DNA from: an uncultured Chloroflexia bacterium
GTDB taxonomy: Bacteria > Chloroflexota > Ktedonobacteria > Ktedonobacterales > Ktedonobacteraceae
Length of the DNA stretch: 64,000 bases
Assembly: GCA_963767715.1 (NCBI GenBank)
Contig: CAVYFA010000001.1
Location: 67,517-131,516 of the forward strand
Direction of reading: 5' to 3'
Part shown: positions 1-64,000 of the stretch, piece after piece
Numbering within the stretch: position 1 is the first letter of the stretch
Layout of the letters: every line of letters starts with the position of its first letter
The notes under the pieces: model-generated
What the model saw: only the letters and a program-made list of their open reading frames with translations
Database searches by the model: none
Told to the model about the DNA's origin: nothing
Program-made: the position numbers and the translations under genes

Positions 1-32
1 AGCCACCAACAGATCAACTTGTATAAATATAT

Positions 33-944
33 TTGAGAAAGCTCGACGCTATGGTAAATCTAGGACTTGATTTCTGGCTCACCCAGTGGGACTGGGAACC
101 AACTATTTTAATCGGCACCGCGCTTATCCTCGGGGTATACCTGTACGCGATCGGGCCATTCCGCGAACGGCATGGCTTCGAAAGCGTTTCGAGGGCAAAG
201 GCCCTGGCCTTTGTGCTGGGCGTCGACATTATTTTCCTTGCGCTCGTCTCGCCGCTGGATAAATTGGGTGACAAATACCTGTTCAGCGCGCACATGGTGC
301 AGCACCTGCTGCTCACGATAGTCGGGCCGATGCTCATGGTCATCGGCACACCGGAGTGGTTCCTGCGCCCCATTGTGCGCAATAAGGTGTTGTTCGCCAT
401 CGCGCGCTTCCTCACCTACCCGGCTGTCGCGTTCGTGTTGTTCAACGGTGACTTTTTCCTGTGGCACGCCCCGGCCCTCTACGACGCTACACTGATAAAC
501 AGCACGCTGCACATCTTCGAGCATCTCACCTTCATCATTTTCGGCATACTCTTCTGGTGGCCGTTGCTCAGCCCCTCGAAGGACCTGCCGCGCCTCTCCA
601 TCGGAGGCCAGGTTCTCTATCTCTTCTTTGGCGGCATGCCATCCGTGCTACTCGGCGCGGGCCTGACCTTCGCGCCGCCGCTCTACACGCCCTATATCGC
701 CGCCCCGCGCGTCTGGGGCATCTCCGCCGCCACCGATCAGCAGCTAGGCGGGCTCATCATGTGGGTACCGGTGAACATCTCCTACATCATCGTCATGAGC
801 GTGCTGTTCCTGCGCTGGATGCAGAAGAAAGAGATGGAGCAGGCGACAAAGGAAAGGGAGATGTGGGAGCAGCAAGATGCAAAGGAAGCAACCGAGCCAG
901 GGCGACCGCAAGGGTACGCCCCTACCATGCCCGAAACGAACTGA
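33..944 (+). CDS. Polytopic membrane protein, CtaG-like cytochrome c oxidase (caa3) assembly factor; the 3' end overlaps a palindromic repeat element
   Basis: 303-aa ORF with multiple hydrophobic helices and the N-terminal pattern 'WLTQWDWEPT' typical of Caa3_CtaG-family proteins. The last ~14 codons are encoded by the repeat at 901-989. Confidence 0.45.
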   Translation: MRKLDAMVNLGLDFWLTQWDWEPTILIGTALILGVYLYAIGPFRERHGFESVSRAKALAFVLGVDIIFLALVSPLDKLGDKYLFSAHMVQHLLLTIVGPMLMVIGTPEWFLRPIVRNKVLFAIARFLTYPAVAFVLFNGDFFLWHAPALYDATLINSTLHIFEHLTFIIFGILFWWPLLSPSKDLPRLSIGGQVLYLFFGGMPSVLLGAGLTFAPPLYTPYIAAPRVWGISAATDQQLGGLIMWVPVNISYIIVMSVLFLRWMQKKEMEQATKEREMWEQQDAKEATEPGRPQGYAPTMPETN

Positions 945-989
945 CAGGTCTTAGACCGAGTATGGTAGAGGCGTACCCTTGCGGTCGCC
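901..989. repeat. Palindromic intergenic repeat element (arms GGCGACCGCAAGGGTACGCCCCTACCAT / ATGGTAGAGGCGTACCCTTGCGGTCGCC); same family as the 23040-23150 and 29176-29205 copies
   Basis: Direct reading: ~28-bp inverted arms separated by a ~33-nt loop. The core GGTAGGGGCGACCCTYGCGGTCGC recurs at two other intergenic loci. Confidence 0.6.
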
Positions 990-1097
990 CTTCAACCTCC
1001 CTTATCGCCACACTGGCCTGACCATGCTATAATGCGCCTTGAACATTTCCACTTTCTACAGAGAGCACAAGAATAAAGAAGGTGGAAGACCCTCAGC

Positions 1098-4000
1098 ATG
1101 TCGATTGGAAAGGGCTGCTGTATCATGCTCATTACACGCATCGAACTCGAGAATATCAAGAGTTATCGTCATCTCACTATCGATTTCAGGCGCGGCACCA
1201 CCGCCATCAGCGGGGCCAACGGCGCGGGCAAGACCACGCTGGTCGAGGCCATAGGCCATGCTTTATTTGATCACCTGTCATACAACCAGAGCCAGTTTAT
1301 ACGTGAGGGCGAGAAGTCCGGCAAGGTCGTCGTTCACCTGACCGGTAGCGATGACCGCCCTTACGTGGTCGAACGACGCTACGGCACCTCTGCCCACTGG
1401 AGTGTGTACGACTGTGAAGCCGACGATCGCGTCGAGCAGCGCAAAGATGTACTGGACAAGTTACATGATGTTTTCGGCATCGACCACGAGCGCCCGTTGG
1501 AAAGTCTATTCCGCGATGCGCTGGGTGTACCGCAGGGTACATTTACCGCTATTTTTCTGGAACCGGCCCGCATCCGCAAGGAAACCTTCAATGCCCTGCT
1601 GCAGATGGAGGATTACGAGACCGCTTTCAAATACCTGCTGCAGGTGAGCAATCACTACAAAGAGCAGGTTCAGGAGCAGAGGAGCGAGATCCAGCGCCTG
1701 GAGATCGAGACGCGCGAACTTCCCGAATGGCGCGCGGCGCTGAAGGCCAGGCGTGAAGAGGATGAGCAAAAGAAGCAGCAGAACGTGCAATTTACCGAGA
1801 GACTCGTAGTATGCGAAGCGCGCAGCCTGGTGCTCAAGCAGCAGCGCGAACAGCTCAACACGGCGCAGGCAGCTTATGTACAGCAGCAAACAAACGCCTC
1901 ACACGCCCGGCAACTGCTGGACAATAGCGAGCATTTGCTGCGGGATGCTCAGCAGGCGCAGCAGGCTATCGAGGGCAGCGAGGCAGATTACATGCGCTAC
2001 ACCCAGGCCGACTTGCTTTTGCAACAACTGCGCCAGGATGAGCGCAGGCGCAACGGGCTTTTGACGCAATCCAACGAATTATCGCATACGCTCGCCACGA
2101 TCGAGGCCAATATTCGCAATACGCAGGCGCACCTGCGCGATGTCGAAGTCGCACGCATTCGACTCGCCGAAATTATGCCCCTGGTGGAACAGCAGTATGA
2201 GATGGAAAACCGGCGCGATGCCCTGCAGCGGCAGGTACTCCAGTACGATGGGCTGGTCAAAGACATCAAACGCCTGGATGGGCAGCAGGTCAGCTTCCAG
2301 CAGAAAATCGATGGGCTCCAGCGCAGCATTGCAAGCATCGAACCTTTGCAGCAACTGGCCGCCCAGTTCAACGAGCGCCAGGAACGCTACACTGCTTTGC
2401 AGGTGCAGGCATCCGAGCGCAGCACAAAAAGACGCAGTTTCACCGAAAAAAGCGACCTGCTTCAGAAGAAGCTGGACGAAAAAGAACAGACCGCCTCAAA
2501 CCTGCGCAAAGCGGAAGATTTTCTGGTGGCACTGGAAGAACACCGCGCGGAAGCTGAGGAGATGCCCGCCTTGCAAAACCAGTCGCTCGATCTCACGGCG
2601 CAGATCAACCGGCTGGAGGGCAACATCAATGGCTATAGGAGATCTCGTAAGCTTTCTGCCGGGGGCCAGTGTCCCCTGCTGCACGAACCATGCCAGAATA
2701 TCAAGGCACGCGGGCTGGTGAGCCTGGAATTTTATTTCGACGACGAGATCAAGCGCGACCAGGCCGAAGTGGCCACGCTCACAGAGCAGTTGACAGCCGT
2801 TGACAGGCGCATGGGCCAGGTGAAATTATACGCCGACAAGTTAAGCCAGATCGGCTTCTATACCGAAAAGCGCGATGGGTATGCCGACAAACTGAGGCAA
2901 CTGGCGCACGAAATCACCCACCTGGAACGCGAGGTGAGCGATCTGCAGGCCGACCTGGATGCGCTCAAGAACATCGATGCGCAGATTACCCAGGCCAGGA
3001 AGGAACAGGAAGAGAGCCAGCGCGCCGATACCCAGGTGCGCACACTACCCAGCCTCTACCAGCAGGTGGAGGAGCTGCAGGCGCAGCTCGAACAGGCCAT
3101 CGCCGATATTCGAGAGCGCGGGCAGCAGGCTGAGGAATTGCGCGATAGCGCGGCGCAATTAGAGCAAGTCAAGCAAGAACTGGCACAACTCAACGACCCG
3201 CGTTCGCAGAGCAAGGTGCAGCAGGCTATCATTCAGCGCGAGGCCGAGTACCAGGGCCAACTGCGCCAGGAGCAGGAGAAACAGCAGCAGATCAAGCAGC
3301 GCCTGCAGGGGCTACAGCAACAGTTGGTGCAGTACAGGGACCTCGATGCTCACATCAGCGAGCAGGATGCTATCCGCCAGATGTGCCAGCAGGGATATAA
3401 CACGTACCTCAAGAACCAGGACATCGCTCACCAGCTCCCCGAACGCAGGCAGGCCTACCAGCGACGCGCTGCGCAACTCGGAACAGGCAACGCGAGATTT
3501 GCAAGCCGCTGAAATGGCCTTCAGAGAGGCAAAAGCTGCCTTCAACGAGGAGGAGCAGGTAGCCATCGAGCAGGAGATCTCATTCCTGAACCGCGAGATT
3601 TCGGCGATTGCGCGAGAGTTGAGCAATCTGCAGGAGAAAATCAACGATCTCGTGCAGAAGATCGAACACGCCGAGGCGCTGCGCATCGAACTGGAAGCGG
3701 CTGAGCAGGAGAAACACACGCTTGAAGACCTGACCAGGATGGTTGAACACTTCCGCAAGATCATCAAAGAGGCAGCGCCGTTCGTCTTGAAAGCCATGCT
3801 CACCGATATTTCGAGCGAGGCCAACCGCATCTTCAGCGAGATTATGGGCGACCGCAGCGCGCAGTTGACCTGGGAGCTGGATTACGAGGTCGTGCTGCGC
3901 CGCCAGGGCGTCGCCCGTACTTTCGCACAGTTGAGCGGCGGCGAGCAGATGAGCGCGGCGCTCGCCATCCGCCTGGCGCTGCTCAAAAAGCTCTCCACGC

Positions 4001-4242
4001 TGAACATCGCCTTCTTCGACGAGCCGACGCAGAACATGGATGAACTGCGCCGCATCAACCTGGCGGACCAGATTCGACGCGTGCGCGGCTTCGATCAGCT
4101 CATCGTCATCAGCCACGACGACACTTTCGAGCAGAGCCTGGACAGCATTGTACGCCTGCGCAAGAAGGACGGGGAGACGCGGCTGGTGACGGAGGATGAG
4201 GTGATGAGTGAGAGAGAGCAGGTCACTGTACATGCTTCATAA
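1098..4242 (+). CDS. sbcC: SbcC/Rad50-family DNA repair ATPase (~1045 aa) with a coiled coil and a CxxC zinc hook; split by one frameshift near 3460-3475
   Basis: N-terminal Walker A 'ISGANGAGKTTLVEAIGHALF'. Long Q/E/R-rich coiled coil. Central 'GGQCPLLHEPCQ' hook. The C-terminal ORF (3346-4242) carries the ABC signature 'LSGGEQMSAALAIRLALL', Walker B 'IAFFDEPTQNMD' and a D-loop/H-loop 'LIVISHDDTF'. The two ORFs are in different frames and overlap at 3346-3512. Confidence 0.8.
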
Positions 4243-5500
4243 AGGCAAACTCCAGGTGGCCCTGAATGCCAAACGGGGCCAATTCAGCGCCGACAACGGC
4301 ATGTTCTACGAGCAATTGCAGGCCTATCGCGACGCGCTCGAGACGCTTTACCTCAATTATGCTTCGGGTGAGCAGTTGGAGCAGCAATTGCCGCCCGCTG
4401 AAAGCAAGGTCTCGGCTGGTGCGCGGCCCAGCAGCATCGAATTTGATCGCTGGCTGGTCGGGGCTGCCTTCAGCGACTACCACGGTCCACTCTTCCCCTT
4501 CGGACGCGAGTTCGCCAATCACGAGCAGGCCCGCGAATGGGCCGAATGCATCGAGGGCATCACCACGCTGGCCGTCGATGGCAGCCAGTTGCAGCCCTGG
4601 CGCGACGCCTCGATCCCGGTGGCGCTGATCCAGATCGGACTGTTCGCCAACCCGCATTTACAGGGCAAGCCCTACACCAAAGATGTGCAGATGGAGGTGC
4701 TGGCGCCCGGCGAGATCATGGAACAGTCGCGCGTCGAAGAGAAGGACCCGGACAGCTACCCCTATTCGGAAATGGAGGTCACGCTGCGCCGCTATACGCT
4801 CGAAGCCGAGACACTCTGCCGCCAGATGGAGCAGTACGCGCGCACCAGGCGTGGTAACGATCCGGCCTACAGCCCGGTGGTCTTCTTCGATGGCTCGCTG
4901 GTGGTCTCCTTCGCCCTGACGATGCCCAGCCCCTACCGCGAGCGCTACATCGCCTCCGCCGTCTCGCTGCTGAAAACATCGGAGCGCTGCCGCGTCCCCC
5001 TGATCGGCTACATCGATACGAGCTATGCCCGCGACATCATCACCATGCTGCTGCGCCTCGACAGGATGCAGCCCCAGCCGCGCCTGCGCGAGACGAAGAA
5101 GATTCACGACGTCCTGCTCTGGAAGGACTCGATGCGCTGGGGAGACCGCACGCCCGCCATGATCTGCGCGCGTGGCGACGTGCTGGCCGACTACGGCGAG
5201 TACCGCGACAGCGTGGCCTTCTGCTACCTGAAAACAACCGCCACGCAACCACCCGCCCGCCTGGAATTCCCGCGCTGGCTGCTCGACGACGGCCTCCTCG
5301 ACCCCGTGCTGGACGTGGTGCGCGCCGAAGTCATCGCCGGCAACGGCTATCCCTACGCCATCGAAACCGCTGACGCGGTGTCCGTCATCACCCAGCAGGA
5401 CCGAATGGAGTTCTATGCACACTTCCAGGAATTCATGGAAAAGCAGGGGATGGAATTTTCGTTTTCACGCAAGGCGATAAGCAAGAGCCGAAGGAGGTAA
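4208..5500 (+). CDS. Hypothetical protein, possibly a NurA-like nuclease partner of the Rad50-like ATPase (the start is more likely the ATG at 4232)
   Basis: Overlaps the sbcC stop by a few nt, suggesting translational coupling. It contains 'LAVDGSQLQP' and 'VVFFDGSLVV' motifs reminiscent of the NurA catalytic DGS motifs. There is no metallophosphatase (SbcD) signature. Confidence 0.35.
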   Translation: MRESRSLYMLHKGKLQVALNAKRGQFSADNGMFYEQLQAYRDALETLYLNYASGEQLEQQLPPAESKVSAGARPSSIEFDRWLVGAAFSDYHGPLFPFGREFANHEQAREWAECIEGITTLAVDGSQLQPWRDASIPVALIQIGLFANPHLQGKPYTKDVQMEVLAPGEIMEQSRVEEKDPDSYPYSEMEVTLRRYTLEAETLCRQMEQYARTRRGNDPAYSPVVFFDGSLVVSFALTMPSPYRERYIASAVSLLKTSERCRVPLIGYIDTSYARDIITMLLRLDRMQPQPRLRETKKIHDVLLWKDSMRWGDRTPAMICARGDVLADYGEYRDSVAFCYLKTTATQPPARLEFPRWLLDDGLLDPVLDVVRAEVIAGNGYPYAIETADAVSVITQQDRMEFYAHFQEFMEKQGMEFSFSRKAISKSRRR

Positions 5501-5506
5501 AATGCC

Positions 5507-7234
5507 CTATTCATGTGAATTGGGCCTTAGTCCTTCGTTTTCCTTGAGTTTACTACGAATTTTACTTCTTGCTTGAGATGTGCGAGCAAAGATATATGTG
5601 CTATGACCTTCTTCGTCTTTGTTGACATCAAGCCAACCAGGATTTGGCCCAGGCCTTGGGCGAGAAGCTATAAGTTCTACGATTTCACCGTTATTCATGT
5701 GATAATCCAAGCGTACAATATGCCCATCGACTTTTGCACCCGTATACCGGTGTCCAAGATCAGTATGAATACGATAAGCAAAATCGAGAGGGGTTGAGCC
5801 CTTTGGGAAATCCAGGACATGTCCCTGCGGGGTAATCACATAAATCCGATCTTTCAGCAAGCCTTGTTGTAGTAGGTCTTTAGCTTCTTGCTGATTATTT
5901 ATATTTTTCCGCAGTTCAACCAGTTGCTTCCCCCAATTAACCTCTCTTGCTTTTGTAACCCTAGGAGTCTTACCTTTTCGATATATTTTCGGATCCTTAT
6001 AACGCCAGTGTTCAGCGGCAGCTCCAAATTCCGCCGTTTCGTGCATTTGCCGGGTACGAATTTGTATTTCTACAATTTTTCCCTCAATTTCAACAGTTGT
6101 GTGAAGGGATTGATACCCGTTCTCCTTCGGATGAGTTATCCAATCTCTTCCTACTTCTCCATCATAAAAGGATAAAATAGGAGGCCATTCACCAAAAACA
6201 ATTTCTTGAACATCATAGCACTCCCGGATTACTTCCTTATCATCATCAAACCCTTCTGATCTATCCACAATGATGCGTATTCCCAACAGATCATTGATCT
6301 GTTCCAACGTCAATTGCTTTGCTACCATCTTTTTATAAATGCCATAGATGTGCTTTGCTCTACCATTAACTTCGGCCTGAATCCCATAACCTTCGATTAG
6401 TGCTTCTATCAGGGCTATTATATTATTGACAGACCGCTCCCGCTCTCCCTTTCTTGCAGCGAGTTGGTCGGCTATAGCTCTATATGTCTCCCGGTCGAGC
6501 AATCTGAAGGACATATCTTCCAATTCTGACTTGAGTTGCCATAATCCCAGCCTGTCTGCCAGAGGAGCATAGACTGCCAACGTTATATGTGCCAGGCGAG
6601 AACAGTAAATTGCTCTCTTTTCCTCATCGGTGAGATATTTCAGGGATTTCATGAAGTATAGGCGCTCAGCAAGATTAATGATGAGCGCTCGAACATCAGT
6701 AACATTAGCAAGAAACATCCGAATAATATTCTCAACTTGCTTCTCTCGCTTCTGAAAATGAACCGCTTTTAGTAAGTTTTGCTCTGGATCTCCACTTTCT
6801 GCTCCCTCAATAGTTAGCAGATACATCTTTAGTAAGACTTCTTTTCTTACTCTAGCCTCTTTACCTTCTGAATGGTTAGGCCAGACATCCAATTCAAGAC
6901 CACTTACCGAGAATAGTTCTTCTACAAGCCGAACTAGCTCTAGTTGATCTGAGAAAATAGACTTGAGATCATCAAGAATGTCAGCATATTGTGGCAAGGG
7001 AGGATTGACAATGGTAGCAGCAACAACGATAGGGACAGAGCCAAGATCAACCAGTATCTTTGCAACTCGCAACATATATTCCAGGTAAGGTTTCCCCGTT
7101 GGATGCCGAGAAGAACCATAGTGACTTTCTGCAAAATCCCATGCCCGTCTAATAAGGTCTCTCTCATCAGGGAAGCACTTTAGGATATCTTCTATTAACT
7201 GTTCACTAGGCGCATAAATCTCTGTCGACATCAA
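5507..7234 (-). CDS. Short RelA/SpoT homologue (HD hydrolase + (p)ppGpp synthetase + TGS, no ACT) on an AT-rich island
   Basis: HD region 'HPTGKPYLEYMLRVAKILVDLG'. Synthetase motifs 'RAKHIYGIYKKMV', 'GIRIIVD', 'GYQSLHTTVEIEGKIVEIQIRTRQMHETAEFG'. TGS 'IYVITPQGHVLDFPKGSTPLDFAYRIHTDLGHRYTGAKVDG'. Local GC is clearly lower than the flanks. Confidence 0.85.
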   Translation of the reverse strand: MMSTEIYAPSEQLIEDILKCFPDERDLIRRAWDFAESHYGSSRHPTGKPYLEYMLRVAKILVDLGSVPIVVAATIVNPPLPQYADILDDLKSIFSDQLELVRLVEELFSVSGLELDVWPNHSEGKEARVRKEVLLKMYLLTIEGAESGDPEQNLLKAVHFQKREKQVENIIRMFLANVTDVRALIINLAERLYFMKSLKYLTDEEKRAIYCSRLAHITLAVYAPLADRLGLWQLKSELEDMSFRLLDRETYRAIADQLAARKGERERSVNNIIALIEALIEGYGIQAEVNGRAKHIYGIYKKMVAKQLTLEQINDLLGIRIIVDRSEGFDDDKEVIRECYDVQEIVFGEWPPILSFYDGEVGRDWITHPKENGYQSLHTTVEIEGKIVEIQIRTRQMHETAEFGAAAEHWRYKDPKIYRKGKTPRVTKAREVNWGKQLVELRKNINNQQEAKDLLQQGLLKDRIYVITPQGHVLDFPKGSTPLDFAYRIHTDLGHRYTGAKVDGHIVRLDYHMNNGEIVELIASRPRPGPNPGWLDVNKDEEGHSTYIFARTSQARSKIRSKLKENEGLRPNSHE

Positions 7235-8100
7235 ACCCTCCCAACAACCTCGTTACTTACAGAAAAAGAGCGCTTCGATAGATCATCGAATAACCGCTCA
7301 AGACCTACAAATAGCGGATTTCCATCTCGCTTGATTTGTAACATCTTCGCATAATGATCGTTCTTTGGACCTCCTCCAGCGAAGGAACTAACAAACATTA
7401 CATCATCAAACAGGAGTATCTTAAAATTAGGTGGCTCATCATAGCATTTGACCTCAAAGTTCCTAACGAGGCTCGTCAGATGCCTTAAGTAATCTACTAC
7501 TATGCGCATTTTATTCCTGATCTCCTCTGCCAATTCATGGTCGAGGTTGGTAGCCAGGTCATCCGATATGTGCTTGGAATCAGGACTCAGCACCAAAACC
7601 TCAATTGTGGCATCCTTGGGTCGTTTCGAAGTATATAGGGGATAAAGAAAGCTATTAGGCCCCAGGAAATATTTTTCACCTCGAATCGTCAGAACCTTGA
7701 CTTTCTTAGCGTTGCGGGCGGCTTCCCGTATGTGTGGCTCGCACGCTGCCTGATTCATGAACTCCACCACAGAGCTACTTTCCTCAAGCTGGACGCCAGC
7801 GTTTTCAAGCAGGAGTCGATCCACGATTTTCGCTTTGAAGGCCAACTTCTCTTTATCAGCTTCATTCTCCCCCACGTCTAAAGCTTGATCGAGAAATCGT
7901 TCTGTCAACTTCCTGCGAAACTTAGGGTAAGTATTTCTCGCAACTAGGAAAATTAGCGCAAAAGCAAAGAGAATGATACCACTAACCACAGATAATTTAG
8001 TGCCAAGGCCCAGGGTTTGTAATACAAAACCAACAGTAGTTGATAGCATGGTAGAGAAGATGGTTGCTATCAGATTCTCAAGTACACTACTCATTTGCAC
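7231..8100 (-). CDS. Membrane protein (2 N-terminal TM helices + ~220-aa cytoplasmic domain) that is translationally coupled upstream of the short RSH
   Basis: ATGA overlap with the RSH start at 7231-7234. Hydrophobic N-terminus 'LIATIFSTMLSTTVGFVLQTLGLGTKLSVVSGIILFAFALIFLV'. AT-rich codon usage matches the RSH gene. Confidence 0.5.
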   Translation of the reverse strand: MQMSSVLENLIATIFSTMLSTTVGFVLQTLGLGTKLSVVSGIILFAFALIFLVARNTYPKFRRKLTERFLDQALDVGENEADKEKLAFKAKIVDRLLLENAGVQLEESSSVVEFMNQAACEPHIREAARNAKKVKVLTIRGEKYFLGPNSFLYPLYTSKRPKDATIEVLVLSPDSKHISDDLATNLDHELAEEIRNKMRIVVDYLRHLTSLVRNFEVKCYDEPPNFKILLFDDVMFVSSFAGGGPKNDHYAKMLQIKRDGNPLFVGLERLFDDLSKRSFSVSNEVVGRV

Positions 8101-8382
8101 CTCGCGCTCTTGATATCCTGAACTGCTATATTAGATCCTCCGTACTCTCCACTCATCAATAGTGAAGTATATACTTTTAATGTACAAAATGCAACAAGAA
8201 AGCAGTAAATGGATACTCATTACTTTCAAACAAATGTTCCAGGTATCGTGTATTAGAGAGAGTAATACACCAAGTAGTACTTTAACATCTTCTACATTTG
8301 CAGTTATATAGACGTAGAAACTTAAAATAATACAAATTAATAGGTGATTCGTCCTATTCATCTAAATGTTTGAATTTTCCTC

Positions 8383-9135
8383 TTGCCTTCGTTAATGTGT
8401 TATACTTTCTCCAACATAATTTTGTCGATTACTGTATACTCTAGAACCAACCCTATGTCTCGTTCAACAACCTTACGGCTCGCCTGCTCCTGCGGGGAGC
8501 CGGTAACGATCACCATCTATGATTACGTCAATGTCGCACAGGACCCACAACTGCGCTATACAGTGCTGGTGGGACTGCTGAATACAACCGTCTGCCCGAA
8601 TTGCGGCCGGCGCACGGCGCTTGCACACCCGTTCATCTACTCTGACCCGGCGCACAATCTGCTGGCCTACGTGCATCCGCGCAGCGATGCGCCGGAGGAG
8701 GCACGCCAGGTCATCCTGGAACGCCTGCGGGAAACCTATATGAACATTGTGGAGAATGAAGAGCGCAAAGGTCCATCGGCCTCAACACGCGCTAACGGTC
8801 ACAACCATGCCAGTTCCAATGGCGCGAGCGCCTCGGGAAATGGCGCGACCACGTCAGAAATTCCGCCGTTGCAGGTCATTTTCGGCGTAGATCAACTAAG
8901 TGAAGTTATTAACGCTGTACTGAGCCAGGAAGAGCGACTCGGCAAGCTGGCTCTCAGCACGCAAAGCCGCGAAGAGGCTGAACGCGGACAAATGCTGCTG
9001 ATCGCGCGCAAGCTTGCCCAGGAGATGCAGTGCCAGGTCGAAGTGGAAGACCTGCCGGACGAATATACCGTCTGGCTATTCGGTTCGCGCCGCCAGATTG
9101 GCGCAATCATGCGCGAACTCGCCACCCGTTCGTAA
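8383..9135 (+). CDS. CpXC-domain protein (the start may be the internal Met at ~8455)
   Basis: Two Cys pairs 'CSCGEP...' and 'CPNCGRR' with the spacing and context typical of the CpXC domain. The C-terminal half is Ser/Ala/Gly-rich and acidic. Confidence 0.45.
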   Translation: MPSLMCYTFSNIILSITVYSRTNPMSRSTTLRLACSCGEPVTITIYDYVNVAQDPQLRYTVLVGLLNTTVCPNCGRRTALAHPFIYSDPAHNLLAYVHPRSDAPEEARQVILERLRETYMNIVENEERKGPSASTRANGHNHASSNGASASGNGATTSEIPPLQVIFGVDQLSEVINAVLSQEERLGKLALSTQSREEAERGQMLLIARKLAQEMQCQVEVEDLPDEYTVWLFGSRRQIGAIMRELATRS

Positions 9136-9150
9136 AACGAGGAAGAGAGA

Positions 9151-9639
9151 ATGATTACTGTTGGCGTACTCACTATCAGCGACAGCGGCGCGGTTGGCGC
9201 GCGGCAGGATACCAGCGGCGAGCATATCCGCGCGATGGTGACGGCGCAGTTGACAGGCGCAGTCATCTCGGCGGGCACGATTATCCCCGATGAGCGCGAT
9301 GTGATTGAGGGCACCCTGCGCGAGTGGAGCGATGAGAAGCAGCTCAACCTGATCCTCACCACAGGTGGCACCGGACTTGCGCCTCGCGACGTCACACCGG
9401 AGGCAACGCGCGCCATACTGGACCGCGAAGCGCCCGGCATCGCCGAGGCCATGCGCGCCACCAGCCTGCAACACACCCCTTTCGGCATGCTGTCGCGCGG
9501 CGTGGCGGGCACACGCGGGCGCACCTTGATTATCAACCTGCCAGGCAGCCCGAAAGCGGTCAGAGAATGCCTGGAATGCATTCTGCCCGTCCTGCCGCAC
9601 GCCATTAACCTGCTGACCGAGGGGCCGCGTGAGCATTGA
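9151..9639 (+). CDS. mogA: Molybdopterin adenylyltransferase MogA/MoaB family
   Basis: 'ITVGVLTISDSGA...LILTTGGTGLAPRDVTPEAT...GIAEAMR...LPGSPKAVRE' are the conserved MogA/MoaB motifs. Length is 162 aa. Confidence 0.8.
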   Translation: MITVGVLTISDSGAVGARQDTSGEHIRAMVTAQLTGAVISAGTIIPDERDVIEGTLREWSDEKQLNLILTTGGTGLAPRDVTPEATRAILDREAPGIAEAMRATSLQHTPFGMLSRGVAGTRGRTLIINLPGSPKAVRECLECILPVLPHAINLLTEGPREH

Positions 9640-9642
9640 GCT

Positions 9643-10596
9643 ATGAGCAACGACACAAGCGGCTCCGGGGATGGCAGCGACCCTCCTGAGAGCTTCACCT
9701 ATACGGGGCATAGCGACAACGTCTTCAGTGTCTCGTACTCACCCGGTGGCCAGCATATCGCCTCTGGCGCGCGCGATAGGACTGTGCACGTATGGCAGGT
9801 TTCAACAGGAGAAGACCACCTCGTCTACCGGGAACATGTTAGCCCTTTGCTTTCCGTCGCCTGGTCTCCCGATGGGCGCTATATTGCCTCCGGCGATACT
9901 CAGGGCATCGTCAATGTCTGGGATGTCTCTACAGGAAAAACCATTATCACCTACCGCGGTCATACCCGCTTAGTGCGCGGCCTTGCATGGTCGCCCGATG
10001 CCCACTACATCGCCTCCGGTGGAGATTATGGCGATAGTACGGCGCAGGTATGGGAAGCGCTCACGGGAAAGCTCGTCTACACCCATGCCCGGCAGTACCG
10101 CGTTTTCGCTGTAGGATGGGAACCTGGCGGCAAGCGAATTGCCTCGTGCAGCTTCGATGGCAGCGTACAGGTGTGGGATGCCTTCACTTGCGAACTAACC
10201 CTCACCTACCGAGAACACACCGGACCGGTCTACGCCGCCGCCTGGTCGCCTGACAGCATTGCGATTGCCTCCGGTGGGCAGGATGGCCTCGTGCGGGTAT
10301 GGGAGGCTGCCACCGGAAAGACGACGAGCACTTACGCGGGCCATACAAAAGCGGTCAAGGCGCTGGCATGGTCGCCCGACGGCCAGTACATCATTTCTGG
10401 CGGAGATGATCTGACCCTGCACATATGGCGGGCAGGTACAGGAGAACGTATAGCCCTCTATTCTGACTATACGAAATGGGTGCGATCTGTGGCATGGTCA
10501 TCGTTCGGGGATTTGGTCGCATCGGCGAGCGGCGAGATAGTCAAGATTGATTATCTATCTTTCAATCGCCCTTCAAGCCCCTTTTCAACTCGATAA
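9643..10596 (+). CDS. WD40-repeat protein (7 repeats)
   Basis: Repeated 'ASG..D.TV.VW...TG' / 'W(S/E)PDG..IASG' units throughout. It begins 4 nt after the mogA stop. Confidence 0.85.
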
Positions 10597-10894
10597 CAAA
10601 GCCGGCAACCCCTTCAAACCAGCTCATCTCCGGCTTGCGTTTAGGCTGTCGCTGAGCAGGGCGAGGGGAGCGCTGGCCACGCTGCGCGAACTGCGTATCG
10701 TACGCAGCGCGCTTTTGTGGGTCGCGCAGAATTTCGTAAGCCTGGTTGAGGCGCTTGATGAGGTCATCCCGGGCTTCCTTGTTCAGGTCGGGATGATGCA
10801 AGCGGGCAAGGCGGCGATAGGCGCTTTTGATTTCCTGCAGTGTCGCATCCGGCGTGACCCCCAGCATCGCATAATAATCTTGCATGTCTCTCAC
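10562..10894 (-). CDS. Small J-domain (DnaJ-like) protein
   Basis: '[33 protein letters not shown]...[18 protein letters not shown]' is a canonical J domain with HPD. It is 110 aa with no Gly/Phe or zinc-finger regions. Confidence 0.8.
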
Positions 10895-10903
10895 TTTTTT
10901 CGC

Positions 10904-11353
10904 CTAGAAACCCGTACTGCCGAAGCCGCCGCGCCCGGACCCCATCTCGTCTGCCTCGTTCCAGGTTGCGCGCGCAACGGGGATGAAAATGCCCTGGGCG
11001 ATACGCTCGCCTCGCTTGATCGTGACCGCTTCCTCACGGAAATTGAGAACCTGCACCCGCAGCTCATCGCCCTCGCCGCCATAATCCTGATCGATGATGC
11101 CGACGCCGTTGGGGATCAGTAAGCCCTTGCGGCGCGGTGTGCTGCTGCGCATGGTAAGCATCAGCATATATCCTGGCGGTATTTGAACAATCACGTTCGC
11201 CGGGATGAGCTCGATGCAGCGCGGCGCAATCTCTGTCTCTTCCCGGCAATAAAGATCGAAACCTACCGAACCCTGTGTCGCATACATGGGCAGCGGTAAG
11301 TCCTTATCAATGCGTTTGATTGTCACTTGCAACGGTTGCGGGGCTATGTCCAT
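10904..11353 (-). CDS. dut: dUTP diphosphatase
   Basis: dUTPase motifs 'GSVGFDL', 'PRRKGLLIPNGVGIIDQDYGGE', 'RGERIAQ'. The start is placed at the internal Met 'MDIAPQ', giving ~150 aa. It lies 9 nt upstream of the J-domain gene on the same strand. Confidence 0.8.
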   Translation of the reverse strand: MDIAPQPLQVTIKRIDKDLPLPMYATQGSVGFDLYCREETEIAPRCIELIPANVIVQIPPGYMLMLTMRSSTPRRKGLLIPNGVGIIDQDYGGEGDELRVQVLNFREEAVTIKRGERIAQGIFIPVARATWNEADEMGSGRGGFGSTGF

Positions 11354-11414
11354 ATCTGCTATTCTAGAGGAGAGAAAGCACATCGTCAAGACCAATCCTG
11401 GGAGTGTGGATAGA

Positions 11415-11837
11415 GTGAATACGCGTTTGAAATTGTTTATTACAGGCTTCCTGTTATGCATAGCGCTGGGAGTTGCGGTCTTCTGCGCGATCCAGACCGT
11501 CCAGGCGTTTCAACGTTTCCAGCAAGATCGTAAACTGGCGCTTTCCGGAGACGTGCGCACTATCCGCCCATGGATGACGCTCCCCTTCATTGCGCGTGTT
11601 TACCACGTACCAGAAAACTACCTGGACCAGCAACTGCATATCACCGATCCCCAGTCTGTACGCCGTACTTCCTTGCATACCCTCTCCCTGCGCTACAATC
11701 GTCCGGAAGACAGCTTCATTCACGATGTGCAGCAGGTCATACTCAACTATCGCAAGCAGCACCCGACCCGCACACCTCAGCCGGCAAGCACGAAGCACGC
11801 GAAGGATCCTCCTGCCAGCCGGAGGAAGGCTGCATGA
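11415..11837 (+). CDS. Hypothetical single-pass membrane protein (GTG start), translationally coupled to dedA
   Basis: GGAGTGTGG RBS ~6 nt upstream of the GTG. TM segment 'LKLFITGFLLCIALGVAVFCAI'. The stop TGA overlaps the dedA ATG (ATGA at 11834-11837). Confidence 0.35.
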   Translation: MNTRLKLFITGFLLCIALGVAVFCAIQTVQAFQRFQQDRKLALSGDVRTIRPWMTLPFIARVYHVPENYLDQQLHITDPQSVRRTSLHTLSLRYNRPEDSFIHDVQQVILNYRKQHPTRTPQPASTKHAKDPPASRRKAA

Positions 11838-12559
11838 GTGTATTCCTGTCCGATCTCCTGACTTTTTTTCAGACGTATGGATATCCAGCGCTGTGGGTTT
11901 CCGTCTTCATCGCCGCAGTTGGCATACCCCTGCCAATCGCGCTGGCACTCCTTGCGGCCGGCGCTTTCGCCGCGCTTGGCGATTTCAACGTCTATATCCT
12001 TACCCTCATCACCATCTCAGCTTCTGTTTGCGGTGATAACGTGGGCTACCTGATCGGTAGAAAATGGGGCAGTAAAGCCCTGGACTGGTTCGAACGCTCT
12101 CGTTTTGGCGCACGCGTTCTCCCGCCACGCGCTATTGCGCGTTCGCGTCTCTATTTCCAACGACGCGGTGGCTGGGCAATCTTTCTCAGCCGCTTCCTCG
12201 TTGCAGCCCTCGGCGGCGTTATCAACCTGATCTCCGGCTCGGAATTCTACCCCTATCGCTCATTTTTGACCTTCGACTTCGCCGGCGAGACGGTTGGAGC
12301 GGTAATACCGCTCGCTCTTGGCTTCGCGTATGGGGCGAGCTGGGAAGCAGTGGGCGATATTCTGGGAACGCTCTCACTTTTCTTCATCGCGCTACTTATC
12401 GCCATTGTCCTCTTTGTGCGATTGCTGCGCTACCTGCGCAGCACAAATCAGAAAGCGCGGGCCAGTGAAAATAAGAAAGCCGAGGCGCCAAGCATCCCTG
12501 GTATGGCACCCCTGATCGATCCTCCCGCGCCCTCTTCCGACCGGCTGTCACGCCCGTAA
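11834..12559 (+). CDS. DedA/SNARE-associated family membrane protein
   Basis: GGAGGAAGG RBS at 11821-11829. DedA motifs 'GYPALWVSVFIAAVGIPLP', 'GDNVGYLIGRKWG', 'GGWAIFLSRFL'. Confidence 0.75.
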   Translation: MSVFLSDLLTFFQTYGYPALWVSVFIAAVGIPLPIALALLAAGAFAALGDFNVYILTLITISASVCGDNVGYLIGRKWGSKALDWFERSRFGARVLPPRAIARSRLYFQRRGGWAIFLSRFLVAALGGVINLISGSEFYPYRSFLTFDFAGETVGAVIPLALGFAYGASWEAVGDILGTLSLFFIALLIAIVLFVRLLRYLRSTNQKARASENKKAEAPSIPGMAPLIDPPAPSSDRLSRP

Positions 12560-12650
12560 CTTTTTTAATATTCGCACGTATATAGAGTCATATATAGTGA
12601 TGATGGTAACGGAAGACGAATCGGGTTCACCGCTTCGCTGCTTAATCAGT

Positions 12651-12680
12651 TGATGAAAGCGCATTTTTGCGTTATAATTA
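12651..12680 (+). promoter_or_regulatory. Sigma-70-type promoter candidate (TTGATG, 17 bp, TATAAT) with a ~200-nt leader upstream of the sigma factor gene
   Basis: Direct reading shows 'TTGATGaaagcgcatttttgcgtTATAAT', a consensus -35 and -10 with 17-bp spacing. No CDS lies between it and 12883. Confidence 0.4.
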
Positions 12681-12882
12681 AGGAAGCGGCGGAATATTTT
12701 CGGCCTTTCCTGTGTTTCTATAGAGTAGAAAGACAGAATCAGTGCATCATAGACTTCCTCCCACTCGGTTTTCGGACAACGGGTCCCAATCGCAGGAACG
12801 CTTTCCCTGAGTACAGGACGGAACCGACGGAAGATACTGTTATCTTGCTGCTTGAGATACTACTGTTCATGGAGGGCGCGAT

Positions 12883-14115
12883 ATGATAGATATGAAGCCA
12901 GTCGCATCAGGCGCTACGCTTCTTGATAAAGATACACAATTGAATCCCAATCTGACCCAGCAGTACAGTGAGATTGTCGGGCGACTCCTACCAAAGGACC
13001 TTGAATTTATAGAGGGCGTTACCGAGGGCAATACCAAGAGCGCCTGCAAAGACGAACAGGAACTTGAGGAAGAGGATATCGCGAATATGGATACCGCGCC
13101 TCTCGAGCTAGATGAGATGCCTGACATGCAAGAAGAATTGACCCCGCTGCCTGCCTCGCCTGTTATGGAAACTTCTTCGATCCTTACTCTCCCGGCGATG
13201 GGCGCTGAAGATATTACTCCAACCCGCCGCGTATCCATGCGTCGCCGGCGCTCGGAGGATCAGGAAGAACATCCCGTCAATACGGCAGATGCGGGCGAGT
13301 CGGACGCGGTGATGACTTACCTGCGCGAAATCGGACGCGTGCCGATGATTACACACGAGCGTGAAATCGAGCTGGCGCAGCGCATCGAAGCCGGTGACCG
13401 CGAGGCGATGAAGCAGTTTATCCTGGCAAACCTGCGCCTGGTGGTCAGTATTGCCAAACGCTACGTGGGCCGGGGCCTGACCCTGCTCGACCTGATCCAG
13501 GAAGGCAACATCGGTCTGATTCGCGCCGTGCAGCGTTACGACTGGCGGCGTGGGCACCGCTTCTCCACGCATGCCACATGGTGGATTCGCCAGGCCATCA
13601 GCCGCGCGGTCGCCGACAAAGGCCGCACCATTCGCCTGCCCGTCTACGTCAACACTGCCTTGAACCGCATTCGCCGCGAACGCCAGCGCCTCTTACAGGA
13701 ACTTGGGCGCGAACCAACCGAGGAAGAGCTGGCGGAGGCAACCGGGCTCGACCCTATCCGCATGGTAGAACTGCAGGCAGCCCCGGGCGCACCCGTCTCG
13801 CTCGAATTGCCGGTTGGCGAAGATGAGGAGCAGGAACTGGGTGATGTGCTGGCCGATACCGAATCGGCCTCACCGGAAGATATTGCTACCACGCAAACAC
13901 TGAAAGACGAAGTGCAGCGCGTCCTCGAGTCAGTGTTGACACCCCGTGAACGCCTCGTGCTGCAACTGCGTTTCGGTCTTGGCAACAGCCAGGCGCATCC
14001 GCTCGAACAGGTCGGACGCGAACTTGGCATCACTCGCGAGCGCGTACGCCAGATCGAAGCCGGCGCCCTGGCAAAGCTGCGCCAGCCGCCCGTGCTGGAA
14101 CGTTTGCGCGGATAA
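12883..14115 (+). CDS. RNA polymerase sigma factor, sigma-70 family (group 1/2, RpoD/SigA-like)
   Basis: Region 1.2 'DAVMTYLREIGRVPMIT'. Region 2 'ANLRLVVSIAKRYVGRGLTLLDLIQEGNIGLIRAVQRYD...STHATWWIRQAI'. Region 3 and region 4 'LTPRERLVLQLRFGL...LEQVGRELGITRERVRQIE'. GGAGGG RBS is present. Confidence 0.9.
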   Translation: MIDMKPVASGATLLDKDTQLNPNLTQQYSEIVGRLLPKDLEFIEGVTEGNTKSACKDEQELEEEDIANMDTAPLELDEMPDMQEELTPLPASPVMETSSILTLPAMGAEDITPTRRVSMRRRRSEDQEEHPVNTADAGESDAVMTYLREIGRVPMITHEREIELAQRIEAGDREAMKQFILANLRLVVSIAKRYVGRGLTLLDLIQEGNIGLIRAVQRYDWRRGHRFSTHATWWIRQAISRAVADKGRTIRLPVYVNTALNRIRRERQRLLQELGREPTEEELAEATGLDPIRMVELQAAPGAPVSLELPVGEDEEQELGDVLADTESASPEDIATTQTLKDEVQRVLESVLTPRERLVLQLRFGLGNSQAHPLEQVGRELGITRERVRQIEAGALAKLRQPPVLERLRG

Positions 14116-14127
14116 AGAGATAAGATA

Positions 14128-14178
14128 CCACAATAAAAATCACACCACCGGCGGTGGTGTGATTTTTATTGTGGTATC
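14128..14178. terminator. Bidirectional intrinsic terminator (perfect 23-bp palindrome with A/T runs on both sides) between the convergent sigma factor and Rel genes
   Basis: 'CCACAATAAAAATCACACCACCGGCGGTGGTGTGATTTTTATTGTGG' can be read directly as a perfect hairpin with T-tracts in both orientations. Confidence 0.6.
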
Positions 14179-16623
14179 TTATCTCTTCTTGACCTTACCC
14201 AGGTCTCTTTCCACGCCGACCAGCCCCTTGACACGCTCAAGACGAGAAAAGACGCGCTGCAATTGTTCCATGCTATCGATCTCCAGCGTAACGCTGATGA
14301 GCGCCCTATCCTTCCCCACGCCAACGGTGGAGCTGACGGAGGTCATGTTAACGCCGATTTCGGAGACGACGCTGGCGATATCGCGGATAAGGCCGGAGCG
14401 GTCATGCGCGGTGATAGCTATGGGGGCCAGGTAACGCTGCTGCCCCATGCCGGTCCAGGTGACGTTCACCAGCCGCTCGCGGTCTCGTTCACGATAGCGT
14501 TCGATGTTGCGGCAATCGGCGCGGTGGATTATAGCGCCCTTACCGCGGCTGATGAAGCCCACGATCTCATCTCCGGGAAGCGGGTTGCAGCAGTTCGCCA
14601 GGCTGGTCATCAAGCCACTCACGCCAGCGACTTGCAGGCGTGCCGACGATGTGCCTTTGCTGGCCAGGGGCAGCAGGTCCAGGGCATCCTCTTCCTCTTT
14701 CTGCTCCCTGCCCTCTTTCTGCTCGCGCTCGCGCCAGTAGTCCACCAGCCTGACGGCGACGGCGTGCTGGCGAATTTCGTCGCCGCCAATCGCCACCAGC
14801 AAGTCATCGAAGCTCTGCTTCTGGAATTCGCCAAGCAGCCAGCCCTGTGCGTCGTCGTTCACCACTTCGATGCCGCGCACCCCCAGTATCTTGAGCTCGC
14901 GGTCGAGCCGTTCGCGCCCGATCTGGATGTTGATATCGCGCTCGTGCGTCTTGAGGTAGCGCCTGATCTTACTGCGCGCGGCGGCAGTACGCGCGAAGTT
15001 CATCCAGTCGCGCGTCGGGTGAGCCGTGCGGTTGGTCACAATATCGACGATATCGCCGCTGCGCAGTTCGTAGTCGAGCGGCACCAGGCGCGTCACCAGC
15101 CGCCCGCTCTCCCCATTCTGTGAGGTCACGCGCGCACCCGCGCAGCGATCACCGATCTTCGAATGGATGCGATAGGCAAAGTCAAGAGGCGTGGAGCCGG
15201 CAGGCAAGTCTTTCACCTCGCCCTTGGGAGTAAAGACGAAGATCTGCTCATCGAAGATCTCGTCGCGCACGGCTTCAATAAATTCGCTATCGGTGGTCGT
15301 AGCGGCACGCAGGTCGCGCTGCCAATCGGCGAGCTGGCGCAGCCACGAGAGTAGCTCTTTTGCCGACGAGGAAGCCTGGTCGCCCACGTCCTTATAGTGC
15401 CAGTGCATAGCAACGCCGTATTCCGCCAGTTCGTGCATGGAAAAGGTGCGAATCTGTATCTCGACCAACTGGTCTTCCAGGCAAAAAACGGTGGTATGTA
15501 GCGCCTGGTAGCCGTTGGGTTTGGGATTGGCGATGAAATCCTTGATGCGGCCATCCTTCGGCTTCCACAAACTGTGGACGTGGCCGAGCGCGATGTAGCA
15601 ATCGGGCGTCGTATCGACCAGGATGCGGAAAGCCACCAGGTCATGAATCTGGCTGAAATCCGCCGTCGCATTGAGATCCTCCAGGCGTTCGACATCCCCG
15701 GCATTGCGCCGCACCTTCTTATAAAAGCTGTAGAGATGCTTGACGCGCCCCGATACCTCGGCGTGCAGGCCCAGCGCCTGCATCTCGTCGCGCAGCACGC
15801 CGCAGACACGATCGACGTAGTCGCTCCACTGCGTTCGTTCAGCCTCGATCTGCTGTCGCGCCCAGGCATATTTTTCGGGTTCCAGCACCTCGAAGGCCAG
15901 GTCGTCCAGTTCGCTTTCGACGCGTGACATGCCCAGGCGCCCGGCCAGGGGCGCGTAAATCTCGCGCGTTTCCTGCGCCATGACCTGCATTTCCTGCGCA
16001 TCAACGGGGTACTGCTTCGCCACAATCAGCCGCATGGCATGCAGGCGATAGGCCAGCTTGAGCAAGACGACACGCGGGTCCTCCGCCATAGCGAAGAACA
16101 TTTTGCGCACCGTTTCGGCCTGCTGACGCTGCAAGGATTTGCGGATACGCTGCTTCTTCTGCTCGCGTGTGGCATCACCCTCGCCATTGGCGCTCTTGCG
16201 TACCTGGGCCATACTCTTCTTTTTGCGCTCAAGGATGTTCAGGCGCAGCATGCTGCCAACCACGCGTGCCACCGACACGCCCAGCGCCGTCTCGACTTGC
16301 TCGAGCGACAGCAGTTCGGCATCGATGGCCTCGAAGATCAGCCCCGACGCGACGCCTATGGCATCGATGTGCATCTCAGCCAGGATCATGGCAATCGCCA
16401 GGGCGTGCTCGATCAGCGCCAGGCGCTTATTGCCGCGCGTCTCCCCACAGGCCGCCTGCGCCAGGGAAAAGGCCTGCTCAATCGATGCGGCATCGTAGGA
16501 CGACATATATTGTCGTACAAGCTCAAACAAATGCCGGGCGTGTTCGAGCGCCGTTTCCGGCGTGATATCAGGCTGATTGATGGGTTGTATAGAATCGCTG
16601 ACTGGCATATCTATCATGGACAT
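14179..16623 (-). CDS. relA: Bifunctional (p)ppGpp synthetase/hydrolase, long RSH (HD-Synth-TGS-ACT), 814 aa
   Basis: HD domain. Synthetase 'RVKHLYSFYKKV...GYQALHTTVFCLEDQLVEIQIRTFSMHELAEYG'. TGS 'IFVFTPKGEVKDLPAGSTPLDFAYRIHSKIGDRCAGARV'. C-terminal ACT 'APIAITAHDRSGLIRDIASVV'. Confidence 0.9.
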   Translation of the reverse strand: MSMIDMPVSDSIQPINQPDITPETALEHARHLFELVRQYMSSYDAASIEQAFSLAQAACGETRGNKRLALIEHALAIAMILAEMHIDAIGVASGLIFEAIDAELLSLEQVETALGVSVARVVGSMLRLNILERKKKSMAQVRKSANGEGDATREQKKQRIRKSLQRQQAETVRKMFFAMAEDPRVVLLKLAYRLHAMRLIVAKQYPVDAQEMQVMAQETREIYAPLAGRLGMSRVESELDDLAFEVLEPEKYAWARQQIEAERTQWSDYVDRVCGVLRDEMQALGLHAEVSGRVKHLYSFYKKVRRNAGDVERLEDLNATADFSQIHDLVAFRILVDTTPDCYIALGHVHSLWKPKDGRIKDFIANPKPNGYQALHTTVFCLEDQLVEIQIRTFSMHELAEYGVAMHWHYKDVGDQASSSAKELLSWLRQLADWQRDLRAATTTDSEFIEAVRDEIFDEQIFVFTPKGEVKDLPAGSTPLDFAYRIHSKIGDRCAGARVTSQNGESGRLVTRLVPLDYELRSGDIVDIVTNRTAHPTRDWMNFARTAAARSKIRRYLKTHERDINIQIGRERLDRELKILGVRGIEVVNDDAQGWLLGEFQKQSFDDLLVAIGGDEIRQHAVAVRLVDYWREREQKEGREQKEEEDALDLLPLASKGTSSARLQVAGVSGLMTSLANCCNPLPGDEIVGFISRGKGAIIHRADCRNIERYRERDRERLVNVTWTGMGQQRYLAPIAITAHDRSGLIRDIASVVSEIGVNMTSVSSTVGVGKDRALISVTLEIDSMEQLQRVFSRLERVKGLVGVERDLGKVKKR

Positions 16624-16651
16624 TTCCGTTAAAGTGTACAGTTCAAAAACA

Positions 16652-19055
16652 TCAGGCCTGGACCCGCCGGCTGCGGTCCCGGCTCACGCTTACCACGTTC
16701 TTCACCTGACGCAGTCGCTCGAAAATCGGCTCGATCTGATCGATGCCGTCGATTTCCAGCGTGGCAGAGATGATGGCTTTCTGCAGCGAGGCATTGGTGG
16801 TGGATGCCACCGCCGTCATGTTGATGCCCGCATCGGCCACGACCGCCGCTACGTCGCGCAATAGTCCGGAGCGGTCATGCGCGGTGATAACGATAGGTGC
16901 CAGGTAGCGCTGCGGCTCGATCTGCAGCCAGTTGATCTCCAACAAACGCTCGACCTCCTGCCTGCGATAGCGGCGCAGAGTACGGCAATCGCTGGCATGC
17001 ACGATGATGCCCTTGCTCGGATTGAGCAGACCCACGATCGCGTCGCCCGGCAGAGGGCAGCAGCAGTGCGCCAGCTTGACCACCACCCGCGGCAGTTCAC
17101 CTTCGCCCACGCTGTGCGCAGAATGCCCGTTTTTGACGTACTTGGCGCTCTCCAGCTCGTGCTTCAACTCGCCTCTCTGCTGCAAGAGCGGAGCCAGGCA
17201 TTCCAACACTTCGCCAACTTGCAGGTCATCACGTCCCAGTGCTTCAAGCAGGTCTTCGGGTGAGTTATAGCGCTTCTTGACATCGACTCCCCGCAAATCC
17301 TCGTCCGCGAGGGTGCGCAAGCCCGTCGCGCCAAGCGCTTTCAGCGCGATATCCAGGCGCTCGCGCCCCAGTTGCAGGTTCACTTCGCGCTCATAGGTTT
17401 TCAGGTAGCGCCGGATCTTCGTGCGAGCCGATGTGGTACGTGCGAAGGCGAGCCACTCGCGCGTGGGATGCGCCTCCTCACTCGACCATGATATCTACGA
17501 TTTCGCCGCCCTTGAGTTCATAGTCCAGCGGAACAATGCGCGTAATCAGCCGCCCGTTCTCTTCCAGGTTGGTGATGATACGCGCCCCAACGCAGTGGTC
17601 GCCGATATCTGTGTGGATGCGGTAGGCCAGGTCAAGCGGCGTCGAGCCGCGCGGCAAATCCTTCACCTCACCTTTGGGGGTGAAGACGAAAATCTGCTCC
17701 TGGAAGATGTCGCCTTTGACGGCCTCCACAAACTCGTCAGCGTTCTCCGGCAGCTCACGCTGCCACTCGCGCAGTTGCTCGATCCACGTCACCATCTCGT
17801 GCGTGGACAACCTCGCCCCGCCGCGCTCGCGCAAGTACCAGTAGCTGGCGAGTCCATAATCGGCGATGCGCTCCATCTCGTGCGTGCGGATCTGTATCTC
17901 CGCCAACTGGTTGTCGAGGCAGAAGACGGTGGTGTGCAGCGCCTGGTAGCCGTTTACCTTTGGCGTAGCAATGAAATCCTTGATACGCCCATCCTTTGGC
18001 CGCCAGAGCGCGTGAATATGCCCCAGGGCCAGGTAGCAGTCATGCACCGAGTCAACCAGGATGCGGTAGGAGACCAGGTCGTGTATCTGGCTCAACTCCG
18101 CCCCACTTTGCTCCAACTTGCGATTGATGCTCGACAGGTGCTTCTGCCAGAAACCCACCTCGGCGGTGATGCCCGCCTTCTCCATCTCTTCGCGCAGCAT
18201 CCTGCATATCTCATCGATGACCGGCTGGCGCTTGCGCCGCTCCTCCTCTACCTCGCGCGCCAGTTGCGTAAATTTTTCAGGTTCCAGGTAGCTGAAGGCC
18301 AGGTCCTCGAGTTCCGCCTGCACCAGCGCCATGCCCAGCCGCCGGGCAAGGGGCGCGTAAATCTCCCTGGTTTCGCGCGCCTTGTTCTGCTGCTGCGCCT
18401 GGTCCATTACATCCAATGTGCGCATGTTGTGCAGTCGGTCGGCCAGCTTGAGAACGACGACGCGCGGGTCCTCGGCCATCGCCAGCAACATTTTGCGCAC
18501 CGTCTCTGACCTCTGTCGCCGCTTCATATCGCGCACCTGGCGCTGTCGCTGCTCGACCTGCTCAGGCATTTCGCTCGGGGCGGGATCGAACGAATCATCG
18601 CCGTTCTGCGAATGGGACGAGGACATCACAAATGGCGTCCCTACATTCTTGCCGGCCAGGGTGTCAAATTTGGTGACGCCGTCTACGATGCTGGCAACGG
18701 CATCGCCAAACTGGGCCCGCAGTTCGTCCAGGGTAAAATCGGTGTCTTCCACCACATCGTGCAGCAGCGCGGCAACGATGCCGTCGGCGTCGATGCGCAT
18801 ATCGGCCAGCAACAGGGCCACTTCCAGGGGATGCGCGATATAGGGTTCGCCCGAACGGCGCAAAACGCCCCCATGCGCCACATCCGCAACCTGAAAGGCG
18901 CGTTGAATGCGCTCCAGGTCGGATGGAGTAAGGTACTGGCGCGTTTCCGCCAGCAGGTCTTCAAGTGTCACATGAGAAATCGTCACAGACTCATTCGGGT
19001 TTAAAGCTATCATAGGGCGACCATGGGCAATCCGGGCTGCCAGACTGCTCTTCAT
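16652..19055 (-). CDS. Second long RSH (Rel) paralogue in tandem, ~800 aa, split by a 1-nt frameshift at ~17470-17477
   Basis: The 525-aa ORF holds HD, synthetase ('GYQALHTTVFCLDNQLAEIQIRTHEMERIADYG') and TGS. The 243-aa ORF holds the helical linker and ACT ('APIVITAHDRSGLLRDVAAVV'). Shifting one base after 'IVDIMVE' gives 'EEAHPTREWLAFARTTSARTKIRRYLKTYE', collinear with the upstream paralogue. Confidence 0.85.
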
Positions 19056-19185
19056 TAATACATAGTGTAGTTCACAGAAGCCGACATTGCAATGAATGTG
19101 TTCTCACTAAATATAACACTTGGTACGAACAATCTATGCCATACGTAACAGCATTGCCCATATTGTATCGACGCGTAAGAGTGAA

Positions 19186-19226
19186 CAAAAAAAAGACAAG
19201 GCCGAGAACACACCTTGGCCTTATCT
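19186..19226 (-). terminator. Rho-independent terminator for the zinc-ribbon gene (minus strand)
   Basis: Stem 'AAGGCCgagaacacaccttGGCCTT' followed by an 8-nt T-run on the minus strand (aaaaaaaa at 19187-19194 on the plus strand). Confidence 0.5.
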
Positions 19227-19276
19227 CTTGATGATTTAAGTACAGGCTAATTGCCCGTTTGCGCTCTGAACAGGGC

Positions 19277-19582
19277 TTAACCGCGCGTTACACGCACCTT
19301 GTCGTAGCAGGTACTGCAATAGACGGGGCGATCGTTCTTCGGCAAGAACGGCACCTGCGTTTCCACGCCGCACTCGGCGCAGATTACAGTATGCATTTCG
19401 CGTGGGGCACGCTCGCCACGACTACCCATCCCGCCCGATGCACGACGCGCCGAACGGCACGAAGGACAGCGACTGGGCTGGTTCATCAAGCCTTTTTGCT
19501 GGTAAAACTCTTGTTCACCCGCAGTGAATACGAAATCGTTTCCGCATTCTCGACACCTAAGGGTTTTGTCAACGAAGTTCAA
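19277..19582 (-). CDS. Small protein with tandem zinc-ribbon motifs (CxxC...CxxC twice)
   Basis: 'RCRECGNDFVFTAGEQEFYQQKGLMNQPSRCPSCR' and 'VICAECGVETQVPFLPKNDRPVYCSTCY' form two Cys4 ribbons. Its own terminator lies downstream. Confidence 0.55.
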   Translation of the reverse strand: MNFVDKTLRCRECGNDFVFTAGEQEFYQQKGLMNQPSRCPSCRSARRASGGMGSRGERAPREMHTVICAECGVETQVPFLPKNDRPVYCSTCYDKVRVTRG

Positions 19583-19966
19583 CTAGAGACCTCCTTGTGA
19601 TATGATGGTATTCTTCCGGGTCCATATCCTTGCAGAGTCACCAGTTTGTGTTACCCCTAGCAGCGCGGGCCTATTCTTCTGGAAGAGCACTGAACGCCAG
19701 ACCGAGATCGGATACCGCCTCCAAGCATACACGCTTTTCCAATAATTTGCAAGCCCTTTTGTTCCGCAATTTATCAAATTACCGGCATTTTTATATATTT
19801 TTTATGTGTACTTTGTACACTAAGCCGTTTTGAAGGCTGCCACCCCTCCCCGGCCTTGTCTCAATGCGATAAAATTGCTATGGTTTGGCTACTGTCGATG
19901 CCATCATTCGTTATGCATAGAGATGTATGATAAACCAGGCTAAAGGGCAGAAGAGAATCAGTTGCA

Positions 19967-21674
19967 ATGGAAAAATACGTTGAGGCTCCCCCATCTCCTC
20001 CCGAACCGACTGAGCAAAAGCGGGAGAGGCCATCATTTGCGGCCCCGCTCGTGACGCTTTTCGGCATGCTTGCATTAATCCTGTGCACGCTATTTATGGC
20101 CGCGCCCATGACGCGCCTGGCGGGTACGCCGGTGAGCGCGCTGATCCCCGGGGGAAGCATGCTTGTGCATGCCGGCTCCTGGCTGCCCAGAAACTTGCAT
20201 ATAGCTTCAGATGCCTACAGCAACCAGATTGGGACGGGGAACGTCGAATTTTTGCTGCTCATGGCCATAGCTTTCGGCGTCTACGGCGTTTGCGCGCTGT
20301 TAACGCAACTATTCCTGCGCCGGTCTACCCGGCGGGGCATCCTCGCGATGATCTGGCTGGGAGCGATTGTGGCCGGCCTCATTTTTCTCTTGACTCCGGC
20401 GCTGCTTTCCCACGATCTATTCGTCTACGCCGGATATGGTCGCCTCATGGATGCTTATCACGCCAATCCCTATTTTGTGCCGCTCTCCGCCTACCGGCAT
20501 GACCCGATCTATCCTCTCGATGACTGGGGAGCCTACACATCCGCCTATGGCCCGCTGTGGATGGTAGTGTGCTCGATCGGTCTCGTTCATTGCGGGTGCG
20601 CACCCTTTGAGGTATATTCTCCTCTTCCGACTCCTGGGATTACTCGCTCATCTCGTCAATATCCAACTGGTGTTCCTCATCCTGCGCAAGATGGAGCGCT
20701 CGCCGCGCATGGTCATACTCGGTACGATGCTGTATGCCTGGAACCCGCTGGTCCTGTTAGAGAGCAGCCAGGGCGCGCACAACGACATCTTCATGATTAC
20801 GTTCATACTGCTGGGCATCTTTTTTCTGGTTCAAGTAGAAAAGGAAACGCCAATGCGTTGGAGAAGCGCGATCCTGCCCATCGTCGCGCTAACGCTGGCC
20901 GCGCTGGTGAAATACACGACTATTCCCCTGGTCGCCCTGGCCATTATCATGCTGGTTTTCCGAGCGCTGCGCGCGGATACAAGCGGCTCCCACAAAGCAC
21001 GCGAGATGATCGCCCGCCGCTGGAAACCTGCTCTGCTGGTGGGACTAACCGGATGCATCACGAGCGGCATTGTGATTCTTGCATTTTACGGCCCATTCTT
21101 TTTCGGACACAGCTTCCGGGCAATTGTAGATAGCTTTACTAATCCACCCTCCTCGCGTGGGTCCCATAAGTCGATCCTCGACGCCATCGTTCTGCAGTTG
21201 ACAAATGCTCCCCCACCACCTCACACCTGGCTCCATGGGCTGCTATCCCGCTTATCAAGTCTAAAGCTCTGGGACCTCATTAACATTATCACGCTTGCAG
21301 GTGACCTCATCATCGACGCGATCTGGCTCTGGCGAAAACCCACCACGCGCACATTCGTCCTGGCATCCCTTCTGACGCTGGGCGCCTTCTTGCTTGTCGC
21401 CCCCTGGTTCTTGCCCTGGTATGCAACCTGGCTGGTTGCCCTGGCCGCGGTGAGCCTGCCGGTCAGCCGCAGCCCTATCGCGCGCGGACTGGTGGCGTTT
21501 GCTCTGACCTTCTCGGTCTCAGTATTCATTCTCTACCTGTACAATGGGCATCCTCCTTACAATATCTGGAACCTGTTGAGCTGCCTGTACACGTTCGTGC
21601 CGCCGGTCGTGGCCTTCTTCATCGCGCTGCTCCCCTGGCCCCGCATAGCGCGCCCGGTAATGGCGACCGCGTAA
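19967..21674 (+). CDS. Polytopic membrane protein (~570 aa), possibly a GT-C-type glycosyltransferase or DUF2029-like; one frameshift at ~20577-20590
   Basis: More than 12 predicted TM helices. The frame switches after 'WMVVCSIG' into 'VSFIAGAHPLRYILLFRLLGLLAHLVN', apparently from an extra G in 'atcggtc'. The motif 'YAWNPLVLLESSQGAHND' is reminiscent of membrane mannosyltransferase-like families. Confidence 0.45.
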
Positions 21675-21746
21675 TTTAAGAGGTCTAGAGGTCGCGCGCC
21701 TTGACGCATATGCGACAATACAAACACAGTTAAGAACATAAGCCCA

Positions 21747-22955
21747 ATGGTCTATAAAATCATGTCACCATCCTTTTCGTTTCGCATCGAGGCTGAATGC
21801 CCTGACAACTGGGCACGCGCGTGTACCATCCAGACCCCGCACGGTACCATCTCGACGCCCATCTTCATGCCCGTCGGCACGCAGGCTACCGTCAAGAGCG
21901 TCTCGCCGGAAGAACTGCGCGAGGCGAGCGCGCAGATCATCCTCGCCAACACCTACCACCTGATGCTGCGGCCCGGCTCGAAGCTGATCCAGGAGTTCGG
22001 CGGCCTGCATTCGTTCATGCACTGGGATGGACCCATCCTGACCGACAGCGGCGGCTTCCAGGTCTTCAGCCTGGGCCACCTGCGCAAGTTGAGCGAGGAA
22101 GGCGCCGCCTTCAAGTCGCACCTCGACGGCTCGGCGCACATGCTCACGCCGGAAAGCGTCATGCAGATCGAGGCCGAACTGGGTGCGGACATCATCCTGC
22201 CGCTCGACATCTGCGCTGCCTATCCCTGCACGTCCGCAGATGCGCGCCAGGCGATGGAGCGCACGCATCGTTGGGCAGAGCGCGCGCTGGCCGCGAAGGA
22301 GCAGTACCGCCCTGAGCAAACACTTTTCGGCATCGTGCAGGGCGCTTTCGAAGCAGAACTGCGCGAGGAGAGCGCGCGCTACATCGGCGGCCTGCCGTTT
22401 CCCGGCCTCTCCATCGGCGGCCTTTCGGTCGGCGAACCCAAAGCGATGATGTGGGAGATGCTGCGCTGCGTCACACCCATGCTCCCGCGAGAGAAGCCGC
22501 GCCACCTGCTCGGAGTCGGCTCGCCCGAAGACCTGGTGATCGGTGTGGGACTTGGTATGGATATGTTCGACTGCGCCCTGCCGACGCGCGTGGCCCGGCA
22601 CGGCGGCCTGTTCACGCGCTCCGGTCGCGTAAACATCAAGGGAGCGCGCTTCCGCACGGAACATGGCCCTATCGAGGAGGGCTGCGATTGCTACACCTGT
22701 CGCAACTACAGCGCGGCCTACGTGCATCACCTTCTGCGCGCCGGGGAGCAACTGTACTATCGTTTAGCGACCATTCATAACATTCGTTTCATGCTGCGGC
22801 TGGCCGCTGATATGCGCGCCGCCATCCTCGCGGGCAGCTACGCCGCCTTCCGCGACGACTTCCTGGCACGCTACACACCCGCGTCGGAACAGGTGCGCGA
22901 CGAGCAGCGCGAAAAATGGCGGGCGGCACGATTGCGTCTCGATGCATTACATTAA
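21747..22955 (+). CDS. tgt: Queuine tRNA-ribosyltransferase
   Basis: 'TPHGTISTPIFMPVGTQATVK', 'ILANTYHLMLRPG', 'DGPILTDSGGFQVFSL' and the zinc site 'CDCYTCRNYSAAYVHHL'. Confidence 0.92.
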   Translation: MVYKIMSPSFSFRIEAECPDNWARACTIQTPHGTISTPIFMPVGTQATVKSVSPEELREASAQIILANTYHLMLRPGSKLIQEFGGLHSFMHWDGPILTDSGGFQVFSLGHLRKLSEEGAAFKSHLDGSAHMLTPESVMQIEAELGADIILPLDICAAYPCTSADARQAMERTHRWAERALAAKEQYRPEQTLFGIVQGAFEAELREESARYIGGLPFPGLSIGGLSVGEPKAMMWEMLRCVTPMLPREKPRHLLGVGSPEDLVIGVGLGMDMFDCALPTRVARHGGLFTRSGRVNIKGARFRTEHGPIEEGCDCYTCRNYSAAYVHHLLRAGEQLYYRLATIHNIRFMLRLAADMRAAILAGSYAAFRDDFLARYTPASEQVRDEQREKWRAARLRLDALH

Positions 22956-22959
22956 GTAC

Positions 22960-23150
22960 ATAGGGGGCGACGATGCCAGGGCGGCTGCGAGTTATCGATC
23001 ACCGGCACGTCGCCCGAGGTCGGCCCGTATATAGAGCGACGATGCCAGGGCGACCGCGAGGGTCGCCCCTACAATATACGATGACATGTCCTACCCGTAT
23101 AGGGTAGGGGCGACCCTCGCGGTCGCTCTGAAAACTGAAAACTGGAAACA
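22960..23150. repeat. Composite palindromic repeat element: a direct repeat of GGCGACGATGCCAGGGCG (x2) plus a 23-bp inverted repeat GCGACCGCGAGGGTCGCCCCTAC / GTAGGGGCGACCCTCGCGGTCGC
   Basis: Direct reading. Same core as the elements at 901-989 and 29176-29205. It sits between the tgt stop and the lplA-like start. Confidence 0.6.
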
Positions 23151-23161
23151 GGGGAACAACA

Positions 23162-23983
23162 ATGTCCGCCTACCGCTTTCTAAATACCGGCGTCCTGGAC
23201 GCCGCGACGAATATGGCAATCGACGAGGCTGTGCTGCTGCACCTCCTGCGTGGTGACTCGCCGCCCACGCTGCGTGTCTTTCGCTGGTCCGTCCCTTCCA
23301 TCTCGCTGGGGCGCTTCCAGAGCATCGAGCGCGAAATCCTGACCGATGTCTGCCGGCAGCAAGGAGTAGCGCTTGTGCGGCGACCAACGGGCGGGCGCGC
23401 CGTCTATCACCGCGACGAATTTACCTACAGCATCGTCATCGGAAAGCGGCACGGCGTGCCGTCCGGCATTGTCCCCGCTTATGCCTATCTCGCACAGGGC
23501 CTGCTGGCCGCGCTGGACAGGCTGGGCGTCCACGCAGAATTAAGCGACGAGCGCGTCAGCAAGCACCCATCTGCCGCCTGCTTCGCCTCCTCCACCCAGG
23601 CCGACCTGACGAGCGGCGGCTTCAAGCTGATCGGCAGCGCGCAGGTGTGGAAAGACGATGCCCTGCTGCAACAGGGTTCGCTACCCCTGGATGATCGCGC
23701 GGCGGAATTTTTCGCCATGCTGCGCTACCCAGACGAGGCCGCGCGCTCTGAGGCGCTGGCCCTCTATCGCGAGAAAACCACGCCCCTGCACTCCTTCGCT
23801 CCAAGCGTTACGTGGGAAGATGTCGCCCAGGCTTTCCGCGAAGGCTTCAGCGGCGCGCTGCACGTCGAATTTGTCCCGGGTCAGTTGAGCGCATCCGAAT
23901 GGGAATTGACGAGGCAACTGGTGGAGGAGAAGTACAGCAAGCTGGATTGGCGCAGGGAGCGCGTAAATCTGATCGGCGCGTAG
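23162..23983 (+). CDS. Lipoate-protein ligase A / octanoyltransferase family (BPL_LplA_LipB domain)
   Basis: 'NMAIDEAVL', 'LRVFRWSVPSISLGRFQ', 'RRPTGGRAVYHRDEFTYSIV', 'GGFKLIGSAQVW' are the LplA/LipM-type catalytic-domain motifs. Confidence 0.8.
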   Translation: MSAYRFLNTGVLDAATNMAIDEAVLLHLLRGDSPPTLRVFRWSVPSISLGRFQSIEREILTDVCRQQGVALVRRPTGGRAVYHRDEFTYSIVIGKRHGVPSGIVPAYAYLAQGLLAALDRLGVHAELSDERVSKHPSAACFASSTQADLTSGGFKLIGSAQVWKDDALLQQGSLPLDDRAAEFFAMLRYPDEAARSEALALYREKTTPLHSFAPSVTWEDVAQAFREGFSGALHVEFVPGQLSASEWELTRQLVEEKYSKLDWRRERVNLIGA

Positions 23984-24069
23984 CGGCAGAGGCGGTTTTC
24001 CGGAATACTGCCTTTCTTCCATAGAACTAATGAAACTTTTTCCAATGGCAATCCGTAATCCATTCAGGT

Positions 24070-24465
24070 ATGGTATTTACCCACTACCAGACCGGATACC
24101 CACTTGAACCTTTCGGGAATGCTGGCAGGTATCATCCCCCGATACCTGCCAGCATTCCAATTTGGCTCAGCCCATATGCGACACATCGCCACCCTGATTT
24201 TTGGGAGAAGCCTGAGGTGTTTGACCCGGAACGCTTCTCGCCCGAACGCGCCGCCGGTCGTCAACACTTCGCCTACTTTCCGTTCGGTGGTGGACCGCGC
24301 CTCTGCATCGGCAGCAACTTCGCCATGATGGAGGCGCAACTGATTCTGGCGACAATCGCCCAGCGCTACTGCCTGCGTGTGATGCCCGGCCACCGCGTCG
24401 AACCGGAAGTCCTGCTCACCATGCGCCCCCGCAATGGTCTGCCAATGTTGCTTCAGGAACGCTAA
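24070..24465 (+). pseudogene. Cytochrome P450 C-terminal fragment (heme-binding loop only); the N-terminal ~300 aa are absent
   Basis: 'HRHPDFWEKPEVFDPERF...FAYFPFGGGPRLCIGSNFAMMEAQLILATIAQRY' is the P450 Cys-ligand loop and L-helix. There is no upstream I-helix or K-helix coding sequence. Confidence 0.7.
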
Positions 24466-24558
24466 CTGCTCAAAAGACAGAGGCCCGGCTTACCCTTCCA
24501 AAATAGGGAGCCTAATCCCAAATCCCGTAGGAGCCGGTTTACCGTGCTCAGAGCCGAT

Positions 24559-26016
24559 TTATCGGCGCGAATCCTCATCGATTTGACGGAGTCCTGACTT
24601 CCCTCCCCATCCGTCTGGTTCCAGCCGCTTCGCCTGTTCTCTGGCGCCACGTCCAGTGGTAGGACGCAGCCACAGCGAGACATGCGCCGGCTGCATCGTC
24701 TCCTCCACGACAGCCAGCAGGTGCTCGCTCAATTGTTGCATGTCCACCTCATTGCGAAGGGTGGTGCTGAAGGCCGCCAGCGTGCGAGTCGCGTCGTACT
24801 TTTTCCGATAAAAGCGGCGATCAATGATGCTCTGTATGCGCCGACGAAGGGGTTGGAAGAGCGCGGCAATGGCTAGCGTGGAGACAACGAGCGCGACGGC
24901 GTTTGTCTGGTGGAGCAGCCCACCGAGCAGGGCTTGCAGGCCAAGTATCAAGCCAACGTAGACGGCAGCTAACAGCGTGGACAGCAGGCCATAGACCAGC
25001 GCCTTGTTGATGATAGCATCGATGTCCCACAGGCGATAGCGCAGGATGGCGATGGCGAGCGAAAGCGGCAAGAGGAAGAATAGCAGGGCACCGCCGTTGA
25101 AGATAAGGGCATCAAGGAAGACGTTATGCTGAATGGACAGGAGCGTGGGAGCGATTGCGAGCGCCACGGTTGAGATAACCACCACCACAAAGAAACTGAA
25201 GGCGAACCACTTGGTTTGCTGCCGTTCTACAGGGGTAGATACCCGAAAGTAGCGATAGAGCTGCGCCAGCGTTAGAACGAACAAGCTGCCGAACCAGGTA
25301 ATCGCATTACCCAGGTTGTTAAAGAGCAGCGCGGCGGGGAGGTGCAGCAGGAGCATGGGTATCAGGTAGCAGATCGTATACACAGGATAGATCGGCGCAA
25401 CCCAACGCGACCAGCGCGGTACGAAGCGCCCGTTGGGGAAAAGAGCGAGCGTATACAGTATAGCCACGCTCTCGATCAGTAATACGGCATTTGCCAGCAC
25501 CACCCAGATCGAAGAGCCATACTCCAAAGGGCCGGTTATAGCGTTTGCACCGGTACTGACACCCATCAGCGCCACCAGCAGCGCCATCCAGTCGTCCGAT
25601 TTGCGCCAGAAAATGATGCCACCCAGCACAATAGAGGCGAGCGCATTAAATCCACTAAAGCCGAGGTACTGCCAGGCATGAGCATCCAGTGAGAACCCAT
25701 ACTTCGCAAGATCCCGAATCTGGCTTGCAGTCAGCAATTGGCTGCCATTACAATTCACGCTGCCGAACGGACAGGGCCTGTGCAGAAACGCGAACACTGC
25801 CGGCACGCTGGCGATGGCGGCGCCCACCACGAAGAGCGCCAGGACGATCCACACGAGGCGGGCCAGCAGCAGCCAGCGCCCGGATAGACGTGTGGTCGCG
25901 GGTATGCTCAAGCGGGCCTGTCCTATCACGCGCGCCGGTAGATGCCAGAAACTCATGCGCATCCCTCCTCTTCCAGGTGCAGGTGAGATGACAAAACGCC
26001 GAAATGAGTGCAACAA
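24559..26016 (-). CDS. Polytopic membrane protein with a C-terminal sensor-like cytoplasmic segment (no kinase domain)
   Basis: About 12 TM helices. The C-terminal 'IDRRFYRKKYDATRTLAAFSTTLRNEVDMQQLSEHLLAVVEETMQPAHVSLWL' resembles the juxtamembrane linker seen ahead of output domains in sensor proteins, but the ORF ends there. Confidence 0.45.
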   Translation of the reverse strand: MLHSFRRFVISPAPGRGGMRMSFWHLPARVIGQARLSIPATTRLSGRWLLLARLVWIVLALFVVGAAIASVPAVFAFLHRPCPFGSVNCNGSQLLTASQIRDLAKYGFSLDAHAWQYLGFSGFNALASIVLGGIIFWRKSDDWMALLVALMGVSTGANAITGPLEYGSSIWVVLANAVLLIESVAILYTLALFPNGRFVPRWSRWVAPIYPVYTICYLIPMLLLHLPAALLFNNLGNAITWFGSLFVLTLAQLYRYFRVSTPVERQQTKWFAFSFFVVVVISTVALAIAPTLLSIQHNVFLDALIFNGGALLFFLLPLSLAIAILRYRLWDIDAIINKALVYGLLSTLLAAVYVGLILGLQALLGGLLHQTNAVALVVSTLAIAALFQPLRRRIQSIIDRRFYRKKYDATRTLAAFSTTLRNEVDMQQLSEHLLAVVEETMQPAHVSLWLRPTTGRGAREQAKRLEPDGWGGKSGLRQIDEDSRR

Positions 26017-26053
26017 CCACTTCTAAAGTAATGAGACACCGCGCGCCCTAGCC

Positions 26054-27112
26054 TTGGATGAACAATACAGCAGCCAACGGGGGCAAGCCTATTTGAACGT
26101 GATTGATGTGCACAGTGGACAAGTCTGGGCCAGCATTCCTCCGGTAGCGGTTAACGGCGAAAGTTGGACCTTGCTGTTGTGGTATTTGCAGGAGCAAGGC
26201 ATCACCCGTTCGGGTACGGTAAGTGATGGAGGGCGGGCAATCCAGGAAGCCGTGCGTCAAGTTCGCGCAGAGAGCGGGCACCAAAGGGACGTCTGGCACC
26301 TCTTCCATGTGGCGGCGCAAGTCCAAGGACGCCTGGATCGGGCGGTCCAAGGCGAACAGGAGCGGTTGTGCACCATCCAGCGGCACGCCGAACGAGCCGC
26401 AAAGGGCATCCGAACACGCGGCAGGTGTCCCAAAACGACCATGGCTCAACAGAAGGCCCGCCTTGCTCAGATGAGCTATGTCGCTGATGGGGTGCGCTAT
26501 CTCTGCCACGAATTGCACACCTTGTTGGAGGTGGTTGTGCCCCAGTCTGACCGCTTGCTCAGCAGTGAACTCCGTCAAGGCAAGATCGTCACCGTGCTGG
26601 ATTTGTTGGATGAGCTGGTCCCATCTGCCACGTCGGCGCTGCAAGGGCAGCTTCAGATGCTCGCCAAGCAGGTCCGTTTGGCTTTGCCTCAGACGCTGTT
26701 GTTTGCGCGACGACTGGATGTGATACAGGAACAAGCAAACCAGCACTTGGGACCCAAGGCCGTCGCTTTGTTGGCGTGGGCCTGGTTGCGTCGATCCGTG
26801 TTGGGTCCGACCACTCATGACTTGCTGCAAAGCATTGACCCGGCCTGGCAAGCCGGTGCGCAAACGCTTCTGTCCTGCTGGGATCAAGCCGTGCGGGCCA
26901 GTAGTGCCGTCGAAAATTGGCATAGCATTGTCCGACCTCATTTGGCCGTTCATCGCACCTTGTCGGCGGACTTCCTGGCGTTGTTGGCTGTTTGGCATAA
27001 CCATCGCCAGGCTCCACGAGGACCACATCAGGGTTTGTTAAGAAGCGTTTACTCAAACATTATAGTACCATATGCCCGTTACGAAAACGTTACAGAGGCC
27101 AGCAAAGTATGA
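26054..27112 (+). mobile_element. Truncated DDE-type transposase (C-terminal ~350 aa; the N-terminal catalytic region is missing)
   Basis: 'TVSDGGRAIQEAV' is a candidate second-D region. The C-terminal 'SSAVENWHSIVRPHLAVHRTLS' resembles the conserved transposase C-terminal helix (IS4/IS701-like). There is no plausible N-terminus or inverted repeats, and it abuts other gene fragments. Confidence 0.4.
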
Positions 27113-27160
27113 ATGGGGTGTCAGGAGTAGGGGGAAGAGAAATATTCGGGCTCTTTTCTT

Positions 27161-27412
27161 TTAGCCCTCAGTCTCCTTCCATACAGAGGCAAAAAACTGC
27201 TCTACATGCACTAACAACCCGGACACGATCTGTGAGGGAAGCGTTGCCTTGCCACGATAGACGCCCTGTGAATGATAATCCCCTTCGTCTAATATTAGCA
27301 CCTCTATGGTGCCTGCATCAGGATCGACAATCCAGTACTCCGGTACACCTGCGCGAGCATAGGCATCTATTTTTCTGTGCCTGTCGTGGGTTTCGCTGCC
27401 GGGTGAAACACC
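27161..27412 (-). pseudogene. Uma2-family (DUF820) endonuclease C-terminal fragment
   Basis: The minus-strand translation 'GVSPGSETHDRHRKIDAYARAGVPEYWIVDPDAGTIEVLILDEGDYHSQGVYRGKATLPS' matches the Uma2 signature (SPSxxxxDxxxKxxxYxxxGVxEYWIVD). The frame opens right after a TAG and no N-terminal half is present. Confidence 0.65.
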
Positions 27413-27520
27413 CTATAGCCAAGCCGCCCAAAATACAGTACAATAGCATCAATATTCCTATGCGAAATCTTTGGGCGGCTGAGCGGATGGTTCGACTCCG
27501 TCGTCGATAAGGAGCGAGTT

Positions 27521-28222
27521 GTGAGCATTTCGATAGAGGTAGCGCGCCGTGTGATGGAGGCCTGCAAGCAGCGCGCGCATGAATTACGTAGCCCCGTCAG
27601 CATCGCTATCGTTGACTCCGGGGGGCACCTGGTGCTGTATGAGCGTATGATGGCGCCGTACGGCTGGGCGACGGGCAATATCAGCATCGCCAAGGCCAGC
27701 ACGGCCGTAATGTTCAATCAATCGACCGACGCTGTGGCGCAGTGGGGATCGGGCATCCCTGGTTTTGCCGCGAGCATGGCCAGCATGGCCCAGGGCAAGT
27801 TCATCATGGCGGCCGGTGGATGGCCAATTCGCCAGGGAGGAACGACTATCGGCGGCGTAGGGGTGAGTGGAGGCAATGCCCCTGGCCGCGACGATGATAT
27901 CGCGCGCGCCGGGCTGGCAGCGCTCGAAGCGGCGCTGGCCCCGCATTCCAGCTACGTGCCTCACTCGCCGCAGCCCCCCGTTCCCGCGCAGGCAGTCAGA
28001 CCGGCTCAACAAGGACAGGTGGCATCGCCCACTCCTCTGCAAGCGGCTCCGGCCTACCCATCGATCTCGCAAGCCCAGGTAATTCCACTGCAGCCGCCGC
28101 AGGGAGCCAGCTTCAGCTCGCCCATGCAGCCCGCTGCCAGTTCTTATCTTGATAATAATGCGGAACAGGAAAATAGCGACGAACAGAAACCGTTAAATGA
28201 CGAACAAGAATCGTCACTTTAA
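27521..28222 (+). CDS. GlcG/HbpS-like (DUF336) heme-binding-family protein with a ~90-aa Pro/Gln/Ala-rich C-terminal tail (GTG start)
   Basis: AAGGAG RBS at 27508-27513. 'SIAIVDSGGHLVLYERM', 'NISIAKASTAVMF', 'GGVGVSGGNAPGRDDDIARAGL' are GlcG-family motifs. The tail is 'SPQPPVPAQAVRPAQQGQVASPTPLQAAPAYP...'. Confidence 0.7.
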   Translation: MSISIEVARRVMEACKQRAHELRSPVSIAIVDSGGHLVLYERMMAPYGWATGNISIAKASTAVMFNQSTDAVAQWGSGIPGFAASMASMAQGKFIMAAGGWPIRQGGTTIGGVGVSGGNAPGRDDDIARAGLAALEAALAPHSSYVPHSPQPPVPAQAVRPAQQGQVASPTPLQAAPAYPSISQAQVIPLQPPQGASFSSPMQPAASSYLDNNAEQENSDEQKPLNDEQESSL

Positions 28223-28296
28223 GCTGCTCTTATTCTGACCGGCAGTGCACTGCTTTCTACCTGTACTCATCCGGTCGGAGATGTTGGAGGTCAACA

Positions 28297-29124
28297 ATGA
28301 ACCAGAATGCAAATAACGGCTCGACGCCCAGCGCGCAAGACGCGCAGCAGCCGGGCAAGGCGGCCACCTATAAACGCTCAAACCGCCAGGGACGCAACCG
28401 GCCCATGCTTATCACCCCTACCGATGGGGAGCAACCAACCGCCATAACGCGGCAATCGGATATCGACGAGGCGCTCCCGGCAGCTTCCGCCGCTACCATT
28501 GGCACGCCGGAGAAAAAGGGCCGCCCGAAATTTTTCTCGACCCTTGGCAGGAAAGAGGCTGCCGGCGAAACGATAACGGCCGACCCGGATGCCGCGCGTC
28601 TCGCGCGTGCCATACGAGGAAAAACTGCTTCAACCGCGAAATCCGACGAGAAAAAGCAAGAGGCGAGTACGCACGCGAAGGCCGTCGCGCCGGCGAAGAG
28701 CAATGCCGCGCGTCCAGCGCAGCCCGCCCGCAGGGGAGGGTTCAAGCCCCGCCACTTGATCGGCATCCTCCTCTACTTGATCGTGGCAGACGTGGCGGGC
28801 CTATATGAAAAGCAGTTGCTGGTGAACGGTGGCCTTGAAAAATTGCTCTTCACCATCGGCCCGGTCCAGGTCTACCTTTCGACCGTGACGTTCCTGCTCA
28901 CGCTGGTCGTGCTGCTGGTCGTCCTGGCACGCTTCGACCTGGTGCCGCGCAGCCTGGCGCCCGCTTCTACGCAGGCTCGACCTGCAAGCAAAGGGCAGGC
29001 GCAAACGCCTTCCAACAGCACCGACACGGGGATGAGGCAGGGAGTCAAAGGCGCGGATGACAATCTTTACCAGGAATATCGCCAGAACCAGCGTTACTGG
29101 CAGCGCAAGGACCGCAAAAAATAG
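28297..29124 (+). CDS. Hypothetical protein with a low-complexity basic N-terminal region and one C-terminal TM segment
   Basis: GGAGGTCAACA RBS then ATG. Ala/Lys/Pro-rich N-terminus. TM 'LSTVTFLLTLVVLLVVLA'. Confidence 0.4.
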   Translation: MNQNANNGSTPSAQDAQQPGKAATYKRSNRQGRNRPMLITPTDGEQPTAITRQSDIDEALPAASAATIGTPEKKGRPKFFSTLGRKEAAGETITADPDAARLARAIRGKTASTAKSDEKKQEASTHAKAVAPAKSNAARPAQPARRGGFKPRHLIGILLYLIVADVAGLYEKQLLVNGGLEKLLFTIGPVQVYLSTVTFLLTLVVLLVVLARFDLVPRSLAPASTQARPASKGQAQTPSNSTDTGMRQGVKGADDNLYQEYRQNQRYWQRKDRKK

Positions 29125-29175
29125 TTTCCAGCGCAACCCTATACGTATTGGCGGGTAGAATGGACTATCGTCGTA

Positions 29176-29205
29176 GGGTAGGGGCGACCCTTGCGGTCGC
29201 TCTGG
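29176..29205. repeat. Half-copy of the palindromic repeat family (GTAGGGTAGGGGCGACCCTTGCGGTCGCTCTGG)
   Basis: Direct match to the right arm of the elements at 901-989 and 23040-23150. Confidence 0.55.
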
Positions 29206-29411
29206 AAATACGATACCTCGACTCGAATCATATACGTATGGTATACTTTTACAAATAAGTATACTAGGAAGAGTTATATTCCCAACTTGTAGGGGACGCG
29301 CTGGATAGCGTCCTCACTGGCAAAGCGGCCCGGTACAGGCGATCATATTCCGACCGGCATTAGACTGCGTCTATTCTAAGTGTTAGCCGATCGGAACAGT
29401 AGCAGGAGGGG

Positions 29412-30041
29412 ATGAATGGCATCTCCGTGGATGAACATGACATGAACGAGGAGCAAGAGAATACCGCTATGCCGACACGCATTATTATTGCAGACGACGA
29501 AACCATCCAGCGCATGGACCTGAAAGATATCCTGACCAAGCAGGGCTACCTGGTGGTGGGCGAGGCCGGTGATGGCTCTAGCGCCGTCAACCTGGCGCGG
29601 GAAGTGCGCCCGGACCTTGTGATTATGGATATTCGCATGCCCGATATGGACGGCATCGCGGCGGCAGAAGCGCTCACCCAGGAAAAGATTGCGCCGGTGC
29701 TGCTGTTGACCGCTTTTGGCGATCAGCAACTGGTGGAGCGAGCCAAAGAAGCAGGTGTTGTCAACTACATTGTCAAGCCCCTGCGCGAAAGTGAAGTCAG
29801 CCCTGCTATTGAGGTTGCGCTCGCCCGCTACAACGAGTTCCGCGCCATGGAGGAGAAGGCTAGAACGCTCTCCGATCAGCTTGAGACGCGCAAGGTCGTC
29901 GAGCGCGCCAAGGGGCTGTTGATGGAAAAACAGGGCCTTTCCGAGCAGGAGGCCTTCCGCAAGATACAGAAAGCCAGCATGAATAATCGCAAGTCGATGC
30001 GCGAAGTAGCGGAGGCGATCTTGCTGACGAACGAAATGTAG
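29412..30041 (+). CDS. Response regulator with a receiver domain and a C-terminal ANTAR RNA-binding domain (AmiR/NasT type)
   Basis: Receiver 'RIIIADDETIQRMDLKDIL...DLVIMDIRMPDMDGI...VLLLTAF'. ANTAR 'LETRKVVERAKGLLMEKQGLSEQEAFRKIQKASMNNRKSMREVAEAIL'. AGGAGGGG RBS is present. Confidence 0.85.
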   Translation: MNGISVDEHDMNEEQENTAMPTRIIIADDETIQRMDLKDILTKQGYLVVGEAGDGSSAVNLAREVRPDLVIMDIRMPDMDGIAAAEALTQEKIAPVLLLTAFGDQQLVERAKEAGVVNYIVKPLRESEVSPAIEVALARYNEFRAMEEKARTLSDQLETRKVVERAKGLLMEKQGLSEQEAFRKIQKASMNNRKSMREVAEAILLTNEM

Positions 30042-30063
30042 AGATGCTAGTATTGGAGCTTTT

Positions 30064-31161
30064 ATGTCTCCAACTGTTACTACCGATGATGCAGTCGTAA
30101 CCATAGTTGGTATTCGTTTTCGGCCTGCCGGACGTATCTACTATTTTGATCCGCGCGGGCAGGCATATACGACCGGTCAGTACGTCATCGTCGAAACGGT
30201 ACGCGGGGTAGAAGCCGGGCGCGTGGTGATCGCGCCAAAGAAGATTCCCGAACGGGAGTTGAGCGATCCACTCAAGCCCGTGCAGCGCCTGGCCAGCGAA
30301 GATGAACTGCGCATGATGCTCTCCTACAAGGGGAAAGAGAAGGAGGCGCTGGCGCAGTGCGACCGGCAGGTGAAACAGCATAAGCTGCCAATGAAGTTGG
30401 TGGAGGCCGAATATACTTTTGATGGGAGCCGCCTGACCTTTTATTTTGTCGCCGAAGAGCGCGTGGATTTTCGCGCGCTGGTGCGCGACCTGGCAGCAAC
30501 CTTTCGCACGCGCATCGAGCTGCGCCAGATCGGAGCCAGGGACCAGGCCAAGCTGCAGGGCGGCGTTGGCATCTGCGGGAAAACTCTGTGTTGCAGTTCG
30601 TGGATTACCGATTTCGGCGTGGTCTCCATCAAAATGGCGAAGGAGCAGGATTTACCGCTCAACCCCGCCAAGATTTCGGGCGTGTGTGGACGATTGCTGT
30701 GTTGCCTGGCTTACGAAAACGACACATACGCGCAAGCCAAGCAGACTATGCCGCCTGTCGGCTCAATCATGGATACTCCAAGTGGCACGGGCCGGGTCGT
30801 TTCGATCAATGTGCCGCGCTCTTCCATCGAAGTGATGCTGGAAAGCGGGGTTATTATCCAGGTGCCGGTATCCCAATCGGCTAAAAGCGGGATGTGCTGC
30901 GCATCTGGAGCATGCGGCATTGCAGCCGCTAAAGCGGGCGACGCGAGCAATAGTGGCGCGGGTGGCTCGTGCGCCACCGGCGGATGCGGGAAGCCAGGCT
31001 GCGGCTCGGGTGGGAGCTGCGGATGCGGGAAAGGCGCTGCGGCCAGCGTGGAGGGCAGCAATATGGATAACGCGACGGGCAGCGTAATGACCAGCTCTAG
31101 AGGATGTGGCACTTGCGGCTTAAAACGAAAGACAACTCCTCGCGTGCTGGCTGAAGCATAG
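30064..31161 (+). CDS. ricT: PSP1 C-terminal domain protein (RicT/YaaT-like) with an unusual Cys/Gly-rich C-terminal tail
   Basis: 'VVTIVGIRFRPAGRIYYFDP...YVIVETVRGVEAGRV' and 'GGVGICGKTLCCSSWITDFGVVSIKMAKEQDLPLNPAKISGVCGRLLCCLAYE' are PSP1 hallmarks. The tail is 'CCASGACGIAAAKAG...GSCATGGCGKPGCGSGGSCGCGKG...GCGTCG'. Confidence 0.8.
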   Translation: MSPTVTTDDAVVTIVGIRFRPAGRIYYFDPRGQAYTTGQYVIVETVRGVEAGRVVIAPKKIPERELSDPLKPVQRLASEDELRMMLSYKGKEKEALAQCDRQVKQHKLPMKLVEAEYTFDGSRLTFYFVAEERVDFRALVRDLAATFRTRIELRQIGARDQAKLQGGVGICGKTLCCSSWITDFGVVSIKMAKEQDLPLNPAKISGVCGRLLCCLAYENDTYAQAKQTMPPVGSIMDTPSGTGRVVSINVPRSSIEVMLESGVIIQVPVSQSAKSGMCCASGACGIAAAKAGDASNSGAGGSCATGGCGKPGCGSGGSCGCGKGAAASVEGSNMDNATGSVMTSSRGCGTCGLKRKTTPRVLAEA

Positions 31162-31183
31162 AGTTTGCTGTAAAAGCAAGCGA

Positions 31184-32782
31184 TTGCTTAAAATTTTACA
31201 GAGGGGAGAACAGTTTCCATTGGACGATCAAAAACGCGCCGTCAATGCCAATACTATTCTCACAGGTCAGGAAGTCGATCAGGGAGCTACTCCACCCGGC
31301 CAGTCCAGTGCTGGGGGAGGGGGGCATCAGCCAGCGGGTGACGACAGTAATGCGACCCTCTGGCAAGAGCTCTCACCGATCCTTGCTCCGATCCCATTCG
31401 CCATCGTTATCTTCCTTTTTTCCTTGCTCGCCAATGCCCGTGGTATCTACTATATCACCCCCTTACCACTCGGCATGATCTTGCTCGCCCTGGTCGTCAT
31501 CCAGGGGACCTGCCTGTATTACGCCGGCAACCGACAGACGCTCTGGATGTTGTCACTCATCGGCGGCTACGTGTTGTTCGTGCTGGTCGGGGCGTATGTC
31601 TTCTTCGGCCTGGGCGGCAGCCTGTTCACCCTCGTGTTGCTCATCATCCTGGGGTTGCTCTTTGGCCGCCGCTTCACTCGCCAGGTGCCGGTGGGCTATG
31701 TCGACGTGGTCGTGACACCCAGCGGGCGCAGTCACACCCTGACTTCTGGCTTCAACTTGATTTACCCCTGGGAAAAAACCCTTGTGCGCCTGCCCACCAA
31801 AGAGATCAGGTGGAGGACCACTCCCCCGGTGCATGTCACGATTTCGCGCGATCAGGAGGCCGATATCGTCGCCGACATCACGTATCAACTGGCAGAGGAT
31901 GTCGCCGATATTGCCGTGCTGCACATGGCGAGTTGGGAAGAGGATTTGCACCAGTATTTTCTCGCCGATTTGAAGAGTATCATCAATGACATCCCTTCTA
32001 ACGAGATCTTAAGCTGGGCCGATCATTTCCATGACCACTCCGCCGTAAGCGACGATCCGGCCAACCCCGTAGTCGAGACGCGCTGGGATCGCTTGAATAA
32101 GAAACTGCTGTGGCATTTGCAAAGTGAGATGGCGCAGCGCGGCATCCAGGTCAACATGGTCCATGTGCAGGATATTACGGTGCTCTCGCACCACTCCTTC
32201 GCCAATGCGCCGACGCGCCCAATGATGGATACGGTGCCGTATCGCGGCCAACAGCCACAACAGCCACGTCAGCCACAGCCGCAGCGGCAGTATTCCGTGC
32301 CGCCATCTCCACCACCTCAATTACAGCCGCATCTACCTCAACAGCCACCTACCGAGACTTTCAAGGCGCCAGCACCCCCGCCGGTGCAAGCGCAGCAAGC
32401 ACCTCAGGAACAGGCGACTCAGTCTCCCAGGATAGTGCTGCCAGCATCAACCGTGAATGTGTCGGCCCCCTTGCGTCCAGGCGTAATCCAGGGCATGCTC
32501 AATTCGTACAAGGCAGTCAACGATCAGCTCATCAATGACCCGAATTTCATCATGGAGCTGGCGGCACGCTTCAAGGCGGTCGCCGATAACCCCGAAGCCA
32601 ATGCGCAATTTCCCGTTGACGCTGAGAAAGCTGCCTACAACCTGCTCCGTCGCGCCAACTTGATCCTGGAATCGGAAGAACACCATCACCACGGCGGCCA
32701 GGCTCCGGCCGCCGTGCCGGTAGAACGCAAGCCACACCGCCCGCCTAACCCGCCCAACGATAACCTGGCGTATGGAGGGTAG
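31184..32782 (+). CDS. Membrane protein with an SPFH/band-7-like domain and a Pro/Gln-rich C-terminal low-complexity region
   Basis: Three to four N-terminal TM helices. 'VPVGYVDVVVTPSGRSHTLTSGFNLIYPWEKTLVRLPTKEIRW...VTISRDQEADIVADITYQL' resembles the SPFH fold. The C-terminus is 'QQPQQPRQPQPQRQYSVPPSPPPQLQPHLPQQPP'. Confidence 0.45.
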   Translation: MLKILQRGEQFPLDDQKRAVNANTILTGQEVDQGATPPGQSSAGGGGHQPAGDDSNATLWQELSPILAPIPFAIVIFLFSLLANARGIYYITPLPLGMILLALVVIQGTCLYYAGNRQTLWMLSLIGGYVLFVLVGAYVFFGLGGSLFTLVLLIILGLLFGRRFTRQVPVGYVDVVVTPSGRSHTLTSGFNLIYPWEKTLVRLPTKEIRWRTTPPVHVTISRDQEADIVADITYQLAEDVADIAVLHMASWEEDLHQYFLADLKSIINDIPSNEILSWADHFHDHSAVSDDPANPVVETRWDRLNKKLLWHLQSEMAQRGIQVNMVHVQDITVLSHHSFANAPTRPMMDTVPYRGQQPQQPRQPQPQRQYSVPPSPPPQLQPHLPQQPPTETFKAPAPPPVQAQQAPQEQATQSPRIVLPASTVNVSAPLRPGVIQGMLNSYKAVNDQLINDPNFIMELAARFKAVADNPEANAQFPVDAEKAAYNLLRRANLILESEEHHHHGGQAPAAVPVERKPHRPPNPPNDNLAYGG

Positions 32783-32819
32783 TGTTTGGGGATGTGTAGC
32801 TTGTTGGGAATCTACTCAA

Positions 32820-34827
32820 CTATTTCGAATCCTCACGAGTTTGTTCGATCAAGGTCGTAATTTCCTTTATAAGGGCCTTCTCGATAGAATAGGGGATAAC
32901 CTCGTGCAGACATTGTTCTGCAAGTGAAATGATATACATTTTGCTCTTATCATCCGCCGTGTGAAAAACTTTGAGAAGTTCTCTCATTATGCGATTCGTG
33001 ATACTTCTATCTTTACGGCTTAAATATGCTACAGCGAGCAAAAATGGTTCCCACCAGGTTTTATCAGGGTAAGATCCTTTAGTAACCAAATCCCTAACTA
33101 CGAACGAGCGAGCACGCCGATGATTGATGTTGCGAATGATATAGCGAGCAGCAAAATATTCTTGAAAAGTCTGATGATAAAATCCATATTCATTACCTAC
33201 ACAACGAACAAAAAGGCCACTGCGTTCACGAATACGCTCTAAAAATTGCTCAGCATCTTGCACTAAGTTAGTATTCATTGAGTGCCTTAGTGAAAGAATA
33301 ACTTCATCATGAGGTATAAATTTACGACCTTCTGACTGCATCGTTACAGCAAGGTCACCAAGACAGTTTATGGCCCAAGATTCTCGATTGGTGGAAGCGC
33401 CCTGCTTTCGCTATGACCTTCTAGTAGAAGACTTGTAGCTACTTCAAATAGTTCAATGCGTTGGCTAGGGAAATCCACTTTCTCCTCCCGAAAAAAAACC
33501 ACTACTAACAAGTAAAGCAACAAAGGATTGCTTGCTAGGTATTCCAAGTGAACATCACTATTAATAGCATCACCCAGGGTTTTCGCTCTTTTCTTTGCTT
33601 CGTCCAAAACCTCATTTTGTCTTAAATGAAAGCCTGGATTATTGGTAGCAAATTCGCGGCAATAGTCATTTAATAATTGTTCGATCTGAGTCCGTGTCAA
33701 GAGCGCGAGGGTGTAGAAAAAACATTCTACATCAGGAAATGCGTTGTGATCGAAACAAGCGGCTCGTGAAGTAATAAGGAAGCGATTATAAAAAGCAAGG
33801 CGTCCTCTCTTATAATATTTGATAAAACCATTGATGTCTCTCTGGACCCGAATGCGAATTTCTCTACCTACCTCGTCTAAACCATCAAATAACACAATGC
33901 ATCTCCCATCTTTCAGATACCTTTGAAGGATAGGAAAATGATCTTTCCAGTTTTCCTGCAAATATGATGTGATGGTAGCATCCATATGTCCGTCCTCGAT
34001 AAATTTAACATACTCTCTTAAGTTCAACAATATAGGAAATAATAGGGGATGAAGGCTTTGAAATACAGACAAATTGTAAATAAAATCGCTGCTCTTAAGA
34101 ATTGACGCTGCATTATTTAATCTGAGAAGCACGAGCATTCGCTCAGCAATATCATGCCAGCGATTTAGATGCTTAGTGGCCATATGGAAAGCAAGCCCTG
34201 CTAAGAGGGTGCTTTTCCCCATACCAGGATAACCGAGAATGACAGCTACCGGTCTTTCTCTCGTCAATCCATTCCAAATATAAGGAAAGTTGATTCTATT
34301 ATCCTCTTCAAGAGGTCCATACCAGCTTTTCTCATTCTTGAATAGCAGATACTCCTCAAATAGAGAGTTATTATTAATAGGAAATTCGTCATCGGCGTAT
34401 TCGGGTAGAAATCAGGAGAGGAAAAAATTGTCTTTAGCAAGGCGCTTCGACCTCTTATGTAAGTAGGGAGTCCTTCTGGAATAAGCATTTCCGTTTCCAC
34501 CTTCACGGAATGGAGATAATCACTCAACAACTTTCTTTGTGAAGGAGGGATTTCGACATCTCTTACTAAGAAGAAAAGGAATCGCAAGAGAAAGAGTATC
34601 AAAAATAGTAGGATGACGCTAATTGGATTTTGAAAACTCCATTCAAAAGCAGATCGGAGGTGATTAAGCCATAATTGGGGTAATGGTATAATTGGGCTTA
34701 CAGTATTGGCTACTATATCCACGAAAACGGCAAGAATAACAGAAATAAATACAAAATTTATGATAGGATTTAAAGTGCGGGATACTTTTGCAAGGAAAAC
34801 ACGTTGAGTAGAATCTTTATCTTGCAC
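32820..34827 (-). CDS. STAND NTPase (NACHT-like) with an N-terminal transmembrane region, on AT-rich DNA; currently split into three ORFs (34264-34827, 33368-34267, 32820-33341)
   Basis: Walker A 'VAVILGYPGMGKSTLLAGL', Walker B 'CIVLFDGLDEV', 'FLITSRAACF' (the NACHT arginine/sensor region) and a helical C-terminal extension. The upstream ORF encodes about four TM helices and overlaps by ATGA. GC is far lower than the surrounding genome. Confidence 0.6.
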
Positions 34828-35126
34828 GTTCGAACCCTTTCTACTGCAGAAACACGTTGTCTTTTCGGCTTATCAGATCAAGCTAGCAATTCGTTTTTCA
34901 GTGTAAAATGGTAGTGACGTTTGCGTTGTTTCGTGTAATAGCATTTACACAAGAGTAATAGAATGCTTGACACGAAATATTAATCAGAATATACTACCAA
35001 AGTATAAATAAATCAATTAAGGAATTGGGTTGAATTTGTTTTCGGATTAGTAGAAGGCGCTTTCTACAGAGGAAAAAGGCTTATGGAGCCCTATAACTTG
35101 TCGGCAAAAAGAGAGGAATAGTACTT

Positions 35127-35752
35127 ATGGAAGACCTCGAATCCCAGGATAGCCACGATTCACTATCTTTCGAACCTGCCAGTTCAGCAGTCGAAACCGC
35201 TGAGATGGAAGTTGCTAATTCATCCTCCATGGGGATATACCGGGATGTAATCGAGCAGGCGATTTTGCCACTACTTGTGGAATTGCGCGAACTTCGCCAG
35301 GACTTCGATACCAAGATCAAGTATGACGAGAGCAAAGAACGTCAGGTAGACAGCCTCCACAGAGAGTTGCAAAGCTACCGTGAGGGACTGCATTTTAAGA
35401 TTTACGCCCCCTCTTCATCGACCTCATCGCTGTGTATGATGATTTTGCTAAGCTCACAGAGAGTATGTCACTCCTTGAGTCGAATGATATCTCAAGTCAA
35501 ACCGTTGACAATCTGAGGTCATTCCAGGAAACGATTGAAGATATTTTAAATCGTAATGGGGTCGAGTCCTATAGCGTTGAAGGAGATAATTATATTCCCA
35601 ACCGGCAGCGCGTCTTGCAGGTCGTTGACACATTCGACCCTGCACAGGATAGGCTGGTTGCACGCCGAATACGTAAGGGTTTTGAGTATGAGGGCCGGGT
35701 GATACGTCCTGAAATCATCGCAACGTATAAAACTAGACAGGACAAAGAATAA
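35127..35752 (+). CDS. GrpE-like nucleotide exchange factor (frameshift at the CCCCC run ~35405)
   Basis: The C-terminal ORF 'FDPAQDRLVARRIRKGFEYEGRVIRPEIIATYK' matches the GrpE β-domain. N-terminal helical region is present. The frame break coincides with a 5-C homopolymer. Confidence 0.6.
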
Positions 35753-35808
35753 CCATTTCCTTTAACTAGAAAGTGATTCAGATAAAATTTAGATACTAGA
35801 GAGGAAGA

Positions 35809-37482
35809 ATGATAATGAGCAACGAGGAAACCGTAGTATTCGGGATCGACCTCGGTACAACCTATTCGTGTATCGCTTATGTTGATGAGTATGGCAAGCC
35901 GGAAGTCGTCACAAATGAAGAGGGTGAACGTACAACCCCCTCTGTCGTTTTGTTTGAAAGCGCTGATGAAAGGGTCGTGGGTAAGGTCGCCAAAGAAAGT
36001 GCGGTGCTCTACCCAACGAAAGTGATCCAGATGGTGAAACGACATATGGGTGAGGAGAACTGGGAGCTCGAGTGTGATGGATTGCATTTCACCGCCGAGG
36101 AAATATCTTCCTACATTCTGCGCAAGCTGGCAAAGGATACAGAAGCTCAACTCGGCCGCCCGGTCACAGACGTGGTGATTACTTGCCCTGCCTATTTTGG
36201 TATTGCTGAGCGCGAGGCTACCGCCAACGCCGGAGAAATAGCCGGGCTGAACGTGCGTGAGGTGATTAACGAGCCAACCGCAGCAGCTATTGTTTACGGC
36301 CTCCAGAATGAACAGGATCAGGTTGTACTTGTCTATGACTTGGGCGGTGGTACCTTTGATATCACGGTGATCGAGATTAAAGCTGGCACAATTACCGTTG
36401 TGGCTACGGGCGGTGACCACAATCTGGGAGGCAAAGATTGGGATGCCGTAATTGTGGAATATCTGGCGCAGCAATGGATGGATGAGGCTAGTTCCTCGGA
36501 CGATCCCACAAGTTCTGAGGAGACATTACAGGACCTGTGGTTACGCGCGGAATCAGCAAAGCGGACACTCTCCGCTAAACAGGAAACCAATGTTCCTGTC
36601 ACTCATGCAGGCCAGCGCAAGGGAATTGTATTAACACGCGACAAATTCAACGAACTGACTAACAATTTGCTCGAAAGAACTATAGATTTTACCAAATCAA
36701 CGATTGAGGCAGCGAAGAGTCGCGGCTACACGCAATTTGATCAAATTTTGCTGGTGGGTGGCTCGACTCGCATGCCTCAGGTACAGGAACGCTTGAAGGC
36801 AGAGTTTAGTATCCCACTCAAGATGCATGATCCTGATGAGTCGGTCGCGAAAGGCGCCGCGATCTACGCACAGAAACTGACGCTCGATCAGAAGATCCAG
36901 CATAAAATTGCTGAGCTAACAGGCACAAAGATTGATAATGTTGATCAATCCAAGGTCTCTGAGCAGGTGCTGGAGCGTGCGCAACAGGAAGTAGCTCGCG
37001 ATTTCAGGCTTAAAAATCGGCATGGTGAAAAAGTACGCCGAGATGGAAGTTACCAACGTGGCAAGCCACAGTTTCGGTATTATCGCGATAGATGCAAGGA
37101 CAAACTCGGAGGTCATCTCCAACATTGTGCTTGCCAACCAACCCGTCCCCGCTTTCCAGACGAAAACATTCCATACCCTTGAAGCGGGGCAGCGTGAAGC
37201 CGACTCAAAGTCATGGAGAACGGATACGAGACTGAGGTCGTCAACGACATCACTGCTGGTGAAGAGATTGGCAAAGCGTTGCTGTCATTGCCTTCTGGAT
37301 TGCCCATCAATACACCGGTCGAGGTCACGTTTGAGCTAAACCGAGAAGGGAGGCTCCAGGTGATCGGTCGAGAACCAAGAAGCAATGCAACTATCGAGGT
37401 TACTGTACAGACGAAGCGGGGAATGTCTGAAGAAGAGGTGGAGCAGGCGAAGACTCGTGCAAACCGTGTAGCCATTTCATAG
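35809..37482 (+). CDS. Divergent Hsp70/DnaK-family ATPase (#1), ~555 aa, two apparent frameshifts in the substrate-binding-like region (~37030-37210)
   Basis: NBD motifs 'VFGIDLGTTYSCIAY', 'DLGGGTFDITVIEI', 'GGSTRMPQVQERL', 'DPDESVAKGAAIYA'. The C-terminal β-rich segment continues in ORFs 37022-37339 and 37213-37482. Confidence 0.85.
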
Positions 37483-37567
37483 TCGGTGCGTAATAATTTT
37501 GTAAAAATGTAATTGACGACATCTAGTTTAAGTACCAATCAGGGGCCTTCCCTAGAGGGAGGATAGG

Positions 37568-39645
37568 TTGAATAGTTTTGTCGGCATCGATCTCGGAACA
37601 ACTTACTCCGTGATTGCCTTCATCAATGCAAACGGCAAGCCAGAAATTATCCCTAACGAGTATGGACATGCGACGACTCCTTCAGTCGTCTACCTTGGTG
37701 GCGAGAAGCTGGTTGTCGGCGAAGATGCCAAAGAATTCCAGGCCATGGGGAAACAGGAGGTTGCCTCTTTTTTCAAGCGCAACATGGACGATATCTACTT
37801 TATGCTGTCGTTCAATGGAAGAACTACACTCCTGTAGACCTCTCAGCAGAAGTTCTTGCGTATATGAAAGCCCAGGCAGAGCGTCATTTGGGCAGTCCGG
37901 TAATCGATGCCGTGATTACTGTTCCTGCCTATTTCACACACGTGCAACGTTCCGCAACAATCAAAGCCGGGCGTAAGGCGGGCTTGAACGTCCTTAAGAT
38001 TATAAGCGAACCTACTGCCGCCGCACTGGCCTATGGGTTGCGCCCCAGCAACGAAAGACAGCGCGTGCTGGTTTACGACCTTGGTGGTGGCACCTTTGAC
38101 ATTTCGTTAGTTGAGATTACTCCCAACGAAATCAAAGTGCTGACCACTAATGGAGATCACAATCTGGGTGGCAAAGACTGGGATGATCGCTTAATAGAAT
38201 ACGTCGATAGCCTGTTCCGTGCGGAATTCAGCACGGACCTGATTGGGGACGACTTTAGCGAGTTGCGCATCCAGTCTGAAAGACTTAAGCAAACACTCTC
38301 TTCGCGCCAAAGCGGGGAGGTCCGCGTGCAGGCAGCAGGCAATGCCGGTACCTATTCAGTGACAAGGGAGAAGTTCGAGGAGCTTACGCTCGACTTAATG
38401 GAACGCACACAAATGCTGACAGAGCTTGTCTTGTCTGAAAAAGGCCTGACCTGGCAAGACCTCGATGGCGTTTTGCCCGTTGGCGGTTCGACCCGGATGC
38501 CAATGGTGCGTAACTATATCCAGCGTATGTCGGGGAAACCTCCCATGGCGGGCATCAATCCCGACGAAGCGGTTGCTCTGGGCGCTGCCATTCAAGCAGG
38601 CATGGAGATAGAGACGGGGCGAGATGCCAATCAGCCGATTTTTCGCCTAGCTGGGCGTAAATCCACCACAGACGTGATCGCTCACAGCCTGGGCATGATT
38701 GCAGTAAACGACGACCGTACGCGCTATATCAATAGTATTCTAATCGGAAAAGACCTGGAAATACCCTCAGCAAAAACACGACCTTACACAATGAACATCC
38801 GCCAACGGAGCGAGACGGAAATGGAGGTCTTTTTGACGCAGGGCGAGAGCGAAGACCCCCAGCAATGCGCCTATCTTGGCCGATATATCTTCTCAGATTT
38901 TCCGCCCATTGCCAGTAAAACAACGCCTGTGGATGTAACCTATGAGTACGATAAAAATGGTGTCGTGCACGTCTCCGCTGTCGAACGTTCAGCCGGTACG
39001 CCCTTGAAATTGCGTGTCGAGCCGGTTCCTCCTGATGTACCAGCGCGTTTTACCGGGTCGCCTAAAGATCAAGAAGTGCGCGAACATTTAACGGTATACC
39101 TGGCCTTCGACCTTTCTGGCAGTATGAGCGGTCGCCCACTTAAAGAAGCGAAGCGAGCCGCCGAGAAATTTGTCAGTCAGTGCGACTTGTCCTCTACCTC
39201 GCTAGGCTTGATCTCCTTCTCGGATAGCGTACAAGTTGACCAGAGCGCAACTCAAAATGGGAGAGAGATCATGCGGGCCATTGCCGGTCTCACCATCGGG
39301 CGAACCGGATATGGAAACCTCGGTCACCCCTTTAATGAATTATATAATCGCCTGATGCAGGCTCCAGGTATACGTTATGCAATCGTGTTGGCCGATGGTG
39401 TCTGGTCCCACCAGGACACCGCTATCAAGCACGCGAAACATTGCCATGAGGCTGGCATTGAAATAATCGCCATCGGCTTTGGAGGAGCCGATCGCGCATT
39501 CCTTGCGAAAATCGCATCGTCGTCCGAACAGAGTTTTTTCACAGACATGAGTCGGCTGGCAGAAACATTCAGCACCATCGCTCAGGAACTGACAGAGTCG
39601 GGAGGCGAAAAACGGCCCTTTGGAAAATTGGGCTGGAAGCCTTAA
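37568..39645 (+). CDS. Hsp70/DnaK-family ATPase (#2) fused to a C-terminal von Willebrand factor A (vWA) domain; one frameshift ~37815-37825 (aaa to aa)
   Basis: NBD 'FVGIDLGTTYSVIAF', 'DLGGGTFDISLVEI', 'GGSTRMPMVRNY', 'NPDEAVALGAAIQA'. C-terminal MIDAS 'VYLAFDLSGSMSG' plus 'IVLADGVW'. GGGAGGA RBS with a TTG start. Confidence 0.85.
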
Positions 39646-39681
39646 ACGAGAGTAGTTATAGAAGCGGAGATCTCGTAAAAA

Positions 39682-42600
39682 ATGGCTGGAGAGCAAACGA
39701 CCGCCAAACCTAACTTTTTCATTCTGCTCGGGTTCCATCCCGATGATCCCTGGGATCAGAAGAAGTTTGAGGAGACGCTGAAAGCGAAACGCGGTGAATG
39801 GTCGCGCAAAAGCAGCGGCGTAGGTAATGTGGAATGGAGGCCAGGAGAAATCTCGCGCTCTACGGTGAGATTAAGCAGTCATGGCCGACAAGACCAGGCG
39901 CGACGCCGAGGCAGAAGCAGCCAGAAAGGAACGGCTGGCGGGGCAAAGCGCGAAAATAGACCAGTTCGAGCGGCAGGTAGAAATGCTCGCCAGAAAAAGC
40001 TTTCTGGAACAAACCGAAGTTGACAGACTGGTTGCTGACTTTAAGGATGTTCTCACAGAACGAGAGATCAGAGCCGTATTAAAGTGCCGGTTAAAGCATC
40101 CGATCCCCAGGTCGGAAAAACGCAACAACAACTTGAGCCAGCGACTGTCAAGGCCATCAACCAGCGGCTCCAACCGCTCCAAAAGAAAGACCTCTATGAC
40201 TTGCTGGGGATGTCACCGAGCGTCTCAAGCGATCAACTTCTCAAGGCCGCACAAGCACTGGCCGAAGATATGCTGCGCCGCCAGCCAAAGACGCAGGAAG
40301 TCACCATGCAGGCGGAACTGGCGGGTCACGCAAAAACGATTTTCAAAACCCAGGAGATGCGCCAGAAGTACAACGAATCTTTGCGTTATAGCACTCTGAA
40401 TGCGCTTTTAGAGGAGTTTGAGCAAACCGTCGCCATTCAAAAGGGTCGCCTTTATGCCGGGCAGGTGGCCACGTTTCTGGAACAGGCAGCCCGCGCGCGC
40501 TGGTCAAAGGAAGAAGCGCGCGCCAAGTTGAACGAGTATGCCAAAAAGCGAAGTTGGTTGTCGAGGTGCCGACTATCGAGATCGGCAACGAGAAACAGCG
40601 CTGCGGTGACTGTGAAACGATGAACGACAAAGGGCGCGAATATTGTGTCAAGTGCAACGGTCAACTCCGTTTCACCTGCCCAGATTGCGGCAACGCTGTT
40701 AGCTCTGACGAAGTTGGATGCGGCAAATGTGGTTTTCCCGTTGGCAATCGCTACTGGGTCGATAGCCTTCTCACTGAATGCCAGACGCTGCTGACTCAGC
40801 ACGATCTGAAGGCTGCCAATGAGCAACTCATGCTGGCGGAAGAGGCCTGGACGCCAAAGAAACCCGATACCCGTCTCAAGCGGATCCAGGAGTATCGCGC
40901 CGAAATCCGCCGCCATGAGCAGGCTCAACAGCAGAATATTGAGCAACTGAAAGCATATATCAATAAGCACCAATTCTTCACCGCGCGCGATTACCTGGCA
41001 CAGCAGCCACCGGATGCCCTCCCCGATAAAGAGAGCTATCTGCAAATCATCACGGGCGAAATTACCCAGGCCCAGGCACTGCTTAAAAAGACCAGGACAA
41101 TCACCGATACTACTCAGAAGTTTGATCTGTGTGTTCAGGCGCTGCGCATCTGCACAGATTATCAAGAGGCGCGAGATGTCTTGAGCACTACCCCACCTTC
41201 CCCCCCCAAGAATCTCAGCGTAAAGGTTGGCGACTCCACAATCAGCTTACAGTGGAACCCCTCGCCGACACGCGACGTCAGCTACATAATTGTGCGTAAA
41301 ACGCGCTCGCGGCCGGTATCGGTGAAAGACGGGCAAATTCTCGCAAGGGTCGGCGGGCGCATGTACGATGACACACAACCGGAAATTGGCATATCGACCT
41401 TCTACTCCGTTTTTGCTGCCTTTGAAGATATTACTTCTATCGAGGCCGCCACACTGCAGCACCCCATTATGCTTACAGCAGAAGTGGAAGACATAAAAAA
41501 GCGTATTGACAATCGGCTGGTCGAGCTGACCTGGAAAGCTCCTCAAAATGTTCATACAATCATGGTTGTGCGCAAGGAGAAAATGGCTCCTGCTTCCGTC
41601 GAGGACGGGGTAAAGGTCGCGCCGCTAGACCTGCAGCACTTGGTTGATCGAACCGTGAAAAACGAGTGCCTCTACTTTTATAGCATTTTCTGTCAGTTCA
41701 AAGATCATGATGCACGCATTATCACAACGACAGGGATGACGGTAAACGCAACACCAGAAACGCCTCCTGAGATCATCCGGCGTTGGATATTTCGAGCCAG
41801 AAAGTTGTCAAGGGCTACGATGTAAAGCTGCGTTGGGCCACACCCCCCAAGGGTGAGGTCGTCATACTTAAATCAGCGCAGCCTCTTGCTGTGAGAGCCG
41901 GTGAAGCACTGGCGATACGCGAACTCACCCGCTTTGGAAATTTACTGAAAGAACATCCCGATTCCTGCACCGATCGAGAGGCACATCCAGGTGTCGCATA
42001 CTACACGCCGGTCGTTATTTTTCAGGGTACCGCCTATGTCGGTGCGGCGCAACGTCTTGCGTTGATAGACGACGTGAGCGATCTCAGATATCAAAATCTC
42101 GGCTCGGCCATACGTTTAAACTGGAACTGGCCCGCGAATTGCCAGGAGGCTATAGTCGCCTTCGACTATAATGGGTATCCGCAGTTAAACGGCAGAACGC
42201 CCAATGCGCACAAAGTGATGCGCGCAGAATATGAGCACAGAGGATTTTATGATATTCGCGGAAACATGGAGCGAGATCACTATATCGTCGTGGCGGCAGT
42301 AATCCGGCAGGGCAATGACGAGATAATTGGTCCTGGCGCACGGGTGCAGGCTCGCCTGATCAGCAAGATTGTTCTGAGCTATGAGATCAAGCTTCCACGC
42401 TTGTTCGGCCCAAAGAAGCGTATACTCAGCATCTCATCGCGTACGGCAGGCAAATTGCCCAACCTGCTACTGGTGAGCAAACAGGGCCGATTGCCCTTGC
42501 GCCGGGAGGAAGGTGAAGCCTATTTTCGCCTGCAGGGGCCAATCCCGATTGAGAGTACGCTGGAATTTGAATTGCCGGACAAGTCGTTCGGCCCTAAAAC

Positions 42601-42688
42601 GTTCGGCAAACTCTATCTTGAAGATGATGGACTGTATGAGATGGTGACGATTCACCATCCCAGCGAAGATAAGTTGAGGCTTTCATAA
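39682..42688 (+). CDS. Large multidomain protein (~1000 aa, 3-4 frameshifts): degenerate J-like N-terminal segments, a double zinc ribbon and four FN3-like β-sandwich repeats
   Basis: 'NFFILLGFHPDDPWDQKKFEETLKAKRGEW' and 'DLYDLLGMSPSVSSDQLLKAAQAL' look like J-domain helices but lack HPD. 'CGDCETMN...CVKCNG...CPDCGNAV...CGKCGFPV' is a double zinc ribbon. Repeats are marked by 'PPKNLSVKVGDSTISLQWNPS', 'LVELTWKAPQN', 'VKLRWATPPKG', 'IRLNWNWPAN'. Confidence 0.45.
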
Positions 42689-42692
42689 TGCA

Positions 42693-43861
42693 ATGTTAGG
42701 CCAAAAGATTATCTGCCCATTCTGCTTCGAATCATTTTCGGTCCAGGAAATACAATTTCGCTGCCTCAATCCCAGTTGCACTGGACGAGCGGTCGATCAG
42801 ATCTATGCCGAAGCGCGAAATGTCCCACCATTGCAGATGGGCCACGTAATCAGCGCAAAAAAGACCTCTTTCGGGGTGGCCCGTACGGTCGATTGTGATG
42901 TGTGCAAGAAGGAAGCGCGCACGCGCCTCTGTCCCAGGTGCCATTTTGAGCTTTCCCACGATGTAGGGCAGGTCGATCAAAAAATCATTGCGATTATCGG
43001 CGGCAGCAATACCGGTAAGAGCCACTACATCGCTTCGCTAATCACTCGTTTGCAGCATGTCGTTGGCGGGAACTTCAATTTCGCCGTCTCTATGCTCGGT
43101 GACGGCACAAGAGAACGCTGGCACAGGGATTTCTACACGCCCCTCTTTGAGAACAAGCGGGTGCTTCAGCCAACACAGCGCTCAACTGTCGATACCATTG
43201 TAAAGACCCCACTGATCTTCCGGCTGACATTCAAAGATGGCAACAACATACGAGCATTGAATATCAGCTTCTTCGATACTGCAGGTGAGGATATGTCCAA
43301 ACTACAGGTCGATGCCCTCTCAGTTGAAGCCCGTTATATCTGCAAAGCTGATGGGTTGATCGTTTTGCTCGACCCTCTCCAGATCGAAAGCGTTCGCCAA
43401 CAATTACCCAACATACAAAAGCCATAGCCAGACCCGATGGCACGCCCCGAATTTATCGTTGAGCGTCTACGCGAGCTGATGGAAGGCTATCATAATCTGT
43501 CCGGTTCGAAAAAAATTTCTATTCCGGTCGCTTTCACTTTCTCCAAAGTCGATACGCTCAGGAGCATTGTTGCTCCTGATTCGGCATTCTCCAGCACAGC
43601 ACGCACTATGGTGAGCTTGACCTCCCCGACGTACAATCGGTGAGTACCGAAATCGGTAACTACGTGCAAGCCTGGATTAATACCGGTTTCTACAATGAGA
43701 TCGATTATAAATTCGCCAACTATCGTTTCTTCGGCGTCTCTTCCCTGGGCAACCAACCTGATTCTTCTGGACAGGTCAAGGTCGAGCCGCTGCGCGTTGA
43801 GGACCCTTTCCTGTGGATACTGCATCAGTTTAAGATGGTCAAAGGGAAGAAAGGGAGGTAA
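42693..43861 (+). CDS. Double-zinc-ribbon-fused P-loop GTPase (~390 aa; frameshifts at ~43430 and ~43640)
   Basis: N-terminal 'CPFCFE...CLNPSCTG...CDVCKKE...CPRCHFE'. G1 'IIGGSNTGKSH', G3 'FFDTAGED', G4 'FTFSKVD', G5-like 'GVSSLG'. The C-terminal 'VEDPFLWIL' is shared with the 47122 paralogue. It starts 4 nt after the previous stop. Confidence 0.65.
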
Positions 43862-43863
43862 TT

Positions 43864-46800
43864 ATGGCGGTTTTCCAGCATTATTACACATCATACGTCA
43901 ATAGGGAGACAGGAAGCGCGGGATTTCAGGTCAAAGCGATGTCGCCCGGAATCGCCGCCGATACGCAATCGACCATTACACGCCTGATATCATATCGTAT
44001 TCCTTCCAGGCTTGACGAGTACGCTATCTCTACACATCCCGTGGCTTTGCGTTACTACTATCGAAATCCGCAAGAAGCGATTTTACTGTGCAGTCAATCC
44101 AATGGGACTGACGAAAATGGGCGTCCCGGCAATTTTTTTGCGCATAGCCTGGTAGTCGAGCCCGACTTTTTCGCCAGTATGCCGCCTATTTTATACTGGC
44201 GCAGCCCTTTCTGGCGTACAAAGGACCCAGGATCAAGCGCGGTGATAGAGCCGATAGAAAGCCTGGAAGAGATCGCAACAGCGCTTGATATCGAGGGGGT
44301 ATGGCATTTCCTCGCTCAAGGAAAACGCATCGAACAATTCCATAAGCTCATGAGCGCCGTCGTGCATTGCAACAGTACACAACGCCGCATTGTGATTATT
44401 GACAACGCAGATAACGTTGCGCAGTGGATCGCGGCGATCACGATCATGTTGCCGCCCGACTACCGGCCATTACTCAGTTTTGCCACCTATCATCATGATC
44501 CCTACCAGTCGCAATTTATGGTGACGGGCACGACCAGCGATTCTTCGTTCCGCGCTTCGCCTGAAGAGTATATGAGCTACTTCATACTGAACACACAGAA
44601 CGGCAAGATCAGTGATGTCGAAGCTTCGCCTTACGCCGATGAAGCTGTCAGAGCTGCTCGCTCTTATGAAATCTACGAGTCGAAACTGCTCTCTCTTATC
44701 ACAGATACCGTGCCGCGTTTCCAGCGTCCAACCCGCATTGATGAGCAACTCGATTCAATGGCGTTGTATGCAGGGATGCTCGAGCCAAACCACGCGTTCT
44801 CTTTAAACAGAGAAGAACTGGAAGCAATAAGTGTAGTCCTGACAACATTTGAACAGATGCGCGTTTTTACGCAAGAAGACCTGGACGAAGTGCGACAGAT
44901 AAGCTATCTGCTCCAGGAAACATCTTGGTCCCAGAGTGCTGAGGATATCGATGTCGAAAGCCGGCGTGTGGTCACTCTGCTCAGAAAACATAAAGCGCCA
45001 ACAGAACAGTCAGCGCTACGTGAGATAAAGTATATCACACAGCACCTTATCAACGATGTAGATATATCGTCATCACTCCAACGCCTGGAAAACATGCGCC
45101 AGATTTACGGCGAAGATCTATTGATCGATATTGTCAACAGTACTAACTACCTACAATGGCTGAACAAGCTTGCCGAAACAATCAATGCAGCACAACTGTC
45201 ACAAATCTGGAAATACCTGGCTGTTTATCTCAATCCAGGCCCCCACAGCCAACCTTTTACGATAGCCAGTTTAACAATCGTGGGGATACTCTGGAGTGAC
45301 AAACAGGCCCAGAAAGACGTAAGAAGGGCGATCGAGGCTATGGTACAGGCAATGGCTGGACAGGAAGCTGCCTGGCTGGAACTAATTGCGGCAAACTACA
45401 ATGTGCTGCCAGACGGGATACTCCTTCGTTACTACTGCTGGATGATGGTTGGCCGATTCCCTCTTGACAACCGCCTACCCTATCGAGAGATTGTGCAGCG
45501 TGTGATTCCCCACATCATTAAAAATGAGCTTGTCCACGAAATCTCTAAAGCCGGTGAAGCCAATAGTCTTGCGATACTGGAGGAATGGGTTGATCATGCC
45601 AGAAAGAATCACTTGGTATCGCTCACAGATTTGCTGATCGAAGGTATTAAACGTATCTTGAGGAATACCCCAGATGGAAAAGCGCCAGAGATGGCAGCGA
45701 AAATTTTAGTGAATGAAAGGTTGGCGCCACTGCCAACGGAATTGGAGAATGATCTTGTTTCTACAGCCATATCACAGGTTTCACTGAGCCATTACTCGCC
45801 CTTAGTGCTGGAGTTATGTAAGAAGTACAGAAACCGGCATGGCCTCTCATCCGATATTCGCGCCGTCATGGATGGGCTGATAGCCATGTCAAGCGGAGAG
45901 TTGGATGAGGAACTCGCGAAGCGCCTGCAAGACAGATTTGCTAGCATGCGACCAGAAGCGTACGAGGCGGATACAAAGAGCTTTGTAACTCGATTTCTCC
46001 AGGTTTGTACCACGGGTCGCTCTCATCAGCTCATGATAAATACCTTCTTCGATTGGGATTACCCTAAGACATTTTGGCAAGTCTACTGGCGTGCATTCAC
46101 GGGATTGCTAACCTATCCAGATACCTCAAGAGTGGATCAGGCGATGAAACTCTTGTCGTTCTGGTTCAGTGCTAGACCGGATGACTTTGAAAGCGCGTAT
46201 CTCTTACACAACTTTCTCATGGATTTACCTCAAAAACTTGAAGAGGTGCAGGAGACCCGCGGCTTCCAAGAGGCAGCACGATATATCAATTCTAGGGCCG
46301 AATCAGAGCGATGGTATCCTCTGGTGCAGGATTACTTTTCGGGTCGAACTAGTGCTTTGCAGACAGTAGGGCGAACCCTGGCTACGCATATCCAGAAACT
46401 CAGAGCAGAAGATAGTGAAAAGGCCGCCCGACAGGCAGAAAAAGAGCAGAGAGAACGCGCAGCCCTTGATGAGCGCATCTCAGCGATGTTTGATAAGAGG
46501 AAATCGAGCCAGTATCATCTTCGGATAGTTGGCGATGTCTATGAATGGCAACAGCGTGAGCTTTTCTGGTCAATTTATTGGAGCCATTTCAAATCTTTGT
46601 TCACCTCTGAGAATAATGCGCAGTGCATTCTTGATCTCTTCCACTTCTGGTTTGACGACTCGTTCTCAGTTCTGCCACAGAAAGGATATATTCCCCGGCA
46701 GTTCTTCCTCAAATTGCACGATGCTTTGATGGAGGCGCAGAAAGAGCGAGGTTTCCGTGAGCTCGCTCGCAACATCTTTAGAATAGGAAAGCAACAGGTG

Positions 46801-46878
46801 CAAGTCTACCCATGGTTTGTATTGATACAACCCTACCTTGAGGAACAGGAAAAGCGGTTTGGTATCTTCAGGCGATAA
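43864..46878 (+). CDS. Large (1004 aa) predominantly α-helical protein of unknown function; candidate GTPase-associated component
   Basis: GGAGG RBS. Uninterrupted ORF. N-terminal α/β-like region 'MAVFQHYYTSYVNRETGSAGFQVKAMSPGI' followed by ~800 aa of helical repeats. It lies between the two DZR-GTPase genes. Confidence 0.55.
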   Translation: MAVFQHYYTSYVNRETGSAGFQVKAMSPGIAADTQSTITRLISYRIPSRLDEYAISTHPVALRYYYRNPQEAILLCSQSNGTDENGRPGNFFAHSLVVEPDFFASMPPILYWRSPFWRTKDPGSSAVIEPIESLEEIATALDIEGVWHFLAQGKRIEQFHKLMSAVVHCNSTQRRIVIIDNADNVAQWIAAITIMLPPDYRPLLSFATYHHDPYQSQFMVTGTTSDSSFRASPEEYMSYFILNTQNGKISDVEASPYADEAVRAARSYEIYESKLLSLITDTVPRFQRPTRIDEQLDSMALYAGMLEPNHAFSLNREELEAISVVLTTFEQMRVFTQEDLDEVRQISYLLQETSWSQSAEDIDVESRRVVTLLRKHKAPTEQSALREIKYITQHLINDVDISSSLQRLENMRQIYGEDLLIDIVNSTNYLQWLNKLAETINAAQLSQIWKYLAVYLNPGPHSQPFTIASLTIVGILWSDKQAQKDVRRAIEAMVQAMAGQEAAWLELIAANYNVLPDGILLRYYCWMMVGRFPLDNRLPYREIVQRVIPHIIKNELVHEISKAGEANSLAILEEWVDHARKNHLVSLTDLLIEGIKRILRNTPDGKAPEMAAKILVNERLAPLPTELENDLVSTAISQVSLSHYSPLVLELCKKYRNRHGLSSDIRAVMDGLIAMSSGELDEELAKRLQDRFASMRPEAYEADTKSFVTRFLQVCTTGRSHQLMINTFFDWDYPKTFWQVYWRAFTGLLTYPDTSRVDQAMKLLSFWFSARPDDFESAYLLHNFLMDLPQKLEEVQETRGFQEAARYINSRAESERWYPLVQDYFSGRTSALQTVGRTLATHIQKLRAEDSEKAARQAEKEQRERAALDERISAMFDKRKSSQYHLRIVGDVYEWQQRELFWSIYWSHFKSLFTSENNAQCILDLFHFWFDDSFSVLPQKGYIPRQFFLKLHDALMEAQKERGFRELARNIFRIGKQQVQVYPWFVLIQPYLEEQEKRFGIFRR

Positions 46879-46906
46879 AAGTGTCGCAGAAAGGAAAGAG
46901 TTTACA

Positions 46907-47104
46907 ATGGACGATGGGTGCGTAGCAATCCTTGGCTTTATCGTGATTGCTGCTATTGCGATTGCTCTGATCGTGTATGTGGTTTTACCACTAAGTTTGT
47001 TCTTACTTGGTAGCGTTGTTGCCGCTGGAACGGTCTCTGGAGTAGGGGTAGCAGGGAAAAACTTTTACGAATTACTCGTAGAAGCTCACAAAACCATAAA
47101 GTAA
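46907..47104 (+). CDS. Small (65 aa) two-TM membrane protein
   Basis: AGGAAAGAG RBS. 'CVAILGFIVIAAIAIALIVYVVLPLSLFLLGSVVAAGTVSGVGVAG'. Confidence 0.4.
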   Translation: MDDGCVAILGFIVIAAIAIALIVYVVLPLSLFLLGSVVAAGTVSGVGVAGKNFYELLVEAHKTIK

Positions 47105-47121
47105 GTAGAAAGGGATGCCAT

Positions 47122-48654
47122 ATGGCTATTTTCGAACCCCAACCCGCATTTAAGATATACGCGTTTGAACGGGGCTGGCGCATAATGAAATATGTCACAG
47201 AGAACCTCTTCAAGCGCACCGATGTTGCTGCTCGCTGGTGGTTTACAAAGGCGGAAGATGCTAAGACGCGCAGTACAACTCAGGGAGCATTTGTAAAGTA
47301 CTGGATGTATGTATATATGGCAGGGCTGTATCTGGCTGGTGGTGCGCAGTACGTTTCCGCCATGATACTGGCTGCTCTATTTCTGCTAGTACAGTCAATC
47401 CTCCTCTCGCTCTGGGTTGTGTTCTCTATCATTACCATAGGCATCCTTTGGCTCTGTACATTTGCCTACTCGCGCCTCTATCGCATATTCTACCGCTGCC
47501 CTGACTGTCACAAGGAAATGAGCATCCCCACCTTCATTTGCCCGAACTGTAGCGAGAAGCATTCGCAATTGTGGCCCAGTATCTACGGCATCGTCTCACA
47601 TTGTTGCATCAAGTGCAATACCAGGCTCCCCACATTGCGCATAGATATTCCGGGGATGAAACTCAAGAAACGCGATAGCCTCGTTCGCATTTGCCCAAAT
47701 TGCTCCAGTCAGATCAACGCAGCCATTGGAACGGGGACAAATATTCATTTCCCAGTTGTAGGAGGACCTTCCACAGGTAAATCAAACTTCATCGTCATGG
47801 CCACGAAAGAATTTATCCAAACCTATGGCGATGAGCATCACTACTCGATCTCCTTCACTGATAGTAGGCACGAGCTAGATTTCAATGAGAATGTCAGGCG
47901 ACTCTCGACCGGACACGCGCTAGTCGCGACGACGGAGGTTGTGGCTCGGGCCTATAACCTGAAGATCCAATCTCCGAAAGCGCATGTGCCGAAGATTGCC
48001 TACATATACGATGCCGCAGGTGAGGCATACAACACCAGTGAGAACACCTCACAGCAAGAATATTACAAGTATATCGATGGGATAATCTTCGTGATTGATC
48101 CTTTCTCTATTCCGACTTACCGCAGCCAGCATGTCCAGGCAATTGAACACTATCAGAATCTGATCCGCCCAAGTTCGCTGGATGTAATGCAGGCATACGA
48201 GCGCATGTTCAATATGTTTGAAGATTTTGCAGGCTTGCGCAAGGGACGTCGCTTTACTCATCCGATCGCGGTCGTGGTGACAAAAGTCGATGCGCTCAAC
48301 CTGGAATTTGAGATTGGATCAATTGCCGCTCAGCAGACAATGAGTACCACTCCTTCTCTAGCATCTGAGGGCGATGCAATTAATTTGCTGGTACGCAACT
48401 TCCTGTGCCAGAACGACCTTGATCACTTCGTCCGCGATATCGAAATGCAATTCTCTAATGTGCGCTACTTCTCCTGTTCTGCACTTGGACGTATGCCGGT
48501 GCAAGAGGATAACCGCAGCTTCATGCCCGTGCGCGTCAGTGACCCGTTTATCTGGCTACTAGCACGCACTAAAGCTATCGACGCCATACCGAATACCGGA
48601 AGGGTAACGCGCGTCCTCGGCCCACAAGTCATGACTATGCGACAAGAGAACTAA
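47122..48654 (+). CDS. Membrane-anchored double-zinc-ribbon GTPase (paralogue of the 42693 gene), 510 aa, intact
   Basis: TM helices 'YLAGGAQYVSAMILAALFLLVQSILLSLWVVFSIITIGILWL'. 'CPDCHKE...CPNCSEKH...CCIKCNT...CPNCSSQ'. G1 'VVGGPSTGKSN', G3 'IYDAAGEA', G4 'VVTKVDA', G5 'CSALG'. C-terminal 'VSDPFIWLL'. Confidence 0.7.
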   Translation: MAIFEPQPAFKIYAFERGWRIMKYVTENLFKRTDVAARWWFTKAEDAKTRSTTQGAFVKYWMYVYMAGLYLAGGAQYVSAMILAALFLLVQSILLSLWVVFSIITIGILWLCTFAYSRLYRIFYRCPDCHKEMSIPTFICPNCSEKHSQLWPSIYGIVSHCCIKCNTRLPTLRIDIPGMKLKKRDSLVRICPNCSSQINAAIGTGTNIHFPVVGGPSTGKSNFIVMATKEFIQTYGDEHHYSISFTDSRHELDFNENVRRLSTGHALVATTEVVARAYNLKIQSPKAHVPKIAYIYDAAGEAYNTSENTSQQEYYKYIDGIIFVIDPFSIPTYRSQHVQAIEHYQNLIRPSSLDVMQAYERMFNMFEDFAGLRKGRRFTHPIAVVVTKVDALNLEFEIGSIAAQQTMSTTPSLASEGDAINLLVRNFLCQNDLDHFVRDIEMQFSNVRYFSCSALGRMPVQEDNRSFMPVRVSDPFIWLLARTKAIDAIPNTGRVTRVLGPQVMTMRQEN

Positions 48655-48663
48655 AGGCCGTTT

Positions 48664-48882
48664 GTGTTAATGAAGAAAGGAGAGAAGAGAGTGATGAGTG
48701 AACGCGATGCAATGAAGGCAACAGACAATTCAGGAGTACGATACAAGCAAAACGATGGAGCTAACCGCTCTGGAGCTAGACGCCGCGAGGGACTGGCTAA
48801 GGAGACAGATGCGTTCGAGGCGCGCAGGAAGAGCGCTGAAAATCTGAAGAAACGCAGCCGCCACGAAACCTTTAGGCAGTAA
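48664..48882 (+). CDS. Small highly charged hypothetical protein (72 aa)
   Basis: Composition resembles the 49137-49391 segment (R/E/K/A/N-rich). AGGAGAGAAG precedes the start. Weak call. Confidence 0.25.
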   Translation: MLMKKGEKRVMSERDAMKATDNSGVRYKQNDGANRSGARRREGLAKETDAFEARRKSAENLKKRSRHETFRQ

Positions 48883-49136
48883 GAGCGGGAAAAATATCTG
48901 ATCCAGCGAACGGGAAGTTTTCTTGCATTATAAAGAGGGCACAACTCAAGTGATGCAAGGCAACAACTAGCAGCACGAGGTCGACACCAGGCAATTAGAG
49001 AGGAGCGTGTGCAGAAGCCGGAGCGAGTATGAGAGGAACTGCTCAAGGGCAAGCAAAAGGGGAGAGGTTTATTTCGTTCCAACCGGAGCAAAGTTAGAGC
49101 TTGTGTTCAGTTGATAGGGATTGAGAGAAATGATGA

Positions 49137-49903
49137 TTGATTATGCATAATCGTGAAGGGGCAGAATTTACCGAGAGGCAATCTCAAAGTAAGGATAATG
49201 CATTTGAAAGACGTCACGCAGGCTTCAGGTCTAGTAGAGATGCAGGAGCTCAAAGTGACGCATATAACGCTAATGAGCGAGTTAAAACGGCATCAAGCAG
49301 ACTGGAAGATGGTAATCGGCATCGGGTTTTTAGATCGGAGGAGACTTCTACCAAAGCCCAGCAAGATAAAGTCATGAGTATTCTGACCTGAGTGGCCAGG
49401 AAACAGAGAGAAGACAATTTTCTACAATTGAAGGACGCACTGTTCGGTTATCCCAGGAGGAAATCAAAGCGGTCAAATCGGCACTGGCTACTGAGCAAAG
49501 TATAGACAAAAACCGGTTTCCGCCTGAAAAGACGGCTGCGGCTGTTGAAGGTGGACCCTGCACCCTTAGTGGATGGGAACATGGGAAAGAGGATTTTGTA
49601 CAGGCAATGGAAGATGTGAGAATACGCTCTCAGCAAATTGGGCACGAGCTGAGGCCCCACAAGCTATTCGATAGAGGAGTTCCTGGACGATTCAATGCAT
49701 CTCATGCAGAGAAGCAGATATCAGTCGTTGCTCCTGATAAACCAATTGCTGTCTCAAAGCCAATGTGCTCAGATTGCCAATCATATTTTCGAGCCACCGC
49801 ACGATACACAGAGAAATCGCAAGTCGTTGCTGATTCTCGTGTAGTGAGGATTTTTTATCCTGATGGTAGAGTTGTAGAGTTACCAAAAAGTACATTTGCA
49901 TAA
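49137..49903 (+). CDS. Candidate toxin: charged N-terminal region joined (frameshift ~49388) to a C-terminal deaminase-fold-like domain (HAE...PMCxxC)
   Basis: 'GRFNASHAEKQISVVAPDKPIAVSKPMCSDCQSYF' has the zinc-ligand spacing (H-x-E, then ~24 aa, then PC-xx-C) of the nucleic-acid/nucleotide deaminase superfamily. The reading frame is open from 49388 without an ATG and continues the 49137 ORF after a 1-nt shift. Confidence 0.35.
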
Positions 49904-49916
49904 TAGGAGCAAAATA

Positions 49917-50582
49917 ATGTCGCTTCCAACTGAATTGACCCAGGTCATCAAGAATGCGCAGGATGCTGTGGAGAAGCATCCATACCACGATTTAAATCTT
50001 GGTTATCGACAGGCTATCTGGGCCGCTCTTGGGCCTTCTCTAAAAACATCTCAAAGAGGTGGTAACAATGCCGGTTTAAAGAGGCGCGCCTTTTTAGCAA
50101 TACTAACAACGCGATATGTCTTGCCAATTTGGGAACGGGTCAGGCCAGAAGATCATATCCTACAAGACCTGCTTGCCGAAGCGGAGCAGGTTTTGACCGG
50201 CACTGTTGACAAGGAAACGGCCTGGAATGATAGAGACCGGTTTTGGGTATATTTTGTTGATATGGGGAACGAAGATGAAAAAAAACAAATCATTTCAGGC
50301 GTGGGTTTTGCTGCAGTTCATGCTCTTACTGTTGCGTTGCAGGATGAAAGTTTTGATCCTTCTAACATAAACTACAATCTCACGGATGCTGACATAGACC
50401 CGGACGAGATGGACTCCTCCTTCTTCGCTGCCTCTACCTATGCCAATGGTCCGGTTTCGGAACCAGATTCTGATGCTGAGAAACGACGAGATTTTTGGGA
50501 GTGGTGGTCAACCAGGCCGTTCCTGCTGCCTGGAATGCTGCTTCTTAAAGAGCGCATAGTAATGCTTGACTCAAGCGTATAG
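49917..50582 (+). CDS. Candidate immunity protein (acidic, helical, ~220 aa), overlapping the end of the deaminase-like gene
   Basis: AGGAG RBS inside the last codons of the upstream gene, with ATG at 49917. The operonic overlap is typical of toxin-immunity pairs. There is no recognisable catalytic motif. Confidence 0.4.
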   Translation: MSLPTELTQVIKNAQDAVEKHPYHDLNLGYRQAIWAALGPSLKTSQRGGNNAGLKRRAFLAILTTRYVLPIWERVRPEDHILQDLLAEAEQVLTGTVDKETAWNDRDRFWVYFVDMGNEDEKKQIISGVGFAAVHALTVALQDESFDPSNINYNLTDADIDPDEMDSSFFAASTYANGPVSEPDSDAEKRRDFWEWWSTRPFLLPGMLLLKERIVMLDSSV

Positions 50583-50605
50583 GCTGACTGATAGGAGAAC
50601 CGACA

Positions 50606-51534
50606 ATGCCATACATAAAATGTACTACTTGTAATTATAAAATCCAGCTTCCACAACCAAAACCGGTATGTCCTGCCTGCGGTAGGCCTTTCACCGTCCC
50701 AGGTTCGGGATCAACCGCGAAGCCTGTTCCTGTGCCAGCTCCAACCGGCTCCGCTATCCGCCTGTGCCGGTACCTCCACCAGTCCCCCCAATACCAACGC
50801 CGTCAGGTGCACCAGTCCCGCCGGTTCCAACATCAACTGTTTCGGCGCTTGGACCATTGCCACCCGGAATGCCATCTCGCGTACCGGATTTAGAGGGGGA
50901 GATAGCCCTTCCGCCTAAACGGGCCCCAACAAATTCCACTCGACTGGTCCCAAAAGATACTAAAAGGACTGTTCTTCCCTTTCTTCATGCGAGAGATGCA
51001 AAAACAGGTTCTCTCCCCAAACCCACCATGACGGTACATCAATGGCAAATCGAGCGCGCTGGCGATGGGGCCAGCCGCGAGGCTCGCATCGAAGGTGATC
51101 TTGTAGCGGGCCAGCCCAGCCTGCATCAGAAGGTTTCTCTGTGGGGACGTTATCGAGGGGGCCTGCTGATCGTGAAACAGGGCTACAATCATGACACGGC
51201 ACGAAATTCGCGTTCATCGCCCGGTAACGCTCTGGCTCTCACGAGCGGCTGTCGTGGCCTTGCCCCTCTTCATTCTGGCCGCTTTGCTTTTTTCCCGGCC
51301 TCATCCAGTCCGCGATCAGCACGATAGGAGGGCTGATTATCATCGGCATTATCTTTTACGTGGTGATGGGTTTCATCGCTCCCTGGATGCCCAAACGTAT
51401 CCTGAATTTCCTCGTTTTAGCGTTTCTACTCTATCTTGTGGCGGTTGTTTCTTCATGGCTTTGGCGGTACACAACCTCACTAACAGCGAGGAGACCTTAT
51501 GTTTTCTGGTTTTGACCCGAAGTGGATAGAAGAG
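50606..51534 (+). CDS. Zinc-ribbon / Pro-rich linker / C-terminal TM protein (~300 aa, three or more frameshifts)
   Basis: 'CTTCNYKIQLPQPKPVCPACG' ribbon. 'PVPPPVPPIPTPSGAPVPPVP' linker. TM helices 'LWLSRAAVVALPLFILAALLF' and 'GLIIIGIIFYVVMGFIAPW...LVLAFLLYLVAVVSSWLW' lie in alternating frames. Confidence 0.35.
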
Positions 51535-51580
51535 CTGCGGGGAAAAAATTGAAACACTGGAACATGCTTCTTTAGACAGC

Positions 51581-54500
51581 ATGACACCCCACAAATTCGC
51601 CCTGGCCGACGTGTTTGATGAGCATGAGCATACCTTCTACTCGATTCAGGGACTGGCAAACTTCTGGAACAATAATCCAGATGTCGATTTTGGGCAGCGT
51701 ATTACAGACCTTGTGATCGGGGCGCACAACCAGCTTCAATCAGATCTGGTGTTAGTGATAGCCGGTACTGCTCAAAAATTGTCAGTGTATATTTCCTTAG
51801 GAAACCCGGCAACGACACTGAGTATGCTCGAGGGTATTCTTCCTGGTATCCATATCGAACCGGCTCCTGTAAAAAATCTGGCTCGCTATTTATATCCGCA
51901 TTTTCAGGTACAGGGCATCATCACGGGCATACCCAGTCATAAAGCGGCGAAGGAAGGCTCCCCGGCTGTCCCCGTTGAGCGCTGATGCTGGTTCTTCCGG
52001 CCTGTCTACTACAAGCCTGAGCAGCGCTCCCACCACAGGTTAATCGCAGTTGGAACGCGTTGTGCGTGGCATGTATAGAGCAAACTGGGTCTACGTTGTC
52101 AAAGCTCATCCACGTTCCCGGTATGCGGTAGCTCAGGACAGGCTGGAGATGCTTGACCTGCTGGCGCGTGTCGCGTCTCAATCGCGTATTCAAATGCAGG
52201 TCACGGAACAAGGTACTAAACAGGAAACGGAAGTCAATTACAGGTGGCATACAGAAGCGTTGAGCAGTGAAAAGGTGAATTACCGCGCACAGTATCTTAT
52301 GCGACTACTGGAACGAGAGCTGGAACGACTCAACCAATCAGCAGCCTCGGGACAATGGATCGTGCAGACCTACTTCGGGGCCAGCACTCCCGGTGATGCG
52401 CAAAGGCTGGCTTCGCTGCTCGTAGGAGCGCTGGCCGGTAAGGATTCGCGCCCAAATCCTCTCCGTGCCTTCACCTGCCGTGATGGAGGGACGCCGCTGT
52501 CCAACTTTACAACGTATCTCTCCTCAGATGAGGTGGCAACCCTTATCCAACTTCCGCGCGAAGAAGTGCCCGGTTATGCCATCTCCGACTTTGTGCGCTT
52601 TGATGTTGATTTTCGCTTCTCGAACCATACTGCGCGGGTCCGCCTCTTTCCCTCGGGCATATTCAACATAATGGACAGGATGCTGAACCCTACCAGATCG
52701 ATCTTGATGACCTTGCCAAACACGGAGTCGTGGTGGGTGTAACCGGCAGCGGGAAGACCACCACGGTGATGAATTTGCTGGATTCTCGTGGTCTGAAAGG
52801 AAGCCATTTCTAGTGATCGAACCTGCTAAAACCGAATATCGCGCTTTACGCAGTTCGCTTCTGGAAAAGCAGACGTGCGCATCTATACGCTTGGCAATGA
52901 GAACATCGCACCGTTTCGCCTCAACCCATTTGAATTTGAGACAGATGATACTCCTGGCAGCGCCTCGGTTGTGAACCATATCGACTTCTTGAAGGCTGTC
53001 TTCAATGCGGCCTTTATTCTCTATGCTCCAATGCCCTATGTCCTGGAAATAGCCTTGCACGAAATCTACGAAGACAAAGGCTGGGACTTAGCTACCGGCA
53101 TGAATACGCGCCTGCCCAAATGGTCCGAGCATGATCTCCACCCGATTTTTCCCACACTGACGGATCTGTACTGTAAGGTGGAAGCAGTCGTCGATCGACT
53201 CAGGTATGATACCCAGACCGAGCAGATGGTCAAAGCGGGGCTGAAAGCCCGTATTGGCTCGATGCGCATGGGTGCAAAGGGCTAGATGCTGGATACAGCG
53301 CGGGGTATACCCATGCAGCAATTGCTCTTCATCCCACCATCCTGGAAATGGAAAATATCGGCGGTGACGATGAAAAGACCTTTCTCATGGGTATACTGCT
53401 CACAAAACTCTACGAATTTCGACGCCTGCAAGCGGCCTCCGGTTTAACGCCCGGCAATTGCAACACTTAATCGTCTTTGAAGAGGCTCATCGCCTCTTAA
53501 AGAATACCGAGACACAGGTGGATACAGATCATCTAATATGCGTGCGCAGGCTATTGAAGTTTTTACCAACATGCTCTCGGAGGTGCGCGCCTATGGACAA
53601 GGCGTGCTGGTAGCGGAACAGATACCCGCTAAGCTGGCTCCCGACGTACTGAAAAATACCAATCTCAAAATCGCCCATCGTCTCGTCGCGCAGGATGATC
53701 GGCAAAGCGTCGGCTACAGAATGAATCTCAACACGGAACAAATGAACCACCTGGGTATCCTTTCGCCGGGCATGGCCGTCGTGTATGCTGAAGGGGCGGA
53801 TCATGCCTATAAGGTACGCCTGGATAATTACAAGAGCGCCTTACCAACCCTGACCGATGTGCAGTTAAAAACCTCCAGCGTGAGCTATGCCTCGGTAAAA
53901 GACTACCAGCTTATCCTTGATCTTCATCGCTATAATATTCATCGTTCCGAGTTCGGCGGCCCGGATGCTCTTCTCTGCCAGCATGCTGCCCGGCTGTTAG
54001 CCACCGAAAAAGGCCGTGGCTTCTCTCGCACCTGCTATTGCGTACCGTCTTTAGCCGATCACAGGTGTCCCAGGCCATCCAGATGTTGGAGCAATATATC
54101 GAGCTGGTGATTCCTTCGCTGCAAACCAGCCCCCATATGCAGGAAGCAACGTTAAAAATGATGCTCGTTCGAGGCGGCGCCGAAGTTTTGCACAGACATG
54201 GGGCATTGTTCGGCTGGACATACCCTCTCGTCGAAGAGTTGCGCGTTCCGCTGACACAAGGCTTGCTGACATTTATTCAGAAAAGAGACCTTGCACTTGT
54301 CAGTAGCGATCTTGATCGCTTTGCGCGTCGCTACGAAAAGCTTTTAGAGCGAAACCAGGGACCATTTGCAGGTTGTGAACATTGTCGCACAAAATGTCTG
54401 TATCGTTTAGAGACCCGCGTCCTCCTCTTGCCACCAGACAAGGAGTGGATTGATGGGGAACTCCAGACAAATCATCCCACGCCGGCAGATACCTATGCTG

Positions 54501-54673
54501 CTATAGCCAGGGCGGCTCAAACTATCGTCAGCAACTGGCTTGGCGAGTCAAAGAATGCTGCTCTCCCGGACCTGGCCTATTGCGCCGCCCTTCATGTAGA
54601 GTCAGAGACAGGATTGACCGAGTATGAACAGAGGAAGTTCGGAGAATCGCTCAGCACGGAATTGCTCACCTAG
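51581..54673 (+). CDS. HerA/FtsK-superfamily (DUF87-like) ATPase, ~1000 aa, fragmented by several frameshifts
   Basis: Walker A in an alternate frame at ~52700-52760 'IDLDDLAKHGVVVGVTGSGKTTTVMNLL'. 'VIFEEAHRLL' (53465-53500). 'EVRAYGQGVLVAEQIPAKLAPDVLKNTNLKIAHRLVAQDDRQSV' matches the HerA-type 'EGRKyGvgl..SQRPs.l...vlsqcnt.ialrl' block. The ~210-aa C-terminal helical domain is intact. Confidence 0.55.
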
Positions 54674-54946
54674 AGCTTTCTCATTGCTTATATAATCTGA
54701 TAGAGTATTCAAAAAGCGGTAGTCACTCTCGATTGAGATGATGTACCTTTAAAGCCATCTCAAACATACAAGAAGCGATCTTAAGAATCCCTCTGGAAAC
54801 GAGATCGTTTCATTTGACACATGTTTTGCGCCTCACCCCATTACTATAATACGGAAGAAGAGATCGACCACGTTCTGGAACTGCTCGCAACTCTAAAGTA
54901 ACTGCAGCAAATATACAGCGCAGCTTTTTCAGCGTCGGTATCGTCG

Positions 54947-55004
54947 CAGCTAGACAGAAAGAGCAGGATAGAGAACTCCTGCTCTTTCTGTCTAGCTGCG
55001 GTTA
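54947..55004. terminator. Strong bidirectional hairpin (22-bp perfect stem) between the island and convergent ppdK
   Basis: 'GCAGCTAGACAGAAAGAGCAGGatagagaactCCTGCTCTTTCTGTCTAGCTGC' read directly. It ends 18 nt from the ppdK stop. Confidence 0.55.
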
Positions 55005-55021
55005 GTCACAGGCAAGATTAC

Positions 55022-57801
55022 TTATCCTTCTCCGCTCCCGTCAGCGCCGCCTGAGCGGCCGCAATCCTGGCCACGGGCACGCGGAAGGGCGAGCAACTGA
55101 CGTAGTCGAGGCCGACCATGTGGCAGAACTCGATGCTGTCGGGGTCGCCGCCGTGTTCGCCGCAGATGCCCAGTTCCAGGTGGGCATTGGTCTTGCGGCC
55201 CTTCTCGACGGCCATGCGCACCAGCTGGCCGACGCCGTCGCGGTCGAGCGTCTGGAATGGGTTGAGGGGCAGAATCTTGACGCGTTCCTTCAGTCCTGGC
55301 TCCTCCAGGCCATCGACATACTTGCAGCAGGAATTTGCCCTCGGCGTCGTCGCGGCTGATGCCGAAGGTGGTCTGCGTCAGGTCGTTGGTGCCGAAGCTG
55401 AAGAAGTCGGCGACGGTGGCGATCTGGTCGGCGGTCAGAGCGGCGCGCGGCAGCTCGATCATCGTGCCGAACTTGTACTCGATGGGCGCGCCCGCCTCGG
55501 CGGTGATCTCCTTTGCCACCGCTTCGAGCTGGCGGCGCACCTCCTTCAGTTCGTTGACATGCCCGACCAGCGGGATCATGATCTTGGGCTGCAATTTCTT
55601 GCCCTGCTTCGCCAGTTCGCTCGCGGCTTCGAGGATGGCACGCGTCTGCATGACGTTGATCTCCGGGAAGAGCAGGCCCAGGCGGCAGCCGCGCAGGCCC
55701 AGCATGGGGTTCATCTCGCGCATGGCTCCCACGGCTTCGAGCATCTTGCGCTTCTCTGCCAGCTCCTTTTCGTGGCCGCCCAGCGTCTCCAGGCGCGTCA
55801 CCTCGACCAGCAGCTCTTCATACGAGGGCAGGAACTCGTGCAGCGGCGGGTCGATCAGGCGGATGACGACCGGGTAGCCCTCGCCCGTCTCCGGATTGAC
55901 CATGGCCTCGAAGATGCCCTTGAAGTCGCTGCGCTGGAACGGCAGCAGTTGATCGAGCGCGGCCTGGCGCTCCTCTTTCGTCTCGGCCAGGATCATCTTC
56001 TGCACGATGGGCAGGCGCTCCTGCTCCATAAACATATGCTCGGTGCGGCAGAGGCCGATGCCCTGCGGCGCCGAAGGTGACGGCGCGCCGGGCGTCGCGC
56101 GGGTAGTCCGCGTTGGCCCACACGCCCAGCCGGCGGTACTTATCGGCCCAGCCCAGCAGCGTCTTCAGGTCAACTTCCCGGTCGAAATCGGGGTCCACCG
56201 TGCGGATGATGCCCGCGAAGACCTCGCCGGTCGTGCCGTCGATGGAGATATCGTCGCCCTCGCGAATCACAGTATCTTTGCCGACGACGCGGAAAAGGCG
56301 CTCCTCTTCGTCGACGCGGATGCCCTCGGTACCGGCGACGCAGGGCAGGCCCAGGCCACGCGCCACCACCGCCGCGTGGCTGGTCGCGCCGCCGCGCGCC
56401 GTCAGAATGCCCTTAGCCACCAGCATGCCATGCACATCGTCGGGACTGGTCTCCGGGCGCACCAGCACCACCGGCGTGCCCGCCTTGCCCAACTGCTCGG
56501 CGCGGTCGGCATCGAAGACGGCCTTGCCGCTGGCCGCGCCCGGGCGAGGCATTCAGACCTTTCGCCAGCAGGCGGCCCTCCTGTTCGGCGCGTTTCTTCT
56601 CCTCCTCGTCGAAACGCGGCAGCAGCAGTTGGTAGACCTGGAATGGATCGACGCGCTTGATGGCCTCTTGCTCGGTAATCAGGCCCTCCTCCACCATATC
56701 GACGGCGACCTTGACGGCCGCAGGAGCGGAACGCTTGGCGGAGCGGGTCTGCAGCATGTAGAGGCGGCCCTTTTCGATGGTGAACTCGAGGTCCTGCATG
56801 TCGCGATAGTGCTGTTCGAGGCGCTGGGCGATCTCCTGGAACTGCTGGTAGACATGCGGCAGTTCTTCCTGCAGGCGGCTGATCCTGGAGGGCGTGCGAA
56901 TACCGGCGACCACGTCTTCGCCCTGCGCGTTGAGCAGGTATTCGCCGTAGAGCTGCTTCTCGCCTGTGCTGGGGTTGCGCGTGAAGGCCACGCCGGTGCC
57001 GCTGTCGTTGCCCATATTGCCGAAGACCATGCTCTGCACGTTGACGGCGGTGCCCAGGTCGTGCGGGATCTTGTTGAAGTTGCGATAGTCGATGGCGCGC
57101 CGGTTGTTCCACGAGGAGAAGACGGCTTCGATGGCTTTGTGCAACTGCTGGTAGACATCGGTGGGGAAGGGCTCGCCGGACTGGCGCTCAGCGATCTGCT
57201 TGAACTCGCCAACCATCTTCTTGAGGGCGTCGGCGGGAATTTCGGCATCGGTTTGTACGCCGGCCTGCTCTTTATACTGATCCAGCTTCTGCTCGAAGTC
57301 GCGCGGGTCGGTGTCCAGCACGATCTTACTGAACATCTGGATGAAGCGGCGATAGGCGTCGTAGGCGAAACGCTCGTCGCCGGTCAGCTTGACCAGCCCC
57401 AGTACCGTCTCGTCGTTGATGCCCAGGTTCAGCACGGTATCCATCATACCGGGCATCGAAAATTTCGCGCCGGAGCGCACGGAGACCAGCAGGGGATTCT
57501 CCTGCTTGCCGAAGCCCTTGCCGGTCTGCTCTTCGACGATCTTCAAGGCCGTCAGAGCCTGTTCCCACATGCCCTGCGGGAACTGCTTGCCCGCGTCGTA
57601 GTAGGCGTTGCAGGCCTCGGTGGTAATCGTAAATCCGGGAGGGACGGGCAAGCCCGCGTTGGTCATCTCGGCCACGCCCGCGCCCTTGCCGCCGAGCAGG
57701 TCGCGCATCCCGGCGTTGCCCTCGCTGAATAAATACACCCATTTCCTGGGGGACTGTTTCACTGCTTCATCAAATTCAGTACTTGCAATTTGCTGTGTCA
57801 C
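55022..57801 (-). CDS. ppdK: Pyruvate, phosphate dikinase (~920 aa) in three or four frame-shifted pieces
   Basis: N-terminal ATP-grasp '[28 protein letters not shown]'. Central phosphohistidine domain '[21 protein letters not shown]'. C-terminal PEP-utilising TIM barrel 'NEL...GTNDLTQ' and the last exon '[23 protein letters not shown]'. All are collinear on the minus strand. Confidence 0.9.
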
Positions 57802-57866
57802 TCATAGCCTCCATTTGTTGTTTGTGTGAAATGTGCCGAATGGTGTAAAAACGATCGAACGTGCGG

Positions 57867-58373
57867 TTACGCATTCAATACAATGCTTCTCGCCCAGCGC
57901 AATATGTGTCGCGCATACGTAAGATAAATACCGGCCGCCTCGGCGCTGATGACCTCGTCGGCCTGCTCGGGCGGCGTATCGACATAAAACGCTTCGGGGT
58001 GAAACGGGGTCAGCGCGGCCAGTTCGCCTTGAATATCCGGGGGCGCGCCAACACGCTCGCCCAGCGCGCGCAAGTCATGGTCGTACATCTGGCGACGCCC
58101 GAAACGCAGCAGGCTGACCGCCTGGGCCGACTTTTCGGCGACCTGGTTGCAATAATCGGCGCAGGCGAAATGGCGGCCCAATCCAAGCTCTACGCTGGCC
58201 GTAGCCGCGTCCTGCGCAGCCTCCGCGAACAGGCCCAGCGCACCCTGAAGATCTCCCGTGGAAGCAACCCCGTCTTCTTCGCCCTCGTCCTCCTCCGTAT
58301 AAGATGGCCTGGACGGAGAGGAAGCTGTGAACTGGCTATCCTGGCCATGTAGAGTACGTTCCTGCTCGCTCAC
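57867..58373 (-). CDS. HEPN-domain protein (168 aa) with an acidic N-terminal region
   Basis: 'FACADYCNQVAEKSAQAVSLLRFGRRQMYDHDLRAL' fits the HEPN helix pattern (QxxEKxxKAxL...xHDL). No adjacent nucleotidyltransferase was found. Confidence 0.45.
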   Translation of the reverse strand: MSEQERTLHGQDSQFTASSPSRPSYTEEDEGEEDGVASTGDLQGALGLFAEAAQDAATASVELGLGRHFACADYCNQVAEKSAQAVSLLRFGRRQMYDHDLRALGERVGAPPDIQGELAALTPFHPEAFYVDTPPEQADEVISAEAAGIYLTYARHILRWARSIVLNA

Positions 58374-58822
58374 GCCCTCTAGAATAAGCCGCTCCAGGTC
58401 TTCCAGGCTCTCCCGAATTCGTAGGGTCTGGATTATTCGCAGACATCTGGGACATCCTATCTCACTCCTTAGTACTACCGTGCTTAATATTATTCCTCGC
58501 GAGACGTTGTGTCAATGTTAGCACACGAAAGGGGCAGCGAGATAAAAGATGACCCCTACCATCCTGCATGGCATAATCTACACCACAGCGGCGGTCTCAG
58601 GCCGTTTTGCGCCCAGCGCCTTACACGAGCTGCGCGAGCATGATGGTAAACTGTCCTTCTCGTTCCCGGTGACCGAAACAGGCAGCGTCGCGCCCCCCAC
58701 CATTGCGTAGATAGGGGAACTTCTACTTTGCATCCCGCGTCTTCCTATTAAGGTGATACATATGCCGTAGGGGCTGGGGACACAATTCAAATTAATAGGG
58801 CTGGATTAGAAGGAGCTATACC

Positions 58823-60383
58823 ATGCAGACTCAGCGACCAGTTGGTTCTGGAACCATAGAGAAACAGTCAACGCCTTCATCTACATCTATTCCACCTCGC
58901 AGGCGGCATCGATGGCGGGCCGGCCTGGGAGCCCTGCTCGTCGTCGGACTCGTGATTGCCTCCAGTATCGTTGTCTTCTCGCTGGCGGGCAAGTCTCATA
59001 CGCCCGGGAAACCGCAGGTACCTCCCGCCGGGCAATGGAAAGCGGTGCAGCAGGGCTACCTGTTCCTCTCCATCAGGTCAGCCGCCAGTAATCCCAGTGT
59101 GCCGTATGCCTGCGCAACCAAGTCCGCCGCGGTCTCCAACCAGGGCAACTCGGGCGCGGTGACGATCCTGCGCAGTTCTGATAGCGGCGATACCTGGCAG
59201 AACATCGGCGCGAACTTGTTGCAGGGCAGCGCCTGCCAGCTAGCCGTCAATCCTGCCAACAGCGAAGATATCTACGTGTTTAGCGGCGGAAACACCTCTC
59301 AGGCGCCCGCAGTGCTGCACCACAGCAGCGATGGCGGCAAGACCTGGCAGGCGATCCAGCCATCACTTACCGCTCCTTCGATACCCACCACGCAACGCCT
59401 CTACTTGCAGCAACTGGAATTCGCGGGGAACAGCCTGCTGGCCATCGACCTGAGCATCAGGCCCCTCCCGATCGCATCGCCTCCAGGCGTTCCACTCGCC
59501 CTCTCGCGCCTAGTCAGAAGCGCCGATGGCGGGCATACCTGGACGATCATCGACAACCAGTTTAGCGCGCAGGGATTGGCCGCGCAGAGCTACGCGGTCG
59601 ATCCCAGCGCGGGCCACCACCACGTATGAATTACTTGGGCATTCCTGGCTGCCCATCGAGCGTGTCCAACCGGACGGGACGCTGCCCATCTACGGCATCA
59701 ACCAGCAGCTTTACAAGACGACTGACGGGGGCGCTCACTGGACGCTGATGCTGGCTCAGGCGCCGTTCGGGTCCTCAGTGCAGCTCGCCGCCAGCAATCC
59801 GGCCATCGTCTACGTCGGCGGCGTGCTCGGTCCGATCCCCCTGTCTGCGCAAACGCCAAAGGGGGTCACAGGCCCAACGCTGCTTCAACCAGCCGGCGGT
59901 TTTCACCTGATGGTTAGCCTCGATGGCGGGGCAAGCTGGAATACAGTCGCGACGCCGTTAAACCAGCAGACGATCCTTAACTGGTTCGTGAGCGCGGATG
60001 GCCGCGTATTCGCCTCGCCGACGACGCCATTCATTTCGCCGAGCGCCTCGGCGACCACCATCGTAGGAACGACCGTGCCCGTTCTTCCCGTGACGCCTCA
60101 GAGCGGTACCGGACGGCCACCGCTTTCCGGCACGTCACAGAGCGTCTCGGTAAACAGCAGTAGCAGCGCATCTCCTCCAAGCGATGTTTCACCACCACCG
60201 GGGAAAAGCTATATTATGAGTTACAGCCCCGCCAGCAATAGCTGGAGCAAGGTGACAACGCCGCCGCAGAATGGTGAAATGCTGGCGGTGACCCCTGCCG
60301 GCACAGGCGGTGGAGCAGTGCTGTGGTTCATAGGTACGGGAACTAGCGGCACGAGCTACACGCTGTTCAGATACGTTGTCTGA
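58823..60383 (+). CDS. Secreted/anchored BNR (Asp-box) repeat protein, ~520 aa; frameshift ~59600
   Basis: N-terminal TM 'ALLVVGLVIASSIVVFSLA'. Five Asp-boxes: 'SSDSGDTW', 'SSDGGKTW', 'SADGGHTW', 'TTDGGAHW', 'SLDGGASW'. AGGAG RBS. Confidence 0.7.
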
Positions 60384-60395
60384 TAGACGACGCGC

Positions 60396-61514
60396 TTATG
60401 CTCGCCACTTCCAGGCCAGTTGTCCCGTCAAATTGAGATACAGGTTCCCATATGTCACGCCTGGTTCGATCATTGAGCCCTCAAACCATTCGTTGTAGCT
60501 GGTGATGGTGATCCAGTCGGGGTTGCTTGCAATAGCGCCTCCCCAGCTCATACGCTCGGTCGCGCCATTGTTGCGCTGGACGATATAGGTACCTTTCCGG
60601 CCTGGCACCTTCGTATCGTTGTAGCCGGGCAGTACGCCTGCGGCCCAGATTTTCTGCGTATGATGCGCCTTGTTGTAAGCATCGATCTCGGCGCGAAAGC
60701 CCTGGTCAACAGCGACGATGTTGTTGTGCTGGATGCCCCAGTAGGCCGCGCTGTAGAGGTGGATGCCGTCAAAGACTGACAGCGCGCTCAGATTGGTACC
60801 TTCCGCCGACCAGATCATCGTATTGTGCGGGTCAACCTGGCGGCGCACACTGGCCCACATGGAGAGCGTGCGCCCGTTCCCGAGCGGATTCCAGAAGAAA
60901 ATGACCGGCTTGCCGTGCCAGTGAAAGAAATAGCGGTTGCTCGCATAGGTTGAGATCAGGTAGCGCAGTTGCTTGACGATGTTAGCCTGCCCTTTCAAGG
61001 CGGGGGCGTCGCTTTCAAAGTAGATCGTTGAGGCGAACTGGAGATGCGTTGTCTTCTCCAGGGTTGCCGAGTACGCCAGCACCTTCGCAAAGTTTTTGTC
61101 GGTAGGGTCTCCCTGACCCCACCACGAGGAAATGAAGCCCGTGACACCGGCATGCGCCGCTGAACTGACCTGCCGCTCTATCGTGGCTTCATCATCGGAG
61201 TTGTATTTGATGGTCGGCAGGTCAGACATGGTGCAGGAACACCATGTCTTGGGGTTATACCAGGCATAGTAAAAGGCCAGCACAGGCCGGTTGAAATTGA
61301 TCGGCGCAGCAGGAACAGTTGGTGTGGCTGTCAACTTCTTCCCGGCGATAGGATGACTGGATCGAATTCCGCCAGGCGACCCTTGAGTATAGTTCGCGTG
61401 CGCACCGAGCGCATCGTATCCGCCAACTACAACCGCCGCAAGCACCAGCAGGAGCAGCAAAAGCGTAACGGCATACTTCAGCAGGGTCATTTGAGATATT
61501 CGCGAACGTCGCAC
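60396..61514 (-). CDS. Secreted glycoside-hydrolase-like protein (GH99-like endo-α-mannosidase family suspected)
   Basis: Signal/TM 'LLKYAVTLLLLLLVLAAVVVG'. 'VLAFYYAWYNPKTW...GFISSWWGQGD' resembles the N-terminal signature of GH99/DUF4038-type hydrolases. Weak assignment. Confidence 0.4.
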   Translation of the reverse strand: MRRSRISQMTLLKYAVTLLLLLLVLAAVVVGGYDALGAHANYTQGSPGGIRSSHPIAGKKLTATPTVPAAPINFNRPVLAFYYAWYNPKTWCSCTMSDLPTIKYNSDDEATIERQVSSAAHAGVTGFISSWWGQGDPTDKNFAKVLAYSATLEKTTHLQFASTIYFESDAPALKGQANIVKQLRYLISTYASNRYFFHWHGKPVIFFWNPLGNGRTLSMWASVRRQVDPHNTMIWSAEGTNLSALSVFDGIHLYSAAYWGIQHNNIVAVDQGFRAEIDAYNKAHHTQKIWAAGVLPGYNDTKVPGRKGTYIVQRNNGATERMSWGGAIASNPDWITITSYNEWFEGSMIEPGVTYGNLYLNLTGQLAWKWRA

Positions 61515-61694
61515 GGCAGATTGTCTCCTTTAGAACAGTCTATCCTGTATCATAGCATATCAATCTATATTATCGTATGCCGCGTGGAAAACAATATAGG
61601 AAAAAGGTCACAGAGCCCACAAATTCAGAAGCACACGAACAAGCGCAACGGGTATCGCTCGTTGCGCTTGTTCGTGTGCTTCCCAATATATGCA

Positions 61695-64000
61695 CTACCC
61701 ACCCGTATAGCCGATGACATCGGTGCCACCCGTGTCGCCACTGTAGTTGAAGTACAACGGGCGCTCCGCTACGATAGGAGCAGTAGACTCGATATCCATC
61801 GAGACGTTGTAACCCAGGTAGACCGGGTTGGTGGGATACGCGCTTGCCATGGGCGCCACCAGGGAATTAATGAACACGGTTGTGCGGCTGTGGGGCAGCA
61901 GTTCCAGTCGTTCCTCGACGATGGTGTTATCGGCAAAGAGCGTGATGTTGACAAGGTTGGACGAATTCGACGGGTTCTGCAACGTCAGATACTCGTAGAA
62001 GTTCGTGTTGGTATAGCCCTCCGCGAAGGCGAAGTTCACCTTGCTCGCCGGGCCTGCCTGCCCAACCACGTCCGTTGCGCCCGACAGAAACTGTGACCCA
62101 TAGTGGAAGTACATCAGGCGCTCTGCCACGATGGATGGCGTGCTGGCGGTCACCTCGGCTGAGACCGATGTCGTGGGAGAGCAGCCGCAGCCAGAGGCAG
62201 GATTGTTGAAGGCGTTGTTCACATCGAAGTAGACCTGGCTGAGTGCGGATACCGTGACCGGCACCGTTTGCAGCGTGCCGTTAGTATATTCGAGCTTCAC
62301 ATTAGCCTGGGCACTCGAGGTGGTGAAGTTCGCCAGCACCAGGTATTCCTGGAAATTTGGCCCGGTGTAGCCTTCCGCGAATAACCAGTCGCTGCCGCTA
62401 TTAGGACCGAGCGTCGTCGCGCCGACGGCTGAAGCCGCCCCGCTTGTCGCTCCGCCAGCCGTCGGAATGAAGTCGGTGAAGTACATCGGGCGTTCTACAA
62501 CGACGCCGATTGTCGAGGTCACCATGGCCGAGAATTGCTGGTGAACCGGCGGGATAATCGTTCCGCGATACAGCGGCGGCACGCTAATCGTCGATGTCAG
62601 GCAGGCCGGCTGGCCAGACAGCCCGCATGAGCCGGTGTAGAACGTCGCCGTGACGTTGGCGTGCTGGATGCTGCTTGGATTCAGTACGGTGATGAAGGTA
62701 CTGTAGTGCGCATTGCCGCTCTGCCGGTTATCGCCTTCGGCAAAGTAGAAGCTCGTACTGGTCGCATTCGTAGCGCCCAGCACATCCGTTCCGCTCTTGA
62801 CACCGCGATAGTTGAAGTACATCGGTCGCTCCGCCACGACGGGAACTACAGGGGTGGAGCCAACCCCGATCGACTGTACGATCATCGAAATGGCCTGCTG
62901 CGGAGCATTCGTGGCGACGCCCAGGTCGCTATTCACATTGACGGTGAAGCGCGTGCTCGGCAGAATCTGGTGCTGTTTGATGACCGCGGGCTTATTCTGG
63001 AAGAGGTAGGTCACATTGACGGTGGCCATAGTGACCGCGTCGGGATTGAGCAGGGTAAGATACTCGGTGAAACTCCCGCCGACGCTGCCCTCTGCGAAGT
63101 ACCAGATCGCGTTGGCCTCGTTCGTGCGCAGTGCGCCGTTGGACTTGACGATCAATTCCACGTCGTTAGCCAGGTTCAAGGCGTTATAGCTGCCCAGCCC
63201 CGTCGCCATATCATAATCGGTTGTAGCGGGGTATGTATATGTATTATCTATCGTGTCGTTATCGCCGCTCGTGACGTCATGAAAGCCGCCGGCGTAGCTG
63301 GTCGAATGTAAATTCTGGTCGATGCTGTACAGATCACCATTCAGGAAGCCGGCGTTGAAGTAGCCATCGTGGAGCAATTTCTGATTCAACAGCGCGGCCA
63401 TCGCTGCCCACATCGGCGCAGCCGCGGATGTGCCGCCGGCAAAAATCCAGGTGCCACTCCCACAAGCAGCTATCACCGTACAATAGATGGGATAGCCCAC
63501 CGATGGATCGGCATTGAAAGAGACATCCGGCACTTCGCGGCAGTACGAACCGGACGGGGCGCCACATGGCACACGAGTACTATAGGTCGGGTTGATCGTG
63601 TGAGCGTCCCCACTCTGGTAGGATGGCATGCTCCAGAGGCTGCTCACCCCGCCACCGCCAGCATGGTCATTGTTGTTATTCCATACAGACTCAGAACCAT
63701 AGCCGTTGCCTGGTCCAAGGGTGAGTGATGTGCCTCCTACGCCTGTCACATAGGGCTGCGATGCGGGATCATCGACCGATTTTGTTGAATTCAGGCAATC
63801 GTTTGTTCCGGAATCCCCAGAGGCAGCAAAAATTGTCTGGCCCTGTAAGACCGCCGTTTGAAAGAGCGTGTTCTCCTGCGCATAGACCGCCTGGGCAAAT
63901 GAACTCGACTCACAACTACCCCAACTGGTACTGACTACAGGCACCGCATCATTGACGATTTGCGCCCAGTCTGCGAGCAAACCGGCGTCGCTATTCGCAG
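61695..64000 (-). CDS. Sedolisin (S53) family serine peptidase with C-terminal repeated β-domains; the N-terminus lies beyond the window end
   Basis: 'VVSTSWGSCE', 'AASGDSGTNDC', 'TGVGGTSL', 'IFAGGTSAAAPMWAAMAALLNQ' (the catalytic Ser motif GTSAAAP). Downstream come three repeated ~110-aa modules beginning 'ERPMYF...'. The ORF runs past position 63980. Confidence 0.7.
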   Translation of the reverse strand, partial: ANSDAGLLADWAQIVNDAVPVVSTSWGSCESSSFAQAVYAQENTLFQTAVLQGQTIFAASGDSGTNDCLNSTKSVDDPASQPYVTGVGGTSLTLGPGNGYGSESVWNNNNDHAGGGGVSSLWSMPSYQSGDAHTINPTYSTRVPCGAPSGSYCREVPDVSFNADPSVGYPIYCTVIAACGSGTWIFAGGTSAAAPMWAAMAALLNQKLLHDGYFNAGFLNGDLYSIDQNLHSTSYAGGFHDVTSGDNDTIDNTYTYPATTDYDMATGLGSYNALNLANDVELIVKSNGALRTNEANAIWYFAEGSVGGSFTEYLTLLNPDAVTMATVNVTYLFQNKPAVIKQHQILPSTRFTVNVNSDLGVATNAPQQAISMIVQSIGVGSTPVVPVVAERPMYFNYRGVKSGTDVLGATNATSTSFYFAEGDNRQSGNAHYSTFITVLNPSSIQHANVTATFYTGSCGLSGQPACLTSTISVPPLYRGTIIPPVHQQFSAMVTSTIGVVVERPMYFTDFIPTAGGATSGAASAVGATTLGPNSGSDWLFAEGYTGPNFQEYLVLANFTTSSAQANVKLEYTNGTLQTVPVTVSALSQVYFDVNNAFNNPASGCGCSPTTSVSAEVTASTPSIVAERLMYFHYGSQFLSGATDVVGQAGPASKVNFAFAEGYTNTNFYEYLTLQNPSNSSNLVNITLFADNTIVEERLELLPHSRTTVFINSLVAPMASAYPTNPVYLGYNVSMDIESTAPIVAERPLYFNYSGDTGGTDVIGYTGG

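Follow-up and report, generated by a model that had tools for sequence, protein, structure and literature searches.

The window, that is, the whole 64,000-nucleotide stretch of Ktedonobacteraceae DNA that we analysed, contains three neighbouring ORFs on the minus strand (34264-34827, 33368-34267, and 32820-33341). Alignment with homologues shows that the three form one gene, which encodes a NACHT-clade STAND NTPase and has the following features:

32820..34827, minus strand: single gene for a NACHT NTPase of ~669 aa with 2 transmembrane (TM) helices, from the ORFs and the end-to-end alignment of homologues
34825-34827, minus strand: GTG start codon
34699..34767, minus strand: TM helix 1, residues ~21-43 (Kyte-Doolittle; AlphaFold2 helix 4-43)
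34558..34626, minus strand: TM helix 2, residues ~68-90, with a conserved W..QNP just before it in an external loop of ~25 aa
34380..34392, minus strand: frame break a, an apparent 1-nt deletion at ~34387 between MTNF and PINNNS (context ACGAATTTCCT)
34208..34234, minus strand: Walker A/P-loop GYPGMGKST, fitting GxxGxGK[ST], in columns invariant in the homologue alignment
33869..33895, minus strand: Walker B VLFDGLDEV with the NACHT signature D-G-L-D-E, invariant in 12 sequences
33383..33395, minus strand: frame break b, an apparent 1-nt deletion between LPPIE and ESWAINCLG (context TCCACCAATCGAG)
33147..33182, minus strand: winged-helix motif FYHQTFQEYFAA with the conserved histidine H552, from nearly invariant columns and the fold match
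32820-32822, minus strand: TAG stop codon

The gene is read in three frames because of the two apparent 1-nt deletions. The frame correction proposed in an earlier, sequence-only reading of this DNA was carried out and gave a single 669-aa protein that matches intact homologues (659-699 aa) over their full length, with no gap at either junction in end-to-end alignments with the intact P0001 (659 aa, 46% identity) and P0002 (697 aa, 45% identity). That reading had set the first break at ~34264, but the homologue alignment places it ~120 nt upstream, at ~34387, where the junction runs PDFYPNTPMTNF then PINNNSLFEEYL; what the "TM ORF" reads beyond this point (NFLLIITLYLRSICY, STFLIFGMD) is out-of-frame translation. 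For the second break, the proposed ~33341-33368 was roughly right, and the site was moved to 33383-33395. The possibility, raised at the outset, that the TM ORF is a small membrane gene of its own is ruled out, since the intact homologues are continuous over the junction.

The NACHT module is complete (GYPGMGKST, FDGLDEV, TSR, and FYHQTFQEY), and the P-loop and Walker B motifs first picked out by eye are both present. The concern that NACHT-specific motifs might be missing proved unfounded, the D[GAS]hDE form of Walker B that is the NACHT signature (Kibby et al., bioRxiv 10.1101/2022.07.19.500537) being in place. The Pfam NACHT model (PF05729), which the homologues also carry, scored 30.8 bits against a gathering score of 26.7 in a match that spans residues 195-223 only, and NPHP3_N covered residues 189-355 at 23.1 bits, under its cut-off of 24.8. 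An AlphaFold2 model of the repaired protein (pLDDT 78, pTM 0.72) was compared to solved structures, and the best 50 PDB matches were all NACHT NLRs (NLRC4, NOD2, NLRP, or NAIP), headed by NLRC4 (4kxf, E 1e-12). The closest of these, NLRC4, NOD2, and NLRP3, share the NBD-HD1-WHD-HD2 arrangement (Foldseek E 1e-12 to 1e-8, TM-score ~0.45-0.5, ~600 columns), whereas the window protein is only 12-15% identical to animal NLRs, has no LRR, CARD, or PYD, and carries an N-terminal hairpin anchor. The Pfam match, the DGLDE motif, the NLR fold, and the 2-TM N-terminus uphold the original assignment as a membrane-anchored NACHT/STAND NTPase. The helical C-terminal region that had been taken for a sensor is mostly the WHD and HD2 of the NACHT module, as judged from the fold match to NLRC4, NOD2, and NLRP3; the C-terminus itself is minimal. 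The protein is thus built of a 2-TM hairpin, a juxtamembrane flank of ~100 aa, and NBD-HD1-WHD-HD2, with no repeat domain and no distinct sensor.

Beyond NACHT, no family-level match was obtained with the NCBIfam, PADLOC, and SLATT profiles; PADLOC-DB v2 gave no significant match for the protein, only P-loop-level similarity to mad8 (E 0.0035) and IetA (E 0.02). EruA (NCBIfam NF058535), a NACHT antiphage protein, matched weakly and locally over the WHD (residues 427-572), and the window protein is not a member of that family because its 38.2 bits lie far below the 1000-bit cut-off. The family to which it does belong counts 251 representatives of 50%-identity clusters, mainly from Ktedonobacteraceae and other Chloroflexota. 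Most full-length members have ~1180-1250 aa, while those linked to GrpE (see below) have 659-881 aa, the extended helical C-terminus of the relatives having been lost in this subclade. A scan of genome contigs with the NACHT alignment returned only distant NACHTs (22-30% identity) and no Ktedonobacteria among the at least 600 stretches listed, and the viral contigs searched likewise held only distant NACHTs, with no sign that the family is phage-borne. In common with the bNACHT proteins, the window protein has the D[GAS]hDE Walker B, a winged-helix extension, an N-terminal output module, and a short C-terminus of the kind seen in clade 14 (Kibby et al.); it differs from them in its specific 2-TM hairpin family and in matching no PADLOC model. 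It is an uncharacterised representative of a known immune-protein class and not a new kind of system.

Two hydrophobic helices were found in the repaired protein at residues ~21-44 and ~68-90 (Kyte-Doolittle), and AlphaFold2 placed its N-terminal helices at 4-43 and 68-88; a further hydrophobic stretch (428-446) is part of the helical domain of NACHT. The sequence-only reading had counted at least four TM helices, but only these two exist in the true frame by either approach, the others being out-of-frame translation. The N-tail ahead of TM helix 1 is basic (K4, R9, K14, and R17) and therefore probably cytoplasmic according to the positive-inside rule, and we infer an N-in/C-in topology with the NACHT module cytoplasmic at the membrane. 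The rarity first attributed to such membrane tethering was overstated: the 2-TM N-terminus is present in every complete close homologue, N-terminal TM segments also occur in other NACHT lineages (among 120 matches), and TM modules are found in many bacterial NACHT clades (Kibby et al.). The hairpin is the least conserved part of the protein (28% mean identity). It matched neither SLATT nor any other Pfam model in a whole-protein scan (E <= 0.1), and no known pore-forming family in the Pfam and PADLOC scans. It resembles the SLATT effectors in having 2 TM helices, and such effectors are frequent in GAP1 systems; pore formation by the hairpin is putative.

The frame breaks are probably assembly indel errors, with the gene intact in the organism, since frameshifts also strike host genes in the window. 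At least 13 frame switches were inferred in the adjoining gene island (the HerA-like share being counted from ORF fragmentation only) and at least 5 in host genes, where the genes for pyruvate phosphate dikinase (PPDK), a Rad50-like protein, a BNR-repeat protein, and a membrane protein are split; PPDK, a core metabolic gene (55022-57801), is spread over three frames at a local break density comparable to that of the island. It is less probable, and in our view unlikely, that the breaks are real mutations in a recently inactivated pseudogene, the low-GC island including the NACHT gene being lost in this strain. Such decay would fit the density of breaks in the island, which at ~0.6 per kb over 32.8-54.7 kb exceeds that of most host DNA (roughly 0.1-0.2 per kb on average). 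It would also fit the break sites in the NACHT gene, which are not long homopolymers, whereas the T8 and T6 runs of the same gene were correctly read; a simple homopolymer-error model is therefore unsuited, and homopolymer-type sequencing error can be ruled out as the specific cause. Against decay, apart from the broken host genes, stand the small size of all the indels seen, the lack of any internal stop codon in the two repaired genes that were translated (NACHT and HSP70), the intact state of GAP1 (3 kb) and of the second DO-GTPase2, and the lack of an evident large deletion, since the proteins of the homologous locus L001 can be aligned from end to end. At the 64 positions invariant in the other 11 homologues, the repaired NACHT shows no deviation, and the repaired HSP70 departs from 6 of 227 invariant positions, on par with its homologues, although these counts are powerless against very recent decay and compatible with it. 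This assembly has frequent 1-nt indels, and extra TM helices, "separate" genes, and pseudogenes read from ORFs in the window are unreliable until the frames have been repaired.

The island genes lie on the opposite strand, divergent from the NACHT gene, with promoter-like sites between the two:

34988..35016, minus strand: promoter-like TTGATT-17-TATATT toward the NACHT gene, conserved in four loci
34967..34995, plus strand: promoter-like TTGACA-17-TATACT (11/12) toward the GrpE operon
35127..35752, plus strand: GrpE-like gene with one frame break at ~35412
35809..37482, plus strand: HSP70 with two frame breaks at ~37006 and ~37200
37568..39645, plus strand: HSP70-vWA fusion with a frame break at ~37824
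39682..42688, plus strand: zinc-ribbon/FNIII-like protein of ~1000 aa with at least 2 frame breaks, from weak domain matches
42693..43858, plus strand: DO-GTPase2 with a frame break at ~43586
43864..46878, plus strand: GAP1 with GAP1-N2 and GAP1-M domains, intact
47122..48654, plus strand: second DO-GTPase2 with an N-terminal TM block at residues 71-117

The -10 hexamers of the two divergent promoter-like sites overlap on opposite strands (34990-34993), and the hexamers fall on the columns that are conserved in the intergenic region. Searches for Rfam families, tRNAs, and direct or inverted repeats turned up nothing that would mark the island ends, be it an RNA element, a tRNA target, or a repeat on the flanks. 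A J domain considered for the FNIII-like protein was dropped, being undetectable in domain searches.

These genes correspond to the Hsp70+GrpE theme of GAP1-N2 DO-GTPase systems (Kaur, Burroughs, Iyer, Aravind 2020, PMC7159879), with which the island shares GAP1-N2/GAP1-M, two DO-GTPase2 (one with TM), Hsp70, GrpE, the vWA fusion, and an FNIII-like protein; the filamentous Chloroflexota host is a further likeness. The theme is predominantly found in actinobacteria and firmicutes, and the main text of that study does not name NACHT among the GAP1-N2 partners (PMC7159879). What distinguishes the present case, in one lineage only, is the 2-TM NACHT as a conserved divergent neighbour.

The new point is one of context: the NACHT subclade stands divergent from GrpE-Hsp70-Hsp70/vWA-FNIII-DO-GTPase2-GAP1-N2 in six Ktedonobacteraceae-type loci (the window, L001, L033, L035, L038/L053, and L039), which are all the close-subclade members with readable flanks (6/6). 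The far side of the NACHT gene varied in all four loci examined: the window has an SPFH gene there, L001 another ORF, L033 an alpha/beta-hydrolase, and L035 a zinc-ribbon ORF. Since the six linked loci may share one family-level lineage, the synteny could reflect common inheritance and not function.

The NACHT gene lies, as had been described, on strongly AT-rich DNA at the island edge, with 39% GC against 58% for the host (0.55-0.60 in adjoining host DNA; about 0.50 in the island). In all six syntenic loci its GC is 0.355-0.41, compared to 0.45-0.55 in neighbouring genes. Very recent transfer was rejected as the meaning of this composition because 35-41% GC is retained in homologues that are merely 36-47% identical. 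The adjacent HSP70s are 68-86% identical to the L001 protein while pairwise NACHT identity is 36-47%, showing that NACHT evolves much faster than the island core, and the identity rankings of NACHT and HSP70 are incongruent. For the six loci with a linked NACHT, HSP70 identity to L001 is at least ~72% (72-86% where measured).

Together, these results suggest that the NACHT protein most likely acts in the membrane as an NLR-like switch or effector linked to the adjoining conflict system. We give an even chance to the best explanation taken as a whole, namely an intact 2-TM NACHT gene whose product is an immune or conflict switch at the membrane and is coupled to the adjoining island. A trigger would lead to nucleotide exchange and NACHT oligomerisation, and the sole output available to the protein would be its clustered TM hairpins, which would depolarise the infected cell's membrane or make it permeable. 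Plant ZAR1-type resistosomes are membrane-inserting STAND oligomers, ZAR1 itself being of the NB-ARC clade and soluble before activation; by analogy, N-terminal helices brought together by oligomerisation could break through the membrane here. Alternatively, the NACHT ring might act as a hub at the membrane for the DO-GTPase bound there. Sensing would probably be handed to the neighbouring FNIII/GAP1/Hsp70-vWA machinery, because the long helical C-terminus is gone from the linked subclade. A precedent is bNACHT25 (Conte et al. 2025, PMC12169576), a NACHT immune protein whose activation requires the Hsp70 co-chaperone DnaJ of the host and does not go through direct ligand binding; unlike that soluble nuclease-type NACHT with its housekeeping DnaJ, the window has dedicated island chaperone paralogues, and linkage only suggests the interaction. 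As to the membrane context, the second DO-GTPase2 has its TM block and GAP1-N2 systems have been described as membrane-proximal (Kaur et al. 2020, PMC7159879).

It is doubtful, by comparison, that the gene is an NLR-like defence gene acting on its own, which happens to share a defence island with the Hsp70/GTPase system but has no mechanistic connection to it, the hairpin being its own effector and sensing residing in the NACHT module, the C-terminus, or the external loop. Single-gene bacterial NACHTs do defend alone (Kibby et al.), and relatives at <=35% identity occur in variable contexts without a GrpE/Hsp70 neighbour: of four distant 2-TM relatives away from these genes, P0008 lies between integrases, P0010 beside a TIR-iSTAND/MoxR/vWA system, and P0011 and P0012 in other contexts. 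More distant islands sampled, of four types (L040, L042/L043, L050/L051, and L052), have no NACHT. However, co-residence accounts poorly for a divergent arrangement with GrpE that is kept in 6/6 close members despite 36-47% NACHT identity, for the conserved, overlapping promoter-like hexamers, for far-side genes that differ in the four loci, and for the loss of the long C-terminal region in the linked forms.

We consider it still less probable that the protein is a membrane sensor or scaffold and not an executioner, in which case hairpin and loop would localise NACHT or report envelope events, and the oligomer would recruit or activate island effectors such as Hsp70 assemblies and the membrane DO-GTPase. 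The conserved W..QNP of the external loop and the island's own membrane-bound GTPase are consistent with such a role, and Hsp70/tubulin assemblies have been proposed as GAP1-N2 outputs (Kaur et al. 2020, PMC7159879). On the other hand, the protein has no extracellular domain, the N-terminal position is usually that of the effector in bacterial NACHTs (Kibby et al.), and the low conservation of the hairpin points more to a generic element, membrane or effector, than to a specific receptor.

If the coupling to the island is functional, the locus would offer a compact, genetically tractable case of an NLR-like NACHT connected, at the membrane, with Hsp70/GrpE chaperones of its own and with a GTPase switch. 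It would bear on how chaperones keep STAND/NLR proteins off and then license them, for which DnaJ with bNACHT25 and HSP90/SGT1 in eukaryotes are known examples, and on the actual output of GAP1/DO-GTPase systems, so far predicted. One specific version of this coupling, speculative and in our estimate rather unlikely, makes the 2-TM NACHT the membrane executioner or gate of the GAP1-N2/DO-GTPase system: the dedicated chaperone set (GrpE, Hsp70, and Hsp70-vWA) would hold or release NACHT, FNIII/GAP1 sensing would lead to chaperone-controlled oligomerisation and perforation, and the gene would be a hypervariable AT-rich allele swapped among strains. If true, chaperone-licensed NLR activation would be built into a single bacterial locus.

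The sequence-only reading had the NACHT gene merely flanking the island; divergent companionship is kept in six loci. Among the distant islands sampled, the GrpE-proximal flank appears to be a variable slot for immune-type genes: in L052 a TIR...FGE-sulfatase (FGS) gene lies immediately upstream of GrpE, and in L042 TIR-TIR and PNP-WD40 genes lie 3-6 kb upstream of it.

Three-frame translation combined with alignment to database homologues demonstrated that three minus-strand ORFs are fragments of a single NACHT gene, interrupted by two frame breaks that both behave like 1-nt deletions:

34264-34827, 33368-34267 and 32820-33341, minus strand: pieces of the NACHT gene as given by ORF calling
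~34387, minus strand: first frame break, in the sequence context ACGAATTTCCT, where ...PDFYPNTPMTNF joins PINNNSLFEEYL...
33383-33395, minus strand: second frame break, at the junction ...LPPIE / ESWAINCLG...

Compared to its best matches, the uninterrupted proteins P0001 (659 aa) and P0002 (697 aa), the repaired protein (669 aa) aligned from first to last residue with 45-46% identity and was gapless at both junctions. The sequence-only reading had recognized two breaks, but its site for the first (~34264) had to be moved about 120 nt upstream, and the second, given as ~33341-33368, was found at 33383-33395. Because the first break sits further upstream, the final ~40 residues of the ORF previously read as transmembrane (TM) are out of frame, and the additional helices behind the claim of four or more fall in this tail. 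The true frame keeps only two hydrophobic helices (residues ~21-44 and ~68-90), seen as helices 4-43 and 68-88 in an AlphaFold2 model of the repaired protein (pLDDT 78, pTM 0.72); residues 428-446 are hydrophobic as well and belong to the helical subdomain of the NACHT module. Overall, the earlier observation was confirmed in part and its interpretation supported in part.

The assignment to the NACHT family was upheld on every feature that could be tested. Pfam NACHT matched above its gathering cut-off, covering the P-loop stretch only; the Walker B motif, FDGLDEV, fits the D[GAS]hDE signature that separates NACHT from other STAND clades (Kibby et al., 10.1101/2022.07.19.500537); and TSR and FYHQTFQEYFAA fall in columns conserved across the family in A1, the alignment with database homologues. 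The solved structures matching the model were, among the matches listed, NACHT NLRs only, NLRC4 (4kxf, E 1e-12) ranking ahead of NOD2 and NLRP3. Profile tests for EruA, PADLOC families and SLATT were all negative. Given these structural matches, the C-terminal 170 aa, previously proposed to be sensor-like, consist largely of WHD/HD2, with three or four more helices, rather than a separate sensor, and no repeat or ligand-binding domain was found in the C-terminal part. Between the P-loop helix and the strand after it, the NBD carries an insertion of ~30-40 aa (residues ~222-262; window ~34040-34165), which in A1 the closest homologues, P0001-P0006, share and P0007-P0012 lack; it was modelled with low confidence and may be an interaction surface.

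A profile built from the first 190 residues (hairpin and juxtamembrane flank) retrieved only 251 representatives among 1.84 billion, always with the module at the N-terminus. Complete proteins carrying it are mostly ~1180-1250 aa long, which makes the window protein a C-terminally minimal form; P0001, P0002 (locus L039) and the L038 protein are short as well (659-699 aa). The external loop between TM1 and TM2 (~25 aa) has a conserved W..QNP motif. By the positive-inside rule, an N-in/C-in topology is suggested by basic residues that precede TM1 and follow TM2. Contrary to the sequence-only reading, membrane tethering is not uncommon in this part of the NACHT family: N-terminal TM segments occur in all complete close homologues and, among the 120 matches, in several unrelated lineages, and TM modules are listed for many bacterial NACHT clades (Kibby et al., 10.1101/2022.07.19.500537). 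Since such proteins are already catalogued, the window protein shares an architecture of known kind. The lineage-specific, promoter-sharing linkage to a GAP1-N2/Hsp70 system, the low GC kept across loci and the shortened C-terminus appear to be undescribed; NACHT is not named as a GAP1-N2 partner in the main text of Kaur et al. 2020 (PMC7159879).

To the right of the NACHT gene lies a low-GC island that forms a complete DO-GTPase conflict system of GAP1-N2 type. It follows the Hsp70+GrpE theme of Kaur et al. 2020 (PMC7159879), whose text places the theme predominantly in actinobacteria and firmicutes, whereas the host here belongs to the Ktedonobacteraceae, as the named best matches of its housekeeping RelA/SpoT are labelled. 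The genes and the promoter-like sites are:

35127-48654: GrpE, HSP70, HSP70-vWA, a ~1000-aa zinc-ribbon/FNIII-like gene, DO-GTPase2, GAP1 (N2+M) and a second DO-GTPase2 carrying a TM block
34967-35016, divergent: two promoter-like, sigma-70-like sites, TTGACA-17-TATACT toward GrpE and TTGATT-17-TATATT toward NACHT

NACHT is the terminal gene of the island and divergent from GrpE in six distinct loci, namely the window, L001 (P0001), L033 (P0003), L035 (P0005), L038/L053 and L039, the last two having been reached independently via island GrpE. The -10 hexamers of the two promoter-like sites overlap on opposite strands, and the NACHT-GrpE intergenic regions share a core that coincides with these sites and are otherwise divergent, the hexamers being the only strongly conserved columns in four loci (window, L001, L033, L035). 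The far side of NACHT was examined in these four loci and differs in each: the window has SPFH/Band 7 (a membrane-scaffold family), L001 an ORF without assigned identity, L033 an alpha/beta-hydrolase and L035 a zinc-ribbon ORF. Against this shared arrangement, more distant island versions have no NACHT, and no GrpE linkage was found for 2-TM NACHT relatives at ≤35% identity, one of which adjoins a TIR-iSTAND/MoxR/vWA ternary system while another sits between integrases. We consider it unlikely that the gene is a stand-alone defence gene merely co-resident with the island.

The AT-richness noted earlier was confirmed (NACHT 39% GC, island genes 47-53%, host DNA about 58%). Low GC recurs in 6/6 loci (35.5-41% vs 45-55% in neighbours) and is therefore a kept property of the gene, which rules it out as a mark of recent arrival. 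Pairwise identity among the six NACHTs is only 36-47%, with regional means of 28% in the TM hairpin, 32% in the C-tail and 50% in the WHD; the adjacent HSP70s show 68-86% identity to that of L001. Identity rankings conflict, L001 HSP70 being nearest L038/L039 and L001 NACHT nearest the window, a pattern that would suit a cassette which evolves fast, or is exchanged, while its slot stays fixed. In distant islands, L052 has a low-GC TIR...FGE-sulfatase gene (997 aa, 5381-8374) directly upstream of GrpE, beside a HerA-like ATPase, and L042 (3728-6615) has a TIR-TIR and a PNP_UDP-WD40 gene 3-6 kb upstream, so that the GrpE-proximal flank looks like a variable immune-gene slot; in L040 only ordinary enzyme genes were seen in it. 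Intact ~1031-aa HerA-like genes (DUF87 match) lie upstream of GrpE in L050-L052.

The NTPase switch appears intact, within a typical NLR autoinhibitory architecture. No enzymatic effector or sensor repeats were found in the NACHT protein, and the N-terminal hairpin would be the sole candidate output; a pure sensor or scaffold role seems very improbable. NACHT oligomerisation could cluster 2n TM helices and cause membrane breach or depolarisation; alternatively, the NACHT ring might offer the membrane-bound DO-GTPase a platform at the membrane. Because GrpE-linked forms are without the long C-terminal part that their relatives have, the trigger is probably passed on from the neighbouring FNIII/GAP1/Hsp70-vWA machinery; activation of a NACHT through a chaperone has a precedent in bNACHT25, which requires DnaJ (Conte et al. 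2025, PMC12169576). A chaperone-licensed, membrane-resident NLR executioner of the GTPase system is a tentative and unlikely reading.

Compared to L001, the closest syntenic contig (70% DNA identity over 9.6 kb), whose genes are intact throughout, the window has frame breaks in GrpE (1), HSP70 (2), HSP70-vWA (1), the FNIII-like gene (at least 2), DO-GTPase2 (1) and NACHT (2). Further genes are also broken, the last four of those below being host genes:

51581-54673: about five same-strand pieces with HerA/FtsK-like motifs
1098-4242, plus strand: Rad50/SbcC-like ATPase, split at ~3460 (N-terminal head 1098-3512, C-terminal head 3346-4242)
58823-60383, plus strand: BNR-repeat protein, frame switch near 59607
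19967-21674, plus strand: membrane protein, frame switch near 20590
55022-57801, minus strand: pyruvate phosphate dikinase (PPDK), with PPDK_N, mobile and PEP-binding domains in three frames

The HerA/FtsK-like pieces, named by motifs only since Pfam gave no family for them, are probably parts of a single gene for a HerA-like ATPase of ~1000 aa that frameshifts have split up. Frame switches occur roughly once per 3 kb across the window, a frequency that points to error-prone assembly. Recent pseudogenisation of the NACHT gene would agree with the island's break density, which exceeds that of most host DNA, and with break sites that are not long homopolymers (T6 and T8 runs in the gene are read correctly), but host genes are broken too, including the core enzyme PPDK in 65%-GC DNA, and NACHT and HSP70, the two genes repaired and translated, have no internal stop codons. 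Only small indels were observed, as L001 proteins align full-length. Repaired NACHT deviates at 0/64 positions invariant in the other 11 homologues and repaired HSP70 behaves as its homologues do, results compatible with very recent decay as well. Together, the broken host genes, small indels, lack of internal stops and retained invariant positions make assembly indel errors the probable cause, and decay an improbable one.

At the right island edge, a perfect inverted repeat of 24 nt around an 8-nt loop (54945-55000) coincides with a GC jump from ~50% to 65% and is likely a terminator or boundary element. An orphan toxin-tip/immunity pair (49607-50582) comprises a 98-aa ORF matching the SsdA ssDNA deaminase toxin C-terminus (PF24120, 49 bits), with an HAE...CxxC motif, directly followed by an Imm5 immunity protein (E 4e-36). 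Window 1-5500 holds the Rad50-like ATPase gene and then a NurA-domain gene (4208-5500). Besides the housekeeping RelA/SpoT (14179-16623), a low-GC patch of its own (5507-8100, minus strand; 42-47% GC) holds a second, shorter homologue (HD, RelA_SpoT, TGS; 575 aa) together with an upstream 289-aa ORF of no family match.

Follow-up and report, generated by a model that had tools for sequence, protein, structure and literature searches.

A GAP1-N2-type double-GTPase locus of the HSP70-GrpE theme in a genome related to Ktedonobacteria

What kind of system places two Hsp70 proteins, a GrpE-like factor and zinc-ribbon GTPases in a single row of genes, and is the copy studied here still alive? The 64,000-nucleotide stretch of DNA analysed (the window), from a genome related to Ktedonobacteria (Chloroflexota), carries at 35127-48654 a core of plus-strand genes encoding, in this order, GrpE, Hsp70, Hsp70-vWA, a J-like/double-zinc-ribbon/FN3 protein, a zinc-ribbon GTPase, GAP1 (GTPase-associated protein 1), a 65-aa membrane protein and a membrane-anchored zinc-ribbon GTPase. 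Strand and order were as first stated in the initial annotation, which had described eight plus-strand genes spaced by 0-30 nt; the count comes to nine once the 65-aa membrane protein is included, and the intergenic gaps measure 2-85 nt. The core sits on a low-GC island of ~22 kb, and its GC of 0.50 (given earlier as ~50% against ~62%) was confirmed, while the comparison was not, the flanks lying at 0.57 and 0.60. Comparison with related loci showed that the conserved unit runs past these coordinates on both sides: a divergent membrane NACHT gene (GC 0.39) lies upstream and a badly broken HerA-like ATPase gene downstream, with an inserted, window-specific deaminase toxin/Imm5 pair between the NACHT and HerA-like genes, all of which had been overlooked. 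The best sigma-70-like promoter match (TTGACA-17-TATACT, plus strand, 34967-34995) lies ~130 nt 5' of the GrpE start codon and scores 11 of 12, the highest in the scan of 34700-54690; it is a consensus match only, and the total count of such sites in that interval was not above chance.

The window genes matched the Pfam families GrpE, HSP70 (twice), VWA and DZR, and matched DO-GTPase2 (twice), GAP1-N2 and GAP1-M above cut-off. Since the last of these are DO-GTPase2 and GAP1-N2/GAP1-M by Pfam's own naming, the locus belongs to the double-GTPase (DO-GTPase) systems of the GAP1-N2 type, in their HSP70-GrpE theme. The part of Kaur, Burroughs, Iyer and Aravind (eLife 2020; PMC7159879) that treats this theme describes HSP70 and GrpE, a further HSP70 gene, an FNIII-repeat protein with a DnaJ or TPR fusion, and two GTPases, of which one starts with two zinc ribbons and the other has TM helices. 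The locus agrees with this in every point: its TRAFAC GTPases are paralogues that share the Walker B glutamate, one having two N-terminal zinc ribbons and the other TM helices; a GAP1 gene with N2 and M domains immediately follows a GTPase gene; an FNIII-repeat protein carries a J-type domain; HSP70 and GrpE are joined by a second HSP70 gene; and the host is a multicellular-type bacterium. The suggestion that the arrangement may be undescribed therefore falls, while the assignment to the class of conflict systems holds, since the Pfam families built for such systems match both the GTPases and the 1004-aa protein. This kind of gene cluster was already predicted to be immune-like in 2020 by genome comparison, from which the defence role of DO-GTPase systems is likewise predicted. 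We found no experimental work on any DO-GTPase system in the literature searched, in agreement with the initial annotation, and PADLOC gave no match at the locus and holds no model for such a system.

The window also departs from the theme as worded in that part of the paper (PMC7159879). There, the second HSP70 is said to lack the peptide-binding domain, whereas Hsp70 number 2 of the window keeps the beta substrate-binding part, and an Hsp70-vWA fusion with intact MIDAS is not mentioned; nor are the NACHT, HerA-like and CHAT neighbours that recur here described for the theme. The window J domain lacks HPD, and GTPase B lacks a C-terminal TM helix. As for hosts, the theme is placed there mainly in actinobacteria and firmicutes, with Chloroflexi among the listed hosts and the systems nearly absent from cyanobacteria, whereas we detected it across Chloroflexota and in the cyanobacteria Microcystis, Aetokthonos and Ca. 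Paraprochloron.

The chaperone module opens with the GrpE-like nucleotide-exchange factor (35127-35752, ~207 aa corrected; Pfam GrpE 38.4 bits, cut-off 25.8), which is 73% identical to its intact orthologue in the related locus L001. Hsp70 number 1 (35809-37482, ~555 aa; Pfam HSP70 364.7 bits; 89% identical to L001) consists of a nucleotide-binding domain, a beta substrate-binding domain and a short lid; in the PDB it matches DnaK best (E 2.8e-86), and the GIDLGTT, DLGGGTFD and GGSTRMP motifs are intact. Hsp70 number 2 (37568-39645, ~692 aa; HSP70 321.9 bits over profile positions 121-497 of 599; 85% identical to L001) keeps its ATP-binding motifs by direct reading and ends in a vWA domain (VWA 70.1 bits, ~39094-39555) with the MIDAS motif DLSGS at 39109, as had been claimed; this fusion was found in most related loci. 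Most of the helical lid is absent from both Hsp70s. The J-like/DZR/FN3 protein (39682-42688, ~1003 aa; Pfam DZR 25.4 bits; 76% identical to L001) comprises an N-terminal helical segment, a J-like segment (~40162-40404), a double zinc ribbon (~40602-40733), a helical linker and, from ~41193, FN3-like repeats with a beta-rich C-terminus, Pfam PF25832 (Fn3_SaeA_2nd) being recorded for its window fragment P0140. The J-like segment, whose fold is assigned by profile, matches almost solely PDB J domains over the full domain (E 0.002-0.03). Both the FN3-like repeats and the lack of HPD were upheld, HPD being replaced in seven of seven sequences (the window and six orthologues).

In each GTPase a pair of Cys4 zinc ribbons precedes the G domain, which bears out the double-zinc-ribbon fusion described earlier, and both have the Walker B glutamate. 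DO-GTPase A (42693-43861; DO-GTPase2 47.4 bits, cut-off 27; 91% identical to L001) has two N-terminal ribbons (CPFC...C..SC and CDVC...CPRC by direct reading) and a TRAFAC GTPase domain with G1 GGSNTGKS at 42999, Walker B DTAGE at 43275 and G4 SKVD at 43542. The intact, 510-aa DO-GTPase B (47122-48654; 43.3 bits; 85% identical to L001) starts with one or more TM segments predicted from hydropathy (~47332-47472), followed by its ribbons (47491-47715; CPDC...CPNC and CIKC...CPNC) and by G1 GGPSTGKS at 47761, Walker B DAAGE at 48010 and G4 TKVD at 48280; a sequence search of the PDB returned no relative. Just upstream lies the intact gene of the 65-aa membrane protein (46907-47104), hydrophobic over residues 1-50 by hydropathy and 85% identical to the same-position L001 gene; a gene of 65-67 aa occupies this place in L001-L007 and L010.

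GAP1 itself (43864-46878, 1004 aa) is intact and consists of GAP1-N2 (~43873-44256, predicted longin-like), GAP1-M (~44327-44586, predicted DENN-core-like) and, beyond these, an all-helical scaffold with a duplicated C-terminal module of ~115 aa. Structure prediction was confident (pLDDT 92.6 over the whole of GAP1 and 95.4 over residues 1-260), and the Foldseek matches were TagF, DENND10, C9orf72-SMCR8, FLCN-FNIP2 and GATOR1. The predicted fold of GAP1 resembles that of eukaryotic DENN proteins, which are regulators of small GTPases. Conservation is highest in the head (50-87% identity), with R63, D83, R87, G89, N90 and R201 among its invariant residues. Among longin/DENN regulators, DENND1A is a GEF for Rab35, and folliculin-FNIP, C9orf72-SMCR8 and GATOR1 are GAPs; the eukaryotic DENN/longin proteins and bacterial TagF regulate trafficking or machine assembly, not killing, and TagF is not known to have a GTPase partner. 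GAP1 differs from the eukaryotic regulators in having no detectable sequence similarity to them, in its partners (zinc-ribbon DO-GTPases instead of Ras-like GTPases) and in its helical tail of ~750 aa, and its regulator activity is a prediction. Sequence identity to TagF, a type VI secretion accessory (PDB 9t0n, 6iz8), is 9-13%, and type VI secretion genes are absent at the GAP1 locus. The 'GP motif' of GAP longins (PMC12290439) is not evident at the equivalent GAP1 loop. Contact between GAP1 and the GTPases would follow from gene adjacency and from the co-evolution reported by Kaur et al. (PMC7159879).

Conservation of the homologues' neighbourhoods, on which the initial annotation had staked its claim, proved strong. 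The gene order is kept in ~25 related loci, with the same genes in the same order in L001-L011, L014, L017, L023-L030 and others, where GAP1 identity falls to 27-30%. Because the order recurs among loci whose GAP1 proteins are just 27-68% identical, the recurrence is far above chance. The Hsp70 module moves as a block (divergent in Anaerolineae, downstream in Microcystis) and is always attached to the GTPase module. NACHT, CHAT, HerA-like and TIR-NB-ARC genes are neighbours in related loci, and some genomes carry a second system in tandem.

In the window, the upstream neighbour is a membrane-anchored NACHT (STAND) NTPase on the minus strand (32820-34827; Pfam NACHT 33.3 bits, NPHP3_N), split into three ORFs (34264-34827, 33368-34267 and 32820-33341) with a frame change near 34398; its N-terminal ORF has two TM segments by hydropathy, and it is 44-47% identical to the divergent NACHT at the same position in L003-L005/L010. 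Downstream on the plus strand, an SsdA-like cytosine deaminase toxin domain (HAE...PMCSDC; 49370-49903; Pfam SsdA_C 59.4 bits, profile positions 1-55 of 56) lacks a start codon upstream of 49607, its upstream sequence (48664-49391) lying in other frames, and its ORF end overlaps the gene of an Imm5 immunity protein (49896-50582, 228 aa; 125.5 bits). Neither was found in any of the 47 related loci, and this foreign insert replaces the p162 gene. A zinc-ribbon accessory homologue, 'p258', follows on the same strand (50606-51327; tblastn to L001 p258, E 1.6e-15, 33% identity); it matches no Pfam family, precedes the HerA-like gene in related loci and needs three frame changes in the window copy. 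The HerA/FtsK-like P-loop ATPase gene (DUF87; plus strand, 51499-54670; ~1055 aa in orthologues) is 68% identical to the L001 protein, which matches Pfam DUF87/HerA and FtsK, and it adjoins the system in L001-5, L010, L016, L017 and L020.

Most core genes are disrupted, which the initial annotation did not state, its wording 'corrected protein' only hinting at it. Frame-aware alignment to intact orthologues showed just three core ORFs to be intact, those of GAP1, the 65-aa protein and GTPase B, and mapped 11 frame or stop disruptions to the other five: -1 nt near 35400 in GrpE, +1 nt near 37003 and -1 nt near 37202 in Hsp70 number 1, -1 nt near 37820 in Hsp70-vWA, five -1 nt events near 39832, 39873, 40073, 40558 and 41778 in the J-like/DZR/FN3 gene, and, in DO-GTPase A, an in-frame TAG at 43425-43427 (TTA, Leu, in L001) and -1 nt near 43584. 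The HerA-like gene shows nine frame changes with stops at 53283 (TTG to TAG relative to L001) and possibly 52041. Given these 11 core disruptions and another ~11 in the HerA-like gene, the copy may be dead. That it is a decaying, non-functional relic, in which the five upstream genes and the HerA-like gene are pseudogenes, is a reading we doubt, though it deserves serious weight. It gains from the clustering of events (11 in 8.5 kb upstream against none in the 4.74 kb from GAP1 to GTPase B, P 0.002 at the upstream rate; ~11, of which the test used 10, in 3.2 kb of the HerA-like gene against three in 9.5 kb of ordinary genes, P 1e-4), and from the two nonsense codons at conserved Leu positions, a kind of substitution less characteristic of assemblies prone to indels. 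Nearly all events in the island remove 1 nt, whereas each of the three background events adds 1 nt; most deletion sites lie outside long homopolymers, and the deaminase/Imm5 insertion points the same way. However, three ordinary genes checked in the window are frameshifted too (relA/spoT at 17483, SbcC-like at 3462, a membrane protein at 20579) while relatives at least 90% identical are intact for each, so the assembly contains indel errors, and assembly error and real decay are inseparable here. The core rate of 0.83 per kb was not significantly higher than the background of 0.32 per kb (P 0.10), the disrupted genes are still 73-91% identical to intact orthologues and have no large deletions, and the same split pattern occurs in orthologous loci of other MAGs, labelled 'MFD', with megabase contigs (L014, L035, L023), not in short-read MAGs.

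As to function, an ordinary dnaK-grpE-dnaJ heat-shock locus of the organism is effectively refuted. The Hsp70 ATPase fold with DnaK-like motifs intact in both proteins, the DnaK match, the recognisable GrpE and the J-domain fold are shared with the housekeeping machinery, but both lids are cut short, a vWA domain is fused to one of the Hsp70s, the HPD-less J-like domain sits inside a giant FN3 protein of 1000 aa, the Hsp70s score far below the NCBIfam DnaK equivalog cut-offs (with partial queries), and the GC is atypical for the genome. The chaperone genes are, moreover, obligately linked to DO-GTPase and GAP1 genes and not tied to a dnaK-dnaJ locus, as the initial annotation had held. We also consider it unlikely that the locus encodes a housekeeping or developmental cell-biology machine, in which a membrane GTPase switch, controlled by a DENN-like protein and served by its own Hsp70/J-like/GrpE chaperone, would assemble or position a large FN3/vWA structure of the envelope, or one resembling a cytoskeleton, in bacteria that are filamentous and multicellular. 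The trafficking and assembly roles of the closest folds of GAP1 (DENN, longin, TagF) speak for such a machine, as do a core without any toxic effector recognisable by Pfam or PADLOC, a core order that holds with unusual constancy among the classes of Chloroflexota and in cyanobacteria and Bacteroidota, and the strong association with multicellular organisms noted in the part of Kaur et al. on these systems, which suggests assemblies 'akin to cytoskeletal structures' (PMC7159879). Against it stand the patchy distribution, atypical GC, neighbours that vary as in defence islands, up to two systems side by side per genome, a small family (1,903 representatives among 1.84 billion) and, if the disruptions are real, their number, which an essential system would not tolerate.

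We regard a GAP1-N2 DO-GTPase system of the HSP70-GrpE theme with a conflict mechanism as the best explanation, and a probable one. The NACHT, CHAT, HerA-like, TIR-NB-ARC and deaminase/Imm5 neighbours, the low GC and the tandem systems support a conflict context at the level of sequence. The MoxR-vWA 'ternary' conflict systems, in the part of the paper on them (PMC7159879), similarly couple an NTPase chaperone to a vWA co-chaperone and variable effectors and are, like this locus, enriched in multicellular bacteria; here, however, the NTPases are Hsp70 and GTPases, not MoxR AAA+, and a VMAP or iSTAND component is absent. In the mechanism we propose, soluble GTPase A would pair with membrane-anchored GTPase B at the membrane, and the longin/DENN-like head of GAP1 (residues 1-260) would bind the pair and set its nucleotide state, through GAP or GEF activity or as a platform for docking, the long helical tail serving as a scaffold. 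The large FN3 protein would recruit both Hsp70s through its J-like domain, which, because HPD is absent, more probably tethers them than stimulates their ATPase. The MIDAS site of Hsp70-vWA and the FN3 repeats may capture a protein ligand, probably of an invader, and GrpE would reset the Hsp70s. The GTP- and ATP-dependent assembly could then act as a threshold switch that sequesters the invader or triggers neighbouring effectors, for which the NACHT NTPase, the HerA-like ATPase and, in relatives, the CHAT protease are candidates.

Because the plain ORF list of the window was fragmented, proteins of intact relatives were aligned to it by a frame-aware dynamic programme. On the plus strand, this alignment placed a GrpE gene (35127-35752; Pfam GrpE), Hsp70-1 (35809-37482; Pfam HSP70), Hsp70-2, an Hsp70-vWA fusion (37568-39645; Pfam HSP70 and VWA), and a protein of about 1003 aa with a J-like region, a double zinc ribbon and FN3 repeats (39682-42688; Pfam DZR), hereafter the FN3 protein. 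These are followed on the same strand by zinc-ribbon GTPase A (42693-43861), the 1004-aa GTPase-associated protein 1 (GAP1; 43864-46878), an intact ORF for a 65-aa hydrophobic protein (46907-47104) and GTPase B (47122-48654). Intergenic gaps in this core row are 2-85 nt, the GAP1 gene starting 2 nt after GTPase A, and its GC content is 0.50 compared to 0.57 and 0.60 in the flanks. The initial annotation had read 35127-48654 as a tight same-strand operon; the genes and their common strand were recovered, but most of the row is fragmented and five genes are frame-disrupted.

Both GTPases matched Pfam DO-GTPase2 (PF19993; 47.4 bits for GTPase A and 43.3 bits for GTPase B, cut-off 27) and carry the G1 motif GxxxxGKS, the G4 motif S/TKVD and a Walker B motif with a conserved glutamate (DTAGE at 43275 and DAAGE at 48010, respectively), while direct reading identified two zinc ribbons in each. 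A crude hydropathy scan of GTPase B found an N-terminal hydrophobic block at residues 71-117 and no C-terminal TM helix. GAP1 matched GAP1-N2 (PF20013; 83.9 bits) and GAP1-M (PF20014; 56.8 bits), both with a cut-off of 24, and its C-terminus (window 46000-46875, residues ~715-1000) holds two tandem copies of a ~115-aa helical module (28% identity, E 3e-14). GAP1 homologues of 833-850 aa cover just ~82% of the query and may hold a single copy of the module. PDB sequence and profile searches returned no solved structure related by sequence to GTPase B or GAP1.

Within the chaperone module, the nucleotide-binding domain of Hsp70-1 aligned to DnaK with its ATP-binding motifs kept, and direct reading found the same motifs in Hsp70-2; most of the helical lid is missing from both. 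The Pfam HSP70 match of Hsp70-2 reaches profile position 497 of 599, indicating that the protein includes the beta substrate-binding region, and its C-terminal vWA domain retains the MIDAS motif DxSxS. A profile of the J-like region (FN3 protein residues ~165-245) matched PDB J domains over the whole domain (E 0.002-0.03; nine of the ten top PDB matches), and the segment aligned to the E. coli DnaJ J domain with an hhalign E-value of 8.5e-4 but a probability of only 24%. Pfam DnaJ gave no match in the FN3 protein, whose HPD tripeptide is replaced in all seven aligned sequences. A by-eye impression that residues 1-85 are J-like was unsupported (hhalign probability 2%). PF25832 (Fn3_SaeA_2nd) was recorded for P0140, a fragment of the window's own FN3 protein, and the orthologues gave fn3 and Fn3_SaeA matches, most of them faint. 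The FN3 protein is the least conserved of the core (35-57% identity, compared to 51-81% for GTPase A), and a 423-aa fragment of it used as a query returned only eight homologues, none full length. Membership of the housekeeping DnaK/DnaJ/GrpE set was rejected, since HPD is absent and the NCBIfam DnaK scores of 357 and 314 bits, obtained with partial queries, fell short of the equivalog cut-offs of 648-1019.

Sequence comparison establishes the locus as a new member, with variant features, of a computationally defined class, the GAP1-N2-type DO-GTPase systems in their HSP70-GrpE theme. The 'GTPase-centric systems' of Kaur et al. (eLife 2020; PMC7159879) have DO-GTPases and GAP1 as their building blocks. 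In the GAP1-N2 type, one GTPase bears two N-terminal zinc ribbons, another has TM helices, and an FNIII-repeat protein is encoded alongside. In a 'second theme' (14% of neighbourhoods), HSP70 and GrpE are present together with a further HSP70 gene, and the FNIII protein is fused to DnaJ or TPR. The window agrees with this description point by point: it has the DO-GTPase Walker B glutamate, a GAP1-N2/GAP1-M gene downstream of a DO-GTPase gene, rapidly evolving FNIII repeats, HSP70 linked to GrpE (a linkage kept in about 25 loci) and an FNIII protein fused to a DnaJ-type domain, here the HPD-less J-like one. The arrangement, which the initial annotation had thought possibly undescribed, had thus already been set out. 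Hsp70-2 varies from the published text, in which a subset of the theme has a second HSP70 'sans its peptide-binding domain', whereas Hsp70-2 keeps the beta part and adds vWA. PADLOC has no model for the system and gave no meaningful match, NCBIfam returned nothing for GAP1 or the GTPases, and the literature searched contained no paper on DO-GTPase/GAP1-N2 systems after 2020 and no experiments on the class.

Conservation of the gene set was assessed from GAP1. A first search yielded 173 homologues, the named ones from Ktedonobacteraceae or Ktedonobacterales MAGs, and a full-library profile search gave 1,903 cluster representatives with E-values no higher than 1e-3. Gene order was unchanged in neighbourhoods with GAP1 identity from 68% down to ~30%; a comparison of homologues' neighbourhoods had been proposed as a check on the initial annotation, which therefore withstood it. 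No relative came up when genomes were scanned with one GAP1 sequence, whereas a scan with an alignment found 38 loci, in Chloroflexota (Ktedonobacteria, including four cultured Dictyobacter species, Chloroflexia, Anaerolineae, Ardenticatenales and Aggregatilineales), Cyanobacteria (Microcystis, Aetokthonos and Ca. Paraprochloron) and Bacteroidota (Marinifilum). In a tblastn map, the blocks GrpE-Hsp70-Hsp70-vWA and FN3-GTPase-GAP1-GTPase remained together while their relative position varied, suggesting a functional link rather than inherited synteny alone.

Several relatives showed further arrangements. The cyanobacterial GAP1/DO-GTPase/FN3 loci (L018, L021, L027 and L033, from Aetokthonos hydrillicola, two Microcystis and Ca. 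Paraprochloron) have GrpE/Hsp70 module genes downstream in L021, L027 and L033, with none detected in L018; the systems are nearly absent from cyanobacteria according to Kaur et al. (PMC7159879). A second, divergent DO-GTPase/GAP1 set, sometimes accompanied by another Hsp70-vWA gene, lies less than 10 kb from the first in related loci L006 (15721-23009), L024, L026 and L029 (~16000-20900) and L016, an indication of paralogous systems arranged in tandem. In the Dictyobacter isolates, the GTPase A gene was not detected between the FN3 gene and GAP1.

The integrity of the window copy is doubtful. No event falls in the 4.74 kb of GAP1, the 65-aa gene and GTPase B, the only intact genes of the core. 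The other five core genes carry nine 1-nt deletions, one 1-nt insertion and a TAG in place of a conserved Leu codon, 11 disruptions in all. Ordinary genes of the window are broken as well, each by a single-base insertion: an SbcC-like gene at 3462 (804 aa compared to 1038 aa), relA/spoT at 17483 (525 compared to 786 aa) and a membrane protein gene at 20579 (355 compared to 568 aa), in each case relative to an intact homologue at least 90% identical. Indel errors are therefore present throughout the assembly, and gene calls on the contig are unreliable without correction. The core rate of 0.83 disruptions per kb was not significantly above the ordinary-gene background of 0.32 per kb (P 0.10), and the same split pattern recurs in orthologous loci of other megabase-contig 'MFD' MAGs and is absent from short-read MAGs. 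An alternative explanation is that the disruptions reflect real decay of this copy, which we regard as possible, though somewhat less likely than not. The HerA-like gene downstream of the core is far worse affected, with about 11 events in 3.2 kb (10 counted in the test; P 1e-4), and nearly every event in the island is a deletion, in contrast to the three background events, each of which is an insertion. A homopolymer check, in which a location within such runs would have suggested sequencing error, was mixed: some disruptions are in runs of 2-4 bases, many others are not, and most are outside long homopolymers. No conserved motif at the disruption sites was found by eye. Both clear in-frame stops (43425-43427 and 53283-53285) are TAG where the orthologue has Leu (TTA or TTG).

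The core is flanked upstream by a divergent gene for a membrane-anchored NACHT protein (32820-34827; GC 0.39, below the 0.50 of the core), 44-47% identical to the NACHT at the same position in the related loci L003-L005; a homologue occupies the same divergent position in L010. The window NACHT gene may work together with the system or be an independent defence gene that travels with it. Downstream, the relatives have genes for small proteins, for a zinc-ribbon protein and for a DUF87 ATPase of the HerA/FtsK kind (~1050 aa). A CHAT protease comes after this ATPase in L003-L005, and L016, L017 and L020 likewise have DUF87 next to the system. The window has disrupted counterparts of the zinc-ribbon accessory gene (50606-51327) and the HerA-like DUF87 gene (51499-54670) and no CHAT gene. 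Taken from the NACHT to the DUF87 gene, the low-GC island spans about 32.8-54.7 kb. No tRNA gene was found in the window and no integrase among the part of its ORFs scanned, leaving the island without an obvious mobility signature, and terminator-like and promoter-like counts were at chance level. Large CHAT (caspase-like) proteases and a TIR-NB-ARC and TPR pair flank the system in relatives (L003-L005/L010, 19599-23042; L006, 1-893; L007, 14969-19795), typical company in defence islands. Elsewhere in the window, a further low-GC stretch (5500-9000; 0.42-0.48) holds two minus-strand ORFs (5507-7234 and 7231-8100), beside which a WD40 beta-propeller ORF (9643-10596) may be part of a larger, fragmented gene (8383-11122).

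Between GTPase B and the HerA-like gene lies an SsdA-like cytosine deaminase toxin domain (49370-49903; full-length SsdA_C profile match, 59.4 bits) with the zinc-binding motif HAE...PCxxC (HAEKQ and PMCSDC), directly followed by an Imm5 immunity gene (49896-50582; 125.5 bits) that overlaps the toxin stop, as in a polymorphic-toxin type pair. NCBIfam returned nothing for either. The deaminase has no detected N-terminal delivery domain and lacks its own start codon ahead of 49607, and the 0.7 kb upstream (48664-49391) contain highly charged ORF fragments in other frames. The pair may represent a toxin/immunity cassette that stands as an orphan, or what is left at the broken end of a larger toxin. 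Considered as the effector of the system, the pair was rejected as a conserved component because it was absent from all 47 related loci.

Structure prediction was most informative for GAP1. AlphaFold models reached a pLDDT of 92.6 at full length (91 sequences) and 95.4 for residues 1-260. In the model, residues 1-110 adopt a longin topology (beta-beta-alpha-beta-beta-beta-alpha), residues 145-245 form a three-layer alpha/beta domain as in the central DENN domain, and the protein beyond these domains is helical. The predicted head combines two of the three parts of a DENN module (longin, DENN and d-DENN), namely an N-terminal longin-type and a central DENN domain. The main Foldseek matches were TagF, DENND10, C9orf72-SMCR8, FLCN-FNIP2 and GATOR1; helices follow the alpha/beta core, and 232 residues align with DENND10. 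Identity in the structural alignments is 9-12%, Pfam DENN, uDENN and longin gave no match in GAP1, and a GAP1 profile search of PDB sequences found no DENN proteins. Within GAP1, conservation is highest in the head, with R63, D83, R87, G89, N90 and R201 among its invariant residues; R63, D83, R87, N90 and R201 are candidates for GEF/GAP activity. The Foldseek matches are longin/DENN regulators of small GTPases, several of which are GAPs whose longin domain supplies an arginine finger (PMC12290439). The text of Kaur et al. (PMC7159879) makes no mention of DENN, longin or roadblock, and an earlier paper from the same laboratory (PMC3521125) describes DENN and d-DENN as known only from the DENN module, a eukaryotic Rab regulator. 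No paper linking GAP1 or TagF to DENN, or longin to conflict systems, was found in the literature searched. That GAP1, as signature protein of these double-GTPase systems, is a true bacterial DENN-type module acting as GAP or GEF of the paired DO-GTPases, with TagF as a second bacterial branch, appears to us quite conceivable, if still short of probable.

That the locus falls within a published predicted class bears out part of the conflict-system reading in the initial annotation; the immune role itself, like every mechanistic step, we infer from Kaur et al. and the fold match. GTPases A and B would pair at the membrane, where the GAP1 head would set the nucleotide state of both, probably through its invariant arginines, the helical tail serving as a putative scaffold. 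The Hsp70s, recycled by GrpE, would be tethered by the FN3 protein through its HPD-less J-like domain, and the vWA MIDAS site and FN3 repeats could bind a protein ligand. Such a combined GTP- and ATP-dependent assembly might act as a threshold, sequestering an invader or triggering NACHT, the HerA-like ATPase or CHAT. The conflict context consists of NACHT, CHAT, TIR-NB-ARC, HerA-like and toxin/immunity neighbours, in the window or in relatives, and of the atypical GC. The main alternative is a non-immune assembly or developmental role for the gene set, which agrees with the DENN and TagF analogy and with a core free of toxins, but does not suit the island-like surroundings.

Taken alone, the locus is a modest gain, a Chloroflexota member with variant features for a class catalogued in 2020, and intact orthologues in cultured Dictyobacter and short-read MAGs offer better starting material than the error-laden window copy. 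The class is tied to multicellular bacteria and joins eukaryote-like parts, namely vWA, FN3 and an Hsp70 paired with a J-like protein, with NACHT and CHAT as neighbours. Of the results of the analysis, the predicted DENN/longin-like head of GAP1 is the most interesting and gives the system its first concrete biochemical hypothesis, testable with purified proteins. If this head is a true DENN-type module, DENN-like GTPase regulation would not be a eukaryotic (or Asgard-derived) invention and would also operate in bacteria, in systems whose GTPase switch controls a dedicated Hsp70/J-like/vWA assembly; if the likeness reflects common descent, it would bear on the origin of the eukaryotic DENN and longin GTPase regulators.

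What the first reader, a model, noticed from the sequence alone, without database searches (positions are those of the whole stretch)
39682..42688. J-like (HPD-less) segments + double zinc ribbon + four FN3-like repeats in one ~1000-aa protein
The N-terminal segments mimic J-domain helices II/III but lack the HPD needed to stimulate Hsp70. This suggests a decoy or specialised co-chaperone for the adjacent Hsp70s. The FN3-like repeats would give a binding surface. The gene is broken by three or four single-nt frameshifts that need resolving.
Basis: inference. Interest (0 to 1): 0.6.

Follow-up and report, generated by a model that had tools for sequence, protein, structure and literature searches.

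The report
J-like FN3 subunit of GTPase–Hsp70 system
This is one ~1000-residue gene, split in the assembly by five one-base gaps, that encodes the fibronectin-repeat subunit of a bacterial GTPase–Hsp70 "conflict" operon already described by comparative genomics; what is new is that its two J-like domains and the partner Hsp70s have both lost the residues needed for normal J-domain activation.

Summary
Positions 39682-42688 (+) encode one ~1000-aa protein. It is broken by five (not 3-4) net -1 frame changes. It has two J-like domains without HPD, a double zinc ribbon, a helical region and five (not four) FN3-like beta-sandwiches.

Twenty-nine intact full-length homologues exist (36-75% identity). 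The N-terminal double-J module has 437 representative clusters at E<=1e-30.

The operon is GrpE, Hsp70, Hsp70-vWA, this protein, ZnR-DO-GTPase, GAP1-N2/M, a 65-aa TM protein and a TM-ZnR-DO-GTPase. This is the "Hsp70 theme" of the GAP1-N2 DO-GTPase conflict systems of Kaur et al. 2020 (eLife), who already noted an FNIII-repeat protein fused to DnaJ. So it is a new member of a known, experimentally uncharacterised kind.

New detail: none of 186 family members has HPD (J2 loop is mostly x-x-K). The operon's Hsp70s lack DnaK R167, the hydrophobic linker and part of the helix-II docking hairpin. The J-like domains therefore probably dock the dedicated Hsp70s rather than trigger them canonically.

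The frameshifts are most likely assembly errors: 16 deletions, 2 insertions and 1 nonsense across the island, with invariant residues retained. Real recent decay is not excluded.

The parts
39682..42688 (+). Whole gene: double J-like + DZR + helical + 5x FN3 protein (~1000 aa), interrupted by five 1-nt gaps
   Evidence: full-length match to 29 intact homologues. Frame order is f1>f0>f2>f1>f0>f2.
39709..39889 (+). J-like domain 1 (J1). The helix II-III loop reads W-S-R-K-S, with no HPD. It contains frameshift sites 39832/33 and 39875.
   Evidence: AF2 model pLDDT 75; 14 of the top 16 Foldseek PDB hits are J-domains. HMM versus PDB gives only DNAJB8 at E=0.5.
39890..40098 (+). Long helix plus small alpha/beta module A. 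It contains frameshift site 40072/73.
   Evidence: AF2 secondary structure of P0001, residues 71-140; frame map.
40138..40386 (+). J-like domain 2 (J2)
   Evidence: The profile hits about 30 PDB J-domains over the full length, best E=1.5e-4.
40282..40290 (+). CAG-CCA-AAG = Q-P-K, the positional equivalent of HPD in J2
   Evidence: The AF2 loop is R201-Q-P-K-T205, between helix II (184-200) and helix III (206-221). Family variants are NPD, PPD, HPT and xxK.
40444..40568 (+). Small helical module B. It contains frameshift site 40559/60.
40575..40736 (+). Double zinc ribbon (four CxxC pairs)
   Evidence: Pfam PF12773 at E=1.6e-5; eight invariant Cys.
40737..41192 (+). All-helical region (seven helices; possibly TPR-like, not tested)
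   Evidence: AF2 model, residues 354-505.
41193..42685 (+). Five tandem FN3-like beta-sandwiches (approx. 41193-41474, 41475-41771, 41772-42073, 42074-42364, 42365-42685). Frameshift site 41782/83 lies at the start of the third.
   Evidence: AF2 model; Foldseek PDB hits to multi-FN3 chains; precomputed Pfam Fn3_SaeA_2nd and Fn3_SaeA_5th on homologues.
35127..35752 (+). GrpE (one frame change)
35809..37482 (+). Hsp70 paralogue 1 (NBD + helical insert + SBD-beta, no lid). It has E at the DnaK R167 position and two frame changes.
37568..39645 (+). Hsp70-vWA fusion. It has K at the DnaK R167 position, a DxSxS MIDAS motif and one frame change.
42693..43861 (+). Zn-ribbon + DO-GTPase2 number 1 (in-frame TAG at 43425-43427, one frame change near 43586)
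43864..46878 (+). GAP1 (GAP1-N2 + GAP1-M), intact
   Evidence: Pfam E=1.4e-23 and 2.9e-15.
46907..47104 (+). 65-aa hydrophobic protein, intact
47122..48654 (+). TM + Zn-ribbons + DO-GTPase2 number 2, intact

Best explanation
The region encodes the FNIII-repeat subunit of a GAP1-N2-type double-GTPase (DO-GTPase) conflict system of the Hsp70/GrpE theme, probably in a Ktedonobacteria-like Chloroflexota genome.

Shown:
- It is one gene.
- Its architecture is J-like, helix, small module, J-like, small module, double zinc ribbon, helical region and five FN3 domains.
- It sits in a conserved operon with GrpE, two Hsp70 paralogues, two Zn-ribbon GTPases and GAP1.
- Neither J-like domain has HPD anywhere in the family.
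- The operon's Hsp70s keep their catalytic residues but lack R167, the hydrophobic interdomain linker and four residues of the lobe-IIA hairpin that binds J helix II.

Inferred:
- The two J-like domains act as dedicated docking modules. They hold the operon's own Hsp70s on a scaffold whose FN3 array and zinc ribbons contact a target or the GTPase/GAP1 switch.
- They do not trigger ATP hydrolysis by the canonical HPD-R167-linker route.
- The GTPase-GAP1 pair sets the threshold, and the Hsp70/vWA proteins are the output assembly, as Kaur et al. proposed for the class.
- The five one-base gaps in this copy are most likely consensus errors of the assembly, so the organism probably has an intact gene.
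For: Single gene: 29 intact homologues with ~100% coverage, and ORFs in isolates.

System identity:
- Pfam hits in the window: DO-GTPase2 (2.5e-12 and 4.5e-11), GAP1-N2 (1.4e-23), GAP1-M (2.9e-15), HSP70 and VWA.
- GrpE was identified by sequence reading and by the Pfam/NCBIfam GrpE calls on the L023 orthologue.
- The closest locus, L023, has the same eight genes, all intact.
- Synteny holds in 20+ loci from Chloroflexota, Actinomycetota and Acidobacteriota, with a partial, rearranged version in one cyanobacterium.
- Kaur et al. 2020 describe exactly this theme, including FNIII fused to DnaJ.

J-likeness.

No HPD: 0 of 186 members. K is at the third loop position of J2 in 132 of 186. J2 helix II has a net charge of about 0, against +2 to +4 in canonical J-domains.

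Hsp70 changes. The canonical roles of D35, R167, D393, D481 and helix II are in PMC7289447.

The double-J module is the constant core. It always follows Hsp70_1, even in short forms that lack the middle of the protein and lack Hsp70-vWA.

Artefact reading of the frameshifts:
- 16 deletions, 2 insertions and 1 nonsense across the island, nearly all in 2-3-nt runs.
- 78 of 79 invariant and 93 of 96 near-invariant residues are kept, and two of the four misses fall at my own reconstruction junctions.
- The disrupted GTPase1 is 92-94% identical to L023, closer than the intact GTPase2 (85%) or GAP1 (61-77%).
- Two long-read bins of one sample differ by six 1-nt gaps against two mismatches over 10.4 kb.
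Against: - No experiment exists for any member, so every mechanistic step is inferred.
- J1 is J-like only by predicted fold (Foldseek E>=0.1) and is not significantly similar to J2.
- The FN3 domains are not more variable than the rest of the protein (mean pairwise identity 0.44-0.55 against 0.48-0.52 for the J domains). This fits a structural scaffold better than a fast-evolving sensor.
- The frame disruptions are very unevenly spread. There are none in 4.8 kb (GAP1 to GTPase2). Long flank genes are intact, for example an 813-aa RelA/SpoT. There is one nonsense substitution. This pattern could also mean real, selective decay.
Confidence: 0.72

Rival explanations
1. The gene, and most of the island, is a genuine recently decayed pseudogene cluster. 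The five frameshifts are real mutations, and only GAP1 and the second GTPase are still maintained.
For: - Disruptions are more than ten times denser in the low-GC island (about 1.3-2.6 per kb in GrpE..GTPase1 and DUF87) than in the flanks.
- GAP1, the 65-aa protein and GTPase2 (4.8 kb) have none.
- There is a true substitution-type stop, TAG where L023 has Leu TTA.
- The neighbouring NACHT and DUF87 genes are also broken.
Against: - The indel:nonsense ratio is 18:1. Neutral decay should give many more substitutions than indels, and so several in-frame stops (general knowledge of mutation spectra; an inference).
- There is no excess amino-acid divergence in the broken genes.
- Invariant residues are retained.
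- There are no larger deletions inside the gene.
- Comparable long-read MAG loci show the same indel noise.
Confidence: 0.2
2. The J-like domains are catalytically competent but rewired. The conserved Lys of the J2 loop (QPK) pairs with the Glu that replaces DnaK R167 in Hsp70 paralogue 1. This would make an orthogonal J-Hsp70 pair insulated from housekeeping DnaK/DnaJ.
For: - K is at the third loop position in 132 of 186 members.
- E is at position 167 of Hsp70_1 in all Ktedonobacteria and actinobacterial loci.
- The D393 and D481 equivalents in Hsp70_1 are also acidic.
- GrpE is present and the ATPase residues are intact, which argues for a real nucleotide cycle.
- In DnaK/DnaJ, R167H suppresses D35N (PMC7289447).
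Against: - There is no covariation. Loci with PPD, PPT, HPT or NPD loops still have E167.
- The hydrophobic linker that transmits the J signal is missing.
- J2 helix II is not basic.
- No complex model could be run.
Confidence: 0.2
3. One reading: an HPD-less decoy that competes with genuine J-proteins and so inhibits Hsp70.
For: The protein has a J-like fold without HPD. J-like regulators without HPD exist elsewhere, for example mitochondrial Pam16 (own knowledge).
Against: - No HPD-bearing J-protein is encoded in any of the loci for it to compete with.
- The operon Hsp70s themselves lack the J-responsive residues.
- The protein is a large multi-domain scaffold in a GTPase operon, not a small competitor.
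Confidence: 0.08
4. The pieces are separate small genes, or are joined by programmed -1 ribosomal frameshifting.
For: All five shifts go in the same direction.
Against: - Intact single ORFs occur in every good-quality homologue.
- There are no slippery heptamers at the sites.
- The same kind of shift is scattered through unrelated neighbouring genes.
Confidence: 0.01

Closest known systems
FNIII-repeat component of GAP1-N2-type DO-GTPase conflict systems, Hsp70/GrpE theme (Kaur, Burroughs, Iyer, Aravind, eLife 2020; PMC7159879)
   Same: - Tandem FNIII repeats with an N-terminal DnaJ-type domain.
- An operon with GrpE, an Hsp70, a second Hsp70, a Zn-ribbon DO-GTPase, GAP1 (N2+M) and a second, membrane-anchored DO-GTPase.
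   Different: - The paper places the theme mainly in actinobacteria and firmicutes. This clade is mainly Ktedonobacteria/Chloroflexota, with members in Acidobacteriota and one cyanobacterium.
- The paper does not mention two J-like domains, the missing HPD, the double zinc ribbon in this subunit, or the altered Hsp70s.
- Here the second Hsp70 is fused to vWA, and both Hsp70s retain an SBD-beta.
Canonical J-domain proteins (DnaJ/Hsp40, CbpA, HscB)
   Same: A four-helix J fold. J2 has full-length profile similarity to it. The gene is adjacent to an Hsp70 and GrpE.
   Different: No HPD in 186 members. The helix II-III loop is three residues shorter. J2 helix II is uncharged. There is no Gly/Phe region, no DnaJ-type CxxCxGxG zinc finger and no DnaJ C-terminal domains.
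J-like proteins without HPD, e.g. mitochondrial Pam16/Tim16 (own knowledge, not tested here)
   Same: A degenerate J fold used as a structural or regulatory partner in an Hsp70 machine rather than as an ATPase trigger.
   Different: Pam16 works by pairing with a true J-protein (Pam18). No true J-protein is encoded in these operons.
Pfam Fn3_SaeA_2nd ... Fn3_SaeA_5th (PF25832-PF25835)
   Same: Precomputed hits of these families occur on most homologues, consistent with at least five FN3 modules.
   Different: The families are absent from the local Pfam copy. I could not find what SaeA is. The hits are flagged faint or weak.

Membership tests
GAP1-N2-type DO-GTPase system, Hsp70 theme (Kaur et al. 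2020) | GAP1 protein with GAP1-N2 and GAP1-M domains in the operon | tested here: met
   PF20013 at E=1.4e-23 and PF20014 at E=2.9e-15 on 43864-46878.
GAP1-N2-type DO-GTPase system, Hsp70 theme (Kaur et al. 2020) | One or two DO-GTPases with N-terminal zinc ribbons, the second one with TM helices | tested here: met
   PF19993 on 42693-43427 and on 47122-48654. There is a hydrophobic stretch at aa 58-117, and CxxC pairs lie before the P-loop of the second GTPase.
GAP1-N2-type DO-GTPase system, Hsp70 theme (Kaur et al. 2020) | A protein with tandem FNIII repeats, N-terminally fused to a DnaJ domain | tested here: met
   AF2 plus Foldseek hits to multi-FN3 chains. The J2 profile hits PDB J-domains.
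GAP1-N2-type DO-GTPase system, Hsp70 theme (Kaur et al. 2020) | Linked Hsp70 and GrpE genes, optionally a second Hsp70 | tested here: met
J-domain (Pfam DnaJ, PF00226) | Four-helix J fold / sequence similarity to J-domains | tested here: met
   - J2: about 30 PDB J-domains, best E=1.5e-4.
- J1: fold only, with probability up to 0.97 but E>=0.1.
- Pfam DnaJ itself scores only E=0.059 on one homologue, below its cut-off.
J-domain (Pfam DnaJ, PF00226) | Invariant His-Pro-Asp in the helix II-III loop, required to stimulate Hsp70 ATPase | tested here: not met
   0 of 186 family members have HPD in either domain. The window has Q-P-K in J2 and S-R-K in J1.
J-domain (Pfam DnaJ, PF00226) | Basic helix II that docks on the acidic lobe-IIA hairpin of Hsp70 | tested here: inconclusive
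   J2 has a mean net charge of about 0 and J1 about +1.9, against +2 to +4 in five reference J-domains. The partner hairpin is four residues shorter.
J-domain (Pfam DnaJ, PF00226) | Stimulates the ATPase of a partner Hsp70 | not testable with these tools
   This needs biochemistry.
Double zinc ribbon (Pfam DZR, PF12773) | Two consecutive zinc ribbons, four CxxC pairs, score above the gathering threshold | tested here: met
   Four invariant CxxC pairs. The window scores 25.4 bits against a cut-off of 27.3; homologues score 31-33.5 bits.
Known anti-phage defence systems (PADLOC-DB 2.0) | Match of any operon protein to a defence-system model | tested here: not met
   There is only a spurious LmuB hit at E=2.5e-4 on the coiled/helical part, and nothing for the other eight proteins.

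The most novel reading that the evidence does not exclude
The xxK loop of J2 and the R167-to-Glu change in the operon's first Hsp70 form a charge-swapped, orthogonal J-Hsp70 pair. This would be a private chaperone circuit, insulated from DnaK/DnaJ, that an immune-type GTPase switch uses to assemble or remodel an Hsp70-vWA effector.
Probability: 0.18. Interest if true: 0.7.

Novelty: new member of a known kind. Interest (0 to 1): 0.38.

Why it matters
The DO-GTPase/GAP1 systems are among the large predicted conflict systems of multicellular bacteria for which I found no experimental study. The Hsp70-containing theme is the only one in which a chaperone machine appears to be the output.

HPD is absent from all 186 sampled members of the J-like module, a family with 437 representative clusters at E<=1e-30. 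The partner Hsp70s have lost R167 and the hydrophobic linker. Together this gives a concrete, testable statement about how this machine departs from the textbook Hsp70 cycle. It also points to intact orthologues in the isolates Dictyobacter and Thermosporothrix, which would be better experimental entry points than this broken copy.

For the scan itself, the practical lesson is that this window carries many one-base indels in its low-GC island. Gene calls there should not be trusted without correction.

Tried and rejected
- Charge-swap covariation. I tabulated the J2 loop against the residue at DnaK position 167 in about 20 loci. E167 stays constant whether the loop is QPK, NPD, PPD, PPT or HPT, so there is no covariation support.
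- J1 versus J2 by hhalign: not significant, so an internal duplication is not demonstrable by sequence.
- Pfam on the raw ORF pieces gave nothing for the N-terminal fragments. The reconstructed protein was needed.
- Exact look-up of the window's GAP1 protein, to find the source contig: not on record.
- Meaning of 'SaeA' in the Pfam names: two literature searches found only unrelated uses, such as SaEAS alarmone synthetase and clinical acronyms.
- Foldseek against afdb50: the library was unavailable.
- Pfam on suspicious flank ORF pairs, to find split domains: uninformative. This was replaced by a codon-usage Viterbi scan.
- NCBIfam and PADLOC gave no names for the FN3, GTPase or GAP1 proteins.
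- Source names for the NCBI copies: none.
- The 'rapidly evolving FNIII sensor' expectation: not seen in this clade.
Full report
**What is in the sequence**

Between 39682 (ATG) and 42688 (TAA) the + strand carries a chain of overlapping ORFs in alternating frames. I concatenated the frame pieces into a 999-aa translation.

This translation matches 29 proteins of 1000-1026 aa over essentially its whole length, at 36-75% identity. All of these are uninterrupted.

Single ORFs of 996-1040 aa are also present at the homologous place in five isolate genomes:
- Dictyobacter vulcani
- Thermosporothrix hazakensis
- Ktedonobacteria bacterium brp13
- Aetokthonos hydrillicola
- Micromonospora qiuiae

This is one gene.

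**Frameshifts in the gene**

Ungapped tblastn with the closest homologue (P0001, 75% identical) maps five frame changes. Each is a net loss of one base: 39832/33, 39875, 40072/73, 40559/60 and 41782/83.

**Architecture**

An AlphaFold2 model of P0001, made with the family alignment (mean pLDDT 83.7), shows the following order:
- a J-like helical domain (residues 12-69)
- a long helix
- a small alpha/beta module
- a second J-like domain (residues 154-253)
- a second small module
- four short beta-hairpins carrying eight invariant cysteines (the double zinc ribbon)
- seven helices (residues 355-503)
- five beta-sandwiches (roughly 508-598, 600-697, 700-798, 800-895 and 897-1003)

Evidence for the FN3 array:
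- Foldseek against the PDB returns multi-FN3 chains first: fibronectin Fn7B89 at E=5e-15.
- gp130 and the myosin thick-filament structures 8q6t/8g4l align over 540-570 columns.
- Precomputed Pfam labels on homologues, 'Fn3_SaeA_2nd' and 'Fn3_SaeA_5th', also imply at least five modules.

**Are the N-terminal segments J-domains?**

J2:
- A profile of the 29 sequences hits about 30 solved J-domains end to end.
- The best are DNAJB12 (E=1.5e-4), Tid1 (1.9e-4) and T. thermophilus DnaJ2 (1.5e-3).
- The only stronger hits are designer PPR repeats, which arise from repeat bias.

J1:
- The profile finds only DNAJB8, at E=0.5.
- hhalign does not link J1 to J2.
- An AF2 model of J1 alone (pLDDT 75) gives J-domains as 14 of the 16 best Foldseek PDB hits. 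These include Tid1 (probability 0.97, TM 0.61), CbpA, HscB and Ydj1.
- All of these have E>=0.1.

So J2 is a J-domain homologue. J1 is J-like by predicted fold only.

**HPD**

In the model, the J2 helix II-III loop is R-Q-P-K-T, three residues shorter than in DnaJ. The window encodes Q-P-K at 40282-40290.

Family variants at the same place are NPD, PPD, PPT, HPT, MPK, ANK and others. These support QPK as the positional equivalent of HPD.

I searched a profile of the N-terminal 300 residues against 1.84 billion representative proteins. It found 437 clusters at E<=1e-30 and 844 at E<=1e-10.

Among the 186 members I could inspect:
- None has HPD in either J-like loop.
- Lys occupies the third loop position of J2 in 132.
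- J2 helix II has a mean net charge of about 0, against +2 to +4 in five reference J-domains.
- J1 helix II has a mean net charge of about +1.9.

**Context**

Pfam on the neighbours and the closest intact locus (L023, a farmland-soil contig) give this operon:
- GrpE
- Hsp70 (555 aa)
- Hsp70-vWA (694 aa)
- this protein
- Zn-ribbon DO-GTPase2 (391 aa)
- GAP1 with GAP1-N2 and GAP1-M (1004 aa)
- a 65-aa hydrophobic protein
- a second DO-GTPase2 with an N-terminal hydrophobic region and zinc ribbons (510 aa)
- further on, a DUF87 ATPase

The core order is conserved in more than 20 loci from Ktedonobacteria and other Chloroflexota, Micromonospora and Plantactinospora, and Acidobacteriota. One cyanobacterium has a partial version.

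The double-J module always follows the first Hsp70. This holds even in short 544-aa forms, which keep only the double-J part and the last two FN3 domains and occur in loci without Hsp70-vWA.

**Comparison with the literature**

Kaur, Burroughs, Iyer and Aravind (eLife 2020, PMC7159879) defined the DO-GTPase/GAP1 'GTPase-centric' conflict systems. For the GAP1-N2 type they state the following:
- The systems contain a protein with FNIII repeats.
- About 14% of neighbourhoods carry HSP70 and GrpE, sometimes with a second HSP70.

They propose that the FNIII domains sense the invader, that the GTPase-GAP1 pair is the switch, and that Hsp70 or tubulin form effector assemblies.

The finding is therefore a member of a kind already described computationally. 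I found no experimental work on it. PADLOC and NCBIfam have no models for its specific proteins.

**What goes beyond the published description**

I aligned the operon Hsp70s to E. coli DnaK. The DnaK sequence came from memory and was checked by its length of 638 and by T199, R167 and N170 falling at the expected positions.

The operon Hsp70s keep the catalytic residues and an SBD-beta. They differ from DnaK as follows:
- R167 is replaced. In paralogue 1 it is E in all Ktedonobacteria and actinobacteria, and S, N or Y elsewhere. In the vWA fusion it is K, R, S or Q.
- A four-residue deletion falls in the lobe-IIA hairpin (DnaK 206-217).
- The hydrophobic linker VLLLD is missing. Paralogue 1 has a roughly 45-residue helical insert there.
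- The lid is missing.

In the canonical cycle (PMC7289447):
- The Asp of HPD pulls R167 away from D393 (linker) and D481 (SBD-beta).
- Basic helix II docks on the acidic IIA sheet.
- The docked linker is needed for ATPase stimulation.

The loss of HPD in the J-like domains is thus matched by loss of the corresponding receiver elements in the dedicated Hsp70s. My inference is that the J-like domains serve as docking modules in a private Hsp70 assembly rather than as canonical ATPase triggers.

A more exciting alternative is a charge-swapped pair, with loop Lys pairing with Glu167. The co-conservation of both residues suggests it. It gets no covariation support, because loops with D or T at that position still go with E167. 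I could not model the complex.

One expectation from the 2020 paper is not seen here. The FN3 domains of this clade are as conserved as the J-like domains, with mean pairwise identity 0.44-0.55 against 0.48-0.52.

**Frameshifts: error or decay?**

Using the intact L023 proteins as guides, the island (about 35-54.7 kb) has 16 net -1 changes, 2 net +1 changes and one nonsense codon. The nonsense codon is TAG at 43425-43427, where L023 has Leu TTA. Almost all of the frame changes fit the loss or gain of one base in a 2-3-nt run.

Arguments for assembly error:
- The indel:nonsense ratio of 18:1 is the opposite of what neutral decay should give. This is an inference from general mutation spectra.
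- 78 of 79 invariant and 93 of 96 near-invariant family residues are retained, and two of the four misses lie at my own junctions.
- Broken genes are no more diverged than intact ones. GTPase1 is 92-94% identical to L023, against 85% for GTPase2.
- Homologous loci from 'MFD' metagenome bins are fragmented in the same way. From my own knowledge, these are Nanopore assemblies.
- Two such bins from one sample differ by six 1-nt gaps and only two mismatches over 10.4 kb.
- A codon-usage Viterbi scan also finds a frame switch without a stop in the left flank, near 20577.

Arguments against:
- The disruptions are very uneven. There are none in the 4.8 kb from GAP1 to GTPase2.
- Long flank genes, such as an 813-aa RelA/SpoT with all its domains, are intact.

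I put about 0.8 on artefact and 0.2 on real recent decay. Only reads can settle it.

**Verdict**

It missed the GTPase/GAP1 system that explains the gene.

The gene is a new, probably mis-assembled member of a known but uncharacterised family. The matched loss of HPD and of the Hsp70 receiver elements is a modest new point worth testing in isolates that carry intact copies.

Noticed in passing
window 49607-50582 (+): There is an Imm5 immunity-protein gene at 49896-50582 (Pfam E=3.7e-36). It is immediately preceded by a 98-aa ORF ending in a Cys-rich C-terminus. This looks like the remnant of a polymorphic toxin/immunity cassette inside the same low-GC island.
   Followed up: partly
window 32820-34827 (-): A NACHT-type STAND NTPase is split into three consecutive ORFs, divergently oriented from the GrpE-Hsp70 operon. 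This is another broken immunity-type gene at the island edge.
   Followed up: partly
window 51581-54673 (+): A DUF87/HerA-like ATPase is homologous to the last gene of L023. It is broken by eight frame changes (seven -1, one +1).
   Followed up: yes
window 43425-43427: There is an in-frame TAG in the first DO-GTPase gene where the closest homologue has Leu (TTA). It is the only substitution-type disruption found in the island.
   Followed up: yes
window ~20500-20600 (+): The coding frame switches (codon-position GC and codon-usage Viterbi) with no stop codon in the upstream frame until 21133. This is a probable frameshift in a flank gene outside the island. There may be further ones at 55.0-57.8 kb on the minus strand.
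   Followed up: partly
window 32000-54000: G+C drops from about 0.57-0.63 in the flanks to 0.41-0.53. No tRNA gene is present anywhere in the window. The island boundaries and any repeats were not searched for.
   Followed up: no
P0021 (NCBI, 1735 aa; not in window): One protein fuses an Hsp70 nucleotide-binding domain, the double-J/DZR/FN3 protein and an NB-ARC STAND NTPase. Short tandem duplications sit at the first junction. It is either a real mosaic or an assembly or gene-call artefact.
   Followed up: no
L012 2462-4627, L015 2767-4326, L018 10001-11581: Short forms of the protein (about 544 aa) keep only the double-J module and the last two FN3 domains. They occur in loci that lack the Hsp70-vWA gene. 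Their J2 loops read PPT, PPD and HPT instead of xxK.
   Followed up: partly
L007 (Aetokthonos hydrillicola CCALA 1050): A full-length homologue with GTPase, GAP1 and GTPase downstream is present in a cyanobacterium. The 2020 survey calls the GTPase-centric systems nearly absent from cyanobacteria.
   Followed up: no
L021 vs L022: Two bins from the same metagenome sample share a 10.4-kb stretch at 99.92% identity that differs by six 1-nt gaps and two mismatches. One copy of the Hsp70 gene is frameshifted and the other is intact.
   Followed up: yes

What the first reader, a model, noticed from the sequence alone, without database searches (positions are those of the whole stretch)
42693..48654. 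Two paralogous GTPases with N-terminal double zinc ribbons, one membrane-anchored, bracketing a 1004-aa partner
Both carry G1, G3, G4 (TKVD/SKVD) and G5 motifs plus a shared C-terminal 'V(S/E)DPF(I/L)W(I/L)L'. Both follow four Cys pairs. The second has three or four TM helices ahead of the ribbons. Paralogue pairs plus a giant helical protein suggest a sensor/switch/effector organisation, not a translation or ribosome-assembly GTPase.
Basis: partly seen in the sequence, partly recalled or inferred. Interest (0 to 1): 0.75.

Follow-up and report, generated by a model that had tools for sequence, protein, structure and literature searches.

The report
Known double-GTPase/GAP1 conflict operon, partly broken
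The two zinc-ribbon GTPases and the 1004-residue protein between them belong to the already described, never experimentally tested "double-GTPase / GAP1-N2" system with Hsp70 partners, and in this sequence the first GTPase gene is interrupted by a stop codon and a frameshift.

Summary
Three details are wrong or were missed. GTPase-1 (42693-43861) is not an open gene: it has an in-frame TAG at 43425-43427 and a 1-nt deletion near 43585. The membrane GTPase has one hydrophobic stretch, enough for about two TM helices rather than three or four. A conserved 65-aa two-TM gene (46907-47104) lies between the big protein and GTPase-2.

Pfam places both GTPases in DO-GTPase2. It places the 1004-aa protein in GAP1-N2 + GAP1-M. 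This is the "GAP1-N2 GTPase-centric system, HSP70/GrpE theme" of Kaur et al. (eLife 2020), a purely computational prediction.

Five further independent loci keep the core GrpE, Hsp70, Hsp70-vWA, zinc-ribbon/FN3 protein, GTPase, GAP1. Four of them also keep the membrane GTPase.

Fold searches put the G domain nearest Rag, Rab, Arf, MglA and YcjX, not Era/Obg/EngA and not septin or dynamin. The GAP1 N-terminal module looks longin+DENN-like, which the 2020 paper does not mention.

The window's operon carries at least 19 frame-breaking indels, but none in GAP1, the 65-aa gene or GTPase-2. Whether this is decay or assembly error is unresolved.

Verdict: a new member of a known, uncharacterised kind.

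The parts
34967..34995 (+). Promoter-like site (TTGACA-17-TATACT, 11 of 12) upstream of GrpE; a possible operon promoter.
   Evidence: It is the best match in the region, but the total number of matches is not above the shuffled expectation, so this is inference only.
35127..35752 (+). GrpE-like nucleotide-exchange factor, frame broken near 35401.
   Evidence: tblastn to the L001 GrpE gives two frames. A 1-nt deletion is seen.
35815..37482 (+). Hsp70 of the 555-aa type, with a +1/-1 indel pair at about 37002 and 37203 that creates stops.
   Evidence: Pfam HSP70 9.2e-109. 79% aa identity to L001. Indels.
37568..39645 (+). Hsp70 fused to a C-terminal vWA domain (690-aa type), frameshift near 37820.
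   Evidence: Pfam HSP70 8.5e-96 and VWA 3.5e-19. Two frames; indel.
39682..42688 (+). Protein of the 1003-aa type with a helical, J-like N-terminal region, a double zinc ribbon and FN3-like repeats; broken by five 1-nt deletions.
   Evidence: Pfam DZR 1.6e-05 and a weak fn3 match. Colinear with the 1003-aa L001 gene in three frames. Indels at 39833, 39873, 40068, 40560 and 41780. The only DnaJ signal is a sub-threshold match in L007, E 0.085.
42693..43861 (+). Soluble DO-GTPase with two N-terminal zinc ribbons (390-aa type). It is interrupted by TAG at 43425-43427 and a 1-nt deletion near 43585.
   Evidence: Pfam DO-GTPase2 2.5e-12, 47.4 bits against a cut-off of 27. Lesions. 92% aa identity to the L001 orthologue with dN/dS 0.037. 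Motif coordinates.
43864..46878 (+). GAP1 (GTPase-associated protein 1), intact, 1004 aa. The N2 domain is 43873-44256, the M domain is 44326-44586, and the helical solenoid is 44629-46839.
46907..47104 (+). 65-aa protein with two predicted TM helices; a split-off N-terminal membrane module of the membrane GTPase.
   Evidence: 85% identical to the L001 65-aa gene; dN/dS 0.034. Fused in frame to the 593-aa GTPase of L006: 37% identity, E 1.5e-12, and the concatenated sequences align colinearly. Hydrophobicity.
47122..48654 (+). Membrane-anchored DO-GTPase, intact, 510 aa. The conserved N-terminal helix is 47122-47286, the hydrophobic stretch 47287-47472, the two zinc ribbons 47497-47703, and the G domain 47737-48567.
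51545..54667 (+). Remnants of a HerA/FtsK-like (DUF87) ATPase of the 1055-aa type, with many frame breaks. It is a variable downstream component of the operon in L001 and L003.
   Evidence: tblastn in several frames. Indels. Pfam DUF87 on the L001 orthologue.

Best explanation
**What it is.** The region is the core of a GAP1-N2-type double-GTPase system of the HSP70/GrpE theme, carried on a lower-GC island of a Ktedonobacteria-like (Chloroflexota) genome.

**Shown here.**
- Two anciently diverged DO-GTPase paralogues, one soluble and one membrane-anchored. Each has two zinc ribbons and a full G1-G5 set with the family's DxxGE Walker B.
- They bracket GAP1 and a 65-aa two-TM protein in a tightly packed operon.
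- The operon also encodes GrpE, Hsp70, Hsp70-vWA and a zinc-ribbon/FN3 protein.

**Inferred mechanism.**
- The two GTPases pair at the membrane as a nucleotide-dependent switch.
- GAP1 holds them through its N-terminal longin+DENN-like module. It would act as a platform that controls nucleotide exchange or hydrolysis, in the way DENN, folliculin and MglB-type partners do for Rab, Rag and MglA.
- The long helical solenoid of GAP1 docks the FN3 protein, which is the candidate sensor.
- The solenoid also docks the Hsp70/GrpE/vWA machinery, which remodels or assembles the output.
- The output components are variable: a HerA-like ATPase and a CHAT protease in relatives.
- Following Kaur et al., the likely biological role is a thresholded response to an invader such as a phage.

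**State in this window.** The soluble GTPase and most accessory genes are frame-broken. As written, only GAP1, the 65-aa protein and the membrane GTPase can be made.
For: **Family assignment.** Both GTPases score above the DO-GTPase2 gathering cut-off, and GAP1 hits both N2 and M. The published description matches point by point: two N-terminal zinc ribbons, a second TM-bearing GTPase, an FNIII protein, HSP70 plus GrpE, and a second Hsp70.

**Conserved operon.** Five further independent loci (L001/L002, L003/L004, L005, L006, L007) keep the core GrpE, Hsp70, Hsp70-vWA, DZR/FN3, GTPase, GAP1, at GAP1 identities from about 68% down to about 32%. Four of them also keep the membrane GTPase, with the 65-aa gene separate or fused; L005 lacks both.

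**Co-residence.** This indicates they sit on the same contig.

**Paralogy.**

**Selection.** dN/dS is 0.03-0.12 for all four core genes.

**Fold evidence.**
- N2 has the longin strand/helix order, two strands, a helix, three strands, then helices (compared with Levine et al.).

**Membrane module.** The 65-aa protein is fused to the GTPase in L006.
Against: - No experiment exists for any member of this family. Only the 2020 paper uses these terms.
- PADLOC has no model that matches.
- Sequence profiles find no DENN, longin or solved relative.
- The J domain expected on the FN3 protein is not confirmed.
- The C-terminal TM helix described for the second GTPase is absent here.
- Heterodimerisation of the two GTPases and their binding to GAP1 are inferred only.
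- In this window GTPase-1 is not translatable as written.
Confidence: 0.6

Rival explanations
1. In this genome the locus is a dead remnant. The operon is decaying, and the two GTPases plus GAP1 no longer work as a system.
For: - There are at least 19 frame-breaking indels plus one nonsense codon in 11.7 kb of operon genes (GrpE, both Hsp70s, the FN3 protein, GTPase-1, the DUF87 ATPase).
- The 14 kb flank, compared with an 86-94% identical relative, has only one such break. That is more than a 20-fold enrichment.
- The variable genes after GTPase-2 are replaced by a toxin fragment and an immunity gene.
- The neighbouring NACHT gene is also in pieces.
Against: - 16 of the 19 lesions are single-base deletions, one is a single-base insertion, and there is only one nonsense codon. 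That spectrum fits long-read assembly error better than neutral decay.
- GTPase-1 has dN/dS 0.037 and 92% aa identity to its orthologue, so any inactivation is very recent.
- GAP1, the 65-aa gene and GTPase-2 (4.75 kb) carry no lesion at all. The chance of that is about 0.002 if lesions fell at random (my calculation).
- The related assembly L008 also has split genes.
Confidence: 0.45
2. The system is not a conflict system. It would be a housekeeping module of filamentous, multicellular Chloroflexota, for example membrane-protein quality control, cell-envelope remodelling or development, driven by Hsp70 and gated by the GTPases.
For: - Gene order is strongly conserved and dN/dS is low.
- The components are chaperones (Hsp70, GrpE, vWA), not nucleases or toxins.
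- GAP1-N2 systems associate with multicellular bacteria (Table 1 of PMC7159879).
Against: - The locus sits on a lower-GC island. No GAP1 at 90% identity or more was found in the databases (best 68%), although the flank has an 86-94% identical relative.
- Two systems occur on one contig in L007.
- The neighbours are NACHT, CHAT, a deaminase toxin fragment and Imm5.
- The downstream genes vary between loci.
Confidence: 0.2
3. The GTPases are dynamin-, septin- or GIMAP-like membrane-remodelling enzymes.
For: One copy is membrane-anchored, and paired paralogues recall bacterial dynamin-like pairs. No tool result supports it.
Confidence: 0.04
4. The GTPases are housekeeping ribosome-assembly or translation GTPases (Era, Obg, EngA).
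For: A weak MMR_HSR1 match over the P-loop only: 20.9 bits against a cut-off of 21.9.
Confidence: 0.01

Closest known systems
GAP1-N2-type GTPase-centric conflict system, HSP70/GrpE theme (Kaur, Burroughs, Iyer and Aravind, eLife 2020; Pfam PF19993 DO-GTPase2, PF20013 GAP1-N2, PF20014 GAP1-M)
   Same: - DO-GTPase with a DxxGE Walker B and two N-terminal zinc ribbons.
- A second, TM-bearing paralogue.
- GAP1 directly downstream of a GTPase gene.
- An FNIII-type protein.
- HSP70, GrpE and a second Hsp70.
- Occurrence in Chloroflexi.

   Different: - The paper says this theme is mainly in actinobacteria and firmicutes. These loci are Ktedonobacteria/Chloroflexota.
- The second Hsp70 is fused to vWA.
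- The second GTPase has no C-terminal TM helix. Two of its 'four N-terminal TM helices' are on a separate 65-aa gene.
- Downstream are a DUF87/HerA-like ATPase and a CHAT protease.
- The J domain is not confirmed.
- In this window, most genes are frame-broken.
Rag/Gtr, MglA, Arf/Rab-type small GTPases with longin, roadblock or DENN partners (FLCN-FNIP with RagC; DENND1 with Rab35; MglB with MglA)
   Same: - The G-domain fold is nearest to these GTPases.
- The GTPases are paired paralogues, as RagA/C are.
- The complex would be anchored to a membrane through a separate small protein, as Ragulator anchors the Rags.
   Different: - There is no detectable sequence similarity.
- Walker B has Glu where Ras-like proteins have Gln.
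- The zinc ribbons and the TM stretch have no counterpart.
- The Rags dimerise through C-terminal roadblock domains, which are absent here.
- Homology is not established.
YcjX (bacterial stress GTPase, PDB 6nz4), encoded next to the membrane protein YcjF
   Different: YcjX has no zinc ribbons and no GAP1 partner. The Pfam families are different.
MoxR-vWA ternary conflict systems (same 2020 paper)
   Same: The logic is the same: an NTPase switch, a constant third component and variable effectors. vWA and CHAT-type components are shared.
   Different: The switch there is an AAA+ MoxR ATPase. Here it is a pair of TRAFAC GTPases with GAP1.

Membership tests
DO-GTPase / GAP1-N2 system (Kaur et al. 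2020) | GTPase of the DO-GTPase family (TRAFAC class) with a conserved Glu in Walker B. | tested here: met
   PF19993 scores 47.4 and 43.3 bits against a cut-off of 27. The motifs are DTAGE and DAAGE, and E301 and E201 are invariant in the two families.
DO-GTPase / GAP1-N2 system (Kaur et al. 2020) | GAP1 with GAP1-N2 and GAP1-M domains, encoded directly downstream of a DO-GTPase gene. | tested here: met
   PF20013 scores 83.9 bits and PF20014 56.8 bits, both against a cut-off of 24. The GAP1 start is 2 nt after the GTPase-1 stop. The order is the same in five other loci.
DO-GTPase / GAP1-N2 system (Kaur et al. 2020) | Two N-terminal zinc ribbons on the GTPase. | tested here: met
   Each protein has four Cys pairs, invariant or nearly so in homologues. 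Pfam DZR and zinc-ribbon matches are weak.
DO-GTPase / GAP1-N2 system (Kaur et al. 2020) | When two GTPases are present, one has four N-terminal TM helices and one C-terminal TM helix. | tested here: inconclusive
   The N-terminal hydrophobic stretch of GTPase-2 could hold about two helices. Two more are on the separate 65-aa gene, which is fused to the GTPase in L006. No C-terminal hydrophobic segment exists in the 510-aa protein. No dedicated TM predictor was available.
DO-GTPase / GAP1-N2 system (Kaur et al. 2020) | A protein with FNIII repeats in the operon. | tested here: inconclusive
   Fragments of the 1003-aa-type gene give a DZR match and only weak fn3 or Fn3_SaeA matches.
DO-GTPase / GAP1-N2 system, HSP70 theme | HSP70 and GrpE genes, often a second Hsp70, and a DnaJ or TPR domain on the FNIII protein. 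| tested here: inconclusive
   GrpE, Hsp70 and Hsp70-vWA are present here and in all relatives. The only DnaJ signal is a sub-threshold match in L007, E 0.085.
Era/Obg/EngA-type housekeeping GTPases | Membership of MMR_HSR1-type families, with KH, Obg or tandem-G architecture. | tested here: not met
Dynamin / septin / GIMAP GTPases | A G domain of that clade, with stalk or helical dimerisation domains. | tested here: not met
DENN-module GTPase regulators (longin/uDENN + cDENN) | An N-terminal longin fold (two strands, a helix, three strands, two helices) followed by an alpha/beta DENN core. | tested here: inconclusive
DENN-module GTPase regulators (longin/uDENN + cDENN) | Direct binding to a small GTPase, with GEF or GAP activity. 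| not testable with these tools
   This needs biochemistry or a multimer structure prediction.

The most novel reading that the evidence does not exclude
The GAP1 N-terminal module (N2 + M) is a true bacterial homologue of the eukaryotic longin+DENN module, working on Rag/Arf/MglA-like GTPases. If so, DENN/folliculin-type GTPase regulation existed in bacterial conflict systems, in more than 2000 GAP1-N2 protein clusters (50% identity). These operons would then be a tractable model for how such platforms gate a GTPase pair at a membrane.
Probability: 0.25. Interest if true: 0.65.

Novelty: new member of a known kind. Interest (0 to 1): 0.33.

Why it matters
The system was predicted in 2020 to be a regulated, GTP-gated immune-like apparatus of multicellular bacteria, but nobody has tested it.

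This locus and its intact relatives (L001, L003) give a compact, conserved version: eight core genes plus variable output genes.

Three observations here add to the published description:
- The 65-aa membrane protein is a detachable part of the membrane GTPase.
- The G domain is closest in fold to Rag, Rab, Arf and MglA.
- GAP1 starts with a longin+DENN-like module.

These observations make a concrete hypothesis testable: GAP1 acts as an exchange or hydrolysis platform for a GTPase heterodimer.

For this particular window the practical message is caution. GTPase-1 and most partner genes are frame-broken in the sequence as given.

Tried and rejected
- **Genome-collection scan.** A scan with the single GAP1 protein found no relative. 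Relatives were then reached through the protein database and contig look-ups.
- **Source contig.** The window's own contig could not be retrieved.
- **PADLOC.** No defence-system model matches any of seven operon proteins.
- **Sequence profiles against PDB chains.** The membrane GTPase, full GAP1 and GAP1 residues 1-255 found nothing meaningful.
- **Relaxed Pfam scan.** Eighteen GAP1 N-termini gave no DENN or longin signal.
- **Foldseek.** Full-length GAP1 gave only generic solenoid matches, TM-score about 0.14.
- **DnaJ domain.** Not confirmed on the FN3 protein.
- **Literature.** Searches found no experimental work on DO-GTPase or GAP1. My recollection that T6SS TagF is described as DENN-like was not confirmed in the papers searched, so it is not used.
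- **Programmed recoding in GTPase-1.** Rejected, because orthologues have a sense codon and an intact frame at both sites.
- **Uniform sequencing error as the cause of the frame breaks.** Rejected, because the flank has more than 20-fold fewer breaks.
- **GC3 frame-plot survey for frameshifts in the flanks.** Too noisy to use.
Full report
**1. What is in the sequence**

The 1004-aa ORF (43864-46878) and the 510-aa ORF (47122-48654) are intact. It falls into three ORF pieces: 42693-43427, 43437-43643 and 43640-43861.

DNA alignment with two orthologues shows why. An in-frame TAG sits at 43425-43427, where the orthologues have TTA/TTG (Leu). One base is missing near 43585. Repairing both gives a 389-aa protein of the same length class as about 980 database homologues of roughly 390 aa.

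| Feature | GTPase-1 (repaired) | GTPase-2 |
|---|---|---|
| Cys pairs | C8/C11, C24/C29, C68/C71, C80/C83 | C126/C129, C140/C143, C162/C165, C191/C194 |
| G1 | GGSNTGKS | GGPSTGKS |
| G3 | DTAGE | DAAGE |
| G4 | SKVD | TKVD |
| G5 | VSSLG | CSALG |
| C-terminal motif | VEDPFLWIL | VSDPFIWLL |

These residues are invariant or nearly so across 33 and 44 homologues.

The two proteins are genuine but old paralogues. The pairwise comparison gives 24% identity, E 2e-24. The family profiles give probability 99.9%, E 1.7e-36.

**2. Corrections to the description**

- GTPase-2 has one hydrophobic stretch (residues about 56/71-117) after a conserved, positively charged N-terminal helix. AlphaFold models it as a single long helix. 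It can hold about two TM helices. I could not run a dedicated topology predictor.
- A 65-aa ORF (46907-47104) with two predicted TM helices lies between GAP1 and GTPase-2.
  - It is 85% identical to the orthologous gene in L001, with dN/dS 0.034.
  - In locus L006 it is fused in frame to the N-terminus of a 593-aa membrane GTPase: 37% identity, E 1.5e-12.
  - The 65-aa protein joined to GTPase-2 aligns colinearly with that 593-aa protein at 44% identity.
  - It is therefore a real, detachable membrane module. It accounts for the 'four N-terminal TM helices' in the published description.
- The 1004-aa protein is not purely helical. Residues 1-245 form an alpha/beta module and residues 256-992 a helical solenoid.

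**3. Identity**

Pfam places both GTPases in DO-GTPase2 (PF19993; 47.4 and 43.3 bits, cut-off 27). It places the big protein in GAP1-N2 (PF20013, 1.4e-23) plus GAP1-M (PF20014, 2.9e-15).

These families come from Kaur, Burroughs, Iyer and Aravind (eLife 2020, PMC7159879). [quoted passage not shown]
- a GTPase with two N-terminal zinc ribbons;
- a second GTPase with TM helices;
- an FNIII-repeat protein;
- in 14% of neighbourhoods, HSP70, GrpE and often a second Hsp70.

The upstream genes in the window match this: GrpE, Hsp70, Hsp70-vWA and a zinc-ribbon/FN3-like protein.

The paper is computational. Two literature searches found no experimental follow-up, and PADLOC has no matching model.

**4. 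Conservation and co-occurrence**

GAP1 has 172 homologues at E 1e-5 or better in the word-indexed search. A profile of its N-terminal module finds 2149 clusters at 50% identity. Source names point to Ktedonobacteraceae, Ktedonobacterales and other Chloroflexota.

Five further independent loci were read.

| Locus | Gene order after the common core (GrpE, Hsp70, Hsp70-vWA, DZR/FN3 protein of about 1000 aa, GTPase of about 390 aa, GAP1) |
|---|---|
| L001/L002 | 65-aa gene, membrane GTPase, then a DUF87/HerA-like ATPase |
| L003/L004 | 65-aa gene, membrane GTPase, then a DUF87/HerA-like ATPase and a CHAT protease |
| L005 | second GTPase replaced by kinases |
| L006 | the 65-aa module is fused to the membrane GTPase |
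| L007 | 67-aa gene, membrane GTPase; a second GAP1/GTPase pair on the same contig |

That indicates they sit on the same contig.

The core genes are under purifying selection against L001.

| Gene | dN/dS against L001 |
|---|---|
| GTPase-1 | 0.037 |
| 65-aa gene | 0.034 |
| GTPase-2 | 0.055 |
| GAP1 | 0.119 |

**5. Fold evidence**

*GAP1.* The model has pLDDT 88.2.
- Foldseek sees only generic solenoids.
- The N2 domain has the order strand-strand-helix-strand-strand-strand-helices. That is the longin topology as given by Levine et al. 2013. The M domain is a small alpha/beta sandwich.
- The 2020 paper does not mention longin, DENN or roadblock.
- This resemblance is a model-based inference. 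There is no sequence support, and I could not inspect the residue alignment.

**6. Most likely mechanism**

*Shown:* the components, their order, their conservation, intact nucleotide-binding motifs, and the membrane module.

*Inferred:*
- The soluble and membrane-anchored paralogues pair at the membrane as a GTP-dependent switch.
- GAP1 engages them through its longin+DENN-like head, as a platform controlling exchange or hydrolysis.
- The GAP1 solenoid scaffolds the FN3 protein (the sensor, per Kaur et al.) and the Hsp70/GrpE/vWA machinery.
- Variable downstream genes (HerA-like ATPase, CHAT protease) deliver the output.

A conflict (anti-invader) role is favoured for these reasons:
- the locus sits on a lower-GC island;
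- no GAP1 at 90% identity or more exists in the databases, although the flank has an 86-94% identical relative;
- systems can be duplicated on one contig;
- the neighbours are NACHT, CHAT and a toxin/immunity pair.

A developmental or proteostasis role is not excluded.

**7. State of the locus in this window**

Compared with L001, the operon genes other than GAP1, the 65-aa gene and GTPase-2 carry at least 19 frame-breaking indels. Sixteen are single-base deletions and one is a single-base insertion. There is also one nonsense codon.

The 4.75-kb block of GAP1, the 65-aa gene and GTPase-2 carries none. If lesions fell at random the chance of that is about 0.002 (my calculation, made after seeing the data).

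The flank 1-14.2 kb, aligned to an 86-94% identical contig (L008), shows one clear frame break in the window. It is a +1 at 3461 that splits an SbcC-like gene whose relative, in the same 90%-identity cluster, is 1038 aa.

The breaks are therefore more than 20-fold enriched in the island, so uniform sequencing error does not explain them. The two remaining explanations compare as follows.
- *For real decay:* the enrichment itself, and the replaced downstream genes.
- *For local assembly error:*
  - the lesions are dominated by single-base deletions;
  - there is only one nonsense codon;
  - GTPase-1 has a very low dN/dS;
  - the related assembly L008 also has split genes.

I cannot decide between real decay and local assembly error. 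Either way, as written, GTPase-1 cannot be translated.

**8. Verdict**

This is a new member of a known, experimentally untested kind. The additions made here are the split membrane module, the Rag/Rab/MglA-like fold and the DENN-like GAP1 head.

Noticed in passing
window 49607-50582: An orphan toxin/immunity pair sits inside the operon, where relatives have 162-aa and 258-aa genes. It consists of an SsdA_C/OTT_1508-like deaminase fragment (49607-49903, PF24120 7.8e-13, HAE...PMCSDC motif), overlapped by 8 nt (ATGCATAA) by an Imm5 immunity gene (49896-50582, PF14423 3.7e-36).
   Followed up: partly
window 35127-54667: At least 19 frame-breaking indels (16 single-base deletions, one single-base insertion) and one nonsense codon are concentrated in the island genes. 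There are none in the central 4.75 kb (GAP1, the 65-aa gene, GTPase-2), and only one in the 14-kb flank. The cause is unresolved: decay or local assembly error.
   Followed up: partly
window 1098-5500: An SbcC/Rad50-like ATPase is split into 1098-3512 and 3346-4242 by a +1 insertion at about 3461. Its relative in the same 90%-identity cluster is an intact 1038 aa. A NurA nuclease gene follows at 4208-5500.
   Followed up: partly
window 32823-34411, minus strand: NACHT/NPHP3_N NTPase in at least two ORF pieces on the opposite strand, just upstream of the operon. A NACHT gene occupies the same position in L003.
   Followed up: no
window 5507-8100, minus strand: Two genes have unusually low third-position GC (0.36-0.45) in a region of about 57% GC. 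The first corresponds to a RelA/SpoT-like (HD_4, RelA_SpoT, TGS) gene in the syntenic relative L008.
   Followed up: no
window 50606-51327: A small zinc-ribbon ORF (50606-50893) overlaps a proline-rich ORF (50764-51327). The latter keeps 33% similarity to the 258-aa gene of L001 and is probably another remnant.
   Followed up: no
L007 17844-22098, minus strand: A second GAP1-N2 and DO-GTPase pair lies on the same contig as the full Hsp70-type operon. These systems can therefore be multi-copy in one genome.
   Followed up: no
L008 4798-6037 and 21753-22984: The closely related assembly also has split genes (amidohydrolase 280+143 aa; sigma-70 339+89 aa, where the window's gene at 12883-14115 is intact). 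This suggests a background of indel errors in these assemblies.
   Followed up: partly
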